From: Schmidtea polychroa
Lineage: Eukaryota
DNA: 64,000 nt
Reading direction: 5' to 3'
NCBI GenBank assembly: GCA_044892525.1
Contig: CM097885.1
Coordinates: 9,240,001-9,304,000 of the forward strand
The notes beneath the pieces were generated by a model that had not been told where the DNA came from, ran no database searches, and was given only the letters and a program-made list of their open reading frames with translations. Positions 1 to 64,000 of the stretch are shown piece by piece; position 1 is the stretch's first letter, and every line of letters begins with the position of its first letter. The translations under genes were made by a program, and so were the position numbers.

Positions 1-1499
1 ACCATTATACAGCTGGGGATGGGGGTATTTATGTGAAATGTGAATTATACTTTTACAAGTTTAATATATATATTATATTAATTTGAATTAATATAAATAA
101 TAATCAACCTTAAGATATAAGGGTGGATCAAGATTTTTATGGGTTATTTTGTGAAGGAAAACTACTAACTAGAATAATAACATGTTATAAATAATGAAAT
201 TAAGTGATTATATTTAATATAAAAATGAATAGGAGCATATGTAAAGGTAGATAAAGATTGTAAATATTTATATTTCAAATGAACATTGTTAAGTAGAATA
301 ATAATACTTTATAAGTAATAGAATTAACTGATTTGAGTTAGCCTTAGAATGAATAGCGGTATGTATAGGGTAGATCAAGATTTTACGTAATTTTTTTTAA
401 TTGAACACTGTTAAATAGAATAACAATACTTCATAAATGAAGTATTGTTAGATTAAAAGAGTATCAATGTTTTTATAGAATAGGCATATTTTAGAATTAA
501 TGAAATTCGTAATTTTAATCAAAGATCTTTATAAGAAGATCATTTTATTCGACAAATGGTTATAATCAGAGATAAGTGTATTGTGGCAATTTTGAGTCTG
601 TGGATTTTCCTTCGTTTACAGATCCTAGCGATGTGTATCTCGTGTAGTTTAGATGTAACTTTAGGTATGTTATTTACTTGCGAAAAATAGTAAATTTAAC
701 AAAAAATCTTTGCTTACTTTCGTAGCCACACTGTGCTCACTATGATAAGCCCTATTGTTATGTAAGCAATGCAGCTACAACCGAACCAAAAAGCCCGTTG
801 TAACCGCAAATAGATCAATTTGAAACATATTTATCACCAAACTAAGTTGATCACCACGAAGTATTTTAAAGCAGATACACTACACCGTATACACAGTGCA
901 GTCAACCGCCACTCCGGGTTGGTAAATCATTTTAATTCTTGCATTTGCAGGTTGTGGACCTCATACACTAGCATAGATGCTGGATTGATTGGGATCTCGT
1001 GTTGAAATTGTCAACAACGGGGATCTCAGTCAATTCCTCTACATCACTGATAAAGATTTGAACATAGAAAATAAAAAAATCATCTGTAAACATCATAACT
1101 CATATAGTAATGAAAATCCCTTACTTATAATCTCAGAAAAATCAAGATCAAAATTTTGGCATAAGAGTAAGCATTGAAAAGTGACGAAATGTGTTAGTTC
1201 AAATAGCTTCTGTTTGGTGTGCAAGTGTGCATTAATGCAGTAAAACAAATTCGGATTATTTTAATTCTCGAACATTGTGTTTTATATATTTTTAAACTTA
1301 ATGCTGGGTATGCGTGTTGTGTACTGACACATTTCGTCCCGTTCCTAACTTTGGGTTTAGAAATCTGTTCAAGCCCAACAATTTTTATTTCGCCTCATAT
1401 TTTTCTCAAAACTTCTTTAATTATCCCTCCAATTTATTTTTTCAATAGCATAATTGGCGCCGTTCCTCTTCCCCTAGTTAGACGCCCTGTCGCTGTCTA

Positions 1500-2250
1500 C
1501 TAAGTTCTAAAAAGTTCTAAATGTCATTTTATTAAATTTAGACGCGAAGACCATGTGCTGTACCCCTTGTGTCCATATTTTCAATAAGATAACATAGAAC
1601 TTCAATTACCGATATACATTCATCAAACTTATTTTTCACTGGCTTAACAGCAGCATAATGAGCACCAACATCCCAATGTATTCAATCAAAACATCCCATC
1701 GATGAGTGGAAGCAGCAAAAAATGAAAATATTCCTTCAAAAGTACCAAAAGTTGTAACATGAAGCATTTTCGGCCAAAGACTGTTGGCCACAAAAATTCA
1801 GTAAATGGTCCACGAACCCATTAAAAATTGCTTTCTTATTATTTATTTTCAGAATGGCCTTAACACCTCCATGGATTCCAGGCATTTTGTAGCATTTTTG
1901 TAGCCTTGAGATCTGCACATCATTATGTCAAGTCTGTCGCGTTTTACATTTGTAAGAATATCAGAAATGAGGTCATCAGTTTCTTTTCCCACTTGAAGGG
2001 AAAAATCCATGGAAGACTTCTTTGACTTCAACTTTCCCATTGTGGATTTTCACATATTCGATAACCTTAAATATTTGCTCAGGGTGTGATATATCATGTG
2101 TGCTGTCGAAATTAATTCCAAAATACCTCGCAGATTTTTATCTTTGACAATAATCTCCTTTACTTGATTTCCTAGGACATGTTGGGTCTTAGGTAGTATA
2201 AGTCGGGAACCTCTGACTCCTCGTGTCCTTTTAATCATAACAATCAACTA
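1500..2250 (-). mobile_element. Degraded hAT (ZMYM1/THAP12-like) transposase remnant
   Basis: Broken frames give LDIMMCRSQGY..NA, M.G.HGGV.A.LK.NNKKA.F....H.LN and FFAASTHRWDVL, matching the CRGQxYDxA/CxxH region of hAT transposases. Boundaries approximate. Confidence 0.6.
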
Positions 2251-5099
2251 CCCAACGTATATTTGAATCACAAATATAGATTCTCCTCTCAACAATAAAC
2301 AATCAATAATCAAAGTTAAGTTTGACCGATTCTCTGCTCGGTGTTGATGCTTTGACAAAAGATAATATTCACCTTTTATTTCCTTAAGTTCTCTTGACCA
2401 ACGTTTTCCTTTTTCTTTTTGATTTGATCCTTTTTCACTTTTTCGTATTTCTATTCTATATCTTCATTTTCCTTAATCTCCTTTTTTCGTTTTTACCTTT
2501 CGCCTACTCTCGTTTCTTCTTCTCTATCTGAGGCAAAATGTCGCTTTGCTCTGATTTTCCCATTCCTTTTATACTCTTCGAAATCGGGATGACAAATGGT
2601 TATTGCCGAGCCAATCTGTCACTTGACATTCGACTCCAAATATCTGCTTCGGCTGTCACCTATAATGATCCAACAAACAAAGATAATTAATGGCCCGTCC
2701 GGCCTTTCTGCACGTCCTATCTCCTCCTTGGTCTTTACCCAGTAATCATTGTGTCACGATAATGGGCCAAAATTTTCCTTCTATTTACTTTTCTATTTGT
2801 TTATCCAGCTCGGATTTCCTTCATCTCCCGGGATCTCCATTAGCTCGGGTTTTCTAAATTAGCCAATAAATTAACGTTTTCTGTTTTAACACATTTGTAT
2901 GTATTTCGACCCTTTCCAAACATTTTCTGATAAATCCCTAATCATCCTCTTGTTGACCATATGCTAATCTATACCTGTACCGTTTTCTCAATTCAATTTC
3001 AATGATTTTACAATTTATTGATTTTTCTCGGAATACCGGATTCTTGTCTTTCGCAACTGCTATTGCCATTTCCTAAAACTGCTTCCATCATACTTTCCTT
3101 TACTATCAATTCTGTACATGATCACGATTTTATTTGTCGTCTTCCTTCGCCAACTTTTTATTTGAATTTTCAACCTAAATTTCATTTAAATTTATTTTAA
3201 TTTACTGACCTCAACAGACATTTATTAATTGATTTTACGTTTCTGCTGAAAGGCAAAATACGAATAATTTTACTGTATATGCACTTCAAGGCATCTTCTT
3301 GTAGAACCATTGTTTGGTTAACTTGCGTACGTCTTTTTAAGCCTTTTCATCTTGCTTTGTCACAACACGAGCACTCGGCATACGGAAACGCCTACAAGTC
3401 TATTGATCTATTCTACCTGGTTAATTATCGCATTCGAAAATAGCTCCAAAAGTTTGATCAGACCAGCCCTGAATCTCATTAAAATGAGTTAGAAATGCTC
3501 TGCAAACTGGCACCCTGGTCCAGTTTTGCTATTTAGTCATATATTTATTTAGCTATGATCGGTTATTCGCTTATGAAATAAGACTGGACCGAGCAATGTC
3601 TGCTCTGTAAAATTTGCAATTTTATTTGGTGTCACCCGGTGCGATCCGCAACTGCCACTAGCCTTATTATTATTTTATTATATTAGATTAATAGTATTAA
3701 TTATTGTCATTCTCCTCTTTCATCCGATATAATTAATATTATTTTTATTTACACACAACACAAAAAAATAGTTATGTTACTTTTAGAGCATTTCTATAGT
3801 AAATTTAACCCTCTGATTTCAAATATCTACGTAGTGTTGTGTTAGATTATTACTTTTAACGTTTAATTTATAATTACGACATGCAATCGTTATCATATTA
3901 TGGTTGTGTACATCTCTCATTCATAACTCTTAATGCTTATTTGCCACACTATAAAATCTTATATAACAAAATCAATATATAATATTGACAATTTATCAGT
4001 AGTTTATTATTGATATATTTAAAATAGGAAATTAAGAATTTTATATAAAACTTTTAATATATTAATATTTTGGTTTCTATTTCTACTTTTGTCTCCATAT
4101 TTCATCTCGTTTGTTTATTGTAGCTGTTATCTTTTACTTTTTATTTCTCGAACTCATCCCCCAACTATTCCTTCTCATCACAATCTCATCTGATCTACTC
4201 GGAATTGTTTTAATTTGATTAAAATAACGCTGAAATATTCTTTCTTCCGTTCTACTCTGAAGCTTCATTGTCCAAACATTTATTGTCTCCATATTTTCAT
4301 ATGGTTTAGTATATTTGATTTGAAAACTTTTACGTGTTCGCATTTTACATATATCTGATCTCTTAGCTCTTGTTCATGTTCAATGTATTTTTATTGTAAA
4401 TAATTTTGCTCTACCATGCCTTGTTCGGGTACATTTTAATTTCATCGTGCATTCTTCTCGATTTTATTCAAAATAATTCTTTAAAACGCATTTATATCTT
4501 TATATTTTCATTTTCATTATATTTTCATATTTTGATTTTCATGGATTTCATTTATTGCATATTTAAAAGAAAATATCCTTTTTTGTTTCGTACTTTATTT
4601 ATTTCCTTCTAAAAATTCAAATGCAAAACTGTTTTGGGTTTTACATAACTCGTAAACTTTAGCACGTCAATTTGAAGGTTGCACCGATATCCCGACAACT
4701 TTAACCAATTTTTAACAATTCCTAACCTGCTTTTGCAATTAGACATTTCCTAGTGCTGATTACGATCGGTTTCCTCAATCGTTCAGTAATTAATAAAAAA
4801 TTGATAAAAATAATCAATAAAATTATTAATAAATTTTTTTCCAATTTAACCACTGATTTAGTTTTCCGTTGAATTTATTATTAATAAAATAATCAATGAA
4901 AATATTGATAAAAATAATCAATAAAAATATTGGTAGTATAAATAAGATTAATGAAATAATCAATAAAAATAAAATCAAAGTGGCAAGCCAATGAAATCGC
5001 GCCAAAATTTCCATCCGTAACGTTATCAATAAATAAAAATACAAAAAAACCAATTACAATATTATAAACATCGGCAAATATTTTCTGCAAATGGAATTT

Positions 5100-5620
5100 C
5101 ACGTCATCAATCTCGAGCTCTATCGATCGGGTCGTTTGTTTAAATTCTTCCATTTCCAATTTCGATTACTGCAATTGCGCTCGTCTTCTTACTAATTTCC
5201 ATTGGAAATCCTCGATCGGATTGATTGTGTCCGAGTACCTAGGAAACCGAGTGGATAGAAATATCTCAAACAGATCAATAATAAAAAATAGATGAGTCAT
5301 CGTGCCTGATTTTGTGAACCTAATTACACCGATTACATATAAATTGATAAACGAGATTCGAACACAATCAAACCGGAGTTTGCGATTTACTAACAAACAT
5401 ACAACGTACTTTACACGATTTCGAAACAATTCTATAATTCAATGTACCCAGCTGTAAAGATCTTTCTTTTATAATCGTATCCTTCTTGAAATATATCCTT
5501 CCGAGTACGCAATACCATCGTATATTTTTGCTCATCTTTTTGTTAGCATCAATACTCATATTCACTACATCATTCGACATATCAGTCAATTTACATTCAT
5601 TCATACAACGAATCTAATTT
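5100..5620 (-). mobile_element. Degraded Penelope-like element (GIY-YIG endonuclease remnant)
   Basis: Minus-strand frames read SNLVYQFICNRCN then G.MTHLF, resembling the SNVVYxFxCxxC..Y(I)GxTxxxL GIY-YIG motif; interrupted by stops and frameshifts. Confidence 0.45.
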
Positions 5621-6178
5621 GTATTCTAATTTTTGGATCATTGAAATATCCAATTATCCAATTATGGATCATTCCCAATATTTATAACCATAACGAGATC
5701 ATTAGATCAAAGGCGAAAACCCCACAATTTATGAATACATTATTAACCCGTTAAGTGTTACCCAGTAAAATGTTATTCATGTCTTAAACAATTTTTCTTT
5801 AAAAATTGTATGAAAAATTTTTTATTTTGTGAAAAAGCATTTGAAGAAATTTATAATATTGATTTTATTTGAATTTCCAAGTTTGCTCTGATGATTTTGA
5901 ATTCCTTTCAAATCTGTTCAAATAAATTCTAATTTCAAATTAAATTTTTTATAATATTTATGAACAAACACTGAAATAAATTAACATAATTAATATTTCA
6001 AATTGCGCTCAAAGCTAAAATACAATATTTACAAAATGTTTGTTTATCTACATCAAAATACAAAAGATAAATATTGAAATTGTAAACGTCAGCGGAAATA
6101 ATTAATGTAATAAGTATGATTTATGATTTATGTTGTAAATGTTGAAATATTTTGATAATTTTGTTAATTTTAGATAAA

Positions 6179-7340
6179 ATGTTTGCAAGCGTATGAAGAG
6201 AAATAAATTTGAATTTGATAATGAAATCAGCAATGAATTGATATGCAGAATTTGCAAATGTTTAATGATAACGGCTTGCAATGCTCCTTGCGGTTGTCGC
6301 TTTTGTTCCGATTGCATTGAGCATTATTTGGATGGAAAAGATAAATTATGTCCAGGAGCAGGAAAATATTGTCAAGTTCAAACTATTCTTTTCACTAAAG
6401 ATCTTTCTGTGGATCACGTAGCCAATTTAAAAATATCTGAAGTTATTGTAAAATGCCTAATGCAAAATTGTGAATTGAAAACCGAGTTATGCATGATGGA
6501 GAGCCACATGAGAACATGCAACAAGCAGCCAATCAGATGTCCGTTTAATAGAATTGGAAAGTCCATCTCAATGAGAACAATGAAGCCCATAGCAAATTAT
6601 TGATCGATCAGATCAGTAATTTATGCAATGAAATGCAATCAATGAGAGATGAGAATGTGAAATTGCGTAATGGAATTATCGAATTGAAAGGAGAAATGAC
6701 GCAATTCAAACAACAATTTGATAATATCAATGTAAATTTTATTTGTAATTAATTTATTGATATTTTGTGATTGTAGGTGAAATTGTGCAATTTTGAAAGG
6801 AAAGAGGCTGAGAACAGAGAGGAAATAGAAGAATTGAATGAGGAAATGGTGGCATTGAAGAATGAGAATCGCTCATTGAGAATGGAGATGGATACAAATA
6901 TTGGATCGATCAATCAAGTTTGATTATTGATTTGATTTGTTATTGATTTGTTAATGATGCAAAGCAGATCAGACAGCAAGTTGAGGTGATTGAATCAAAT
7001 TGTCAACAGCAAATTGATGAGATGAAAGAGAAATGCGAGCAGCGGCAGCAACGGAAGAATGAAAAGGTGATTTATTGATTATTTGAAATATTTGAATTTG
7101 AGATTCAGTTGCAGCTTGAAATGGCGAAATGCGCCAATGAAATTCGGTCCACCAAAAAAAGAAAATTAGCAAATGAAAAAAATAAATTACGGATTTTTTG
7201 AATGGGAAATCGATAAATTTTCACAACAAAAGGAAATGAAAATATTTACAGCGAGGCATTTTATTCCGGGCAAATCGGTTACAAAATATGCTTGTGGGTG
7301 TGGATTGTGGATGATTGGGTGTTTGGTGGTTTTGCCGCCA
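6179..7340 (+). pseudogene. TRAF-family pseudogene, paralog of 26399-27903
   Basis: Highly similar to the intact copy with the same introns. Has a 10-bp deletion after the start, a 34-bp frameshifting deletion at ~6558, small indels in the MATH exon, and loses similarity at ~7340. Confidence 0.85.
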
Positions 7341-7551
7341 GTAATAAATGAGAAAATCAATAAAAATTAGCATTATATTGATATGAAATTGAATTATTTA
7401 TTGAACAGCTGTCATTATAAGCATGCAACACACATCATCAGGGGATCTCACAATTGCTGTCATTACCTGATCTATTATATCAATGCGGATCAGATATTAT
7501 GGCAGCCATCTTAGATTTCTATCAGATAATTTATTTGAATTTATTATAATA

Positions 7552-10500
7552 TTGGGCTGGAACCAAGAACTGAGAGTTTGTTTTAATCGATCGAAAATAC
7601 CTAACACAAGACCTGCAAAGTTAAAAAAACTTATGATCAAGGTTTAATATAAAATAAATTACATAACACATTAAGAATCAATAAACCCCGTATAATAGAA
7701 TAAAGAGATAAATAAATTTAACAAAAAAATTGAACACTTAAAAATTTCGATAGAAAAATAATAAAATGTAAAATAGAATTATTTGAAAATTATTTAAACG
7801 ATATAAAAATTAAATCGTCAAAATAATAAAATTAGTTAACATTATGTAACTTATTAAATTTAAAGAATAAAAGTGTTTCAATTAATAAAATTTAAAATAA
7901 CTCAAATTATTTAAATTATAAAATTTATAAAATTAAATTATTAAAATTAATTATTGACACAAATATGACTAAGAGCGCAAACAACAAATCCTCAGTTAAA
8001 CCCGAACCAAACCCCCATTCAATCATGCGATCATTTAAAACAAATTTAGCTGAAAAGAATTTCATATTTCCTTTTATCAACATTAACCTAACTTACTTAC
8101 TCCATCATAACTAAAATTTCAATTTTTGAATTGACAAAAATCCAACCAAACCGAAATTCATTTTATTCCATTCTTTTGATCCTATAGTCAGTGATATACA
8201 CATACATTATCCTATTGATACACAGATTTTTGAATATTTTAGCCAAGAACCTTCTCATCTATCCAACAAGTTAGAAAGATCTTCAATACATTTTTAACAA
8301 CTTCCACGAAACAGATTGACCAGATTATTAATTCCACAAGAAGGGTAACTGATTTTTTTTCTTACGACTAGACAAAGAGTAAAAGTTATTTTTACGCGGC
8401 AATTTAAAGAAATCTGCATTATTTTATTTTGAAATTCTTGGTTTTATCATGCATATTTTTTCCTTAAAGATAGCTACAATCGAATAATTAATTTCACGAT
8501 GCCGCACACACACGTGTTGCAGTGGGCACTCACAGCAATGGAGAGTGGAGAATAAAAAAAATAAAAACAAATAAAATAAAGTAAAACTGTAGGTAATTCC
8601 ATTTTCCTAAATAATTTTTAGTTTTAAAATTTTCTAATTTTATGGTTGCCAAAATAATTTTACTACAATATAAATTTTACTCAAATATAATTACTAAACT
8701 ATATTTAATTTTGAATTCTCTTAATTTATTGTTTTCATGTTTATAAAATTTTTCGTTTTGTTATTAACGTTAGGTTTTAGATTGAAAGTCATTTTTGATC
8801 TCGAAATTTTGTTGTTAGTATTGGCTTTTGACAAAGACGATTTTTATTGATAAATTCAGGCTGAGCCCCCAAAAATCATGTTGGTTACTTAGGGGTGTCA
8901 TTTTAAATTTTAAATACGTTAGGGTTAATCATAGGTATTCACTCGACTCTTTCCTAAGTACGTCCACGGCTATTGTACTTTAACCATTTATGTACTTTTA
9001 TATTTTATTCAACTATGGTCTTCATTTCTGGATGTTTTCCATTGTTCCTTTCCAAAATTTTGTGCAGGGATGTGCCTTTATTTTCCTATCATAAATCATT
9101 ATGGGTTTTTTTATAATATTTGCGGATAATTTATTTCCCAGTCGATAAATTTCGTTCCATATTTTCGGCAGTTCTTATGAAAAATGTAACTTAATTTTTC
9201 AAAAAGTTGATTAATAAACATGTTCCCACACTTCTCATAAAAGTTTGAGCAGGGATCTGCCTGTATTTCTAATCCTGGACTATCGGATATCTTAACTATT
9301 CGTGGTTTCTATAGAAATCTACTTCATCTACTGACAACAGTTCACAACTATCCTATTATTTCTCCTAACTCAGTGATATCTATGAAATTAAAAGTGACTG
9401 AGCCACTCTATTCTATCTAGACCTAAACAAGGCCCTAAACTATCCGATGGACCAAACTGACGAAACATCTGCTGACCAACGACATGAATTTCATCAGTTC
9501 ACAACTATTCCACTGAATCTAGAGCATCGGCACATAAATTTATTATAAATCAATTCAACTACAATTATTATTATATTATAACCGGGTCAAAATAAATAAG
9601 ATATTTATTGTTAAAATATTACCAAAAATTAACTTCTATTTAAAATTTTATTAATTCATAAAATTATATAACATTACACTTAACGAACAACAGAAAAATA
9701 AAAAAATAAAATATCAATATAAATGGAAAACAACTTCAATTTAAAAATTTTTATTAAAAAAATTTTTAGATAATATTAAACCTAACAAAATTACATCTAA
9801 CATACAAAAAATTAAATTTACTTTACCGCGATGGCATACACCGAAAATTGAGAGCTCCTGATAACGTCTGGTGAATTTTTGATTGCTCAAGTTGAACAAG
9901 TTTAACCAGTTGTTAAACTGAAATTTCAATCCGTATTTATACTGATTGAATTGTACACCTACGCATTCTCTGCTACTATGTCCAATTAGAATGCGAGGCA
10001 ATTCTGATTAATTTTTGCATGCATGCATGAATGTGTGCAATTGTTTAATTTTTAATTTAATAAATTTAATTAATCAAAATTCTATTTATATTAATTTTTA
10101 AGATTAATTTTTATAATTCTATAATTTAAATAGTTTTTGCTAATTTTAATTTAGTTTTTCAAGTTTTATAATTTAAATAAGTTTAGTTAATTTTATTTTA
10201 GTTTCATTAATTTAAACAATTTGATTTTATAAATTTTTATAATTTATCTAATTTTACTACTTTATTCTACTTTTTATCATTTTACCAGTTTACTAGATAA
10301 TTTATTTTAAATTTATTTATTTTGAATTTTTCATATTATTAATTAATTTATTGCCCATTACTTTATTTATTATTATTTTATTTTATTTTTTTTGTTGTTA
10401 GCTATTCCGAATACGATGTTTCTCCTAATTGTGTTAGTGATTGTGACCTTTTTTTGCCTTCCTTTATTTTATTACCCAGGTCTTATTTATCATCAATGTG

Positions 10501-10613
10501 TTATGTACTTTAATTTGTATTGATTGGTGTTTTAATTAAACTTGGTGAGATTTTTATGTTATATATTTTTGATTCATTAAAACAAGCTCTCAATTATCGG
10601 TTCTAGCCGAACA
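7552..10613. repeat. Degenerate inverted repeat pair (~7552-7710 and ~10455-10613), an old TIR element or two inverted LTR fragments
   Basis: TTGGGCTGGAACCAAGAACTGAGAGTTTGTTTTAATCG at 7552 aligns with the reverse complement ending at 10613 (TGTTCGGCTAGAACCGATAATTGAGAGCTTGTTTTAATG); similarity continues through TACATAACACATT. Confidence 0.45.
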
Positions 10614-10704
10614 TCACTCTGTTATCAAAATTTGATTTAAATAATTTTGGAAGATATTTAAAAATATTAATTTGGTTTTAACAAAAATTTTGGAAATTAA
10701 GTTA

Positions 10705-10795
10705 CAAATAAATAAGAAAAAAAATGAAAAATTAACATTAGACGAATTTCAAATCTCAATTTAATCTAAAAACCAATATTTATAAAATGTTTGTT
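10705..10795 (+). repeat. Left copy of the 91-bp direct duplication flanking the Polinton
   Basis: Identical to 25776-25866 (CAAATAAATAAG...AAAATGTTTGTT). Confidence 0.92.
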
Positions 10796-11118
10796 AATCT
10801 ATGCACCCCAGCACCCCCACCCTCAAAAAAAACAGCGCTATTGACCCATATTTTCCACATTTATATGCTTTTTTACCCCATATTCTTCACTTTTTTTAAC
10901 TTTTAAACTTTGTCCCCTATTGCCATTAACCCTTAATTTCTGCCCTTAAAAGTAAAAAAGTTCGGAATAGATGTATTTATAGATTAGTAATTCCGAGAAA
11001 AGGTAACGGGGTGCATAGATTCCTCACTACTTGGTCTTAAGGATTTAATGTTATAAGGATTTAATGTTATAAGAATATCAGATTACCTAATTCATAATGA
11101 TCTAGGTCGCCTGATCAC
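10796..11118 (+). repeat. Left TIR of the Polinton, missing the terminal 10 bp AGTAGTGAGG
   Basis: Reverse complement of 25445-25765 apart from one substitution and a 2-bp indel. Contains a 16-bp tandem repeat (TAAGGATTTAATGTTA x2). Confidence 0.95.
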
Positions 11119-11191
11119 TTTTAGATTTAAAAAAAATAAAAATTAATATCAAAACCAAAACATCGTATCCAACCAAAAGATTCTTTTAAAA

Positions 11192-14100
11192 ATGGAAGCT
11201 ATTTTCAATTGTGAAATTTGTGAAAAAAATTTTAAAAATAAAACTGCTTTAACATCTCATAAAAAATCAAAAGACCATTTAATAAAAGCTAACACACTAG
11301 ATGACACTAATTCCAAAATCTGTACTAAATGTAAGGATAGATATTTATTTTCAGGTTATAAGAAGCATTTTAAAAATTGTATTGGAGTTCCTAAAAACAG
11401 AGAAATATTCGAATGTTCAGCATGTGGAAAAACGATGAGGATAAAATCTTTTTACTTAAGACACATAGAAGATTGTGGTCTTGAAGCAAAAGATTCTGAT
11501 TCAAACTCAATGACTGAAAAAGCTGAAAAACTAGAGTTTAATTGGGATGACTTCAATCACACCGATGTAATTGCAGAAGTAAAACGAGGACCCAGATCAA
11601 TCATGCAATATATAAGAGAAAATAAAAAAAAAATAATATCATCAATGGATGATGCTATAAAAAAATTTGGTAGATCAAGATTTAATGTTATAAAAGTTAA
11701 ATTTACAGGAAATGCAAAATACTGGAGAGGAGATGATTCGATCGCAATGCCTCTAGATGTAAAAATTGAAACCTCATATAAATATTTATTTTCTACAAAA
11801 GCAGGAAATAAACTTGTTAATGATATAGCTAAAGAATTGGAAGAAAAACAAGAACAGGTGGAACAAGAACTAGGAGAATCTAATTTAAGATTCCACTCTT
11901 TTCAAAATATAGAGATTGAATACTGGAGAGGCGCACCACCAAATCCTAAATCTTTTATTCACACACCATTCACCTCCAACCATGTTATAAATGTACAGAA
12001 TAAAGATAATAAATGTTTTCAATGGTCAATACTTGCACACTTACATCCTCAAGCAACTAACCCACAGAGAGTTCAAAAATATGAAGAATATGAATCTGAA
12101 TTAATTTATCCAAAAGATTTTTCCCACCCAATGAAAATTGAAGATGTTCCAGCATTTGAAAAATTAAATAATCTTAAAATTAATATTTATCAATTCATTC
12201 CAACCAAAATTACAAAAACTAGAAAAAATAAAAATTATAAACACATTATTCCTATTTACATTTTTAACATGGAAATCTCAGATGAAAAGAGAGAAGTAGA
12301 TCTTTTAATATTAGAAGAAGGTAAACCAGATGAAGACTTTGATGGAGAAGAATATGGTGAAGAGGTTCAAAGCGTTCACCCGAGGAGAGAAGCAGAAGAA
12401 GGCATTTCATTAGAACCAGAAGCAGAAAGCACTGCGTCCGGAGGCACTATGTTAGATAAAAAACTTCATTATATCTTAATAAAGAATTTTCAAAGTTTTA
12501 TGAAAGGAAACACACTCATTCGTGGAGGCATATGTTGTAAAAGATGTTTATATCATTCAAGTTCAAAACTTGCTGCTATTAAACATGAGAGACTCTGTTG
12601 TAAGAATCAACCTGCTTTAATAAAAATGCCACACAAGAAAAATGCTAATATGAGGTTTAAAAACTATTCCAATCTATTAGAAGCATTGGGAGTGGTTTAT
12701 TGTGATTTTGAAGCTATAAATGTAAAACTAAGACGAACAAAAACTAATACTGTAAAACTAACAAAACAATTACCCTCTGCTTATAAAATGTTTTTTAAAA
12801 GTAATTATCCAGAACTTGTAGAATCTAGAGAATATTCATTTAGAGGAACTTCTGACAAAGAGACTCTAGATCATTTTGTTAAAACTTTAAATAATCTAGA
12901 ACATGAATTATATATAATATTAAAATCCAACTTTCCTATGAATTTTTCAGAAGAACAAGAGGAAGAATATAAAAATGCAACACACTGCTGGATGTGTAAA
13001 CAAGAGTTTGAGGATGAGGAGCCAAAGGTTGCAGACCATGATCATTTTAAAAGAGAAAATAATTACAGAGGAGCAGCCCATAAAAAATGTAATCTCAATT
13101 GTAAAAAACCAACACACATACCATTTATATTTCACAATCTTTTTGGCTATGATATTCACCTATTCATTAAGCATCTGGCCGCAAATGCTAAAAACTCTTT
13201 CAAGGTTATTGGACTTACAAAAGAAAAATATAAAAGCATTCAATATGGATGCTTTAAGTTTTTGGACTCGTTAAATTTCTTAGGGATGTCTTTGGATGGG
13301 ATTGCTAAAACTATGAACCCTGAGGATTTTAAATATACAAAAGAACATGTGTTATTAAAAAACAATATTCCATTAGAGGAATATAATACCTGTCTAGCAA
13401 AAGGAATCTATCCATATGATTATATAGACTCCTTTGAAAAATATAATGAATTACTCCCACCCCAAGAAGATTTCTTTTCTGTTTTAACACAATCAGGGAT
13501 TTCTGATCAGGAATATTCCCGTGCAGTTAAAATGTGGAATCTATTCAACTGTAGAAACCTTGGAGAATATACTGACATGTATCTTTCCTTGGATGTTTAT
13601 ATCTTAGCTGATTGCTTCGAGACATTTTCAAAAGCTTTTGAATTAAAACCTTATAATTATATAACCGCTCCCTCTCTAGCTTGGGATATATTATTATATA
13701 CCATATGGACTGATGAAGATGTAGCAGTAAGAAATAAAACTATTGAATTATTAGTTGAGCTTGATATGTTTAATGTATATAAACATAATATTAGAGGAGG
13801 TATTTCTTCAGTACAAGGGAATAGAGAAATAAATGCTAATAATTTTACAACTCTTTATCCTAAATTTTTCAAAGATCCTGATGCTCTATATGTAGAAATA
13901 ACAAACCCAGAAGATCGTAAGGAAATAATGGAAGGTCTTTCTAATCCTTCTGAAATAATGTATATAGATGCAACAGCTTTATATGCGGGAGTAATGACTC
14001 AATACCTTCCAATTGGCAAGTTCACCTGGGAAGAGCCCACTGAGGAATTAATACAAGAAATTCTAAAAACACCAAAAGATTCTCAATTTGGATATGTCAT

Positions 14101-15571
14101 AGAATGCGATCTTGAATATCCCAATGAAATAAAATCCAGGACAAGATTCTTTCCATTTGCTCCAGTAAGAAGAAAGATCTCGACTGAAGAACTTTCAGAC
14201 TGGCAGATGGCTCAGGATAGATCGCCCTGTATAAAACTTTTATGCGATCAGACCGATAAAACTGATTACCTTTGTCATTATAGACTCCTTCAGTTTTATC
14301 TCTCCCATGGAATGGTTTTAAAAAAAGTACATTCCATTATTAAATTTCGACAAGCCCCTTTTATGAAAAAATTCATAGAGGGAAATATTTTGAAAAGAAA
14401 TGCAGCAAAGAGAGCTGGAAATGCATTTCTTGATATGATTTACAAACTCCTGAACAATGCGGTCTTTGGAAAGACCATGGAGAATATAGACAAGTACACA
14501 CGTGTAGAGCTTTTGACCAATACATCCAAAGACCTTAATAGGTACAACCGGATAATTGGAAAGCCCACATTTAAAAATGCCGAGATATTCTCTAGTAACC
14601 TTATAGCCATAGAGATTAAAAACTCTGTAAAAACTTATAATAAACCAATCTTTATAGGGTTTTCAATTTTAGAACTTTCAAAGCTTCAAATGTATGAAGC
14701 CTACTATGATGTTCTAGTACCACATTTTGGAGATCGAATATCCATGCATGCTATGGACACTGATAGTATGTTTTTAAAAGGTCATAGTAAAGATTTAAAA
14801 AAGGAAATAAGTGAAAACGAAACCTTAAATAAATTAATAAACAACTCTGGAGAATTATTTACTTTTAAAGATGAAAAACCAAATACTCCAATAAGTGGAG
14901 GAGTGTTTATTAGACCTAAACAATATTCTCTTGAAATGAAAGACAAACCAATTATGAAAGAGCATACAATAAAATTTATAATAGGGGAGGGAGAAGGATC
15001 TGTTGAAATAGATCACACATTTGAATATCCTTCATTCCCTGAAAACCCGAAAAGCTATAAAGAAAATAAAAGTAAAGGAATTCAAAAATCAGTGTCAAAA
15101 ACCTTCACACATCAAGAGTATAAAGATTCATTAAATATAAATTATAAAAATAAAATTGCTAAAACCCATCATCTTAAATCAGAGAAACATAATATATATC
15201 TTGAAGAGTGTAACAAGATTGCTATAACAAATTATGATGATAAAAGATTTATACTTTCTGACTTGAAGACAACATTACCTATTGGAAATGATTTAATCCC
15301 TATAATAAAAAATCTTGATAAAATAAATGAAATTTATAACCTAGAGATTACAGACCTTCAACTTGCTAAAGTAGAAATCCAATATCCTGAAATATTAATT
15401 CCTAAACCTTTATATAATCAAGTTCAAAATATAAAACCTATAGAACTTAAATATTTTAATACTGATCCTGAATATATCCAAGGACTAACACCAGAAGACT
15501 TTAAATCACATAAATTAATGTTAAAAAGCATTACTGCAGAAATAATTATAAATCAATTACGACTGGTCTAA
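11192..15571 (+). CDS. Protein-primed family B DNA polymerase (pPolB) with N-terminal Zn fingers, terminal-protein region, vOTU-like domain and EndoVII/HNH insertion
   Basis: Exo I YCDFEA, Exo II FHNLFGYD, Pol A DATALY, Pol B KLLNNAVFGK, Pol C DTDS and KxY (RPKQY). OTU-like DNKCF...HY. EndoVII-type CWMC...DHDH...RGAAH..CN. Three N-terminal CxxC..H..H/C fingers. Confidence 0.96.
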   Translation: MEAIFNCEICEKNFKNKTALTSHKKSKDHLIKANTLDDTNSKICTKCKDRYLFSGYKKHFKNCIGVPKNREIFECSACGKTMRIKSFYLRHIEDCGLEAKDSDSNSMTEKAEKLEFNWDDFNHTDVIAEVKRGPRSIMQYIRENKKKIISSMDDAIKKFGRSRFNVIKVKFTGNAKYWRGDDSIAMPLDVKIETSYKYLFSTKAGNKLVNDIAKELEEKQEQVEQELGESNLRFHSFQNIEIEYWRGAPPNPKSFIHTPFTSNHVINVQNKDNKCFQWSILAHLHPQATNPQRVQKYEEYESELIYPKDFSHPMKIEDVPAFEKLNNLKINIYQFIPTKITKTRKNKNYKHIIPIYIFNMEISDEKREVDLLILEEGKPDEDFDGEEYGEEVQSVHPRREAEEGISLEPEAESTASGGTMLDKKLHYILIKNFQSFMKGNTLIRGGICCKRCLYHSSSKLAAIKHERLCCKNQPALIKMPHKKNANMRFKNYSNLLEALGVVYCDFEAINVKLRRTKTNTVKLTKQLPSAYKMFFKSNYPELVESREYSFRGTSDKETLDHFVKTLNNLEHELYIILKSNFPMNFSEEQEEEYKNATHCWMCKQEFEDEEPKVADHDHFKRENNYRGAAHKKCNLNCKKPTHIPFIFHNLFGYDIHLFIKHLAANAKNSFKVIGLTKEKYKSIQYGCFKFLDSLNFLGMSLDGIAKTMNPEDFKYTKEHVLLKNNIPLEEYNTCLAKGIYPYDYIDSFEKYNELLPPQEDFFSVLTQSGISDQEYSRAVKMWNLFNCRNLGEYTDMYLSLDVYILADCFETFSKAFELKPYNYITAPSLAWDILLYTIWTDEDVAVRNKTIELLVELDMFNVYKHNIRGGISSVQGNREINANNFTTLYPKFFKDPDALYVEITNPEDRKEIMEGLSNPSEIMYIDATALYAGVMTQYLPIGKFTWEEPTEELIQEILKTPKDSQFGYVIECDLEYPNEIKSRTRFFPFAPVRRKISTEELSDWQMAQDRSPCIKLLCDQTDKTDYLCHYRLLQFYLSHGMVLKKVHSIIKFRQAPFMKKFIEGNILKRNAAKRAGNAFLDMIYKLLNNAVFGKTMENIDKYTRVELLTNTSKDLNRYNRIIGKPTFKNAEIFSSNLIAIEIKNSVKTYNKPIFIGFSILELSKLQMYEAYYDVLVPHFGDRISMHAMDTDSMFLKGHSKDLKKEISENETLNKLINNSGELFTFKDEKPNTPISGGVFIRPKQYSLEMKDKPIMKEHTIKFIIGEGEGSVEIDHTFEYPSFPENPKSYKENKSKGIQKSVSKTFTHQEYKDSLNINYKNKIAKTHHLKSEKHNIYLEECNKIAITNYDDKRFILSDLKTTLPIGNDLIPIIKNLDKINEIYNLEITDLQLAKVEIQYPEILIPKPLYNQVQNIKPIELKYFNTDPEYIQGLTPEDFKSHKLMLKSITAEIIINQLRLV

Positions 15572-15595
15572 GAATTAGAATTTTAACACTATAAA

Positions 15596-16150
15596 ATGAT
15601 GGAAACTAAAAATCAAGAAAATAACATTTTTGAAATTATAAAAAATATTACTAATTTAAAGGATAACAGATGTAAAGGAATACAGAGAGTGGTTGCAAAG
15701 AATCTTTCTCATCAAGATTATATAGATACATTGAATCCAAATCATAAAGATAAAATTGATGAAATACATCAACTTAAAAGTGAAAACCATGATATTCACT
15801 TGATAGAATCTCAAAAAGTATCATTATCAAATTATGATGATAAGAGATTCATACTAAGTGATTTAAAGACAACTCTACCTATTGGAAATAATTTAATCCC
15901 TATAATAAAAAATCTAGAAAAGTTGAATAAGTTATATGATACAAAGATTACTGATCTTGATATTTATAATGTTGAAATTATTTATCCCGAGAGAGAAATC
16001 GAGAAACCTTTATATTCTCAAGTTTTTAATCCTATATGTTTAGAACTTAAATATTTTAATACTGATCCTGAATATATAAAAGGTCTAAGTGATAAAGAAT
16101 TTAAAGATCATAAATTAATGATTCATAGGTTGGCTTTCAACCATAACTGA
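15596..16150 (+). CDS. Stand-alone paralog of the pPolB C-terminal (thumb plus extension) region
   Basis: Ungapped manual alignment to pPolB from KGIQ to HKLM gives about 95/149 identical residues. Own AAAATG start, 24 bp after the pPolB stop. Confidence 0.88.
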   Translation: MMETKNQENNIFEIIKNITNLKDNRCKGIQRVVAKNLSHQDYIDTLNPNHKDKIDEIHQLKSENHDIHLIESQKVSLSNYDDKRFILSDLKTTLPIGNNLIPIIKNLEKLNKLYDTKITDLDIYNVEIIYPEREIEKPLYSQVFNPICLELKYFNTDPEYIKGLSDKEFKDHKLMIHRLAFNHN

Positions 16151-16244
16151 AACCAACGATATTTAATTTTTTAATAATAAAATGTCGACAATTAATTTAA
16201 GCAACTATAGCAACCTGATCTACTTTTTTAAAAATACACCCATT

Positions 16245-16841
16245 TTATAAGTAAGAATTCTTTAACCATTTTTCTCGAGATGTTTTTTTATTACTTATAA
16301 CATTAGCCACCATGCCCTCCCTTTTTAATCTTATAACCTCATTCTTTATATCTTGTATTATTTGATTTGATTTCATTATTTCTTCGTCTGTCAGGATTCC
16401 ATCTTCCAAAGCTTTTAATTGAAATAAAAATAATTTAGAGATTCCTAATTCTATTGATAAACAAACTTCTCTATATAAACTTTTCTTTTTAGAAGTATAA
16501 GATAATGAAACTATTTCAGTTAAGAAACCATCAGCCACAGAAATACTTCCAAGTATTACAGGTGCAAGAGTAACAACTGGTAAAGTTATGGGTAAAATAA
16601 CTGTTAATATTGCAGATGCAAATCCTAAAGAATAACCTATAACTTTTAAAACTGTATTCCCTTTATTCCATCTATTTTTAATTTTTTTATAATGCTTTAA
16701 TAAATCTTGTAAATGTAAGGTTTCTGATTTAAATTCTTTTACTCTCATAATTTCAAGTTCTGTGGGAGCCGAGGCCTTGGAAGAATAATATCCTGATGAT
16801 CTCAATTCGGGGTAAAATTTTTCTTCTCTTACTTCTTCCAT
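16245..16841 (-). CDS. Two-TM membrane protein, adintovirus GasderminX-like
   Basis: N-terminal FYPEL, a basic helix, a ~45-aa hydrophobic hairpin and a C-terminal ALEDGILTDEE motif. Family assignment is recalled, not searched. Confidence 0.6.
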   Translation of the reverse strand: MEEVREEKFYPELRSSGYYSSKASAPTELEIMRVKEFKSETLHLQDLLKHYKKIKNRWNKGNTVLKVIGYSLGFASAILTVILPITLPVVTLAPVILGSISVADGFLTEIVSLSYTSKKKSLYREVCLSIELGISKLFLFQLKALEDGILTDEEIMKSNQIIQDIKNEVIRLKREGMVANVISNKKTSREKWLKNSYL

Positions 16842-16849
16842 TTTAATAA

Positions 16850-17860
16850 TTAAAAAAATAAGACTTTATTCTTCTGAGCACCATCTGGCACCAATACTCG
16901 GATATCAAAAGAAACTCTTGTTGAGAGGATATCTTTATACAATTCTCTCAATGCTTTACGAACTTCATCAACATCAACCTTTTTTTCATAAAATATTAAA
17001 TCTATATATTGTACAAGTGAACTAGAAAAATGAATATTCTTACTTTTAACTTTATGTAGTCCATGTGAATGAGTATTAACATACCAATCTCCGTGTGGTA
17101 AATCATAACTAGTCATTATAACATCACCCTTTTCAAGCTTACTATTATAATCACATTTCACAAACCATTTCATTCTTTCATTATCATCATCAAACAAAAA
17201 GAAATAAGGATCAATAATTTTTACAACCATAAAAACACCCCATTCTTTACTGTTTGTTGTTATTAAACTTGGTTCTATAAAATGTTTATATGTATGGGGT
17301 AATAATGTTTTATTCTGTTCTAATTCAGCAGCTCTTTTTCTAATACTATGTGTGGTGTTAATGTGTGTTCCACGAGACTCTAAATTTGAAATTCTTTTAT
17401 TAAATGATGTAATCATCTCATTTATTATATTATATATTGCATTAAATTTAGTATTCATAATTTGTTTATCTTTAGAATTTAATATAGCAGTATTTAACTT
17501 TACAACTTGTTCAGTTAACAGACTTTGTAACTTGTCAAATTTATCATTAAATCGTTGTTCGATATTATTAAGCTTTGATTCCATTGAATCAATTTTTGTT
17601 GTTAATGAACTTTCAATTCTTGTTGTTGTTAAATCAGTATATTTTTTAACACCATCTACATATTTCTTATTAACTGCATCAGCTTCATCAGTTGGAAAAG
17701 ATAATTCTTTTATCTTGTGTCCATTTAAAATTAAATCACCCTTCATTGAATCACCTCTTTCATTAATATATTTATTTTCTGTTAAAGTTAATATTTCTTC
17801 TGTATTAAACCCTGTTTTTATTGTTCCACCACCTCTATTACATGGAATATAAGAACTCAT
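16850..17860 (-). CDS. Putative virion fiber/spike protein
   Basis: GDSMKGDLILNGHKIKELSFPTDEADAVNKKYVD tail-fiber-type repeat, then a long coiled coil and a beta-rich C-terminal domain. Lies next to the penton gene. Confidence 0.6.
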   Translation of the reverse strand: MSSYIPCNRGGGTIKTGFNTEEILTLTENKYINERGDSMKGDLILNGHKIKELSFPTDEADAVNKKYVDGVKKYTDLTTTRIESSLTTKIDSMESKLNNIEQRFNDKFDKLQSLLTEQVVKLNTAILNSKDKQIMNTKFNAIYNIINEMITSFNKRISNLESRGTHINTTHSIRKRAAELEQNKTLLPHTYKHFIEPSLITTNSKEWGVFMVVKIIDPYFFLFDDDNERMKWFVKCDYNSKLEKGDVIMTSYDLPHGDWYVNTHSHGLHKVKSKNIHFSSSLVQYIDLIFYEKKVDVDEVRKALRELYKDILSTRVSFDIRVLVPDGAQKNKVLFF

Positions 17861-17886
17861 TTATTAATAATTTAAAATGGACTTCG

Positions 17887-18651
17887 TTAAACCTGTTTCA
17901 AATGTAAATACATTGAAATCTCTTCTCCATTAAAATCAATCAATTCTCCTTCTTGATTAAGAATTTTAAAATTAATATCCATTATATATTTTCTACATAA
18001 AGGTAAATAATTTGGAGGATTCATTCTTTCAACTATTTTATATCCCATAGGAACTGTGTTTGAGGGAAAGGAATATAAAACATTTGTTTGTTTACCATTA
18101 TTATAAGAACCTGTTATACAATCGCAATGAATATTTATTGTGTTTGTATTTATTATTTTTATAATATGTTCTGATGTTATTATTTTATCTTCTTTTATTG
18201 TTATATCCATAGGTTTAAATCCTAAAACTGTGTGAAAGAAACAATTATCTAAAAAACTAATTTTTATATTCTTCAAAGTCATTACACATTTTGAAGTTGG
18301 TATATCCATTTTAATTTTAATACCTTCATTTGTTTTTTTAGAAAGTATATCATTTAAATCTTTTATCTCATATGCCCCAGGTTCTATTGTTATAATTTCT
18401 GGTTTATGCCCATCACGAGTTTGAATAGTAAATTTATTATTATCTTTAGTTATATTAAAAATAGTATTATAAGCACAAAACCATAATAGCCCCAATTCAT
18501 AATTTAAATTTTGATCTAATTTAATTGAATCTTGAAAGTTTATAGTAAACTCTGATTCTTTTGAATTTATAGATAAAGTTCTTGAATATTTATCTGACAT
18601 TATGTTTACCATTTTTTTAAAATTATCTTCCGGAGGGTTGTGAAGCTCCAT
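17887..18651 (-). CDS. Minor capsid protein (penton, single jelly-roll)
   Basis: Polinton penton-type C-terminus IHCD.I.GSY.NG....LYSF...GYKI.E..P.YLP...NQ.G.LIDFNGE.I...LHLK; 254 aa. Confidence 0.85.
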   Translation of the reverse strand: MELHNPPEDNFKKMVNIMSDKYSRTLSINSKESEFTINFQDSIKLDQNLNYELGLLWFCAYNTIFNITKDNNKFTIQTRDGHKPEIITIEPGAYEIKDLNDILSKKTNEGIKIKMDIPTSKCVMTLKNIKISFLDNCFFHTVLGFKPMDITIKEDKIITSEHIIKIINTNTINIHCDCITGSYNNGKQTNVLYSFPSNTVPMGYKIVERMNPPNYLPLCRKYIMDINFKILNQEGELIDFNGEEISMYLHLKQV

Positions 18652-18699
18652 TTCTTTAGTAGTAAATTCATATAGTAAAAATCCTTATAGTAAAAATCC

Positions 18700-19152
18700 T
18701 TATAGTAGAGATTCTAGATCATTATAAATTTCTTGAATTATAGATTCAAAATCCTGCGTATGCCCCATATTCAATCTATACAAAACATATAAACTTAAAA
18801 TACCACATATTTTAGTATTCAAAGGTTGAACTTGTAAAGAGTTAAAAGTATAACCATTTGGGGAATCAATCGGAGAACCCCTCAAGAGATAATCTTCAAC
18901 TTCTTTAGTAGGTTTAATCCCAAAAGAATCAAAGTAGATAGATTTCTTATATATACAAACCCAATGAGATCCTTTTTCATTTGAATTTTGATAATTGATT
19001 ATTATATTCAGGGGACTCTCCAGACTTGATAATTCATCATTCATTAATATTTTAATTTTTAAATTTAAATAATTTGCATAATCTTTTAAATCAAAATTTG
19101 TTTTTGCATTTATTCCAAATGTTTTTAAAAAATCTAATATTGAAGGAGTCAT
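18700..19152 (-). CDS. Adenain-like (Ulp1-fold) maturation cysteine protease
   Basis: GSHWV, YFDSFG and Q......CG give an intact His-Asp-Cys triad plus the oxyanion Gln. Confidence 0.92.
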   Translation of the reverse strand: MTPSILDFLKTFGINAKTNFDLKDYANYLNLKIKILMNDELSSLESPLNIIINYQNSNEKGSHWVCIYKKSIYFDSFGIKPTKEVEDYLLRGSPIDSPNGYTFNSLQVQPLNTKICGILSLYVLYRLNMGHTQDFESIIQEIYNDLESLL

Positions 19153-19204
19153 TTTGTATTTTAAAACTTCGTATTTTAAAACTACGTATTTTATAACTTC
19201 GTAT

Positions 19205-20074
19205 TTATAACTTCGTATACTTATTAAATTTATCTTTTGAAATTATTCCTTGTTTTAACAAATCTTTAGAAATCTTTAAAATATCAGAATCTAAATTATT
19301 ATGTCCTGCTTTCCTTGCAGCTAATAGTTTTCTTAATTCAATAAAAAGATTGATGGGATTTCCTTCACTAATTAATCCCTCTCCCTCTGTAACAACATAA
19401 CCCTTTTCATTTTTATCTAAATAATTCTTTAAATCTTGAATATATTTTGCTTTAGAACCAGCTCTTATTAATCTTATTAAATTTAAATATTTTTTAATTT
19501 CTTCAAGATCATCTGAAGAATATCCACAAAGTAATTTATAAAAATCATCTGTAAATTCAAAGTCTAAATATTCATTATTATAAACATTTTGTGAATGAAT
19601 ACGTGATTTATTTTCTGAATTTGAATATAAAGTAAAGTTTTGTTTATTAATTGTTATTATTTGATATCCTTCAGTATTAGTATTAAATGTGGGTCTAATT
19701 GAAGGAGGTAAATCATCTCTAATTTTAGGATCAACTTTAAGAGGTTTTGTTTTTAAAAACATTTCTTCTTCTTCTTCCGCATTAGAAATTCTTCTGCGTT
19801 TTCTTTGATTTCTTTCAGGATGGTTTTCACTGGATTCTTCCTTCCACTCTAGTTTTTTTATTTTTTGTTCATGGGGACTTCCTCCATCTTCTAACTCTTT
19901 AAATTTTGCTTGCTCATTTAATCCTTTTATAGCTTTAATTGTTGGCCCCTGTTGTTGTGTTATTACCTCATTTAATATTATAGATTCAGCATGTTGACTT
20001 GTATCTTTTTTATTATATTTATCTTGTTCTGATTGTAATTTTTTTAAAAGTGCTAATCTTTCTTCATATACCAT
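19205..20074 (-). CDS. Conserved Polinton protein of unknown function
   Basis: C-terminal L..LLAA.KAGHN....I..I...L...GII motif typical of a Polinton core ORF. Also an NLS-like RKRRR and a GEG motif. Confidence 0.65.
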   Translation of the reverse strand: MVYEERLALLKKLQSEQDKYNKKDTSQHAESIILNEVITQQQGPTIKAIKGLNEQAKFKELEDGGSPHEQKIKKLEWKEESSENHPERNQRKRRRISNAEEEEEMFLKTKPLKVDPKIRDDLPPSIRPTFNTNTEGYQIITINKQNFTLYSNSENKSRIHSQNVYNNEYLDFEFTDDFYKLLCGYSSDDLEEIKKYLNLIRLIRAGSKAKYIQDLKNYLDKNEKGYVVTEGEGLISEGNPINLFIELRKLLAARKAGHNNLDSDILKISKDLLKQGIISKDKFNKYTKL

Positions 20075-20096
20075 TTTTATGGTATTAAAAATGGTA

Positions 20097-20690
20097 TCAT
20101 TTTGGTAAAGGATCCGTTGGAAAGGGCTTCAAGTATAAACCTTTGCCATTTTTAGTTTTACAAAGACATCCATTCTTTAAAGATTTACATATTTTTTTTA
20201 AATCTTCTTTATCTTTTAAAGATAAAGATTCAGATGTAGAAATTTGATTTTTTAAAAAATCATTTAAACCTCTACCTTTATAAGGATCAAGATAGAGACC
20301 TTTGCCCTGAGACTTTTGCCGACTCCCCTCATATGGATTAAGATAGAGACCCTTTCCAACGGACACTCCCCCTTTAGCTTGCCCTACCTTCTTCATTGAA
20401 TCGATTTCAGTTTGTAGTTTTTCTTTTTCTAGGTCTGTCTTTTGAGATTCTTTAGCTTTTTGAACTGTAGTTGCAATTCCTCCAGCTATTCCAGCAGCAC
20501 CTGATAAACCTGCAATGATTGCAGGTATTAAAGCAGCTAATGGAAGAATGCCACCTTCTTTAGCTTCGTGGAGCTTCGCTCTAACTTGTTCTTTTACATG
20601 TTTTCCAATAAAATATTTTTTACCATCAATTACTACTGATTTATTTTTATTTGAATTTATTAATTCTTGCAAAGATTCTTCAGTTGTCAT
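20097..20690 (-). CDS. Adenovirus protein-X (mu precursor)-like core/membrane-active protein, 197 aa
   Basis: GGILPLAALIPAIIAGLSGAAGIAGG resembles adenovirus pX GGILPLLIPLIAAAIGAVPGIA. Three GKGLYLxP repeats. Start placed at the AAAATG at 20690, not the ORF-track start inside the ATPase. Confidence 0.72.
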   Translation of the reverse strand: MTTEESLQELINSNKNKSVVIDGKKYFIGKHVKEQVRAKLHEAKEGGILPLAALIPAIIAGLSGAAGIAGGIATTVQKAKESQKTDLEKEKLQTEIDSMKKVGQAKGGVSVGKGLYLNPYEGSRQKSQGKGLYLDPYKGRGLNDFLKNQISTSESLSLKDKEDLKKICKSLKNGCLCKTKNGKGLYLKPFPTDPLPK

Positions 20691-20706
20691 TTTATAATAA
20701 ATAAAA

Positions 20707-21498
20707 ATGGATACTTGGAAACCAATTTTAAATAGACATAAGAGTAAATTCAATAATAAAGTATTTCCTGATAATTTTAGATTATTAATTGTTGGTTCTT
20801 CTGGATGTGGAAAGAATGTACTTGTTTTGAGAATGTTACTTGAAGATGATTTTTTAGATTATAATAATTTAATCTTTTATTCTACAACCATAAATCAACC
20901 AGAATTACAACTTTTGAAATGTGGATTTGAAAATAAATTAACTAAAAAAGCAATAATTGATATTTTTAAAAATCAACATAGGTGTCCTGAAGAAGTTTTT
21001 CAACCTTGTGATATGGTTGATTGGTATAAGGAAAAGATTTTAGAATCAGATATTAGTAATAAAAATGATTATATTTGTGAAGAAGGGCAGGAGGCAATTC
21101 AAGTTTTATTCTCTAATAAACCTGAAGATGTTTTACATTGTGATTTACTTCTTAAAGATAAAAAGAATCTAGTTATATTTGATGATGTTGTTAATATGAA
21201 AAATCAAGAGATTCAAAAGAGTTACTTTACACGAGGTCGACATAATAATTGTAATGTTATTTATATATCTCAAACATATTATGCTTTAGATAAAAATTCA
21301 ATAAGAAATAATTCCAATTGTTTTATATTTTTTAAATTAGATCGCCGTGATAAGAATATGATTTATAATGATTTATTTTCAAATGTTGAACCTGATAAGA
21401 ATATGTTTGATATGTTTGTTGATAATCATTGGAAAGAAAAATATAATTATATTTATTTGGATAGAGAAGAAGCTGAAATATGGAAAAGTTTGTTTTAG
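20707..21498 (+). CDS. A32/FtsK-like genome-packaging ATPase
   Basis: Walker A GSSGCGKN, Walker B LVIFDD, arginine-finger/sensor RGRHNN..ISQ, and IRNN. Confidence 0.93.
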   Translation: MDTWKPILNRHKSKFNNKVFPDNFRLLIVGSSGCGKNVLVLRMLLEDDFLDYNNLIFYSTTINQPELQLLKCGFENKLTKKAIIDIFKNQHRCPEEVFQPCDMVDWYKEKILESDISNKNDYICEEGQEAIQVLFSNKPEDVLHCDLLLKDKKNLVIFDDVVNMKNQEIQKSYFTRGRHNNCNVIYISQTYYALDKNSIRNNSNCFIFFKLDRRDKNMIYNDLFSNVEPDKNMFDMFVDNHWKEKYNYIYLDREEAEIWKSLF

Positions 21499-21509
21499 GG
21501 CTTGTCGAC

Positions 21510-22919
21510 TTAAAAATCTGTTTTCTGTAGTTCATTATTATAAAATCTACCTAATATTTTTTCATTATTTAAATCAAAGATGCTATATGTTATTGGAGTT
21601 GTATAATTTATTTTATTTATAATAAAAATTTCATTTGTCCATTTTGCTGTGAATCCTTTTTCAAATTTATTTTTATATTTAAATATTCTTACTCGGTCAC
21701 CAATTTTAAACTTTGGTTTTTCAATAACATCATTTTCAATATTTACCACTTTAATGGTTTCAGGCTTCATGGAAGCATTTAAAGGTGTTAATTTTATAGA
21801 ACTATGTACATCATTATTATATTCATTTACAATCTTTTGTAACAATTCATTGTTCCATTTTTGTTTTCCAATAGCAGTAAAATATTTCCACATTTTATTT
21901 TTTAATGTTCTATTTAATCTTTCAACTACGACTGCTTTTCCTTCGTTTTCTGTTGAATATAATTTAATATCATTTTCATTTAAAAACTTTGTAAAAACTT
22001 TGTTATAAAATTCTGTTCCTTTATCACACCATAAATATTTTGGGATTCTTTGATTTTCTTCAAATATATTTTCAAATGCTTCTGTAATAGAATATCCTGT
22101 TTTATTTTCTAAACATCTTGCAAAAGCAAATCTTGTATATAAATCTATTACAGTTAAAATTATTTTATATTTTTCAGGGTCTGATGATTTGGGCATAAAG
22201 ACTAAATCTGCAGACCATGTTTGATCTTTTTCATGTACTTGAACTTTTAAATATTTTTTATTTTTTCTAAATTCATGGTGTAATTCCTTTGCATATTTTA
22301 TTTCTGATTCTGTTGGGGTTTGTAAACTAGTCTTGGATATATTCTCGAGGGATCTTTCAGCGTCTGCTTGTTCGATAATCTTTTTATAAGCAACATCTTT
22401 CGCTTTCCTAGGAAGTCTTGCACCCATGGTGATCGGACTGTGTCCTAAGCCTATGAAAATCTTACCTTTCATTGCTAATTTAACTAGAGCTCTTTGAATC
22501 TTTTCTTGGGTTGATGGATTTTGGATACTATTTAAATCATGTATTAAATTCACATCTGCAACATGTCTATCTCTAAGATTTGTTGAATTGTATGCAATGT
22601 CATGTTTTAAAGCTGCTTGATCAATTCTATTTATTGGTTCTTCTCCTTGTTTGGGATTATTATTTTCATCTAATCTAATATCTAATCTTGTTCCTGGTCC
22701 AGTATAGTTGTGTTTAAATAAATGTCTTTCACCTGGATATTTTTCTGTAGTAAAAGGTTTTAATATTGAAGATGTTGTTTTTGAAGATTGCAAATCGCCT
22801 CCAGCTCGTGGAATTAGGTCACCTACTGTATGTTTTTTAGTTTTAAGATGGCTTGCTTTATGATGTCTTGTAACTTGACAATTACAAGTTTCACATCTCC
22901 AATATTTATTTAAAGACAT
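21510..22919 (-). CDS. Retroviral-type (rve) integrase fused to an N-terminal Zn finger and a parvovirus-type phospholipase A2 domain
   Basis: DDE triad WSADL / CDKGTEF / VERLNRTLK and an SH3-like C-terminus (KFKIGDRVRI...ELQK). Upstream CxxC..H..H finger and YTGPG...DQAALKHDIAY...RHVAD. Confidence 0.92.
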   Translation of the reverse strand: MSLNKYWRCETCNCQVTRHHKASHLKTKKHTVGDLIPRAGGDLQSSKTTSSILKPFTTEKYPGERHLFKHNYTGPGTRLDIRLDENNNPKQGEEPINRIDQAALKHDIAYNSTNLRDRHVADVNLIHDLNSIQNPSTQEKIQRALVKLAMKGKIFIGLGHSPITMGARLPRKAKDVAYKKIIEQADAERSLENISKTSLQTPTESEIKYAKELHHEFRKNKKYLKVQVHEKDQTWSADLVFMPKSSDPEKYKIILTVIDLYTRFAFARCLENKTGYSITEAFENIFEENQRIPKYLWCDKGTEFYNKVFTKFLNENDIKLYSTENEGKAVVVERLNRTLKNKMWKYFTAIGKQKWNNELLQKIVNEYNNDVHSSIKLTPLNASMKPETIKVVNIENDVIEKPKFKIGDRVRIFKYKNKFEKGFTAKWTNEIFIINKINYTTPITYSIFDLNNEKILGRFYNNELQKTDF

Positions 22920-22948
22920 TTTAAAATGTTAAAATATCAGGGATTATA

Positions 22949-24241
22949 TCAAGAATCTCCCCTAACATTTTCGATTATTGAAATCTTTCCACCATATAAT
23001 TTCATTTCTATTTTCTTTTCTTCTAATATTAATGTATATACTTTAGCTTTAAAATTAGAATCCTTTGTTACATGGAGTGTAACATCAACATTATTTATGG
23101 CTAGGCGATCATCTTGGTCTGAAACATTTATACAAAATATAGAATATAAATTTTTGAAATCTTCTAAACTTAATTGCGGTTCAACTTTGAAATCATAACA
23201 TGTTTCAATATAATTTAGATATGGGAATATGTTTTCATTATTTTCAATATTAAATTCCATTCTATTTATTGGATAATAAGAACTATTTAATTGAATTTGG
23301 ATTGTTTTTAAATTATCAACTCCAATCTTTTGAATAAACAAGTTGTTATTTTTTTGGAAAGATGAATCTACTTCTTTGAATCCAATCAAGATATATCTTG
23401 GTCGGTATACTAAATTTGCTACCTTTATAGAATATGTTGAACCCTCTGTCATACTAAATTCACTACAGATTCTATTTAAATAATTTACATTTATAGACTT
23501 GTTGGAATTTAATCTTTCAAGGAGTTTAATCTCAGAATGTGGGTTTAATGTCCATTCAGGTATATGTAATTCAAGTGTTGATAATTTTAATTTAGCTTTT
23601 GTATCTACAGCTCCATAGAACAATCTTTTATCACCTTCTACTCTATTACAGATGAATTCTATAAAAACATTATGAAGTATACGATTATAGTTTTGAAGGA
23701 ATCCAAACAAGTGTTTTAATTCAAAATAACCTTCAAATTTTTTAGATTTATAAAGTTCAGCTCTTTTATGGTAACCATGGTTTACATCTAAACCATCTTT
23801 ATCTAAATCCCCTTTATTAACATCAGGAATCCAACCTGTTAATTCACCATATTCGTTTTTATAATCACAACCAGTCAAAATAAAATTTAACATTGTAGAA
23901 TATACTCCCGGATGTAAAACAGTTTCAATTTCTGATGATCCTAGTTTTAATCTCATGTTGGAGAATAAATTTGGAAAGAAATTATTTTCTAGGGTTATAT
24001 CTTTGTTTGCTTCAATTTCTAATTCGATTTTATAATATAATTTGGCATTACAAATATCTATAGGGTTTGATGTTTGAAGAGATTGAAAAACTATATCACC
24101 CCTACGATTTAAGTTTGCAATAGATCCTGAAGTTGGGGAGATTTTAAGTACATCGTTTTTCTTGATTTCATGAGTAAATTCTTTATTATAATCAAGATTT
24201 AATTTATTTTTTTCTTGAATTTTAAGATTTATATTATTCAT
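22949..24241 (-). CDS. Major capsid protein (double jelly-roll)
   Basis: 430 aa, beta-rich, with PRYILIGF, IQLNSSYYP and LYSIFCINVS segments typical of Polinton MCP. Expected size and context. Confidence 0.88.
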   Translation of the reverse strand: MNNINLKIQEKNKLNLDYNKEFTHEIKKNDVLKISPTSGSIANLNRRGDIVFQSLQTSNPIDICNAKLYYKIELEIEANKDITLENNFFPNLFSNMRLKLGSSEIETVLHPGVYSTMLNFILTGCDYKNEYGELTGWIPDVNKGDLDKDGLDVNHGYHKRAELYKSKKFEGYFELKHLFGFLQNYNRILHNVFIEFICNRVEGDKRLFYGAVDTKAKLKLSTLELHIPEWTLNPHSEIKLLERLNSNKSINVNYLNRICSEFSMTEGSTYSIKVANLVYRPRYILIGFKEVDSSFQKNNNLFIQKIGVDNLKTIQIQLNSSYYPINRMEFNIENNENIFPYLNYIETCYDFKVEPQLSLEDFKNLYSIFCINVSDQDDRLAINNVDVTLHVTKDSNFKAKVYTLILEEKKIEMKLYGGKISIIENVRGDS

Positions 24242-24297
24242 TTTTATATATTAAAATTTACACACACACAATAGGATTAATTAAATATATTATGTAA

Positions 24298-24370
24298 GCC
24301 ATTATAGCGGAGTGGGAATAGGCTTCAATTTTATCACCGGGAGTACCGGGTTCAATTTTCGATTTTGGTC
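24298..24370 (+). ncRNA. tRNA-like Pol III unit 1
   Basis: A box TAGCGGAGTGG (24305) and B-box-like GGTTCAATTTT (24349) at tRNA spacing; partial acceptor stem GCCA/TGGT; T9 run at ~24385. Anticodon arm does not pair. Confidence 0.6.
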
Positions 24371-24532
24371 AATTTCTTTCGATATTTTTTTTTCAACGGA
24401 ATCTGATTCAGCGTACTGATTTTAGTATATATTTAAATTTTCAGATGGATCTGAGTGGTAGTTGTCGAGAAAATGAATAATTAATTATTAATTTCATCAA
24501 TAAATAGTCACACATTAAAAACTTATTTCATA

Positions 24533-24605
24533 TTGAGTATAGCTTAGTGGTAATAGCACTCGACTGCATTGCCAATACCAATGGGTTCAAATCCCATTTC
24601 GGTCA
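24533..24605 (+). ncRNA. tRNA-like Pol III unit 2, derived from tRNA-Cys(GCA)
   Basis: GTATAGCTTAGTGGTAATAGCACTCGACTGCA closely follows the eukaryotic tRNA-Cys 5' half. Perfect T arm ATGGG-TTCAAAT-CCCAT and a T8 terminator immediately after. Anticodon stem broken. Confidence 0.75.
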
Positions 24606-24772
24606 TTTTTTTTCAAATTTTTTTTTTAAACAAAATATTGATCAGCATACTCGATTTAGTACTTGTACAAATTTTAAAGGTGATTGGTCAACGGCAACTC
24701 TTGGAAATTTAAGATCAAAAACGTTTTAACTTGAATCGATTATTTATAGTCTAAAAAATGACAAAAATTCAA

Positions 24773-24844
24773 ACCTTGATGGCGCAGTGGGCTAGACCGG
24801 CACAGTGGTTCAAATAGATAGCGGTTCAAATCCTAACTGTGGTT
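24773..24844 (+). ncRNA. tRNA-like Pol III unit 3
   Basis: A box TGGCGCAGTGG (24780), B box GGTTCAAATCC (24823) and a second GGTTCAAAT at 24807. ACC/GGT terminal pairing and a T8 terminator at 24847. Confidence 0.68.
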
Positions 24845-25014
24845 AGTTTTTTTTCAACATAAAAATAATATTAAAAATTTAAAAATAATAGTGTGGGTAT
24901 CTTATATTTATAAAGTACTTGTATATTTTATTTTATTTATTTTATTTTATTTTATTTTTTTAATTATTTTAGTTATTTTTTAAACATAAATATGAAAAAA
25001 AAATATTGAAACGG

Positions 25015-25087
25015 GTGATGGTGGCGAACCGGTAATTATCGCCACCTGTCTTTCGAACACCCCCGGATCGATTCTATAATGTGCACA
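25015..25087 (+). ncRNA. Possible tRNA-like Pol III unit 4
   Basis: A-box-like TGGCGAACCGG (25022), D stem GCGA/TCGC, TGT-CTTTCGA-ACA loop and B-box-like GGATCGATTC (25065). Falls on the ~240-bp period. Confidence 0.4.
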
Positions 25088-25444
25088 TTTATTTCTTGGT
25101 TGTTTTCGGACCTCTTTCGGATTCGCTTTCGAATTCATTTGTACTTTCGAGCAGCACGCTTAAAACGCCGTTGAAATCGACTTCGTGAGCGAGAAGCGAA
25201 TAATAAGGCGTGCTGCTATTATCGGATTGATTCTGATGTATGAGTCTGGCCAGCTTGTATATTGGAAGAGATTTGATAAACGAAAGAGGTTGATAAATAA
25301 AAAAAAAATGATCCGGATCAAAAAAAACTGTTGAGGGGACAGTGAAAAAAAAAAAAAAAAAAAAAAAAAAATACCACTGTCCCCTCAGAGCAGTTTTACT
25401 ATTTTCATAAAATTTTTTATTTTTAAAACTTTCAAAACCTTAAG

Positions 25445-25775
25445 GTGATCAGGCGACCTAGATCATTATGAATTAGGTAATCTGATATTCTTATAACATT
25501 AAATCCTTATAACATTAAATCCTTAAGACCAAGTAGTGAGGAATCTATGCACCCCGTTACCTTTTCTCGGAATTATTAATCTATAAATACATCTATTCCG
25601 AACTTTTTTACTTTTAAGGGCAGAAATTAAGGGTTAATGGCAATAGGGGACAAAGTTTAAAAGTTAAAAAAAGTGAAGAATATGGGGTAAAAAAGCATAT
25701 AAATGTGGAAAATATGGGTCAATAGCGCTGTTTTTTTAGGGTGGGGGTGCTGGGGTGCATAGATTCCTCACTACT
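25445..25775 (-). repeat. Right TIR of the Polinton (331 bp, complete)
   Basis: Ends GGGGTGCATAGATTCCTCACTACT; inverted copy of 10796-11118. Confidence 0.95.
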
Positions 25776-25866
25776 CAAATAAATAAGAAAAAAAATGAAA
25801 AATTAACATTAGACGAATTTCAAATCTCAATTTAATCTAAAAACCAATATTTATAAAATGTTTGTT
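25776..25866 (+). repeat. Right copy of the 91-bp flanking direct duplication
   Basis: Identical to 10705-10795 and directly abuts the CTACT terminus. Confidence 0.92.
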
Positions 25867-26398
25867 TATCTACGTCAATAAACAAATTTTCAATATTGAA
25901 ATTTCAAAAGTAAGAGGAAATAATTATTTTTAATTATAATTTATGAATTTTGAAAAACTTTGAAATATTTTAATAATTTCATAATGAAATATTTAATTGT
26001 TTTATTGTCATAATTATTGATTTGAACTTATTCAAATCTGACAAAATATTTGGATTTTTAACATTAACACAGATATTTATTTTATTTTAATTTTGATTTT
26101 CTATTTTAAAATGTTTAAATTTCCATCAAAATTTTACTTTTTGTTATCAAATTTGAATTTAAATAATTTTGTAAGATTTAAAATAATTAAAAAAAATGAA
26201 AATTAACATTAATAAAATTTCGAATTACGCTCAGCTAAAATACAATATTTATAAATTGTTTGTTTATCTACATTAAAATACAAATTATAAATATTGAAAT
26301 TGGAAACGTCAGAGGAAATAATTAATATAATAAGTATGATTTATGATTTATGTTGTAAATGTTGAAATATTTTGATAATTTTGTTAATTTTAGATAAA

Positions 26399-27903
26399 AT
26401 GTTTGCAAGCGTATGGGAAATGATGAAGAGAAATAAATTTGAATTTGATAATGAAATCAGCAACGAATTGATATGCACAATTTGCAAATGTTTAATGATA
26501 AAAGCTTGCCAAGCTCCTTGCGGGTGTCGCTTTTGTTCCGATTGCATTGAGCATTATTTGGATGGAAAAGATAAATTATGTCCAGGAGCAGCAAAATATT
26601 GTCAAGTTCAAATGTTTAATTTCAATGAAAATGTTTTCCAAGATCAGGCGATTAACTTAAGAATATCTGAAGTCATTGTAAAATGCCCAATGCAAAATTG
26701 TGAATTGAAAACCGAGTTATGCATGATGGAGAGCCACATGAGAACATGCAACAAGCAACCAATAAGGTGCCCGTTCAATAGAATTGGATGCGAAATGAAT
26801 GAGGTGGAGAAGGACGAAATGAAAGTCCATCTCAATGAGAACAATGAAGCCCATAGCAAATTATTGATCGATCAGATCAGTAATTTATGCAATGAAATGC
26901 AATCAATGAGAGATGAGAATGTGAGATTGCGTAATGAAATTATCGAATTGAAAGGTGAAATGTCGCAATTCAAACAACAATTTGATAATATCAATGTAAA
27001 TTTTATTTGTAATTAATTTATTGATATTTTGTGATTGTAGGTGAAATTGTGCAATATTGAAAGGAAAGAGGCGGAGAACAGAGATGAAATAGAAGCATTG
27101 AATGAGGAAATGGTGGCATTGAAGAATGAGAATCGCTCATTGAGAATGGAGATGGAGACAAATATTGGATCAATCAATCAAGTTTGATTATTGATTTGAT
27201 TTGTTATTGATTTGTTAATGATGCAAAGCAGATCAGACAGCAAGTTGAGGTGATTGAATCAAATTGTCAACAGCAAATTGTTGAGATGAAAGAGAAATGC
27301 GAGCAGCGGCAGCAACGGGAGAATGAAAAGGTGATTTATTGATTATTTGAAATACTTGAATTTGAGATTCAGTTGCAGCTTGAAATGGCGAAATGCGCCA
27401 ATGAAATTCGGCCCATCAAAAAAAGAAAATTAGCAAATGAAAAATATATAAATTACGGATTTTTTGAATGGGAAATCGATAAATTTTCACAACAAAAGAG
27501 AAATATATATATTTACAGCGAGGCATTTTATTCCGGGCCAATCGGTTACAAAATGTGCTTGGCGGTGATGATTGCGGGTAATTGTGGTTATCGTGTTCTG
27601 CCTGCTTTCTGTTTGATGCGTGGGGCAAATGATGAGCAATTGGATTGGCCGTTCAATCAATCCGTGACAATCGATGTGATCGATCCGGCAAATGGCAACA
27701 TTTATAGGAGCAAGTCAATTAAATATTCAGATATCCCTCGTTATTATCCAGATGATGCCCATTGGAGGAAACCGTCAGGTGACAGAAATCATCCAATTAT
27801 CATTAGTTTGGATTCCTCAATCAATTATGGCATTGGCTATGCCTCAACCTATGAATTAGCAGCCAAAAATGATAAATTGCTGCTCAGGTGCAGAATTGAA
27901 TAA
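26399..27903 (+). CDS. TRAF-family protein (RING, TRAF Zn finger, coiled coil, MATH), 4 exons, ~455 aa
   Basis: Exons 26399-26995, 27041-27181, 27232-27330 and 27373-27903 join in frame through GT-AG introns of 45, 50 and 42 nt. RING CxxC..CGCRFCSDC..C; CPFNRIGC finger; MATH motifs FEWEI..FS, SEAFY...GYKMCL and LMRG.ND.QLDWPF. Confidence 0.92.
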
Positions 27904-29339
27904 TTATGACAAATTTAAAAAACATTTCAATAAAAAATTGATTTATTTTGAATTTTGATCTGATTTATTATTTGCCTTATTATTATTGATTTATTATATG
28001 AGATAATTATTGTGATAATCATTGTCATTCTCCCCCCCCGCGCGCTTTCCATCAGATATTATTATTATATTTATTATAATTAAATTAATAATTAATGTAA
28101 AAGAAATAATCCAATCAAAATTCACCCGAATATAAGTGCTGACAAATCGCCTCAACAAATCAAGCGCTCCTATGACGAATGGAACCGACGAAAAAACCGC
28201 CATCGATGCTGCTGCTGATATTATATGAGTTGTGGAGAAATTATTGCTGTATTGAATGGCAGTAAAATGCACCTAAATGCAATACTAAAATTGCCTTATA
28301 TCAAATTGATTAATGCCTTAACATTTCATCCCCGCCAGCTATTTGTGAGGCATTTCAACGCAATCCGCAACAACAATATTGATAAAATGTTCCAAAATTG
28401 CTTTCACATCAGTTTGGGTAAGTTTACCAAAATGAGAGCTGTCAATGCGATGAGTGCACTCGGTGCTTTCTAAACTCATTCGAATTCTGTTTCGCATTCT
28501 TTAAATAATTAAATGATTTACTTTAATTAATTTTTGTTTTGCATCTTTCACGAAATTTGGATCTCTTAAATGTCTCGGGTCCTATTTGCTAATAATATTA
28601 TTGTTAATATAATAATAATAATAATATTTGCATTTGTAATACTTTTTAAGAGCAAGTTATCTGATTTAATATTAAATATTGTAACATTTCATAAATTTAT
28701 TCACTTTTTCATTCGTTAAATTTTCAAATACAAAATTATTAAAACAAAAAAGATTTTATGTAAATTAATATTTAAATTCACAAATTTGATAAATTTTATA
28801 AATGAATTTTACTTATTAACAAACAGCGAAATTTATCTTCAAATCATGAATATATTAAAAATATAAGATAATAAGAACTCCAGGTAGATCTTAACTCGAA
28901 AGAGTACAAGAAAAATTTTCGGAACCTGAAATTCGTAAACTATAACTGCAAATATGAAAGAGAAACCTTAAAGACTTTGCATACAAAATAAACCAGCATT
29001 ATTAAGAATCCCAGCATTAAAATATAATAAAATATTGTTCAAGATATGGTCTAAATTATTAAAACCTCTCGCAGTGATTTAATGATGATTTTGAAGCAAT
29101 ATAAATGAACCACTAAATACAGTTGACCAAATACAAGAAATTTTACTCAAAGCAAATTATGCCAACTACAATTATATTCACAGAGAAAATGAAACTGAGA
29201 ATAATGGAATGAAGCATTTTTTACAAAACATTTCTTATACAATATGGTAACAAAAAGGCCCCCGGCATAAAGGGCCTCTTATATAAGGGCCCTTGGCAAA
29301 AATGACCTATGTCTAAAGAGCACCCGCCAATAATTCACG

Positions 29340-31300
29340 CCAATTCATGCCCTTTACATTTGCATTTTTCACATTACAAGTTTGTGGCTCCATAATTTTC
29401 GGCTGTGTGATTATTTCTACCACATTTCATGCACCAACTGCCTCTCTTCATCTCGATTGCCTTACGGCTATTGCAATCCTAAGCAATATGACCCTTTTTA
29501 TGACAACAGAAACATTCCACTGGTGATTTCTCCCTATTCATCATGAACAGTTGATTTCTCTAAACTACTCTCTAATATAATTGCTTATCCTGTTAGCTTA
29601 TCATAACTATCTCCCACGTGAAGAGTCAGCGCGTTTCTCAATGCTGAACTGAGTCCTGCCCATTACTGATCTTTTACCAATAACTCTGTTGGTTGTGCCG
29701 AAATAGACTTGAGTCCAAAAGCTCTTTCCTCAATCAACGATAATTGATGAGAAAATTCCCCAACATGATTATTTGGGTTCTGCTTTCTACGATAGAACTG
29801 ATGTCTAAAGATTCTGCCAGCATCTCCGAGTAATATTATAATTGTCATTGCTTCTCTCATGTCTGCCCATGTTTTAGGTATATTGGGAGCTGGTAATGCT
29901 ATTACATCATTGTAATTTTCTCTGGCAAGTCCCTTCTAGTAAATTGGCAGTGTCCTAATCATTATGTTGTCTGGGTAGGCATATGCCTTTGCCATCTGAT
30001 AATATTTAGACATAAATTCTGTGAATTATCCTAGATCACCACTGACTGCCTTAACAGACAATGCATGTTACCTTGCGAAAACATTTGCATTAACTTCATC
30101 TACGATTTGTTGCTTTAGTTTAACTTGTGCTCGAGTTTCAGACGCTATTTTGAGTTTGTATTTCACAATATGCCCACTGATGATTTATAGATCACGTCGT
30201 GCTCACGAAAAGGTTAAGTTCGTAAAGTGTATACATTATCGATTGACTCCATCTATAGGATGTGGCATACATATAATTATTGCCATGAAGTCTATAAATT
30301 CCAGTGGATCTCCTCATACAGGTAGTTTTTGACAACTCACATATTTATTGTCTTCCTTGGAGTTCCCCACAGAAACTGTGGACACGGGTGTTTCGTCATT
30401 GTTATTTGTATTATTAGATTGTCTTTGGGTACTAATTGTATTCGCAACTAGTTTTTGGCTTCTCAATTTATAAAATGATCGGGTCAACACATTTTTCACT
30501 CGTCTAAAATATAAAGTGTTGAAATTACAAAATTCCGATTCGTTTCAATTTTGACTTTTCAATAATTAATTTTTACAATTTTGATTTTTCACTTTGCTTC
30601 AATAACAAAATCACCACTTTAATAATTCTTCGATAATATTCACCACTTTATATCAAATTCTCTTTTTCAATAGATATATATATTTTCCCAATCTTAACAA
30701 ATTTTCACCGACTTTTTATCAAGTCTATATCATTCAGTATTTCAATCAAATATTATCACAAATTCAACGAATTCTCACCGACTATTGATCATATCGGGCT
30801 CACTAAATATGTTGGGTATTTTGTGCAAGTCTGACTAGAGGTATGCTGACTCCTTGGTATGCTTTTGAAATTAAGTTAAACAATCCAACACAAAAATCTT
30901 TATTCGTGACTAATACAATTACACTTTAATTGCAATCTTTATTGACAGAAACACACTTCAAACAACTCTTTTTGCTAAGCACTTTTCAATACCAATGTAA
31001 TCCTTGCTCAGGGATTAATCTTCCAATGGGAGATGTCCCTTTCGGGTACGCTCGATTTCTAAATAATCAATTATCACTAATTTCTAAGTTTTCTACTTCT
31101 TTTTAATGTCGTGTTTCAGAAATTGAAATTGTCCAAATTTGTTGGCCTGAGTGAATCTCTTAATTACGCGCTAGAAAATATATTATTCCATCTTTTTCAT
31201 TTTTTACTAAAATTCTCTATTAAAATTTTGATAATTGTGCTTAGTTTGATTTTGTTTTTGAAATATTTCGTTCGTCCAAGTTTATCGCTCCGATGAATTA
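29340..31300 (-). mobile_element. Degraded LTR retrotransposon 5' part (gag relic, PBS, LTR)
   Basis: Minus strand has two zinc knuckles (CFCCHKKGHIA*DC, CMKCGRNNHTAEN) at ~29390-29520 and GDPLEFIDF at ~30300. An LTR end ...CCCAACA at ~30830 is followed by a PBS-like TAGTGAGCCCG. A related LTR end lies at ~49540-49638. Confidence 0.6.
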
Positions 31301-32545
31301 GTTTTTTTTAGAACAAAATTTTTAATTTCCTTTATTAAACTTACAAATCCTTACAGATCCATTAGCACATCTAATACTGTTTGATGAGATTTTTTTTAAA
31401 TTTTTGTATCGTTGAGGTGAGTCACCAATTATATGACAAAGTTAACTTAATTTCATTTATTCTATTTTTCAAAAATCGTTTTAAAGTAAGTTTTTGAATT
31501 AAAGTAATTTTTAGGACTTGAATTTTGATTTTATATAATTATGAGATCATTATTCAAGTTCTTAAATATTACTGTTAGTCATCATTTATAATATAACACA
31601 TTGATAATTAAATTTCAGGTGTTTTTTAGGAATTTTATGATATTTTATTTGGATTTATTTCGTAAAAATGTAAGTTAGATATTTTTATAATTATAAATAA
31701 GTAAAGTCATCACCAAACATTTATTTTTTTAAGACATCTAGGAAAGAATGGATAAAATAGTTTTTTAAGTTTTTGTAATCTTCTTTCGAATTTTGTCTTT
31801 TTCTGTAATTCTATGAAAATATTAATTTGTTAAAATAATTTATTAAAATTTACGATTTGCGATTTTTTTCCTGCAAATTCAAAGATGTCGAAGGACCTTC
31901 TTCAATATCTGTAAATCTAAAGAAATTTTATATTCTAAATTATTTTATAATTAAATCTTACGATGTATTTTCTTCTTTTTCCCTAAAGCTCAAGGTAGAG
32001 CAGTCAGAATCTGATTCAAAAGTTTTTTTGTACATAACTTTTTAAATAATTTGAAAATATTAATATGTTAATCAATGTTAATTTCGCAAAAAAAAACACT
32101 TTATTAATTTTGTATGTATTTTTCATTATGTGTGCTGTGCTTGTATGCTTAATTATTTTCTCTCACTTTTTAGATTCCTATAATAAATATGTTAAATTTC
32201 GCAGCATTAAATTTTTACACACAGGTAAGTTTGTGTTCCTATAATATATATTTATTGATTTTTTTTTAGATTATAGGCTATGTTATATTTCGCAAACGGG
32301 TGTAGCAAGGTAACTTATGACATTAGGTTGTGCAACATCAAACAGAACGTCACAAATGAGAACGGCATGACGAAAGCTGACCACAAAAGGGGTTCACAAA
32401 TCATGTAACTATGGGTAAATGCTTATAATAAATGTATATAGTTAATTATCCAATAAATGCCAGTTACCATGGTGATTAGAATTTATAGCCAGAAATACAA
32501 AATAATCAATTTATTATTAAACAACAAAATAAAAACAAGAATGAT

Positions 32546-35296
32546 TTATTTGTGGGTGGGAAACATGACCTTGGTTTCTATGACAACCCCACCGGCACTT
32601 GAGTGGGATTTTGACATTTGTGGCTTCGATTGTCCTGTGTCCCATTTCGTCTTGCGCATTCTCATTTCGGAATCAATAACTAAAGATTTGATCGTTAAAT
32701 AATCAATAGATAATCAATAATTATTCCACTTTTCGTTGTGGCGGTTTTGTTGGGTTTCGTTGCGGTGCCGCTTGAGAGTTGATCCAATCGCTTCCGCTCC
32801 GCCGCATCTTGGGCCTTGGCGAGCACCTCGTAATAGGATTCCTCTCCGAATCGATATGGATCATAAAGTTCCTAATTATTGATTAATTAAAAATTTTTTA
32901 AAAATTAATTGAAAAAAAATTCAAATTAATAATTAATTAAATAATTTTAATAATTTATAAAAAATTACTTAGTAATTAAATATTAATAAAAAAATATTTA
33001 ATTAAATTATTTATTAATTAATAATAAAAAATTAATAATCACAATTAATTAATAAAAAATTAATTAATAATTAATAATTTGTTAATTAAAAATATTTATT
33101 AAAAAATAATTAAAATTAATTTTAATAAATAATAAATTAAATATTAAATTAGTTAAAATATTTAATTAAATAATATAATTAAGAAACAAAAAAAAATCTA
33201 ATTAATCTAATAAAATTTATTTATAATTCTAAATTAATTATTAATAAATAATAAAAAATCAATAATCAATAATCACAATTAATTTATTAATTAAGAAATT
33301 ATATTAAAAAATAATTAGAATTAAATAAAGTATTTTTAACTAATAATTAATTTATAAAAAAAATAAAAAATTAGTTGGAAATTAAATATTAATAAAAACT
33401 CAATTAGAATTAATTTTTAAAAATAATAATTTATATTATAAAATGCAAATTAGTTATTAATTAAAATATTTAATAAAATGATTTAATTTATCAAAAATAA
33501 ATAATTAATAAATAAAAAAATTAAATTTAATAAATAATTTATTTATAAAAGAAATTTAAATTAATTATTAATAAAAAATAATCAAAAATAAATAATCACA
33601 ATCAAATTTATAAAAATTAAAAATTAATATTTAGTAAATATTTATAATAAAATTAATAAAATAATAAAACTAAATAAAATAAAATAAATTTATTAATTAA
33701 AAATATTTATTAAAAAATAATTTAAATTATTATTTATACAAATTACAAATTAATTAAAATATTTAATTATTAATTAATAAATAAAAATAAATAATCACAA
33801 TTAATTAATAAAAACAAATTAATGATTAAAATAATATTTATTAAATATTTATAATAAAAAAGTCAATTATTAAAATAAATAATTAATAAAAAATTCAAAT
33901 CTAATAAATAATTTATTAATAAAAGTAATCTAAATTAATCATTAATTAATATATAATAAATATTTATAATAAAGTCAATAATTAAAATAATAAAATTAAA
34001 ATGAAAAATAAATATTCACAATTAATTATATAATTATATAAATAATAATAAACAAAAAATTAGTTGGTTATTAAATATTAATAAAAATTCAATAAAAATT
34101 AATTTTAATAAATAATATATTCAAAAATAAATAATAAAGAAAAAAATAAAATCTAAGAAATAATCAGAATTAATTAATAATTTATTTATAAAAGAAATTT
34201 AAATTAATTATTAATAAAAAATAATCAAAAATAAATAATCATAAATTAATTAATAAAAAATAGAAATTAATTATTAAATTAATTTTTAGTAAATATTTAT
34301 AACAAAAAGTCAATTAAAAATTATTCTAATAAATAATTAATAATTTAAACGAACCGGTGGATAATTTGTTCCCCTCTCATCGATTTTCATGTGCTCGATT
34401 AATTTCTCATAAATGCTCGGGTTGCGATACTCTTTATTGTTCAAAATCAATTGTGCAATGTTGCAACGGGAATTCTTGGCCTTTGCACGTAAGTCGGCAA
34501 TTTTTTGCTCGAGATCAGCTGGAGGTTTGCCTGGTGGAGGAGGAGGTAATTTTATTTCTGATTGGTTGAATATCTGACGGGACAGTAAATATGGTAATTC
34601 GCTGCCTTTCGGGCGCTTTGTCATTACGATTGCTTTGACTTGGGAAGATGATTGGCCACTTCGACTTTTCAGGTCAACATCTCGAGGTGGACGGTCATGA
34701 GTATCTTCGTTTTCAATATCGGATTCACGACCTTCTACGTTAAAGCATTCATCATTGTCAACAGGAATCGATTCTTGAATATCTAAAGTTGAAATAATTT
34801 ATCTTAAATGATTGATCAGTTCTTACCATCTTTTTTTGCCGAAGATTCTTTTTCATTCGTAAACGTCAAATAATTCTCACTGTCATTCTCATCATCATCG
34901 TCCTCATCAAAATACTCATCCTCGTCCATTCCATATGAAACAAGACCACCAATATTACCTGTCAAACTAATTACAATTCAATTTAAAAAAACAGTCTAAC
35001 TATCATTAGTTTTTCTTCTTTTTAAAGGAATAACTTCGGAATTTATTTCTTTTGGTGAATGGTCATTAGAGCAATTTGATTTCGTATCATTTGTTATTGG
35101 ACTAATATCCATTGCTTAAAAGAATATTTATTTCTTTTACATATTTTAAATACTTACATCGCATTTCATTAGATTGATCATTTGAATTTTCGCGTGGAGG
35201 CAAGGGTATATTGCTTAAACTATCTAATTCTTCATCTGATATATCCGAACCATAAGTAACTAACGAATGTTTACTAGAATCTTTAGGTGACTGCAT
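32546..35296 (-). CDS. SAP30BP: SAP30-binding protein (HCNGP family), multi-exon
   Basis: N-terminal SLVTYGSD and acidic region. LPPPPPG...KEYRNPSIYEKLI...IDERGTNYPP splices to ELYDPYRFGEESYYEVLAKAQ; last exon has RKTKWD; stop at 32546. Confidence 0.88.
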
Positions 35297-35963
35297 AAAC
35301 TAAAATTATAATTATTAAATTATTTGAAAACTTTCTGTATAATTTATTATTAAAACAAAATTGTTTATTATAAATATGTAATTAAAATGTAATAAATGAT
35401 ATAAAGTTCAAATTTAGGATTCAGGCATAATAATATATTCTTTATCGTGAAAGAAAAATTAATTTATGAGGTTTAGTAAATTTTCAAGAAAATTTTAAAT
35501 GTAAAAAATATTTTTATTGGAAAACTGAAGAACATTTCCGGATTTCCTTCAATATCATTTCATACATAACAATACGTTAAAATTAGTTTTATTAAATAAA
35601 GTAAAATATATGTAAAATATCTGTAATCTGAAAAAAATCAACTCAAAAAAAATTTACAACGGAGTTCATCGAGTAGGAAATCTGCGGTCTAAATTTTTAA
35701 AATAAAGTAAATTAAGGTTTCAAATGAGTAAATCAAGGTCCAAATTTTGAAATTAAGTAATCAATGGACTAAAATTTTAAATTAAAGTAAAATAAGTAAA
35801 TTAAAGTAATAATTTTTAAATAAGTAAATTAAAGTAAGATTTTTAAATTTATTATCAAAAGATTGAATAACCACCAACTTTCCACTCTACTTTCATTTAA
35901 TTGTTGTATAATCGCCTCATTTTTAAAGAATAACATAATTTAAGATTTTGCATGCATAATTAT

Positions 35964-37830
35964 AGTTAGATATCTTTTTGTTTAAATAATTTGGAATTGG
36001 CGGTTTTTGTGAATTAATTAAAAACTTATTTATTTATAAATTCTTTGATTAAATATATATTGTTAGTTCAAGATTTTTGCTGCATATTTAAAGATGAATT
36101 TAACTGGCGACCACGCCGAAAATCAAAATATCAACGCTATTTCGAAATCGACAAAATCGCGAATGGAATGCCTCCCGAAATCTTGCCAAGACATGCTCAC
36201 ACTGAACATCAGATGATATGATGGACGAGGTTTAAAAGAAGCCGAAGAATGGATCAGGGATATAGAAAAATGGTTGCTGAAAAATGGACAGCGATTGACA
36301 AGCACTTTCGATGTGTTATTAGTGGCAGAAGCAAAGACATTGTGGGGAAACGTCAGAGAGAAGAATAAATAAAGCACTAGTGGCGATGGCAGGTGAGAAT
36401 AATAAAGATATTAAAGGAATGATCAGGGAATACGGCGGAATTTTTATGGCATCGAAATTCGATCTGGGATTTATAAACTTAGTTCGACATGAGATGCGGA
36501 TAACAGGAGGCCCAATAATGCAACATCCTCGACGTCAACCAATGCACATGGAAAAGAGGATTGAAGAACTGATAAAAGAGTTAATGAAAGCAAATGTTAT
36601 TCGGTGTTGCAAGAGTCCTCGGAATGCCCCGTTAGTGATAGTAGGGAAGAAAGATGGATCTATCAGGATGTGTGTAGATTATCGTGGATTAAATTCCATA
36701 GCATAAAAAGAATCATTTCCTATGCCTAACACCAAATTCTTTGTAGACTGTCTCGCGAATGCAAAAATATTTTCGTCAATCGATTTAGGTCAGGCGTATT
36801 ATCAAGTGGAGTTGGCTCCAGAAATTCAAGAAATGATTGCATCCAGTACAAGAGAAGGACAATTTTGCTTCAATAGACTACCGTTTGGCTTAGCAACAGC
36901 TCCTGCGACATTCCAGAGACTGATGCACACAGTGCTAGAAGGAATACTATTCAAGGGAGTAATAGTTTATCTAGATGATATCTTGGTATATTGTAAAAGT
37001 CAAAAAGACCACGATGAGCTATTAAGGGAAATATTCAGAAGAATTCAAGTGGCAGGACTGAAGATAAATCCAGATAAATGCAAATTCAATAAAACAGAAT
37101 TGTGTTTCCTTGGTCACACAATTAACGAGAAGGGTATCCAGACAAACAGGAAGAAAGTGGAAGAGATCGAGAAAGCAGAAGTACCAAAATTTTCAAAACA
37201 ATTGAGATCGTTTCTCGGATTAACGAACTACTATAGAAGATTCATCAAAGACTATGCCAAAATCGCCGAACCATTATACGCTGCAACATCTGGATGCGAT
37301 AAAGATATAAATTGGACTAAAGAATGCAATGAGAGCTTCCAAACTCTGAAGAGACGGTTGTGCGAAGCACCTATCCTTGATTTTCCAAGAGAAGATAGGA
37401 CTTTTATCTTAGACACAGACGCTAGTTTCGGAGCCATTGGTGCAGTTTTGAGTCAAATTACAGAAGATGGAGAAGAATCTGTCAAAGCCTATGGCTCGAG
37501 ACATATGTTATCACATGAAAAGGGATACTGTGTAACCAGGAAAGAACTGCTCGCCGTACATGAATACGTCATGCATTTTAGAGAATATCTGTATGGGAAA
37601 AATTCATAATTCGCACCGACCACAAGGCATTGGTTTTCATGAACACTACAAAAGCGCCAATCAGTCCGCAGTTCCAAACATGGTTAGCTAACCGGTCGGA
37701 ATATGATTTTGAACTAAAATATCGGAAAGGCTAAGAACACTCAAATGCAGATGGACTATCAAGATTAAAAAGTATGGTTTGCACCCAGTGTCAAACAAGA
37801 CATGAAGAAGCTAAGGAAGGAAAATCAAAG

Positions 37831-37871
<41 letters not shown>

Positions 37872-39227
37872 TATCCAAAGAACAGAAGCTATGGAAAAAG
37901 TATGGGAACAACAACAAAAGGACATTCGGTTTTGAGAGCTGTGAGAGATATTGGAAAATGGATGTACACTGGAGAAAAAGAATTGTTTTCCTTTTAATGT
38001 AAAAAATACACAAATTGATGGAGGATTAATAACAGTAGAAAAGAACAAAAATATCTTAATGTTAGTCCCAGAAACATTTGCAGGCCTGTTAACAACAACC
38101 CTACATGAAGAACTATGTCACATTAGAGTTAAGAAATTATTTCATTACATGGAAAAGATATTTTATTGGCCGAAAATGCAAGAAACAATCCAACTCTGTT
38201 TACAATGTTGAGAGATCTGCGCTAAGAGAAAGATCGATCAAACAAGAACCAAGGAAACATTTATTCCTAGATACAGCTCTGAATTCCTAGAACAGATTGT
38301 TATAGATGTGGCTTACATACAAATAAACACCATAAAAAATATATGGTAGTAATAGTGGACCGTTTTAGCAAACTGATTTCTTAACTGCAATCACAAAGCA
38401 AGACGAAGGGACCATTTTCAAAACAATACTTAATAGTTGGATCTATCGATTTGGAAAACCGAAGAGCATTTTAACAGATAGAGGCCAAAATTTCGAAGAG
38501 AATTTCCTAAGACAGAAGCTACAGAAACTTGGAATCAAACAGGAATTCAGCTCACCTTACCAGCACCAATCAAATGGTTTAGCCAAACGAGCCATACGAA
38601 CGATAAGAGATCTTATTACAGCAACACTGGCAGGCAGATGTGAAGAGAGAAACTGGCACGAACTTCTACCCAGAATAGAGTTCACTATAAATAGCAGTCG
38701 ACAAAGTGCTACAGGTTTATCACCATTTGAGAAAATTTATGGACAGAGTGTTAACCTACACTCTAACCTGAAACAAGCCGAGATATCAAGAAGCGAAAGA
38801 ATCGAAGACGCGAGATTTAACTTGAGTAAAGCCACAGACACTATGAGAGCTATGGATAAGACAAAGAGAGGGCACTCGTGTTTTCGAGGTGGGGGAGGAG
38901 GTACTCGTACGTAAAGAGCCGCAGAACAGGCACAAGGATGGTATGCAATACGATGGGCCATATAAAATCGTCAGATTTCTATCACCTCATCGAGTCGAAC
39001 TACATTCACAAGAAGGAACGAAAGAAAGAAGAATTGAGTGGCTGAAGAAGTGGAAAAAGTCTTAAGAAAGGGAGAGTTAGATATCTTTTTGTTTAAATAA
39101 TTTGGAATTGGCGGTTTTTGTGAATTAAATAAAAACTTGTTATTTATAAATTCTTTGATTAAATATATATTGTTAGTTCAAGATTTATGCTGCAAATTTA
39201 AAGATGGATCTAAAGATGGATTTAACT
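35964..39227 (+). mobile_element. Ty3/Gypsy LTR retrotransposon, internally deleted and inactive
   Basis: LTRs 35964-36105 and 39075-39227 (AGTT...AACT), 5-bp TSD ATTAT, PBS TGGCGACCACG, PPT AAGAAAGGGAG. RT (YLDD), RNase H (DTDAS) and integrase relics with frameshifts. Confidence 0.93.
36380..39060 (+). pseudogene. Gypsy pol (RT-RNaseH-integrase) pseudogene
   Basis: RMCVDYRGLN, LPFGL..APATFQR, YLDD, FLGLTNYYRRFI and LDTDAS; multiple stops and frameshifts; (TA)n insertion at ~37833-37870. Confidence 0.9.
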
Positions 39228-39484
39228 ATTATAAAAATTAAAAACGAAAAAAATATGGCTTAGAAAGGTTCAATAAAATATAGAGATCAGACAAAATATG
39301 ATGACGAATAAATGTTCGAAATCACTCAAGCAAATTACCCCAGATATCTAATTTTTCGTGTTGAACAGATTGAACTAATTTATCGCTCTTCATTCACTCT
39401 TACTTTTACCTAAGTATTGGTTAAATTCCATTAGGTCAGACCAAATTTTCGATAATCCGATATAGTATTGTTTAATTATTTTCA

Positions 39485-39650
<166 letters not shown>

Positions 39651-41428
39651 TCTGAGGTTATAAAAGTAAATTATTATAAAATTATATTATGTTAAATTGA
39701 ATAGTTTCGAGTGAAAAGAAAACCAAAATTGAACGAAAGAGCATGGCGATCAATCAGAGAAGTAATGGCAAAGGTAGGTGTGATGAAAACAGAACTATAA
39801 AAGGGTACATTCAGACACAAAGTGGGAAAAAATGAGCAAATCTGAGAATTTGGGATAAGGAGAAATGCTATCGAAATTGAAACTGGAAATCGGGAGAGAT
39901 GTAGATTAGGGAATGCCGAAGAAGACAGTGAGAAATAAACTGTTTAGAAAGGGTCGAAAACAGAAAAATATATAAAAACACAAAGTATAAATTAATTAAT
40001 TATTTAGCTGACACAAAAAATTTTAAAAAATTTAATTATGTAATTATACAATTTTAACATACCACAAGGTGAAAATCAATAAAAACACAAAATTCACAAT
40101 AATAATTTAAAGTACAAAATATTAATTAAAAATCAAAGAAATTATAAATGAATATTTTCCGGGAGAAACTTGAGTGAGCGAATGCCGCTAAAAGGAATTA
40201 ATTAGAAAAAACTAAAATTAATTAAAAATTAATTAGCTAATGGAGAACCCGAGAGTAGTAGGATTGGGGCTCCCCAGACCAGGAGCCCGCCAGGCCACAT
40301 ACCCCCTCCCCCCCGGAAAAAAAAAATTTTTTTTAGAACGAGGCCACATATTTTTAGAACTATTACGTAATCGGTGCCTAATATTTTTAGAACTATTACG
40401 TAATCGATGCCACATATTTTTAGAACGGTGCCACATATTTTTAGAACTATTACGTAATTTTTTTTTTAAATTAAGTGATCTGGCGGGCTCACACTTTTTT
40501 TCATCCCAAAAGTTAATGTTCCCACCATCAGATTTTATTGGACGATACCTCATCTTAAAGCTCAGCCCAAGACCTTTAAGATGTGCTATAGGTATTTTAT
40601 ATATCTTTAATAGTTTTAATGTTATTAACATTTAATGACCACCATCTTTTCAAAGTAAAATTATTATTATTATTTGTCAAAATATTATTAATTGGCCCAG
40701 CGGGCTCACACTTTTTTTTTCATCCCAAAGATTAATGTTCCCGCCAACATATTATATTGATCGATAGCTTATTTTAAAGCTCAATCCAAGACCTTTCGAA
40801 TGAGCCATGGAAGGTATCATCATCTGTAATATTAACAAAGAGAATGACTCACCCAATGACTCACCCAACGATGCCTAATAATTTTAGAACGATGCCTCAT
40901 ATTTTTAGAACGATGCCATATTATTAGTGGCCCAGCGGGCTCACACGTTTTTTTCATCCCAAAGATTAATGTTCCCGCCATCAGATTTTATTGGACAATA
41001 CCTCATCTTAAAGCTCAGTCCAAGACCTTTCGAATGAGCCATGGAAGGTATCATCATCATTAATATTAACAAAGAGAATGACTCACCCAATGACTCACCC
41101 AACGATGCCTAATAATTTTAGAACGATGTCTAATATTTTAGAACGATGTCTAATATTTTTAGAACGATGCCTAATATTTTTAGAACGATGCCTAATTTTT
41201 TTAGAACTAATAATTTTGTTTTAATTATCGATTACATAATAATTTAATTTTGTTTAAATCGTTGATTATATAATTTGTTTAAATCATTGATTATATAATT
41301 TTTTGTTTTAATTATCGAATACGTAATAATATAATTTGTTTAAATCGTTGATTACATATTATTATTTTTTAATTTTCAATATTTTCTTTTAAAATATTAA
41401 CGCCCGTGTGGAAGATGTTATTTTCAAA

Positions 41429-41464
<36 letters not shown>

Positions 41465-41829
41465 TGCAATTATTCATAAAACTTATTTTCTACATCAATT
41501 TCATGATTTTCAACATTTTCATCATTTGCATTTTTTAATAATTATCAATATTTTCATAATTTTCTACATTTTCAATATTTTCACGATTTTCAACATTTTC
41601 ATGATTATTTCAGGAACTTTTACATCAAATATTGTTCAAAGTATTATTTTCAAAGAATTATTTTCAAAGTTTTAATCAATATTATTATTATTATTAATAT
41701 TATTATTATGATTATTATTATATATACTCCTAGTCTATCCGACAAGATATTCTGTCCCCCTAAGGGTAATGGTCACAAAGGTACTGCTCACAATCAACAT
41801 GTCGCAAATTATTTTCAAATACAATTTCA

Positions 41830-41889
<60 letters not shown>

Positions 41890-42549
41890 CAAAAAATCTA
41901 AAATATGGTTTACACACACACACACACGACCCATTAACAATTATTTGTATCAATATTAGTGAAAACCTAAAATATCTTCTACACACATATACAACCCATT
42001 AAACTTTATTATTATTATTATTATTATTATTATAATTATTATTATTATTAGTGAAAAAATTTTAAATAATTTTTACATACTAAGTTATGGGGTAGAGTAT
42101 TATTATGTTTGCAGTATTCTGTGTTTGCCTTTACAGGAAGTTGTCAATAAGGAGCGATAGTTTTACACACACCTTCTACATACACATACCTTGTTTAAAA
42201 TGGGTGTATATACTCCTAGTTTATCCGACCACCTGAGAATAATATTGTTAATTTATCTCGGTGTTATTAAAATTATCTTTCGACTTTACGCTTCTTAACA
42301 TTTTAGAATAAGATTTTTTATCAAAATTTGTGTTAATTTGACTGATTCAATTTGATGGAGTTATTGTTAATTCGTTTTATTATATATACTCTGAGTTTAT
42401 CCGACAAGATATTTTCTCCCTCTATGGGTACTGCTCACAATTGGTACTGCTCGTAAGGGTACTAGTCGTAAAGGTACTGGTGTGTTTTAATGATTTTATT
42501 TAGGCAAATTTTTGGTTATTATTTAGCATTAAATTCATTGGTAATTTTT

Positions 42550-43700
42550 AGAGTTAGCGGGATTTTACTAACATTATTACTAACCTTTTTGTGAATAATT
42601 GAAAGAATATTTTGAAATTTAACGTTTTAGTGTTAATTCTAAGACAAATTTAATTAATTTCTTGATAATTTGCTATATTTTATTGACTTGTTTTTAAATT
42701 TACTTTTAAATAAAAATTATTTTTAATGACAGTTAGGTTAATAATTAGAGTTTTTACAATAATCAAGTGATTATTATTTAATTTTTGTAAAAATTATTGT
42801 AAAATATACTGAAATTTGTGATTTTGAAAGATATATCACGTTATAATTGCTATATAATTAGTTGAATCGATGAAGAATTATGATCAATCAATATATTTCA
42901 TCTCTAGTTAAGTAATTGATGGTAAATGTGGTGAAATATTTGTAGAAAATATTGATTTTAGTGAATTTTGATCTTTTAGTGGGCTCTTACTACATGAATT
43001 TAGATACTAAATTATTTCAATGGAAGGATGTCTGTAACAATTAAATAAAATTCATATTTTGAAGAATTTTCTATGGATTTTAAGAGAATTGATATATTAA
43101 AGGTCTGATATATTAAAGTCGGTTGGTTAAGATGGTAATATATGATTTTTAAGGGGGTGTTCAAAATGCTAGAAATATTTGGTGAGGGATCGGTTAAGGT
43201 GGAAATGTTTGAAATCTCTATTTAAATCGACAATGTTCTTATTGGTAAAATTTTAAAGGGAAATAGTCAGTATTTAGCTATGAATTAATAATAGTTCCTG
43301 TGAAATTATATCGTTTTAGAGGTTTATTAGGTTGTGATGAATGTTATTGCACAGTAATTTAGATTTATGTTTTAGAACCAGTTTTTTATTAATTATCCAC
43401 TGTTTTATTAAGTCGTTTAGGGTTAATGATCAATTTACTTGGTTTTCACAATGAAATATTTGAAATCTTTAGAATTAATTGGGATTGATATCAAAGGTTA
43501 TTGCTTTAAATTATTTACTTAAGAAGTTATTTTATTCATTGTGGGGACATCAGTGACAAAACTTGAGAAATATTGACTTAAAAGTTGGAAATCAACAACA
43601 GCTAAAGAAAGTTGATCTTTATTGAAGGAATTTTATGATTTTAATTAGATTTCTAGAAATTAAATCGGTTGAATATTAAAGGTAAAATCTATTGAAGGAA
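42550..43700 (-). mobile_element. Possible highly degraded LINE apurinic-endonuclease relic inside the 8.8 kb element
   Basis: Fragmentary motifs in the expected order on the minus strand: DFNI (~43115), HVV.EPT (~42985), DH (~42885). Confidence 0.3.
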
Positions 43701-46538
43701 TATTATTATCGGATGGATAAATCTTTCAATGATATTTTGCTAAATTACCTTTGCTAAATATTATTTTAAATGACTAAAAATAACAAAATTAACCAATATT
43801 CATAAATTTATCGCACAAAATATCCATGTTTTGGTTACTCAAACATCTTAAATTTCTCGCAAAGATATATTACGTCTAATGATCATCTAATTAAATTAGA
43901 AAATAATTGTTACTTTATAATATATATTTCTAACTAATAAGCCCCTTAATTGGATAAATGATAACCATATTTCTATTATGACTCCTTTAATTATTTTTGC
44001 CTCAAACAAATTTACTCTAAATGATAAAGAATTTAAAATTATCAATGAATAATGACCATGTTTTTCTCATATTATTAACTATTGTAACGAACATTAGATG
44101 AATAAATTATCTTTTGCTTTAAATGTCTAAAAAGTTAACCAATAAATTAGTCGCTCGACATAAGTGTAAAGTTACATTTAAAATATTCACAAATTTCTGA
44201 TTATCTTACCTAAGAATTTCTAAATGAATAATATACCCTTGCGACTTGTTGAGTGTGACCAGTACCCTTGCTAGCAATACCCATAGGGGGACAGAATATT
44301 TTGTCGGATAAACTAGGAGTATATGGTCTTTATTGATATATCAAAATACTGTTATTTATAAATCAACTAAAAATACTCAAAAATACTATATTATTTTACT
44401 GAATGATACCTTAAATGTTTTTAATATACATATTTCTAAAATAAATCATTAGTTCAAACCAACAACATGCATGGATGACGACCCCATTATTAATTTATTT
44501 CCAGTGTCACATCTTTCAAGAATACAGTGAGTGTTTTAACAAAGCTGAGCTAAAAGAAACTTTCCAGATAACAACTCACCTGAATGTTTTGAACAAAAAT
44601 GAGCAAAATTGCGAACAAACGATTAGATGGCGATTAACTTCTGGCCACATCCCTAACTACATGAAAATTAAGATTTTAATTATTGAATTCGTTGTTTTCT
44701 GCCTGGAAATACTAACAGAATATTTTTTAATTCAAAGAATCTTCATTATAAATTTTTGAATTTAAAAAATTAAATGAAGGATATATTAAATTTACAATAC
44801 ATAATATTATATAAAATTATACTGTATTTATTAATAAATTTAGAATACATAAAATTATAATATTATATAAAATTATACTATATAATAATGTTTAAATATG
44901 CTTAAATAACTAAATTGTTTAAATATTTTTAAATAACTAAATTTAAATGATTTAAATAAACTTTTCATATAACTTTATTTCTTTCGTTTTAGTATCCATA
45001 AAGTAAATAAATAAAGAATTTACTACAATATTTTAATTATTTTACTTAGTAATGAAGAAAATGAATTATATAATTATGAAGAAGATGAACCAGACAAATG
45101 GTGAAACACTAAAGGAGTTATAGTTCCGGATTTAGAGATTTCTTAATAAAACATAAAATATTGGATTATTTGGAAGATGAACCAGACAAAATGGTGAAAC
45201 ACTAAAGGAGTTATAGTTCCGGATTTCTTAAATGAATTAGCTGATTGTGGGTGTCCTTCAACATGAATGTTTACTTAAATTATGTAAACTTTCTTTCAAC
45301 GAATGTCAAGAAAAATGGAAAAACCGATGTTTTATCAATTAAGTAAAGTACTCGTCATACCTGAAGAATATTATTATTAATGTAAGATATGAATTAATTC
45401 TTTAAAATATATATATTATATTTAGGTATCTGTGTTTTATGGTGGGAAATGACATTGAAAAAGTATACCACAAATAACAGTTGCCTAATTTATCAAGCCT
45501 GTGACGATAAAATGCTAGATAATGTAAGTTAATTGCTTTTAAATCAATATAAATTTTAGCAATGATAGTTGACACCACATCAGAAACTAAGAAATACGTC
45601 CAATTCGCAAGATGTATTCCATGAAATCACTATCAAATGGCCTGATGGAGAGAATAATTTTGAGATAGATTACCAACAGAAGAGCGAGAAAAATTTGTAA
45701 ATTAAATGTAATAGGGTTGGGTGGGTCCTCTTTATCCCTTAATTAATATATATTTACAAGCTGATCGTCGTGGTGGGCGGTTGTAATCCAACTAGTGGGA
45801 GGCCTCTGTAAATATATATTTGTGTTAGTGAAAACATTAATTAATTTGGTTATAGTGCCAATGACGCATGTATTTTGAAATTATACGTTTCGAATGTGCT
45901 GGTAGTTGACTACCCATGCTAGGCGTAATGTTCCATACGGAAAGCTATAATGCCCAGGTTCTTCTGACCCCACTTGGGGAAGGCACAGACGACCCTTGTG
46001 GACGCGAACAAATATCCACCGTGTCCTTCAGGCACAGATATTTGGTCACTGCTCATTAGGCCTGGCAATACTAAATGCATACACTTTGCCTTGTCCTCTC
46101 TTGTCTTGATTTTTATCGTTTAAATATTATTAAAAATAGTGTGTGTGATAAATTTTATTTACTAACCTTAATAAACCATAATATGCTTTAAAATCGAAAA
46201 CCTTTGACTGTGAGTAGTACCCTTACGACCAATACCCATAGGGGGACAGAATATTTTGTCGGATAAACTAGGAGTATATACACCCATTTTAAACAAGGTA
46301 TGTGTATGTAGAAGGTGTGTGTAAAACTATCGCTCCTTATTGACAACTTCCTGTAAAGGCAAACACAGAATACTGCAAACATAATAATACTCTACCCCAT
46401 AACTTAGTATGTAAAAATTATTTAAGGTTTTTTCACTAATAATAATAATAATTATAATAATAATAATAATATTAATAATAAAGTTTAATGGGTTGTATGT
46501 GTGTGTAAAAATATTTTATGTTTTTGACTAATATTTGC

Positions 46539-46583
<45 letters not shown>

Positions 46584-46675
46584 TGTTAATGGGTTGTGCG
46601 TGTGTGTGTGTGTAGAAAATATTTTAGATTTTTCATTAACAATAATAATAATAATAACTCCCGCGCGTGTTAATA

Positions 46676-46850
46676 CAGTCGAATCCGCTTAATATCACGG
46701 GGTCCGGCCGATATATAAATGTGATAGAAACCGAATGTGCTATTAAGCGAAAAAAAAAATACGAAAATATGAAAAAAAAATACGAATATCTTGGCGTGAT
46801 AATAAGCGTATTGTGATATAAAACGATGTGCTATTAAGCGGATTGTACTG
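46676..46850. mobile_element. Tc1/mariner-pogo-type MITE, 175 bp
   Basis: TIRs CAGTCGAATCCGCTTAATA / TATTAAGCGGATTGTACTG flanked by TA. An empty-site version of the flanks is present at ~48050-48100. Confidence 0.8.
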
Positions 46851-47190
46851 TACTTTAAAAGAAAATATTGAAAATTTAAAAAATAATAATATTTATGCAA
46901 AGCATGTGCAATAATTATGTCTTTGTTAATTAAGTAAACTTTAGTGTCAAAATAAGTTTTTAAAATATTTTTAAATTTTAAATACCGCAACGTAATATAT
47001 TTTTGTTCTACCCCTTCATTGATTTAAGTTGGTCAGAATTTAATAATAATTATATTATACCCTTTGAGACATGTTGAATGTGAATAGTACACTTTTGACC
47101 ATTACCCATATGAGCAATACCTATAGAGGGGGACAGAATATTTTGTCGGATAGACTCTGACTATATATGATAATAATATTCCCTGCGCGC

Positions 47191-47316
<126 letters not shown>

Positions 47317-47835
47317 TGAAATTGTATTTGAAAATGTTATGAACTGTGGAGATGATGAATTTGAATGTGTTAATAAATTTTAGTTTGAGTGTATATTTAA
47401 AGTATAATATTTAGAATTTCTTTGTTAAAGTTTTGTCTTAAATATTTTTAGTAGTAACTTTGTGACCGTTACCCATAGGGGGACAGAATATCTTGTCGGA
47501 TAGACTAGGAGTATATATAATAATCATAATAATAATAATAATAATAATAATAATTATAATAATGATTAAAACTTTGAAAATAACATCTTTCGCGCGGACG
47601 TTAATATCATTCCCAATAATAATGATGATAATAATATTTATATATCAGTAGATAGATCTCGCACTGGGCCTTAAAATGAGCTATAGATCAATAAAATCTG
47701 TTGGTGGGAACATTAAGTTTTGAGCAAACGAAAACCAGGAGCCCGCCAGACCACTTAATATTATTTTTGAAAATAATAATAATTTATGAGTCATCGCATG
47801 AGTCATCGCATGAGGCATCGTTCTAAAAATACATG

Positions 47836-47868
<33 letters not shown>

Positions 47869-50800
47869 TTCTTGGGAGTTGTAATAATAATTCTTTGAAA
47901 ATATCTTAGTCATTATTAATAATACTAATAATACCCTAGCGAGTTGTTGATTGTGAGCAGTACCCTGGTGATCAGTACCCTTGTGAGCTGTACCCATAGG
48001 GGGACAGAATATCTTGTCGGATAGATTATATATAATAATAACAACTTCCACGCGTGCGTTAATATTTTAAAAGAAAATATTGAAAATTAAAAAATAATAA
48101 TATGTAATCAACGATTTAAACAAATTATATTATTACGTATTCGATAATTAAAACAAAAAATTATATAATCAATGATTTAAACAAAATTATATAATCATCG
48201 ATAATTAAAACAAAATTATTAGTTCTAAAAATAAGAGGCATCGTTCTAAAAATATGACGTAATCATTCTAAAATTAAGAGGCATCGTTCTAAAAATATTA
48301 GGCATCGTTCTAAAAATATGACTTAATCATTCTAAAAATATGTGGCATCGATTACGTAATAGTTCTAAAAATATTAGACATCGTCCTGAAAATATGTGGC
48401 ATCGATTACGTAATAGTTCTAAAAATATAAGGCATCGTTCTAAAAATATTAGGCGTCGATTACGTAATAGTTCTAAAAATATTAGGCATCGTTCCAAAAA
48501 TATTAGGCATCGTTCTAAAAATATGATGAGTCATTGTCTTTGTTCTAAAAATGTGATGAGTCATCGTATGATAAAAATCTATATCTCATTAGAAAGTTCT
48601 TGCACAGAGCTTTAAAATAAGCTATCGATCAATATAATATGTTGGCGGGAACATTAATCTTTGGGATGAAAAAAAGTGTGAGCCCGCTGGGCCAATTAAT
48701 AATATTTTGACAAATAATAATAATTTAACTTTGAAAAGATGGTGGTCATTAAATGTTAATAACATTAAAACTATTAAAGATATATAAAATACCTATAGCA
48801 CATCTTAAAGGTCTGGGACTGAGCTTTAAGATGAGGTATCGGTCAATAAAATCTGATGGTGGGAACATTAACTTTTGGGATGAAAAAAAGTGTGAGCCCG
48901 CCAGATCACTTAATTTAAAAAAAAAATTACGTAATAGTTCTAAAATGTTAGGCATTGATTACGTAATAGTTCTAAAAATATGTGGCATCGTTCTAAAAAT
49001 TTTTTTTTCCGGGGGGGGTGGGGGGAGGGGGTATGTGTCGTGGCGGGCTCCTGATCTGGGGAGCCCACATCATACTACTCCCGAGACAATTGAAAACACG
49101 AGTGATGTAAGAGAATCTGAATGGTCAATCAAATTAGTAGGAGCAATTAAATCAGGAGACTAAAAATTAAATTGGCCAAGTCATCAAAAAAACGAGCAAA
49201 TTCCTCTATGTAATTAGTGTAACAAGAGGAAGCCCAGGGGAAATTCGATCCGAAATAATTTAACACAGTAAAATTAAATTACGAGATGGATATAAAAGTG
49301 ACCGACAAGTAAACAGAATTGCCAGTAGGTCGAAGAAAAGTAAACAAATAATTTAGCGAGAGTGAACAAAGAAAATTTTGAATTTAGTGATAACAGAATA
49401 TTTTCAAATCAAACTTACCAGAAATCTCCATTTTAAAAGATTAAAGTTTTAAATTGGTATTGAAAAGTGCATGGCAAAGAAAGATGTTTTAAGTGTGGTT
49501 GTGTCAATAAATAATGTAATCAAAGTGTATTTATATTCGTCTCGAATAAAGATTTTTGTGTTGGGTTGTTTAACTTAATTTCAAAAAGAACACAAAGAAG
49601 CCAGACAGTGATACTGACTAGCACAAAATATCCAACAATATTATTATTTATAAATAAATTGTACATACAGAACATAAATTATTTAAAGTAGGCTGCAGAC
49701 TTGTTTCGTGCGTTTTGTCACAGAAAGATTTTGGTTGAAAGATATTTCTATTTGACAATTTTATAGGTTATGAAACTTATCGGGCATATTTCGACGAATG
49801 TTAAAGTTTATAAGAAAAGAAGATTGATTCATTTCAGATTCTGAAAGAGGTATAATTAGCTTTCATTCCCTACCAGTCAAGATAGACGAAATTTAGCATG
49901 TTTCATTAAGTTACTTATTTCATCTAAAGATTCTTAGAACTGTAAAGTATAATGTTAAAGATTTCTATTAAAATAGCATCTAAAATGAAGGTTGTCATAA
50001 TAATTGAATTGTTTTTTCACCAACTATTAGTGTGCTTAAATTTTGAAAAGACAATTTTGTGGAATCTTGATAAAACCTGTATATATAAGGTTTCATATAA
50101 GGTTTCTGTTAAATGGTTCTCCAAAAACCATGTAACGGCTTTACAACTTCAAAGTAATCGAAATGTAAGAACCTTCATATCGGGCTCAGAGAAGGCCATT
50201 GCATTAAGGAGTGAATTATCGATATCTCATATATGGACCATTTAAAGGAAACCTTATATGAGACCGGTGACGCTTAACAGATAAGGGTTCAAAATAAGAA
50301 TTATCCAGAATAAAAATTACCAAGATTAAAATAGTTTTATATAGAAAATTATGCATCAAAATTTTATCTTTGCCGGAGAAAGGCCTGATAGTTCATTAGT
50401 TCTGCAAAACAATCAACAACTGAAAGTCTAAAAGATTTGATTAAAAAATAATTTAATGTAAAATTTCTTTCCACATAATATAATGGGGGATCTCTCACAT
50501 CGCCTCCCATATGGATCCGCCACTGGTCGACCAAGTAAAATTAGCATTTGACAGTGAACATGATAGTAGTCAAAAAGAAGAGAGTGAGACTGAACATTAT
50601 TTGACCGATAAATTCGATATTTTCGAAACTGTGAAATTATTCTGAAACATTTGGGAACATTTTAAATATTTATTATTAAAATATTGTTATACGGTATCGT
50701 TACTTTAGAACTGTCATACAAGGTTAAACTTCCTGGACACTATAGTAAATTATTTTTATGTGTAATAAATGCAATACAAAAAACTTTGCTTGACTTACAT

Positions 50801-51410
50801 GGGAGAACCAATGTGCACAATTCATTGAAACCAGTAAGATTGGGTGTCGAAGTTTTGAGCCGTCATGATATAAATCTTCTAACAAGCGAAGGATTACTAA
50901 GATCTTCATTTGGGCTGAAAATTCAATGTTAAGCAATGATCTTTTGGAAAAATATGATAGAAAATCTTTCTGAGATGGCAAAATCAAAATAGTTACTTCG
51001 AATTAAAATTATATACATTTTTGAAATGATTCCCTTTTTAATTATGTTCTATTTTAACTAATTTGATGTAATTATACAAAATAATTAAAATTAGAGAAGT
51101 TGTTGCTTATATATTTTTAATTTTTTTTTATAAATTATTTTTATATTTTTCACAGTCCACCCTTAAAAGGTTAATTTTTCATTTAAATTGCAAGACATTT
51201 TTTTTTAAAATAAAAAAAATTTTCAAAAGGCTTTATTAAATTTTTAATTTTGATTTAAAACATTCAATATTCGTTTCAGTAAAATTCGTTTCTTAAAATT
51301 TTAAATTAAATTGTTTTAACACTTAAATATTTTATTAAATTCAAATTTTTTATATTGACAGTCAAATTTCAAAGATTTGCCATTTTTATAGCACATTTAT
51401 TTTATGGTAG

Positions 51411-51990
51411 ATGTTTAATCTAGACGACGTTGATGTTGATTTCAACGATGAGGTCATTTTGCTTTATCCAAATGGTGATACTCATTTAACTATTTCAGAT
51501 ATTTGATGATTTCAAGTCTAAGTCGTCGTTGAATCTAAATAAATCGAGTGATAGAGGAACTTTGTCGTACGGAATTGGTACAAGCTCTGATGAAATCTGT
51601 TTGCCCAAAAAACTTTGTTTGGGTAATTCTAAATTACAAAGTCAAATATCTATCCTCAGCAAGGCTAATGATACTCAAAATATAAAAGACTATCAAGAGA
51701 AACATTCCAACACTCAAAATTTTCAATCATTCCTTCAAAAAAATTTATCTCAAGAACGTGATATTGATTCTCCTTCATATTCCCCTATAACATCAACCCA
51801 AAAAGAAATAGATATCAGCAAAAGGGGCTATTTATTTGATAGTACTAACAAAATATCTCCTATTAAAATTAAGCCTGGAATTTGCAGTGAGTTAAAAAAA
51901 CCAGGTTCTATATTTTCTACCGATAAAAAAATATCACACGTCTCAGTGAATAGCCAGAAATTCCCAGGACCAGCTGGTAATTTGCCAAAG
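51411..51990 (+). CDS. 5' coding exons of a probable HROB (MCM8IP/C17orf53) ortholog, partial
   Basis: Exon 51411-51452 (MFNLDDVDVDFNDE), a 46-nt GT-AG intron, then exon 51499-51990 in frame, ending KFPGPAGNLPK before a GT donor. FPGPAGxLP plus an acidic N-terminus recalls HROB. Downstream exons not identified. Confidence 0.55.
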
Positions 51991-52099
51991 GTAATTTGTT
52001 TTTTTATTTTATATTATTAATAGTTTTTATTTTATTAATGTATAACAATTAAATTCTATAAAGTTAATTATTTTGTTTCATCATTGACCCGTTTTATTC

Positions 52100-53050
52100 T
52101 TAAATGAATTATTAATATCATTTTTAAATCTGTTGAAAACAAAAATTCTACATGTTTATTATATCATCTACCAAATAATCCAGTAAATAGATTTGTGTCA
52201 GCTGGAAGAGATTCAGTTTTTTGATCTAGTAAATGAACTATCACGTGGTATTCTATCCGATAAGCAATAGTAGTTTTCATCAATTTTTAAATAACTAAAT
52301 CCTTCATGAGACTTATAAATGGAGATCATTGTTGTTTTGTTCAATCAACGATCAATCGTTGGAATATGAAATCAAACCGGTCTATATCATGTCTTAATAA
52401 CAGCAATTGAAGTTCATTGCCAAATTGTTCCTTGATATATTTCTGGAGAATGCCGATTCTTATTGGCGATTTGCAAAACAATTTAACAATAGTTTTTATT
52501 ATTCAAATCAAAGAGTGTAAAAATTCGTCATTTCCATCTACTTATTTCCTTCTCCAACCAGTTGAAACCCATTGCTTTCATTTGCGTTATTAAAATCGCT
52601 CAGTTTCGTCTTCATCTCTTGTATGGATTTGGGTTCGTATTTCTGCGATACAAATTTTGTTACTCGCATGAACTCAATTTTTCCACCTTTTCATAATGGA
52701 GGCGATATTAGTTATAAATCACACAATTATTTGTTTAAATGTAAATAACATTCCTTCAAATAGTTTGATGAAGCTCTCTATCAGCATCGACACAGCACTC
52801 GACCCAAACCAAGATTAAAAAACTGATTATTAGTGTGTATGTTGGTATTCGAATAGTGACAATTTTTATTTGAAGTCCACTTTTCGTTTTAAAACTATTC
52901 ATCTTCTTTAACTCCAATTGTTCTTGAAGATTCCGAAAAATCAAGCCTACGAGCACATTTCTGTTGACCCGATGAAACTGATGAATGGTAAACAATCAAC
53001 TCTAGTCAAAAATGGCCAACACCGCTTAAATTGAGTTGTTTTTTGAAGAT
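52100..53050 (-). mobile_element. Degraded hAT transposase remnant
   Basis: VKLFCKSPIRIGILQKYIKEQFGNELQLLL at ~52390-52490 is homologous to the hAT segment at 63479. Confidence 0.5.
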
Positions 53051-53187
53051 TACCTTCTTAAATTTTCAGTAAAGATAAGGACAGAATACTAATTTTGCGC
53101 TGCCTATTTATATTAATTTCCACAATTATTAACGTAAATTTTATTTATTTTTCAGCTGATATATATATATATATATATATATACATA

Positions 53188-54296
53188 CAGGGTTTTTCAA
53201 TTGAATTCAGAATTTTTTCAAATGAAATCAGAATTTTTTCAATTGAAGTCAGAATTTCTTTAATAGAAATCAGAACTGTTTTAAATTGAATTCAGAATTT
53301 TTATGGGTAATAAAATATTATATACACTTTAATCGGATTTAATTGCGGCGAATAAGGTGGTAAAAAGCGTAACGTAAATCCAGAATTGTTGATCAAATCG
53401 CGTACGCCAACACTTTTATGTATTGTACAATTATCCATTATAATCGTACCTGTCGATAATCCTTTCGATCGTAGATTTCCTATAAATTGGGAGACAAAAT
53501 TTGTAAACTTCTCTGCATTGTATCCACCTTTTACAACTTCAAAATTCAAAATCGACATTTTGCTGATTGCTGCGCACACTGAATAGTTTTTACTTCGTAT
53601 ACTTCCCACTTCTTTGCGAGCAGGCGACCCTACTTCGCTTCGTCCATATCCCAATCTCATCGAGCAATTGAAACCGCTTTCATCAAGGAAAAAGACATGG
53701 TCCTCGTTTAATGCCAAATATTCATTGGCATACTCATACCTGCACTCAATAGCTTCCTCAGTGTTGCGGGCAGCGGGAATTAAGGCTACTCGTTTAAAAG
53801 AGAAATTAAAGTCTTTGATTGACCTATGAATTGTGGCCAACGATACGTTAACATTCATAGACTCACTCAAACTTCTTTTCATACCTCTCATCGGAAATTT
53901 TTTCTTTTAGAAAAACTAAATGCTCTTCGCTCAATTTTTTTGGACTTACACCCTCTATCTTCCATTTTATCAATCCTTCCTGTCGTCTTGTAAATGCTAA
54001 TAATACTATAAACAGTTTTATAGTTCATAACGAGATCTGCAGCAATTTTTTTTACACTTTGGTCGGAATCAAATTTGATACATATAAGTTTTCTCGCAGC
54101 ATTGCTCAATTGTGATTTTTTTGTTGGAGGTGTCTTTGATTTTGAAAAATATTAATATTTTATGGATATTATATATACATATTTGAATTTGATTTCGTTT
54201 AAAACAGTTCTGATTTCATTTGAAAAAAATTCTGATTTCATTTGAAAAAATTCTGATTTCATTTGAAAAAATTCTGATTTCATTTGAAAAACCCTG
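53188..54296 (-). mobile_element. IS630-Tc1-mariner (DD34E-type) transposon, inactive
   Basis: TIRs CAGGGTTTTTCAA... built from 21-bp tandem units, TA flanks within (TA)n. HTH ORF 53888-54109 is frameshifted to the catalytic ORF with FLDES, MDN and LPPYSPQLNPIK (E to K at +34); C-terminus truncated. Confidence 0.9.
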
Positions 54297-55339
54297 TATA
54301 TATATATATATATATTGACGTCAGTAAATTATTATTATTAAAAAAGAAATTTAACAGAAAAATATTTTTACTACGATTTTTAATTATTCCAAATCACCAT
54401 ATGTATAATTTTATATTATTAAGGTATACATATAATTATAATTACTGCATAAATTAAAAAAATAAAACGTTAAATTTTAAATAAATCAGAATAAATTATA
54501 TATAACTTTCAATAGATAAATATATACAAAAATAAAACATGTATATTAGATGATAGGGGCAGGCCCATAAACACATTTGTCGTAACAAGTGATTATTGGA
54601 CTAGGGTGAATATTTATTAATTTATTATATTATTATTAAATATTTATTAATTCTAAAATTCTATAAGAACCCTCCTAAATGGTATAGATATTAATGTAAA
54701 TTATATTTATCTTATGTTAAAGTTTGAAATTGGAACCCTTAAAGTTCATAGCTGATCAAATAGCGTACTTGTTAATAAATACATTGATGTAAATCGCTTA
54801 ATTATATGTTTTTGAATCTAAAATTATAATTTGCAATTTTTATTTTTGACCCCCCTCTTATAAAGTACTACTACCATTAATCACATCCTAATTGCATTAA
54901 TGAAATTACTTATTTATATATGCTTGACTAAATTTTTGTCTTTAAAAATTATAATTTATAAATTTTATGTATGACCCCCTTCAAGTAAAATGACCATCTT
55001 GTCCTAATCACACTAGTATAAATTAATTAACTTCAAAAAATTTTCTTTTAAGTGATCCCCTCAAATACTCCAGTTACTCTGTGTGGCTCAAACACATAGG
55101 ATCAGACCATATTCGCGTATATTTCCACTTACACTACATTTAAAATTATGAGTTATAGACCCCCCTCAATTGCTGTAGTCGTCAACATGCTATTTAATTA
55201 CCCCAAGTTAACTTAATTCGGTGCATATTTAGCTTCAGTTAAGCAAAAATCGAAATGTAAATCCTCTTAGATAAAAATAAAAACAATATTTATCAAAAGC
55301 AATTAAAAGAATAAACTGAAATAAAAAAATTTTATTGAA

Positions 55340-55730
55340 TAAATAGTTACACCAGATGAGATAACCCAAGAAATATAGACGCGGCCGAAACAACGGCGGT
55401 TATTAGCAAATTGAAATCCAAAGTGTCTTTAGACGCCAGAGTTAACTGATCTTGTAGAGAAACTGCACAAATAATAGACGTTGAATCAAGACTGGTCGAA
55501 TGTCGGCAACTAATTCCATCCGTGCCTAGTGACGACATCATAATCGTGTTCAGAGAATAGACGTCTATTACAGTTCCCACGATTACATTATACTGGACTC
55601 AGTAAAACGATGGAGGTTCATTTTTGTGATTCATGTTCATATAAGGACCAAATTCGTAATCGAACCGCGATATTCCAGCTCATGAGACAGAGGTAGGAGA
55701 TTGAATCCCGTGATACGACATTGTAAATAT
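55340..55730 (-). mobile_element. Possible LINE ORF2 relic
   Basis: SSLGTDGIS...L...TAVV resembles the KSxGxDGI...AxV segment preceding non-LTR RT; weak. Confidence 0.25.
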
Positions 55731-56159
55731 AAAGGAGTTTGAATTCTGAAACGGCAATGTATAATAATTAATTCTTTTTATATTAATAATGTTACTAATA
55801 TTTAATATTGATCAGGTATTTGAAATTAAGTATATTTAACATTGGTTAATATATATTATTTATAATAATTAAACAAATTTAGAAGACGAAATTGATCTAC
55901 AATAGTACCTCCTAAGTGGTGATTTAATTATAATCTTATCAGCCCGCAGTTTAAGAGAAATATATTTTTTTGTAACTCAAGTATAAGTTCATAGTTTGAT
56001 TTTTCACTCACTTTTTGCGAGCACTCACCCACTTGATACATTACCAACGTTGATCACTCATCGGGTATCAATTGGTAGGATCATCATTGCATTCTGGGTT
56101 ACGCTGGTAACAGCACGAAAGGGTAAAATGTTTGACTACCTGTAACCCACCACAATTAA

Positions 56160-56991
56160 TGTTTCTGAAACGGATAAACCATACCCGAAAATCAGCGGTT
56201 TTCTTCTCGTGTATTCGAATCCGATATCCGTTAACTAATTTAAAATTAGCTGGGTATAAAATTTCAAATTTCTTGATCATTCAAATCCAATATTCGTTAA
56301 ACTTCTTTTTAAAAATTCGTTGGTCATGAAATATTAATATGAGCATTGAACATTTTAACCAAATTTCTAATGAAAAAGCAGAATGTAAAATATGCAAAAC
56401 AAAGAATTCAAACAGCAATGGCTCTACTGGTGCAATGATAAACCACATAAAAACAAGAATAAATGAATAAACTTTGTAATGCTGACAGTGAAATAAGTAA
56501 AACGTTATTGGAGAACTTGGCAAGAAGAATTGCTGAACGCACAAATAAGAATTTAATGAATCTACTCAAATCATTGAATGATTCATCGCATGTTCCATCA
56601 AAACATGAATTAGACAAAATAATGTAAAGGATTTTTTCAAATAAGTTAAACTAAACAGAAAATAGCAGTGAAATAAATGAATATGGAAGAACTGTTAAAA
56701 GTTATACAAAATTCAGTATCAAGAGAATCACGAATCAGGGGTAACCATTTCCATATTAAGAATATAAAACAAGAGTTTATACTAATCCGCAATACAGGAA
56801 AACGAACCGAAAAGTTGGAAAAACTATTTAATACTATTTGTTCAATCAAGCCAACAGCAACAGATCGTAAGTGGGTATTTTCGATATCAGCTAGTTTCTG
56901 TACCAAAATCAGATCACGATTATCTGATAAATCATTGAATGCGCTTGTATTTCCCAAATCGTTTTATTTCAAATTAAATAAAGATTTATAA
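56160..56991 (+). mobile_element. Internally deleted hAT remnant
   Basis: BED-finger relic (EHF....EKAECKICK....GSTGAM..H) and hAT dimerization relic (IKPTAT...VFS......KIRSRLSDKSLNALVF). Subterminal ATCCG motifs shared with ~63100-63190. Confidence 0.65.
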
Positions 56992-58030
56992 AAATTAAAT
57001 TCAAACATTTTTTGCGGTTTTTATCATATTGCATCCTTCTTTTCTGATTTTCGAATTTTTGATTGATATCTTTCATTTGTTCCGGTTTATTTTTTCTACT
57101 TTTTGGCAGTGCTCCTTTCTGGTGTCATCTGTATCAACCGGTCAAATATATGTTTATGTAGTTTCGGTTCAAATAAACAAAATATAATCGAACAGCCTGG
57201 GAACAGCTATTCATAATGATAAGTGGCAATTTACAGATAATAATGCGGTATATGAATGAGAGTCCAAACATACCTCTTTGTATCTGGCGCTTCTACACGA
57301 CATTTAATTTTTGCGAATTATCGTTATTAAATAATTCCTAAAATTTATAATAACAAAATAAAATATATATTCCCGAGTGCTGCCCACGGTAAAAAAATAA
57401 TCCGATAGTTGAAACAAAGTAGTTTAACCACGGTTAAAGCAATTCTGAAAAATAGAAAAAAATAATTATTAATATCTTTGGATTTTCTCCAATTTTCAAA
57501 TTTCATAAAAATGATATCATATCATATCATTTAAAAACCAAATTGCGAGTCTTTAAACTGTATTTGTTCAAAAACAAAACGAAATGATAAATAAAATATG
57601 ATAAATTTCCTTTGTTGATTTTAACAATAAAAATTATTTTCAATAAGTCATTAATTCAATTATGCTTTAATTTTATTGGTCAGATCTTTGTAACAGTCAC
57701 AGTGAACCGTAGTTGCAGAGGTAAGTAGGTTTGAAAAATAAATGAACACAGCACACACTATTCCTATAGTAAAAACTCAAAAATGTACAATATAATTCGT
57801 CACGTCGAATCGCGTTTTCATATTTAATTTTTATTGAAAATATTTTTGAAAAATAAATTTTTCCTTTGCTCCAAATAATGGTAAATTCTTATAATAGAAG
57901 ACATAAGGAATTAATCATGGAAAAAGAGCATAAGTAAAATAACTACCTCCGTTTAAGCGTCTGGGATATCCTGAATTCTTGGTTATGGATATTTTTCTGG
58001 CACTGTGACTTGGTTAAAAATTATGTCTAT

Positions 58031-58245
58031 GTCATATAGTCTCCATAAGCCGTTATGGTTCTTCACCTAGAGGGCTTGTAAAAAATCTTTTATTAAAAAT
58101 TATGAATTATATTAAGAATTATGTTTGTCACATAGTCTCCATGAGCCGTTACGGTTCTTATCCTAGAGGGCTTGTAAAAAATCTTTCATTAATGACAAAA
58201 ATTTTTATTGGTAGTGTGATTATTGAAAGATTTTTTACAAGCCCA
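58031..58245. repeat. ~60-bp direct repeat (58031-58090, 58127-58186) with a partial inverted copy (~58227-58245)
   Basis: GTCA.ATAGTCTCCAT.AGCCGTTA.GGTTCTT..CCTAGAGGGCTTGTAAAAAATCTTT occurs twice; AAAGATTTTTTACAAGCCC is its inverted end. Confidence 0.7.
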
Positions 58246-60806
58246 ACTGCATGGCCCGACCCTAGGGAGTTTCTGCTGAACATACCATACCTCTAGACTC
58301 TAGATGAAATTGCACCTTCAGTGGTTTGACAAGATACAAAAATAATAGTTAACGGAAGTTTGATTGGTATTCATATATTCAAAAATTGCAAAACCTCGTC
58401 AGTTACATAATACTCAATGAGGTATGGTATGTCCAGAAACGAGAATTTGAGAGGTTTCTGACACCAATATTAAGTTTGTCATAAGAATTCATAGGCACTC
58501 TTAATTGCTTGTTTTGAAATGATTGTATTATATTAACTATAGGTTATCGATGTCAACATATTCCCAATTTTATTAAATATCGGTTGAACGATTTTGGATT
58601 CATCGTTACTTATAATATTTATATTTTCTTAAAATAATTTTTTTGCGCCTATTTTATTTAGCAAATTTTTTGATTATTATTTTTTACTTTTATTTATCAG
58701 TTGAACGTTATTTGAATTGATAATAGTAATATTTGTATTTATATTTATATTTCTAAAGTTCTTTTATACTAAACGCAAATTTACATTTGCTTTATATAAA
58801 TATATAATACCATTAAACATGAAATTTTTTAAATTTTTTGTCGTAAAAATCAATTTTGAAAACAACACCAAATTTAAATGATGAAATTATGCGATATAAC
58901 AAAGGAAACAGGACAATTAGAATGTTAAGAAATGCATTTAGAAGCTTTTTTAATTATCAAAAAAATTGCACAAAAATACAGAAACCCACAATTGCTCTTA
59001 CAACCACCCACTTAATAATTTTTATCTGCAAAATTCACATAACTGTGCACTATTATAATGCGTACTAAATGGTGTAACAAAAAACAAAATAAAAATTAGC
59101 ATTAAATTTTCCCACTTAATTTTTTTTTATTTGATGTAAATGTCTTGCTATCGTAGTCTGCTTATATTCGACGTAGAATGATAAATATTTAGTAAATGTA
59201 ATAATTTATATATTATAACTTATAATTTAATAGAACTTCAAAATAGACATCTCCCACGTGGATGTAATGTCATATGATAGGCTACCACGATACAGACAAT
59301 AATACCTCGAGTAGGTTACCCAACTAAAATTCACTACTAAAACGGGAATCTTGGAGAGCCATCTCTGAAATTAGACAAATTAAAAGGGGTCAAAATTAAT
59401 TTACCCATTAAATCCCAGTTGATGAGGAAGCCACTTACAACCACTATGGTCAGGGATTGCCAAGAACCGAATATAATTTCAGGCACTTGACAATACACAC
59501 TTCCCATAATGTTAGTAGAATATTTAAATTCTACTTTGAGAATGATGAGAAAAACAAACACGAGCCGTTACTTCTCAAATAAGTCTCGTTATTAAATTTT
59601 AGCTAAATTCTCCTTAAAAATCCAATATTTTGTAATCACTAAAACTTCGTATTCAGCTACTTCATGTATATTTATGTAAACTGAAATTTACTTTCAAAAT
59701 TTTCGAAATGTTTATTATTTAATAATTAAATTAGAATAGTAAATCAATTTTGTTTATTTCGCAAATAATTAAAAAATATTATTAATATATAATTAATATA
59801 ACTTTTTTTCAACCTAGTATATAATAAATTTAAAATTATAATTTTTATTTTATAAATATAAAAATACCAAATAATTTTTTTCACAATTAGATATATTGTA
59901 AAAATATTCAAACTGTAATTGATAGACTTTGTGTTGAACTGGCTTATAATTTAGTTCTTTAGTTATTAGTTATTATTAGGTGATGTAGACCTCTGTAGTA
60001 GTGGGCGACATAAGAGTGTCGTCGTAGCTTTTGCAGGATTTTCCGATTGATTGGGTCTGATGATGTAACGGGAAGACATTATTCTTCCGTGATAGGCACG
60101 GTTGCTATCTTTTTCGTGAGCGTCGCCTGTACATAGACTTTGTGCAAAGCCTCTGATTATTATTTGATGAGCAGCCGCTGAGACCGCCTCTTCTCTATTA
60201 GACTATCGCGGCAATGTTCTACTCTGGATAGTTTTGTCCGCTTTTCCTTTATTTGCGTGGGCGCGAACCACGTCCCCGGCTATTTCTGGCTATTAAAGTC
60301 GATTTTACCTAAGCTATATTTTGATTATAGTGAACATTAATATTATATTTGCTCCTTATCTATATTTTCGTTATAGTGAAAATTAAGACTTATATAGTTA
60401 TTTTTATAAAATTTGGACCAATCAGAGCAAGGCGTCTACTTTTTAACTGTTTCAAGTTTTGTGTATATTTCCTAATTTTTATCTTTTTCTAATTTATCTT
60501 TAATTATTATTTTAAATTTTCTCTTATTCTTAATTTATTGGTGTTTTCCTATTTATTTAATGTCTTTCTATCCGTCATTGATGTTTTAAAATCGTTTATT
60601 TTCTGTTTTTATTTAATTTTTGTTTTTTCTTATTTTTTACATTAATTTTGGTATTGTATTTTTTGGTCGATTGTTATTGTTTTCCTTTTCTCTATTTATG
60701 CTACTAATTAGGTTATTTCTCCCTATTTCTCGTTTTTAGCCCAACAATTTATTTAAATTTTATTTAATTATTTTTTTAAATATTGGAATTAATTAATTTT
60801 CAATAA

Positions 60807-60859
<53 letters not shown>

Positions 60860-63094
60860 ATTATTATTATTATTATTATTATTGTTGGGCCAAGCTTCGA
60901 GAGTGTTGCAAAACAGGTTCAGGATAAATAAGGGGAATAAAATAAATTGCACGAGAAGCACGAAAAATAGAAGAACAAATGAGATTAGATAAACATAACG
61001 GAAATAAAGGGAATAAAATAACTAATGAAAACAATAAAAGACGAAAAATAAGATGAATAAGAAAATAACGCACCCCACATAATAGCATAAGGAAATAAAA
61101 TAATAAATGTAAGGAAAATAAACCAGAAATTAGGAAGTAAAATAAAAATAAATCACCATCAAATAAATACATAAACTAATTAAAACAAAAAATTTATAAT
61201 ATAACCAAAAAACAATAAAGTCACAGGAAAAACAGGAGAGAAATAATAAAAAATAGAAAAATAAATAAAATAATAATAAAAATAGGAAAAAGTCATTAAA
61301 ATATACCTTATTACATTAAAAAACATAGAAATCATAATAAATAATAATATTACACGCAAGTCACGTCCTGATTGGACGAAAAATAATATAAAAGAAATGG
61401 AAAATATCTGTAGAGTACCACTTTTTAACCAAACTCTACAGGTAAAATTTTATTCTTTTTAACAACCACTTTTTAACCAAACTCTACAGAACTATATTCA
61501 AGCACCCCTACAGGACTAGTTAGCAGTATAGCAAGCATTATTCTAACGACAATTCGACGAAATCCACTACAGGAGTCTAACTGAACCAGAGGAAAATCAA
61601 TTCAAGTTGACAATTCGAACTTTTACTATTTGCAACGCTCTCGAAGGGAATTTATTGTAAGTAGAACGTATATGTTGATTTGCGATTAATTTATATAAAT
61701 GAATTAATAAAATATTTTATTCTTAATAAAAATTTATTATCACAAAGATGTTTCTCTCTCTCCATGCTACTGGCGACGATGTCGTCTGGGAATCCAATAT
61801 GATGCGGAAAATTTAGATAAATTGGTGGGAGAAGCTACGAGAATGACTATTAGAAGCGATATTGAGGATCTATGCGAAGCCAGTATGACAATAAAATGAA
61901 ATGATGAAATAATTCGATTTTCATGGAGCGGCATCATATTCGAGACTCAGACGGCGTGGTCGCCAGATAAGTAATTTATCATATAACAAATATCTCACTT
62001 CGAATGTATCCATTTATTTAATTACATCATTCAACTTTACAATGATTTTATGAACATTAAAGAACAATGATTGAGGAGATGGAATCGTCCCTCCTGGCGG
62101 TCTAAGGGCGGTGGCAGCGATGATTGCCGCTCTTAGGTGAGTCAGGAGGAGTGAGGACATCTGAAGAATGACAGTTATTTTACACCAGAAAACTGCCCAC
62201 CGAGTGACGATCGATCAATTTCACCCGATAATTTTTTGAGAAGATGGGAACCTGACGGGATACAGGAAATCCATCGGTTGAGAATCACAGAAAACCTCCA
62301 AGGATTTCGATTTTAGACGAAACGATTTAATTTTCCTTCGTAAACTCCTTATTTCCATGCGGCTATGATCGTTAGATCGGATGTAGGCACGATAACGAGC
62401 AGTGTTTCCTTGTAGCGAAATACCCGATTCGATTGATGAACTGAATGTATGACATTTGCGTGAAGGTCGTCCTTTTGGACCAGGGTCGACCCGAGAATGA
62501 ATGAGATTGTGGGTAAGTCCTTCTAAGGCACCTTAGAACCTGTACCGCGAGTGGGTTAAGAGTAGTCCTCAGGCAGGGGCTCACCTGTTAACCTACTCCA
62601 ACCCGTGTGAGCAGCACCAACGTGGGAACACCGCCACGGGCTCACATGAGGGAATATTAACAAAGTCATGTGATGTATGTTGGGTAAATCTGAGTCCGAT
62701 GTATGGGATTGCATGTCTGACTACGAAAATTTTCTTCTCCCCTTCATACACCAACATTATTATAAATATTTTATTCACTTTATTAAATAGAAAAAAATTG
62801 GTTCATTTTCCCATAAAGCTCATGTTTCATAAATCCATTGATTTTTTTTAAATAATATTTGATTTTTGTAATAAGAAAAACTATTTTGTCAAAATGTAAT
62901 TTTTACCCAAATTTTAAAAATTATATTTCCAAAAGTATATATACATTAATATCAATTGAATAATTTACCAATAGTTTCGATTTAAATTCGATTTAATTTT
63001 AATAATTAAAACAAGCAGACCTACCCATGAAAAGGTAATATCTTGAATGCTTAGCACGTATTTCCAAGCTGTTTTGTTTGATCTTGTATTAAAA

Positions 63095-64000
63095 TTAGGG
63101 TTTCCAAAACGGATATATCGTATCTTATATCCTAGGTTATTTAATCTCATATCCGTATCCGATATCCGCGTAAAAAATGGCGGTTATTTTAAATTAAATT
63201 TTTTTTTAATTTTGAAAGTGATATTGTATGCATTACTCATGATTGTGCTCCAATGATGTTAAAGTACGCGAGAACTTGCCCCGCTAAAATCATTATATGT
63301 TTAAACTTAGACGTTTGTGATTAATTGTATTAACAACACGAACTTGTAGATAATCGTGAAACTGAACCTGACCTACTTGATGATTATGAATACGTTTTTC
63401 AGTATGAGGCCGGTATCGACACCTATGTTGACGAAAATATAACTATTTTTGAACACTTGAAGCTATACTGAAAATTGTGTGCTTTTTAGATATTCTCCAA
63501 TACGCAACAACATCCTGCAAAATTATGTTAAAATCGAATTCCAACATCAATATGAACTAATCCTAGATATTAAGGTTCGATGGAACTCAATTTCACCCAT
63601 GATAGAAAGATTTTTGAAGTTGAAAACGCAAATTTTACAAGCTTTAAATGATTTGAATGCTCATTATTTGATGGATAAAGTTGACTTTGAAATATTAAAA
63701 AATATCTATCTTTCTCTACAGCCCATAAAACTAGCAGTGGAAGCATTAAGTCGAAAAGACACAAATATTTAAGGTATTTTATCCTTCTTGAAAAACTAAA
63801 TGGAAACATTCAATTCGAAATAAGTCGCGATTTGTTAAAGTCAATTGAAAATCGAATTGTATCAAGAAAAAATGATAATATTACTGCTTTACTAAAATTT
63901 CTTGTTAACCCAACTTCAACAAAATCCACTCTTAGTTTTGCTTCAGGTTTTATGAAGAGACTTTTCCCTTCTGAGGCTAAAGAAGAAGTTCTGTGTGAAG
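63095..64000 (+). mobile_element. hAT transposon remnant, runs off the window end
   Basis: TAGGG start with ATCCG subterminal motifs; FRYSPIRNNILQ...LILDIKVRWNS..PMIERFLKLK...L.PIKLAVEALS. Confidence 0.7.

Follow-up and report, generated by a model that had tools for sequence, protein, structure and literature searches.

Beside the capsid gene of a Schmidtea polychroa Polinton, a gene-free stretch carries three short tRNA-derived units, in which the internal promoter boxes and T-run terminators of RNA polymerase III (Pol III) genes vary less among copies than the former tRNA stems, followed by a folded element of ~390 nt. We establish the anatomy of this right end, its distribution among copies, its pattern of variation and its strand-specific fold, and we propose that it is a non-coding module of three selected Pol III-type units and a terminal folded RNA element, with predicted transcription and function. 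To this reading we assign a probability of about 0.45, slightly below an even chance.

A complete Polinton with a gene-free right end

The window, that is the whole 64,000 nt stretch of DNA analysed, contains a complete Polinton/Maverick provirus (10797-25775), delimited by its terminal inverted repeats (TIRs) and gene content. The TIRs (10816-11146 and 25417-25747, 331 nt, 95%) extend outward to 10797 and 25775, and Pfam identifies hallmark genes: a protein-primed family B polymerase (PF03175, E = 1.6e-14), an rve integrase (PF00665, E = 8.1e-12), a double-jelly-roll major capsid protein (MCP; PF21738, E = 6e-26) and an A32-type ATPase (PF04665, E = 5.5e-8). These genes and the TIRs bear out the first-pass annotation, which had called the element a Polinton. 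Pfam gave nothing significant for the protease candidate, the penton candidate or the small ORF. The MCP gene (22949-24241) lies on the - strand with its start facing the array; 41 relatives of its product were retrieved, the nearest being P0001 (97%), with P0002 and P0003 at 73-74%. Between this start and the right TIR there is indeed a gap free of genes, with no ORF of at least 100 aa in 24242-25416.

A 6 bp target-site duplication is a further hallmark of Polintons/Mavericks. It was found clean in two of the four other copies for which both ends were retrieved. The window copy, whose left end is ~10 nt short, has a flanking direct repeat of 97 nt as listed, 92 nt of which lie outside the element.

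Three units with the layout of type 2 Pol III genes

In type 2 Pol III genes the A box lies near +8 to +19 and the B box near +52 to +62, with 30-60 nt between them. Three units on the + strand, 73-74 nt long and starting at 24298, 24533 and 24773 (spacing 235 and 240 bp), have this layout in the positions of both boxes and in a downstream T run. Unit 1 (24298-24371), a decayed tRNA-like sequence, has its A box at 24305 and its B box at 24349 and ends in GGTCA; a scan for T runs places a T9 (24385-24393) after a 13-nt gap in the window copy, and most other copies have T7 immediately after GGTCAA. Unit 2 (24533-24606) is the most tRNA-like, with an A box at 24540, an intact T arm and GCA at the anticodon position, and is followed by what reads as a double terminator, T8-CAAA-T10 (24606-24627). 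Unit 3 (24773-24846) has its A box at 24780 and two GGTTCAAAT motifs (24807 and 24823), ends in GGTTAG and runs directly into T8 (24847-24854).

The A-box consensus TRGCNNAGTGG has exactly three matches on both strands of the 64 kb, one in each of units 1-3 at unit position 8 (0.21 expected; three reached in 0 of 100 shuffles), and the B box stands at unit position 51-52 in each. The combined pattern of B box, GGTYA and T6 occurs twice (0.03 expected). Runs of at least eight T, of which the + strand holds just 21 per 64 kb, begin downstream of the A boxes of units 1, 2 and 3, at distances of 80, 66 and 67 nt (T9, T8 and T8).

The first-pass annotation had described four regularly spaced units (235/240/242 bp), each with A and B boxes at tRNA positions. 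Spacing and boxes stand for units 1-3, but the fourth, at 25015, is not a separate small gene and has only an A-like box with two mismatches and a B-like box. Likewise, T8-9 runs do follow GGT(C/T)A, except that the T9 of unit 1 lies at a distance, and the spacers said to be related are so for 1 and 2 (63.3% identity versus 54.1 ± 2.0 in shuffles) but not for 3 and 2 (53.5% versus 55.0). The array is not uniform either: units 1 and 2 form one duplicated block, in sister subfamilies unit 3 forms part of the terminal repeat, and "unit 4" belongs to a different, longer module.

Descent from tRNA and loss of decoding

Units 1-3 are tRNA-derived and, judged from their sequence, unable to decode. 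Unit 2 aligns over its entire length with Rfam tRNA (RF00005) at 26.7 bits (E = 0.0063; cut-off 29), and a sister variant of it scores 32.4 bits, above the cut-off, in 4 of the 16 sister loci scanned; these alignments and the GCA at the anticodon position support the tRNA origin initially proposed. Units 1, 3 and 4 are not listed for Rfam tRNA at E ≤ 10, and nothing in the window matches Rfam at gathering score. ARAGORN, which detected every sampled host tRNA, calls no tRNA gene either in the window or in the 20 sister and 27 metagenome loci scanned. This outcome and the sub-threshold Rfam score are what had been expected of pseudo-tRNAs. In the Rfam alignment, unit 2 shows non-standard pairs in its acceptor stem and its anticodon stem, and only its T arm is intact; shuffled sequences fold as well as units 1 and 3 do (z = 0.14 and 1.06).

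Host tandem tRNA arrays are a plausible source of the units. Genes for tRNA-Lys(UUU) recur head-to-tail every 424 bp and those for tRNA-Arg(UCG) every 278 bp, and they end in T6-7 runs, so that the T runs of the Polinton fit the terminator habit of the host. ARAGORN calls the host array units, which score 62-74 bits; the Polinton units reach at most 32 bits. Comparison of the Lys and Arg arrays with the Polinton ends gave nothing beyond short AT-rich words, and the spacers are dissimilar.

A long, strand-specific folded module

The sequence at 25015, taken in the first-pass annotation for a fourth small tRNA-like gene, is instead the head of a folded module of ~390 nt on the + strand (25004-25398), which comprises this head, a body, an A10 run and a closing stem. 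The head has an A-like box (25022-25032) and, 43 nt downstream, a B-like box (25065-25075). No T run of at least 5 follows it for 391 nt, the first being a T6 (25413-25418) on the inner TIR edge. The A10 run (25299-25308) is enclosed by the closing stem (25063-25069/25310-25316).

The consensus fold of the module reaches -113.6 kcal/mol with 102 pairs, and 99.5% of cells are paired, versus 41-46% with partners slid; alifold gives -87 kcal/mol for the + strand versus -60 for the - strand. A G-U-rich hairpin of 25 pairs (25219-25279) folds on the + strand only (-23.8 kcal/mol, z = -4.86; - strand -2.1, z = +1.39), and pairing is retained in all six of its one-sided changes. The pair 25158/25209 is G-C in 30 copies, G-U in 7 and A-U in 7, and never A-C. 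Just inside the TIR lies a perfect stem with an A27 loop (25324-25397, z = -10.3), which has one compensated pair among copies (G-C 14, A-U 10; columns 357/406). Covariation across the module is thin, with two pairs altered on both sides, a count reached by 234 of 500 shuffles.

A - strand leader of the capsid mRNA at 25219-25279 was rejected: the - strand does not fold there, and what are G-U intermediates on the + strand would read as C-A mismatches on it. Within 24000-25600, Rfam lists no family besides tRNA at E < 0.5 and no VA RNA match at E ≤ 10. For mir-754, none of the 61 candidates scored in the S. polychroa genome was a match, which is uninformative.

Distribution among copies and sister subfamilies

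The Polinton family has ~3,000 copies in a genome of 781 Mb, and searches of this genome with the P0002 or P0004 capsid found this one family only. Exact cores occur 2,997 times for unit 2, 1,985 times for unit 3 and 2,840 times for the module body, with no control matches; these counts (~2,000-3,000) are similar to, and not above, that of capsid gene candidates (3,213-4,944). Of the 20 MCP-anchored copies examined, 2 (L034 and L049) lack the array altogether. The number of units varies from 0 to 4.

In the sister subfamilies, whose polymerase 5' region is 75-76% identical to that of the window copy, TIRs of ~0.9 kb enclose unit 3 together with the long module, at both ends and pointing outward; this holds in 4 of 4 sister elements with both ends retrieved. 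A small + strand ORF of 89 aa is whole in these subfamilies and stops within the unit 3 A box, and by comparison with them 24727-24798 (+) is a remnant of its 3' end. The window's own subfamily is missing the ORF and keeps all units.

In a tRNA-derived SINE, a tRNA-like head with A and B boxes is followed by a body of unrelated sequence and by an A-rich run, and many copies are dispersed outside other elements, each with its own flanking duplication. Superficially, the "unit 4" head, body and A-rich run resemble this arrangement, as if a host SINE family had inserted by chance in a Polinton. The A run, however, is enclosed by the closing stem rather than terminal, and the cores are not dispersed outside Polinton ends in the samples examined. 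The first 19.2 Mb of contig 1 gave a list of 37 exact unit 3 cores. An exact match to the body follows 28 of them on the same strand, at a distance of 324-1165 nt; of six further listed cores that were retrieved, five carry the module and one is truncated, so that 33 of the 34 examined lie in the Polinton end module. Body matches likewise accompany 35 of the 40 unit 2 cores listed, core counts do not exceed those of capsid gene candidates, and no further unit copy occurs in the 64-kb window outside the element. The SINE was accordingly rejected as scarcely credible, the cores being confined to the Polinton end module in the samples examined, in keeping with the first-pass view of the units as something other than a dispersed SINE.

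Outside this genome, capsid relatives at 25-52% identity marked 27 metagenome loci. These loci, most of them short and few reaching an element end, yielded no units by blastn, nhmmer or box pattern, nor by Rfam on 13 of the 27. In IMG/VR, neither a capsid relative nor an exact copy of the unit 3 core or the body core turned up.

Promoter boxes and terminator vary less than former stems

Variation in unit 3 was tallied over 46 distinct sequences out of 49 segments. Shared variants occupy 1 of 11 columns in the A box, in the first B-like motif and in the B box, and 0 of 8 in the T run; the corresponding figures are 6/11 for the 5' acceptor part, 4/12 for the 3' acceptor part, 3/5 for the between-box and 3/16 for the interbox columns. 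Taken together, boxes and T run have 3 variable columns out of 41, versus 16 out of 44 in the former tRNA stems (Fisher p = 0.0015) and 47 out of 170 in upstream and spacer sequence (p = 0.004), a comparison that rests on few independent lineages because the copies are young and related (98-100% identity among the top 40). With 12 variable columns out of 184, the long module equals the boxes in invariance. Alignment of other copies, which had been suggested as a check, thus agrees with the first-pass observation that promoter boxes and terminators are retained while anticodon arms are broken.

This pattern bears on a neutral reading of the units, as relics of part of a host tandem tRNA array captured by an ancestor of the family, or of a single captured tRNA gene later duplicated, that decay and hitch-hike in a recently expanded family, their boxes seeming conserved for want of time to diverge. 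The tandem arrays of the host, with periods similar to that of the units, agree with such an origin, as do the near-identity of the copies, the broken cloverleaf stems, the unit number that falls to 0 in some copies, and the fact that no units were seen in the metagenome and IMG/VR searches. Yet variable columns cluster in the former stems and largely spare the boxes and the T run, unit 3 is kept in both TIRs of subfamilies as distant as the sisters, and the sampled Lys and Arg arrays are without similarity to the Polinton ends. We consider neutral relics an unlikely, albeit serious, alternative to selected Pol III-type units.

The acceptor segments of unit 3 vary freely on both sides, with no compensating change on a by-eye, untallied reading of the variants, which argues against a structure-dependent small RNA. 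Such an RNA is what units 1-3 would make if they were trans-acting, non-decoding tRNA-like genes serving as RNAi or dsRNA-sensor decoys in the manner of VA RNAs or TMERs, a reading offered in the first-pass annotation. The promoter and terminator anatomy of the units would suit this role, a 70 nt contig from a run guessed to be RNA falls within unit 1 (24311-24380, depth 5.6), and the adjoining long module, in which stable hairpins follow a tRNA-like head, resembles the TMER layout. An RNA that depends on its fold would nevertheless be expected to keep it, and neither the free variation of unit 3 nor the shuffle-like folding of units 1 and 3 fits that expectation. For the short units we therefore regard decoy RNAs as quite improbable.

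Transcript leads

No run recorded as RNA contains 24250-25420. Contigs were compared from three runs guessed to be RNA (X1-X3) and from one DNA-like run (X7); contigs show neither strand, start, end nor polymerase. Those of the three guessed-RNA runs cover 24995-25295, and word depth peaks over 25024-25299, at up to 8,113 in X1 and 19,808 in X2, with ~224 over the capsid gene in X1; as contig depth cannot rank parts of the element, we take it as a lead only. In these runs, parts of units 1-3 are uncovered or on low-depth contigs, which is uninformative either way.

One guessed-RNA contig begins at or before 24995, upstream of the start expected for a long RNA from an internal promoter, and others continue beyond the T6 at 25413 and enter the terminal repeat, extents that fit Pol II or DNA equally well. 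A further guessed-RNA contig of 379 nt joins spacer 2 to 254 nt absent from the window, which we take to be the small ORF of a sister-type variant, and an AATAAA precedes the A10 run, at 25294-25308.

These features could be those of a Pol II transcript, either the 3' part of a small-ORF mRNA or an outward non-coding RNA, in which the tRNA-like units would mark sites of processing or punctuation and capture in poly(A) libraries would be due to the A-rich runs. Contigs that overrun both limits of the long module, the link between spacer 2 and off-window sequence, the AATAAA and, in sister subfamilies, an ORF that ends in the unit 3 A box would all agree with this. On the other hand, the acceptor stems are poor for recognition by RNase P or Z, the T8-10 runs right after the units are left unexplained, and the window's subfamily has kept all units without the ORF. 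A Pol II origin of the whole arrangement thus seems to us very unlikely.

Comparison with known systems

Pol III-type tRNA genes also occur in Polinton-related genomes, those of polinton-like viruses (PLVs), virophages and other midsize linear dsDNA viruses: 558 tRNA hits are given among 8,300 PLV/virophage genomes (PMC12220804), and predicted tRNA genes are marked in a figure legend (PMC8502044). Those genes are called real tRNAs and discussed as codon helpers, whereas the units described here are ARAGORN-negative, have broken stems and sit, as a spaced cluster beside a long folded element, at one end of an animal-type integrase Polinton. The novelty suggested in the first-pass annotation must be narrowed accordingly: published work, as far as we could find, describes no such arrangement for animal Polintons, and two Polinton/Maverick surveys make no mention of tRNA, non-coding or small RNA, but real tRNA genes of polinton-like viruses are in print, and Tables S11 and S12 of the same paper (ncRNA hits per PLV) could hold similar cases (PMC12220804).

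Two viral systems and one cellular system offer further parallels in anatomy. The TMERs (tRNA-miRNA-encoded RNAs) of murine gammaherpesvirus 68 have non-aminoacylated tRNA-like heads with A and B boxes, downstream hairpins and T-run stops, and are clustered at the genome end. The "unit 4" head and the predicted hairpins at 25146-25220 and 25219-25279 share this layout, with Pol III transcription, RNase Z cutting and mature small RNAs all hypothetical here; units 1-3, in contrast, lack hairpins downstream, and nothing in sequence links the two systems. Adenovirus VA RNAs, products of mid-genome Pol III genes with internal promoters, are ~160 nt long, with a terminal stem, an apical stem and a central domain. 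Adenoviruses share with Polintons a wider lineage marked by a double-jelly-roll capsid and a protein-primed polymerase, and their Pol III RNAs are abundant, structured and non-coding, but the sizes here would be ~75-90 nt and ~390 nt, and there is no Rfam VA match. Finally, in yeast and mammals, chromatin boundaries or insulators can be formed by tRNA genes and TFIIIC sites. Unit 3, at both ends of the sister elements, pointing outward and with its protein-binding boxes conserved, would resemble a boundary of this kind; the insulator tDNAs known to us are working host tRNA genes, and we know of none that is part of the terminal repeat of a mobile element.

Discussion

At the right end, three short tRNA-derived units of the internal-promoter type have lost the cloverleaf and kept an A box, a B box and a strong T-run terminator; units 1 and 2 are a single duplicated block inserted beside the capsid gene, and the third unit is followed by the + strand folding element of ~390 nt, headed by a weaker A/B-box-like pair. 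Pol III transcription of this end, and any function of it, we infer as follows. Host TFIIIC, TFIIIB and Pol III would assemble on the boxes, and Pol III would make short RNAs terminating at the T runs. Selection would act on the promoter and stop signals rather than on an RNA fold, and for this reason we favour, for the short units, Pol III occupancy or transcription per se, for example as a chromatin boundary at the element ends. For the long module, we favour the folded RNA itself as the putative working part. More speculatively, and in our view improbably in this full form, Pol III units at the ends might shield the Polinton from silencing and so have aided its success at ~3,000 copies, and the ~390 nt RNA might be a regulatory RNA or small-RNA precursor, a counterpart of VA RNA or TMERs.

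Adenoviruses, like numerous other eukaryotic DNA viruses, are commonly regarded as descendants or cousins of Polintons. To our knowledge, almost nothing is known of their non-coding functions or of how they escape host silencing. Boxes and terminators kept on dead tRNAs, and a folded RNA element carried within terminal inverted repeats, provide concrete, testable candidates for such functions, and they come from an organism in which Polintons are extremely abundant. They would also indicate that codon help need not be the role of viral tRNA-like genes.

Gene content and termini of the Polinton

The window holds one complete Polinton, whose inverted repeats (10816-11146 and 25417-25747; 331 nt, 95% identity) reach outward to 10797 and 25775. 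Between them lie a protein-primed B-family polymerase (1,459 aa), an A32-type ATPase, an rve integrase (21510-22919, minus strand) and a double-jelly-roll capsid protein (22949-24241, minus strand). The interval that separates the capsid start from the right repeat (24242-25416) lacks ORFs of at least 100 aa, as the first-pass annotation had proposed. Upstream of its rve core the integrase ORF also has a domain of the phospholipase A2-like type (PF08398, E=3.8e-9), an unusual pairing. The polymerase gene's final ~300 nt (15059-15358) recur 600 nt downstream at 15659-15958 (72% identity), and a separate 184 aa ORF from the repeated segment (15596-16150) resembles the polymerase C-terminus.

In place of a 6 bp duplication, a direct repeat borders the element on both sides (10705-10801 and 25776-25872; 97 nt as listed, 99% identical, 92 nt outside the element), and the element's left terminus is shorter by ~10 nt that the right terminus has (AGTAGTGAGG). 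Two of the four other copies examined at both ends have clean 6 bp duplications (CATAAT, GACACA), with termini AGTAGTG...CACTACT. The host DNA around the insertion is a diverged repeat (25837-25926 and 26235-26324; 10620-10665 and 26142-26187) with a spacing of ~398 bp and 83-86% identity. Elsewhere in the window, 32001-34000 has 17% G+C and many short AT-rich inverted repeats.

Three tRNA-like units with Pol III anatomy

Three tRNA-like units start at 24298, 24533 and 24773 on the plus strand. The A-box consensus has exactly three exact matches in the 64 kb, each at position 8 of a unit (0.21 expected; three reached in 0 of 100 shuffles). B boxes lie at position 51-52 of all three units, and runs of T9, T8 and T8 begin 80, 66 and 67 nt past the A boxes of units 1, 2 and 3, only 21 runs of at least eight T being present on the plus strand of the whole window. 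The Pol III anatomy claimed for units 1-3 is therefore real and not due to chance.

Units 1-3 are not working tRNAs. ARAGORN called no tRNA gene in the window, the same tool calling every sampled host tRNA, and unit 2 was the sole unit listed by Rfam, its 26.7 bits falling short of the cut-off of 29. In the Rfam alignment, unit 2 has a GCA triplet at the anticodon position and broken acceptor and anticodon stems. Judging from their identity, units 1 and 2 (62.8%; shuffle mean 48.6%) and spacers 1 and 2, which follow them (63.3%; shuffle mean 54.1%), are paralogous. The proposed relatedness of the spacers holds for this pair; spacer 3 is not related to spacer 2.

Variation among copies was scored over the interval between unit 3 and the hairpin of the adjacent module, in 49 segments that gave 46 distinct sequences, a column being variable if a variant occurred in at least two sequences; these sequences are related and represent few independent lineages. 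In unit 3, variable columns numbered 1/11 in the A box, 1/11 in the first GGTTCAAAT motif, 1/11 in the B box and 0/8 in the T run, and 6/11 in the 5' acceptor part, 4/12 in the 3' acceptor part, 3/5 between the two GGTTCAAAT motifs and 3/16 in the interbox; upstream of the unit they numbered 15/33, and in spacer 3, 32/137. Boxes and T run together (3/41) varied less than the rest of the unit (16/44, p=0.0015) and than upstream sequence and spacers (47/170, p=0.004), bearing out the view that boxes and terminators are kept while the tRNA arms decay. No compensating changes were seen between the acceptor halves when the variant list was inspected by eye, untallied. Together with the low variation of boxes and T run, this is what one would expect of units in which promoter and terminator count and the fold of the RNA does not. 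Shuffled sequence folds as well as units 1 and 3 do, and a structure-dependent role of the short RNAs as decoys, as had been suggested, is not supported.

A long folded module in place of a fourth unit

The fourth, weaker unit proposed at 25015 did not hold up: the stretch has box-like motifs only, lacks any run of at least five T across 391 nt and is predicted to form, with the next ~300 nt, one folded module. The consensus fold of 24 distinct copies has 102 pairs and -113.6 kcal/mol, with 99.5% of cells paired versus 41-46% when partners were slid, and alifold gave -87 kcal/mol on the plus strand and -60 kcal/mol on the minus strand. A hairpin of 25 pairs (25219-25279) reaches -23.8 kcal/mol on the plus strand (z=-4.86) and -2.1 on the minus strand (z=+1.39), and all six one-sided changes among its copies keep pairing through G-U. 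The module ends, immediately before the repeat, in a perfect stem that carries an A27 loop (25324-25397, z=-10.3). The module is as invariant as the boxes (12/184 variable columns), which qualifies the comparison made within unit 3. True covariation is sparse: both sides had changed in two pairs, which 234 of 500 shuffles also reached; counted by cells, changes on both sides numbered 15 versus 5.7 +/- 2.3 (reached in 0 of 500). At the 25158/25209 pair, the copies have G-C 30 times, G-U 7, A-U 7 and A-C 0, a stepwise compensation.

Copies, subfamilies and a possible origin of the array

When the 781 Mb genome was searched with the 1,171 bp region, 2,680 candidates came up, all 40 of those scored being 98-100% identical, and capsid searches gave 3,213 and 4,944 candidates. 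Core patterns of unit 2, unit 3 and the module body had 2,997, 1,985 and 2,840 matches genome-wide, each with 0 control matches. The family thus has some 3,000 copies, and in many of them the capsid frame is open; at ~15 kb per copy this would amount, by rough arithmetic, to several percent of the genome.

If the units were a dispersed host SINE, their cores would be scattered independently of the element. The matches listed for contig 1, within its first 19.2 Mb, include 37 exact unit 3 cores, and 28 of these are followed on their own strand, at a distance of 324-1165 nt, by an exact match to the body. Of six examined among the remaining nine, five contain the module in a form whose body is variant, and the sixth is truncated. 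A body match likewise accompanies 35 of 40 listed unit 2 cores, and the window outside the element has no other copy of the units. The SINE reading was rejected, the listed cores mostly sitting with the Polinton end module.

The regular spacing would be explained by capture of a piece of a host tRNA array, a possible source, or by tandem duplication of like manner. Host tRNA genes (62-74 bits) stand in head-to-tail arrays with T6-7 after each, at periods of 424 bp for tRNA-Lys(UUU) and 278 bp for tRNA-Arg(UCG). The Polinton ends have nothing in common with the two arrays sampled (Lys, Arg), and none of the tRNA genes typed, all Lys or Arg, has a GCA anticodon. The host arrays are long (contig 4 at ~76.66 Mb; contigs 140, 333 and 474, loci L086-L088), and some of their units are damaged.

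The copies sort into subfamilies by differing ends. The window type has units 1, 2 and 3 and the module; others have an 89 aa plus-strand ORF between units 2 and 3, its stop inside the unit 3 A box, and further ones have unit 3 only, in one or two copies. The array is absent from 2 of 20 capsid-anchored loci, and a DNA-like run contains joints that skip units (e.g. 24245 to 24752). The 89 aa ORF, charged and helix-like, has the same strand as the array and is placed after the capsid start and before unit 3, as at L031:1187-1453 (minus strand), a related locus of this genome, and in the same place at L032, L033, L037, L041, L043, L044, L046, L047, L050, L078, L080, L083 and L085. Its frame remains open in diverged variants, a Pfam search assigned it no family, and only its last ~45 nt are left in the window type.

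Body matches are often paired on opposite strands, 13.6-14 kb apart. All four elements examined with both ends have terminal repeats of ~0.9 kb (90.6-98.1% identity), so that each end has its own outward-pointing set of unit 3, spacer 3, module and hairpin. Compared with the window, their polymerase 5' region is only 75-76% identical, whereas unit 3 and the module are 87-97% identical.

Contigs of putative RNA runs, and known systems

None of the runs on record as RNA contains the array stretch. Three runs from two studies, guessed to be RNA, have contigs over the capsid gene, with the clearest coverage at 24995-25295 (e.g. 203 nt on 24995-25189 and 106 nt on 25019-25124). Small contigs lie on unit 1 (24311-24380), and one of 379 nt joins spacer 2 to 254 nt off the window, presumably a variant's small ORF. 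These contigs carry no strand, ends or level, some starting upstream of the expected start and some running past the T6 at 25413, and therefore do not decide the polymerase.

Known systems that invite comparison are VA RNAs, TMERs, tDNA insulators and SINEs. Full-text literature searches found no description of animal Polintons with tRNA-like or Pol III units, and a term search of a vertebrate Maverick survey and of a nematode Polinton survey found no mention of tRNA, non-coding/noncoding or small RNA. Polinton-like viruses and virophages are reported to carry real tRNA genes (PMC12220804), and predicted tRNA genes are flagged for midsize linear dsDNA viruses (PMC8502044). One metagenome contig (L053), whose capsid gene is 50% identical, has in a gene-free gap a hairpin (3810-3889, minus strand) that scores 48.6 bits with the Rfam mir-754 model (local E=9e-9), short of its cut-off of 84; in this genome the same model gave nothing among the 61 candidates scored.

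On their anatomy, units 1-3 are best read as tRNA-derived Pol III genes, their transcription putative, as first suggested for this Polinton end. The module that includes the supposed fourth unit is different from them and arguably the more interesting.
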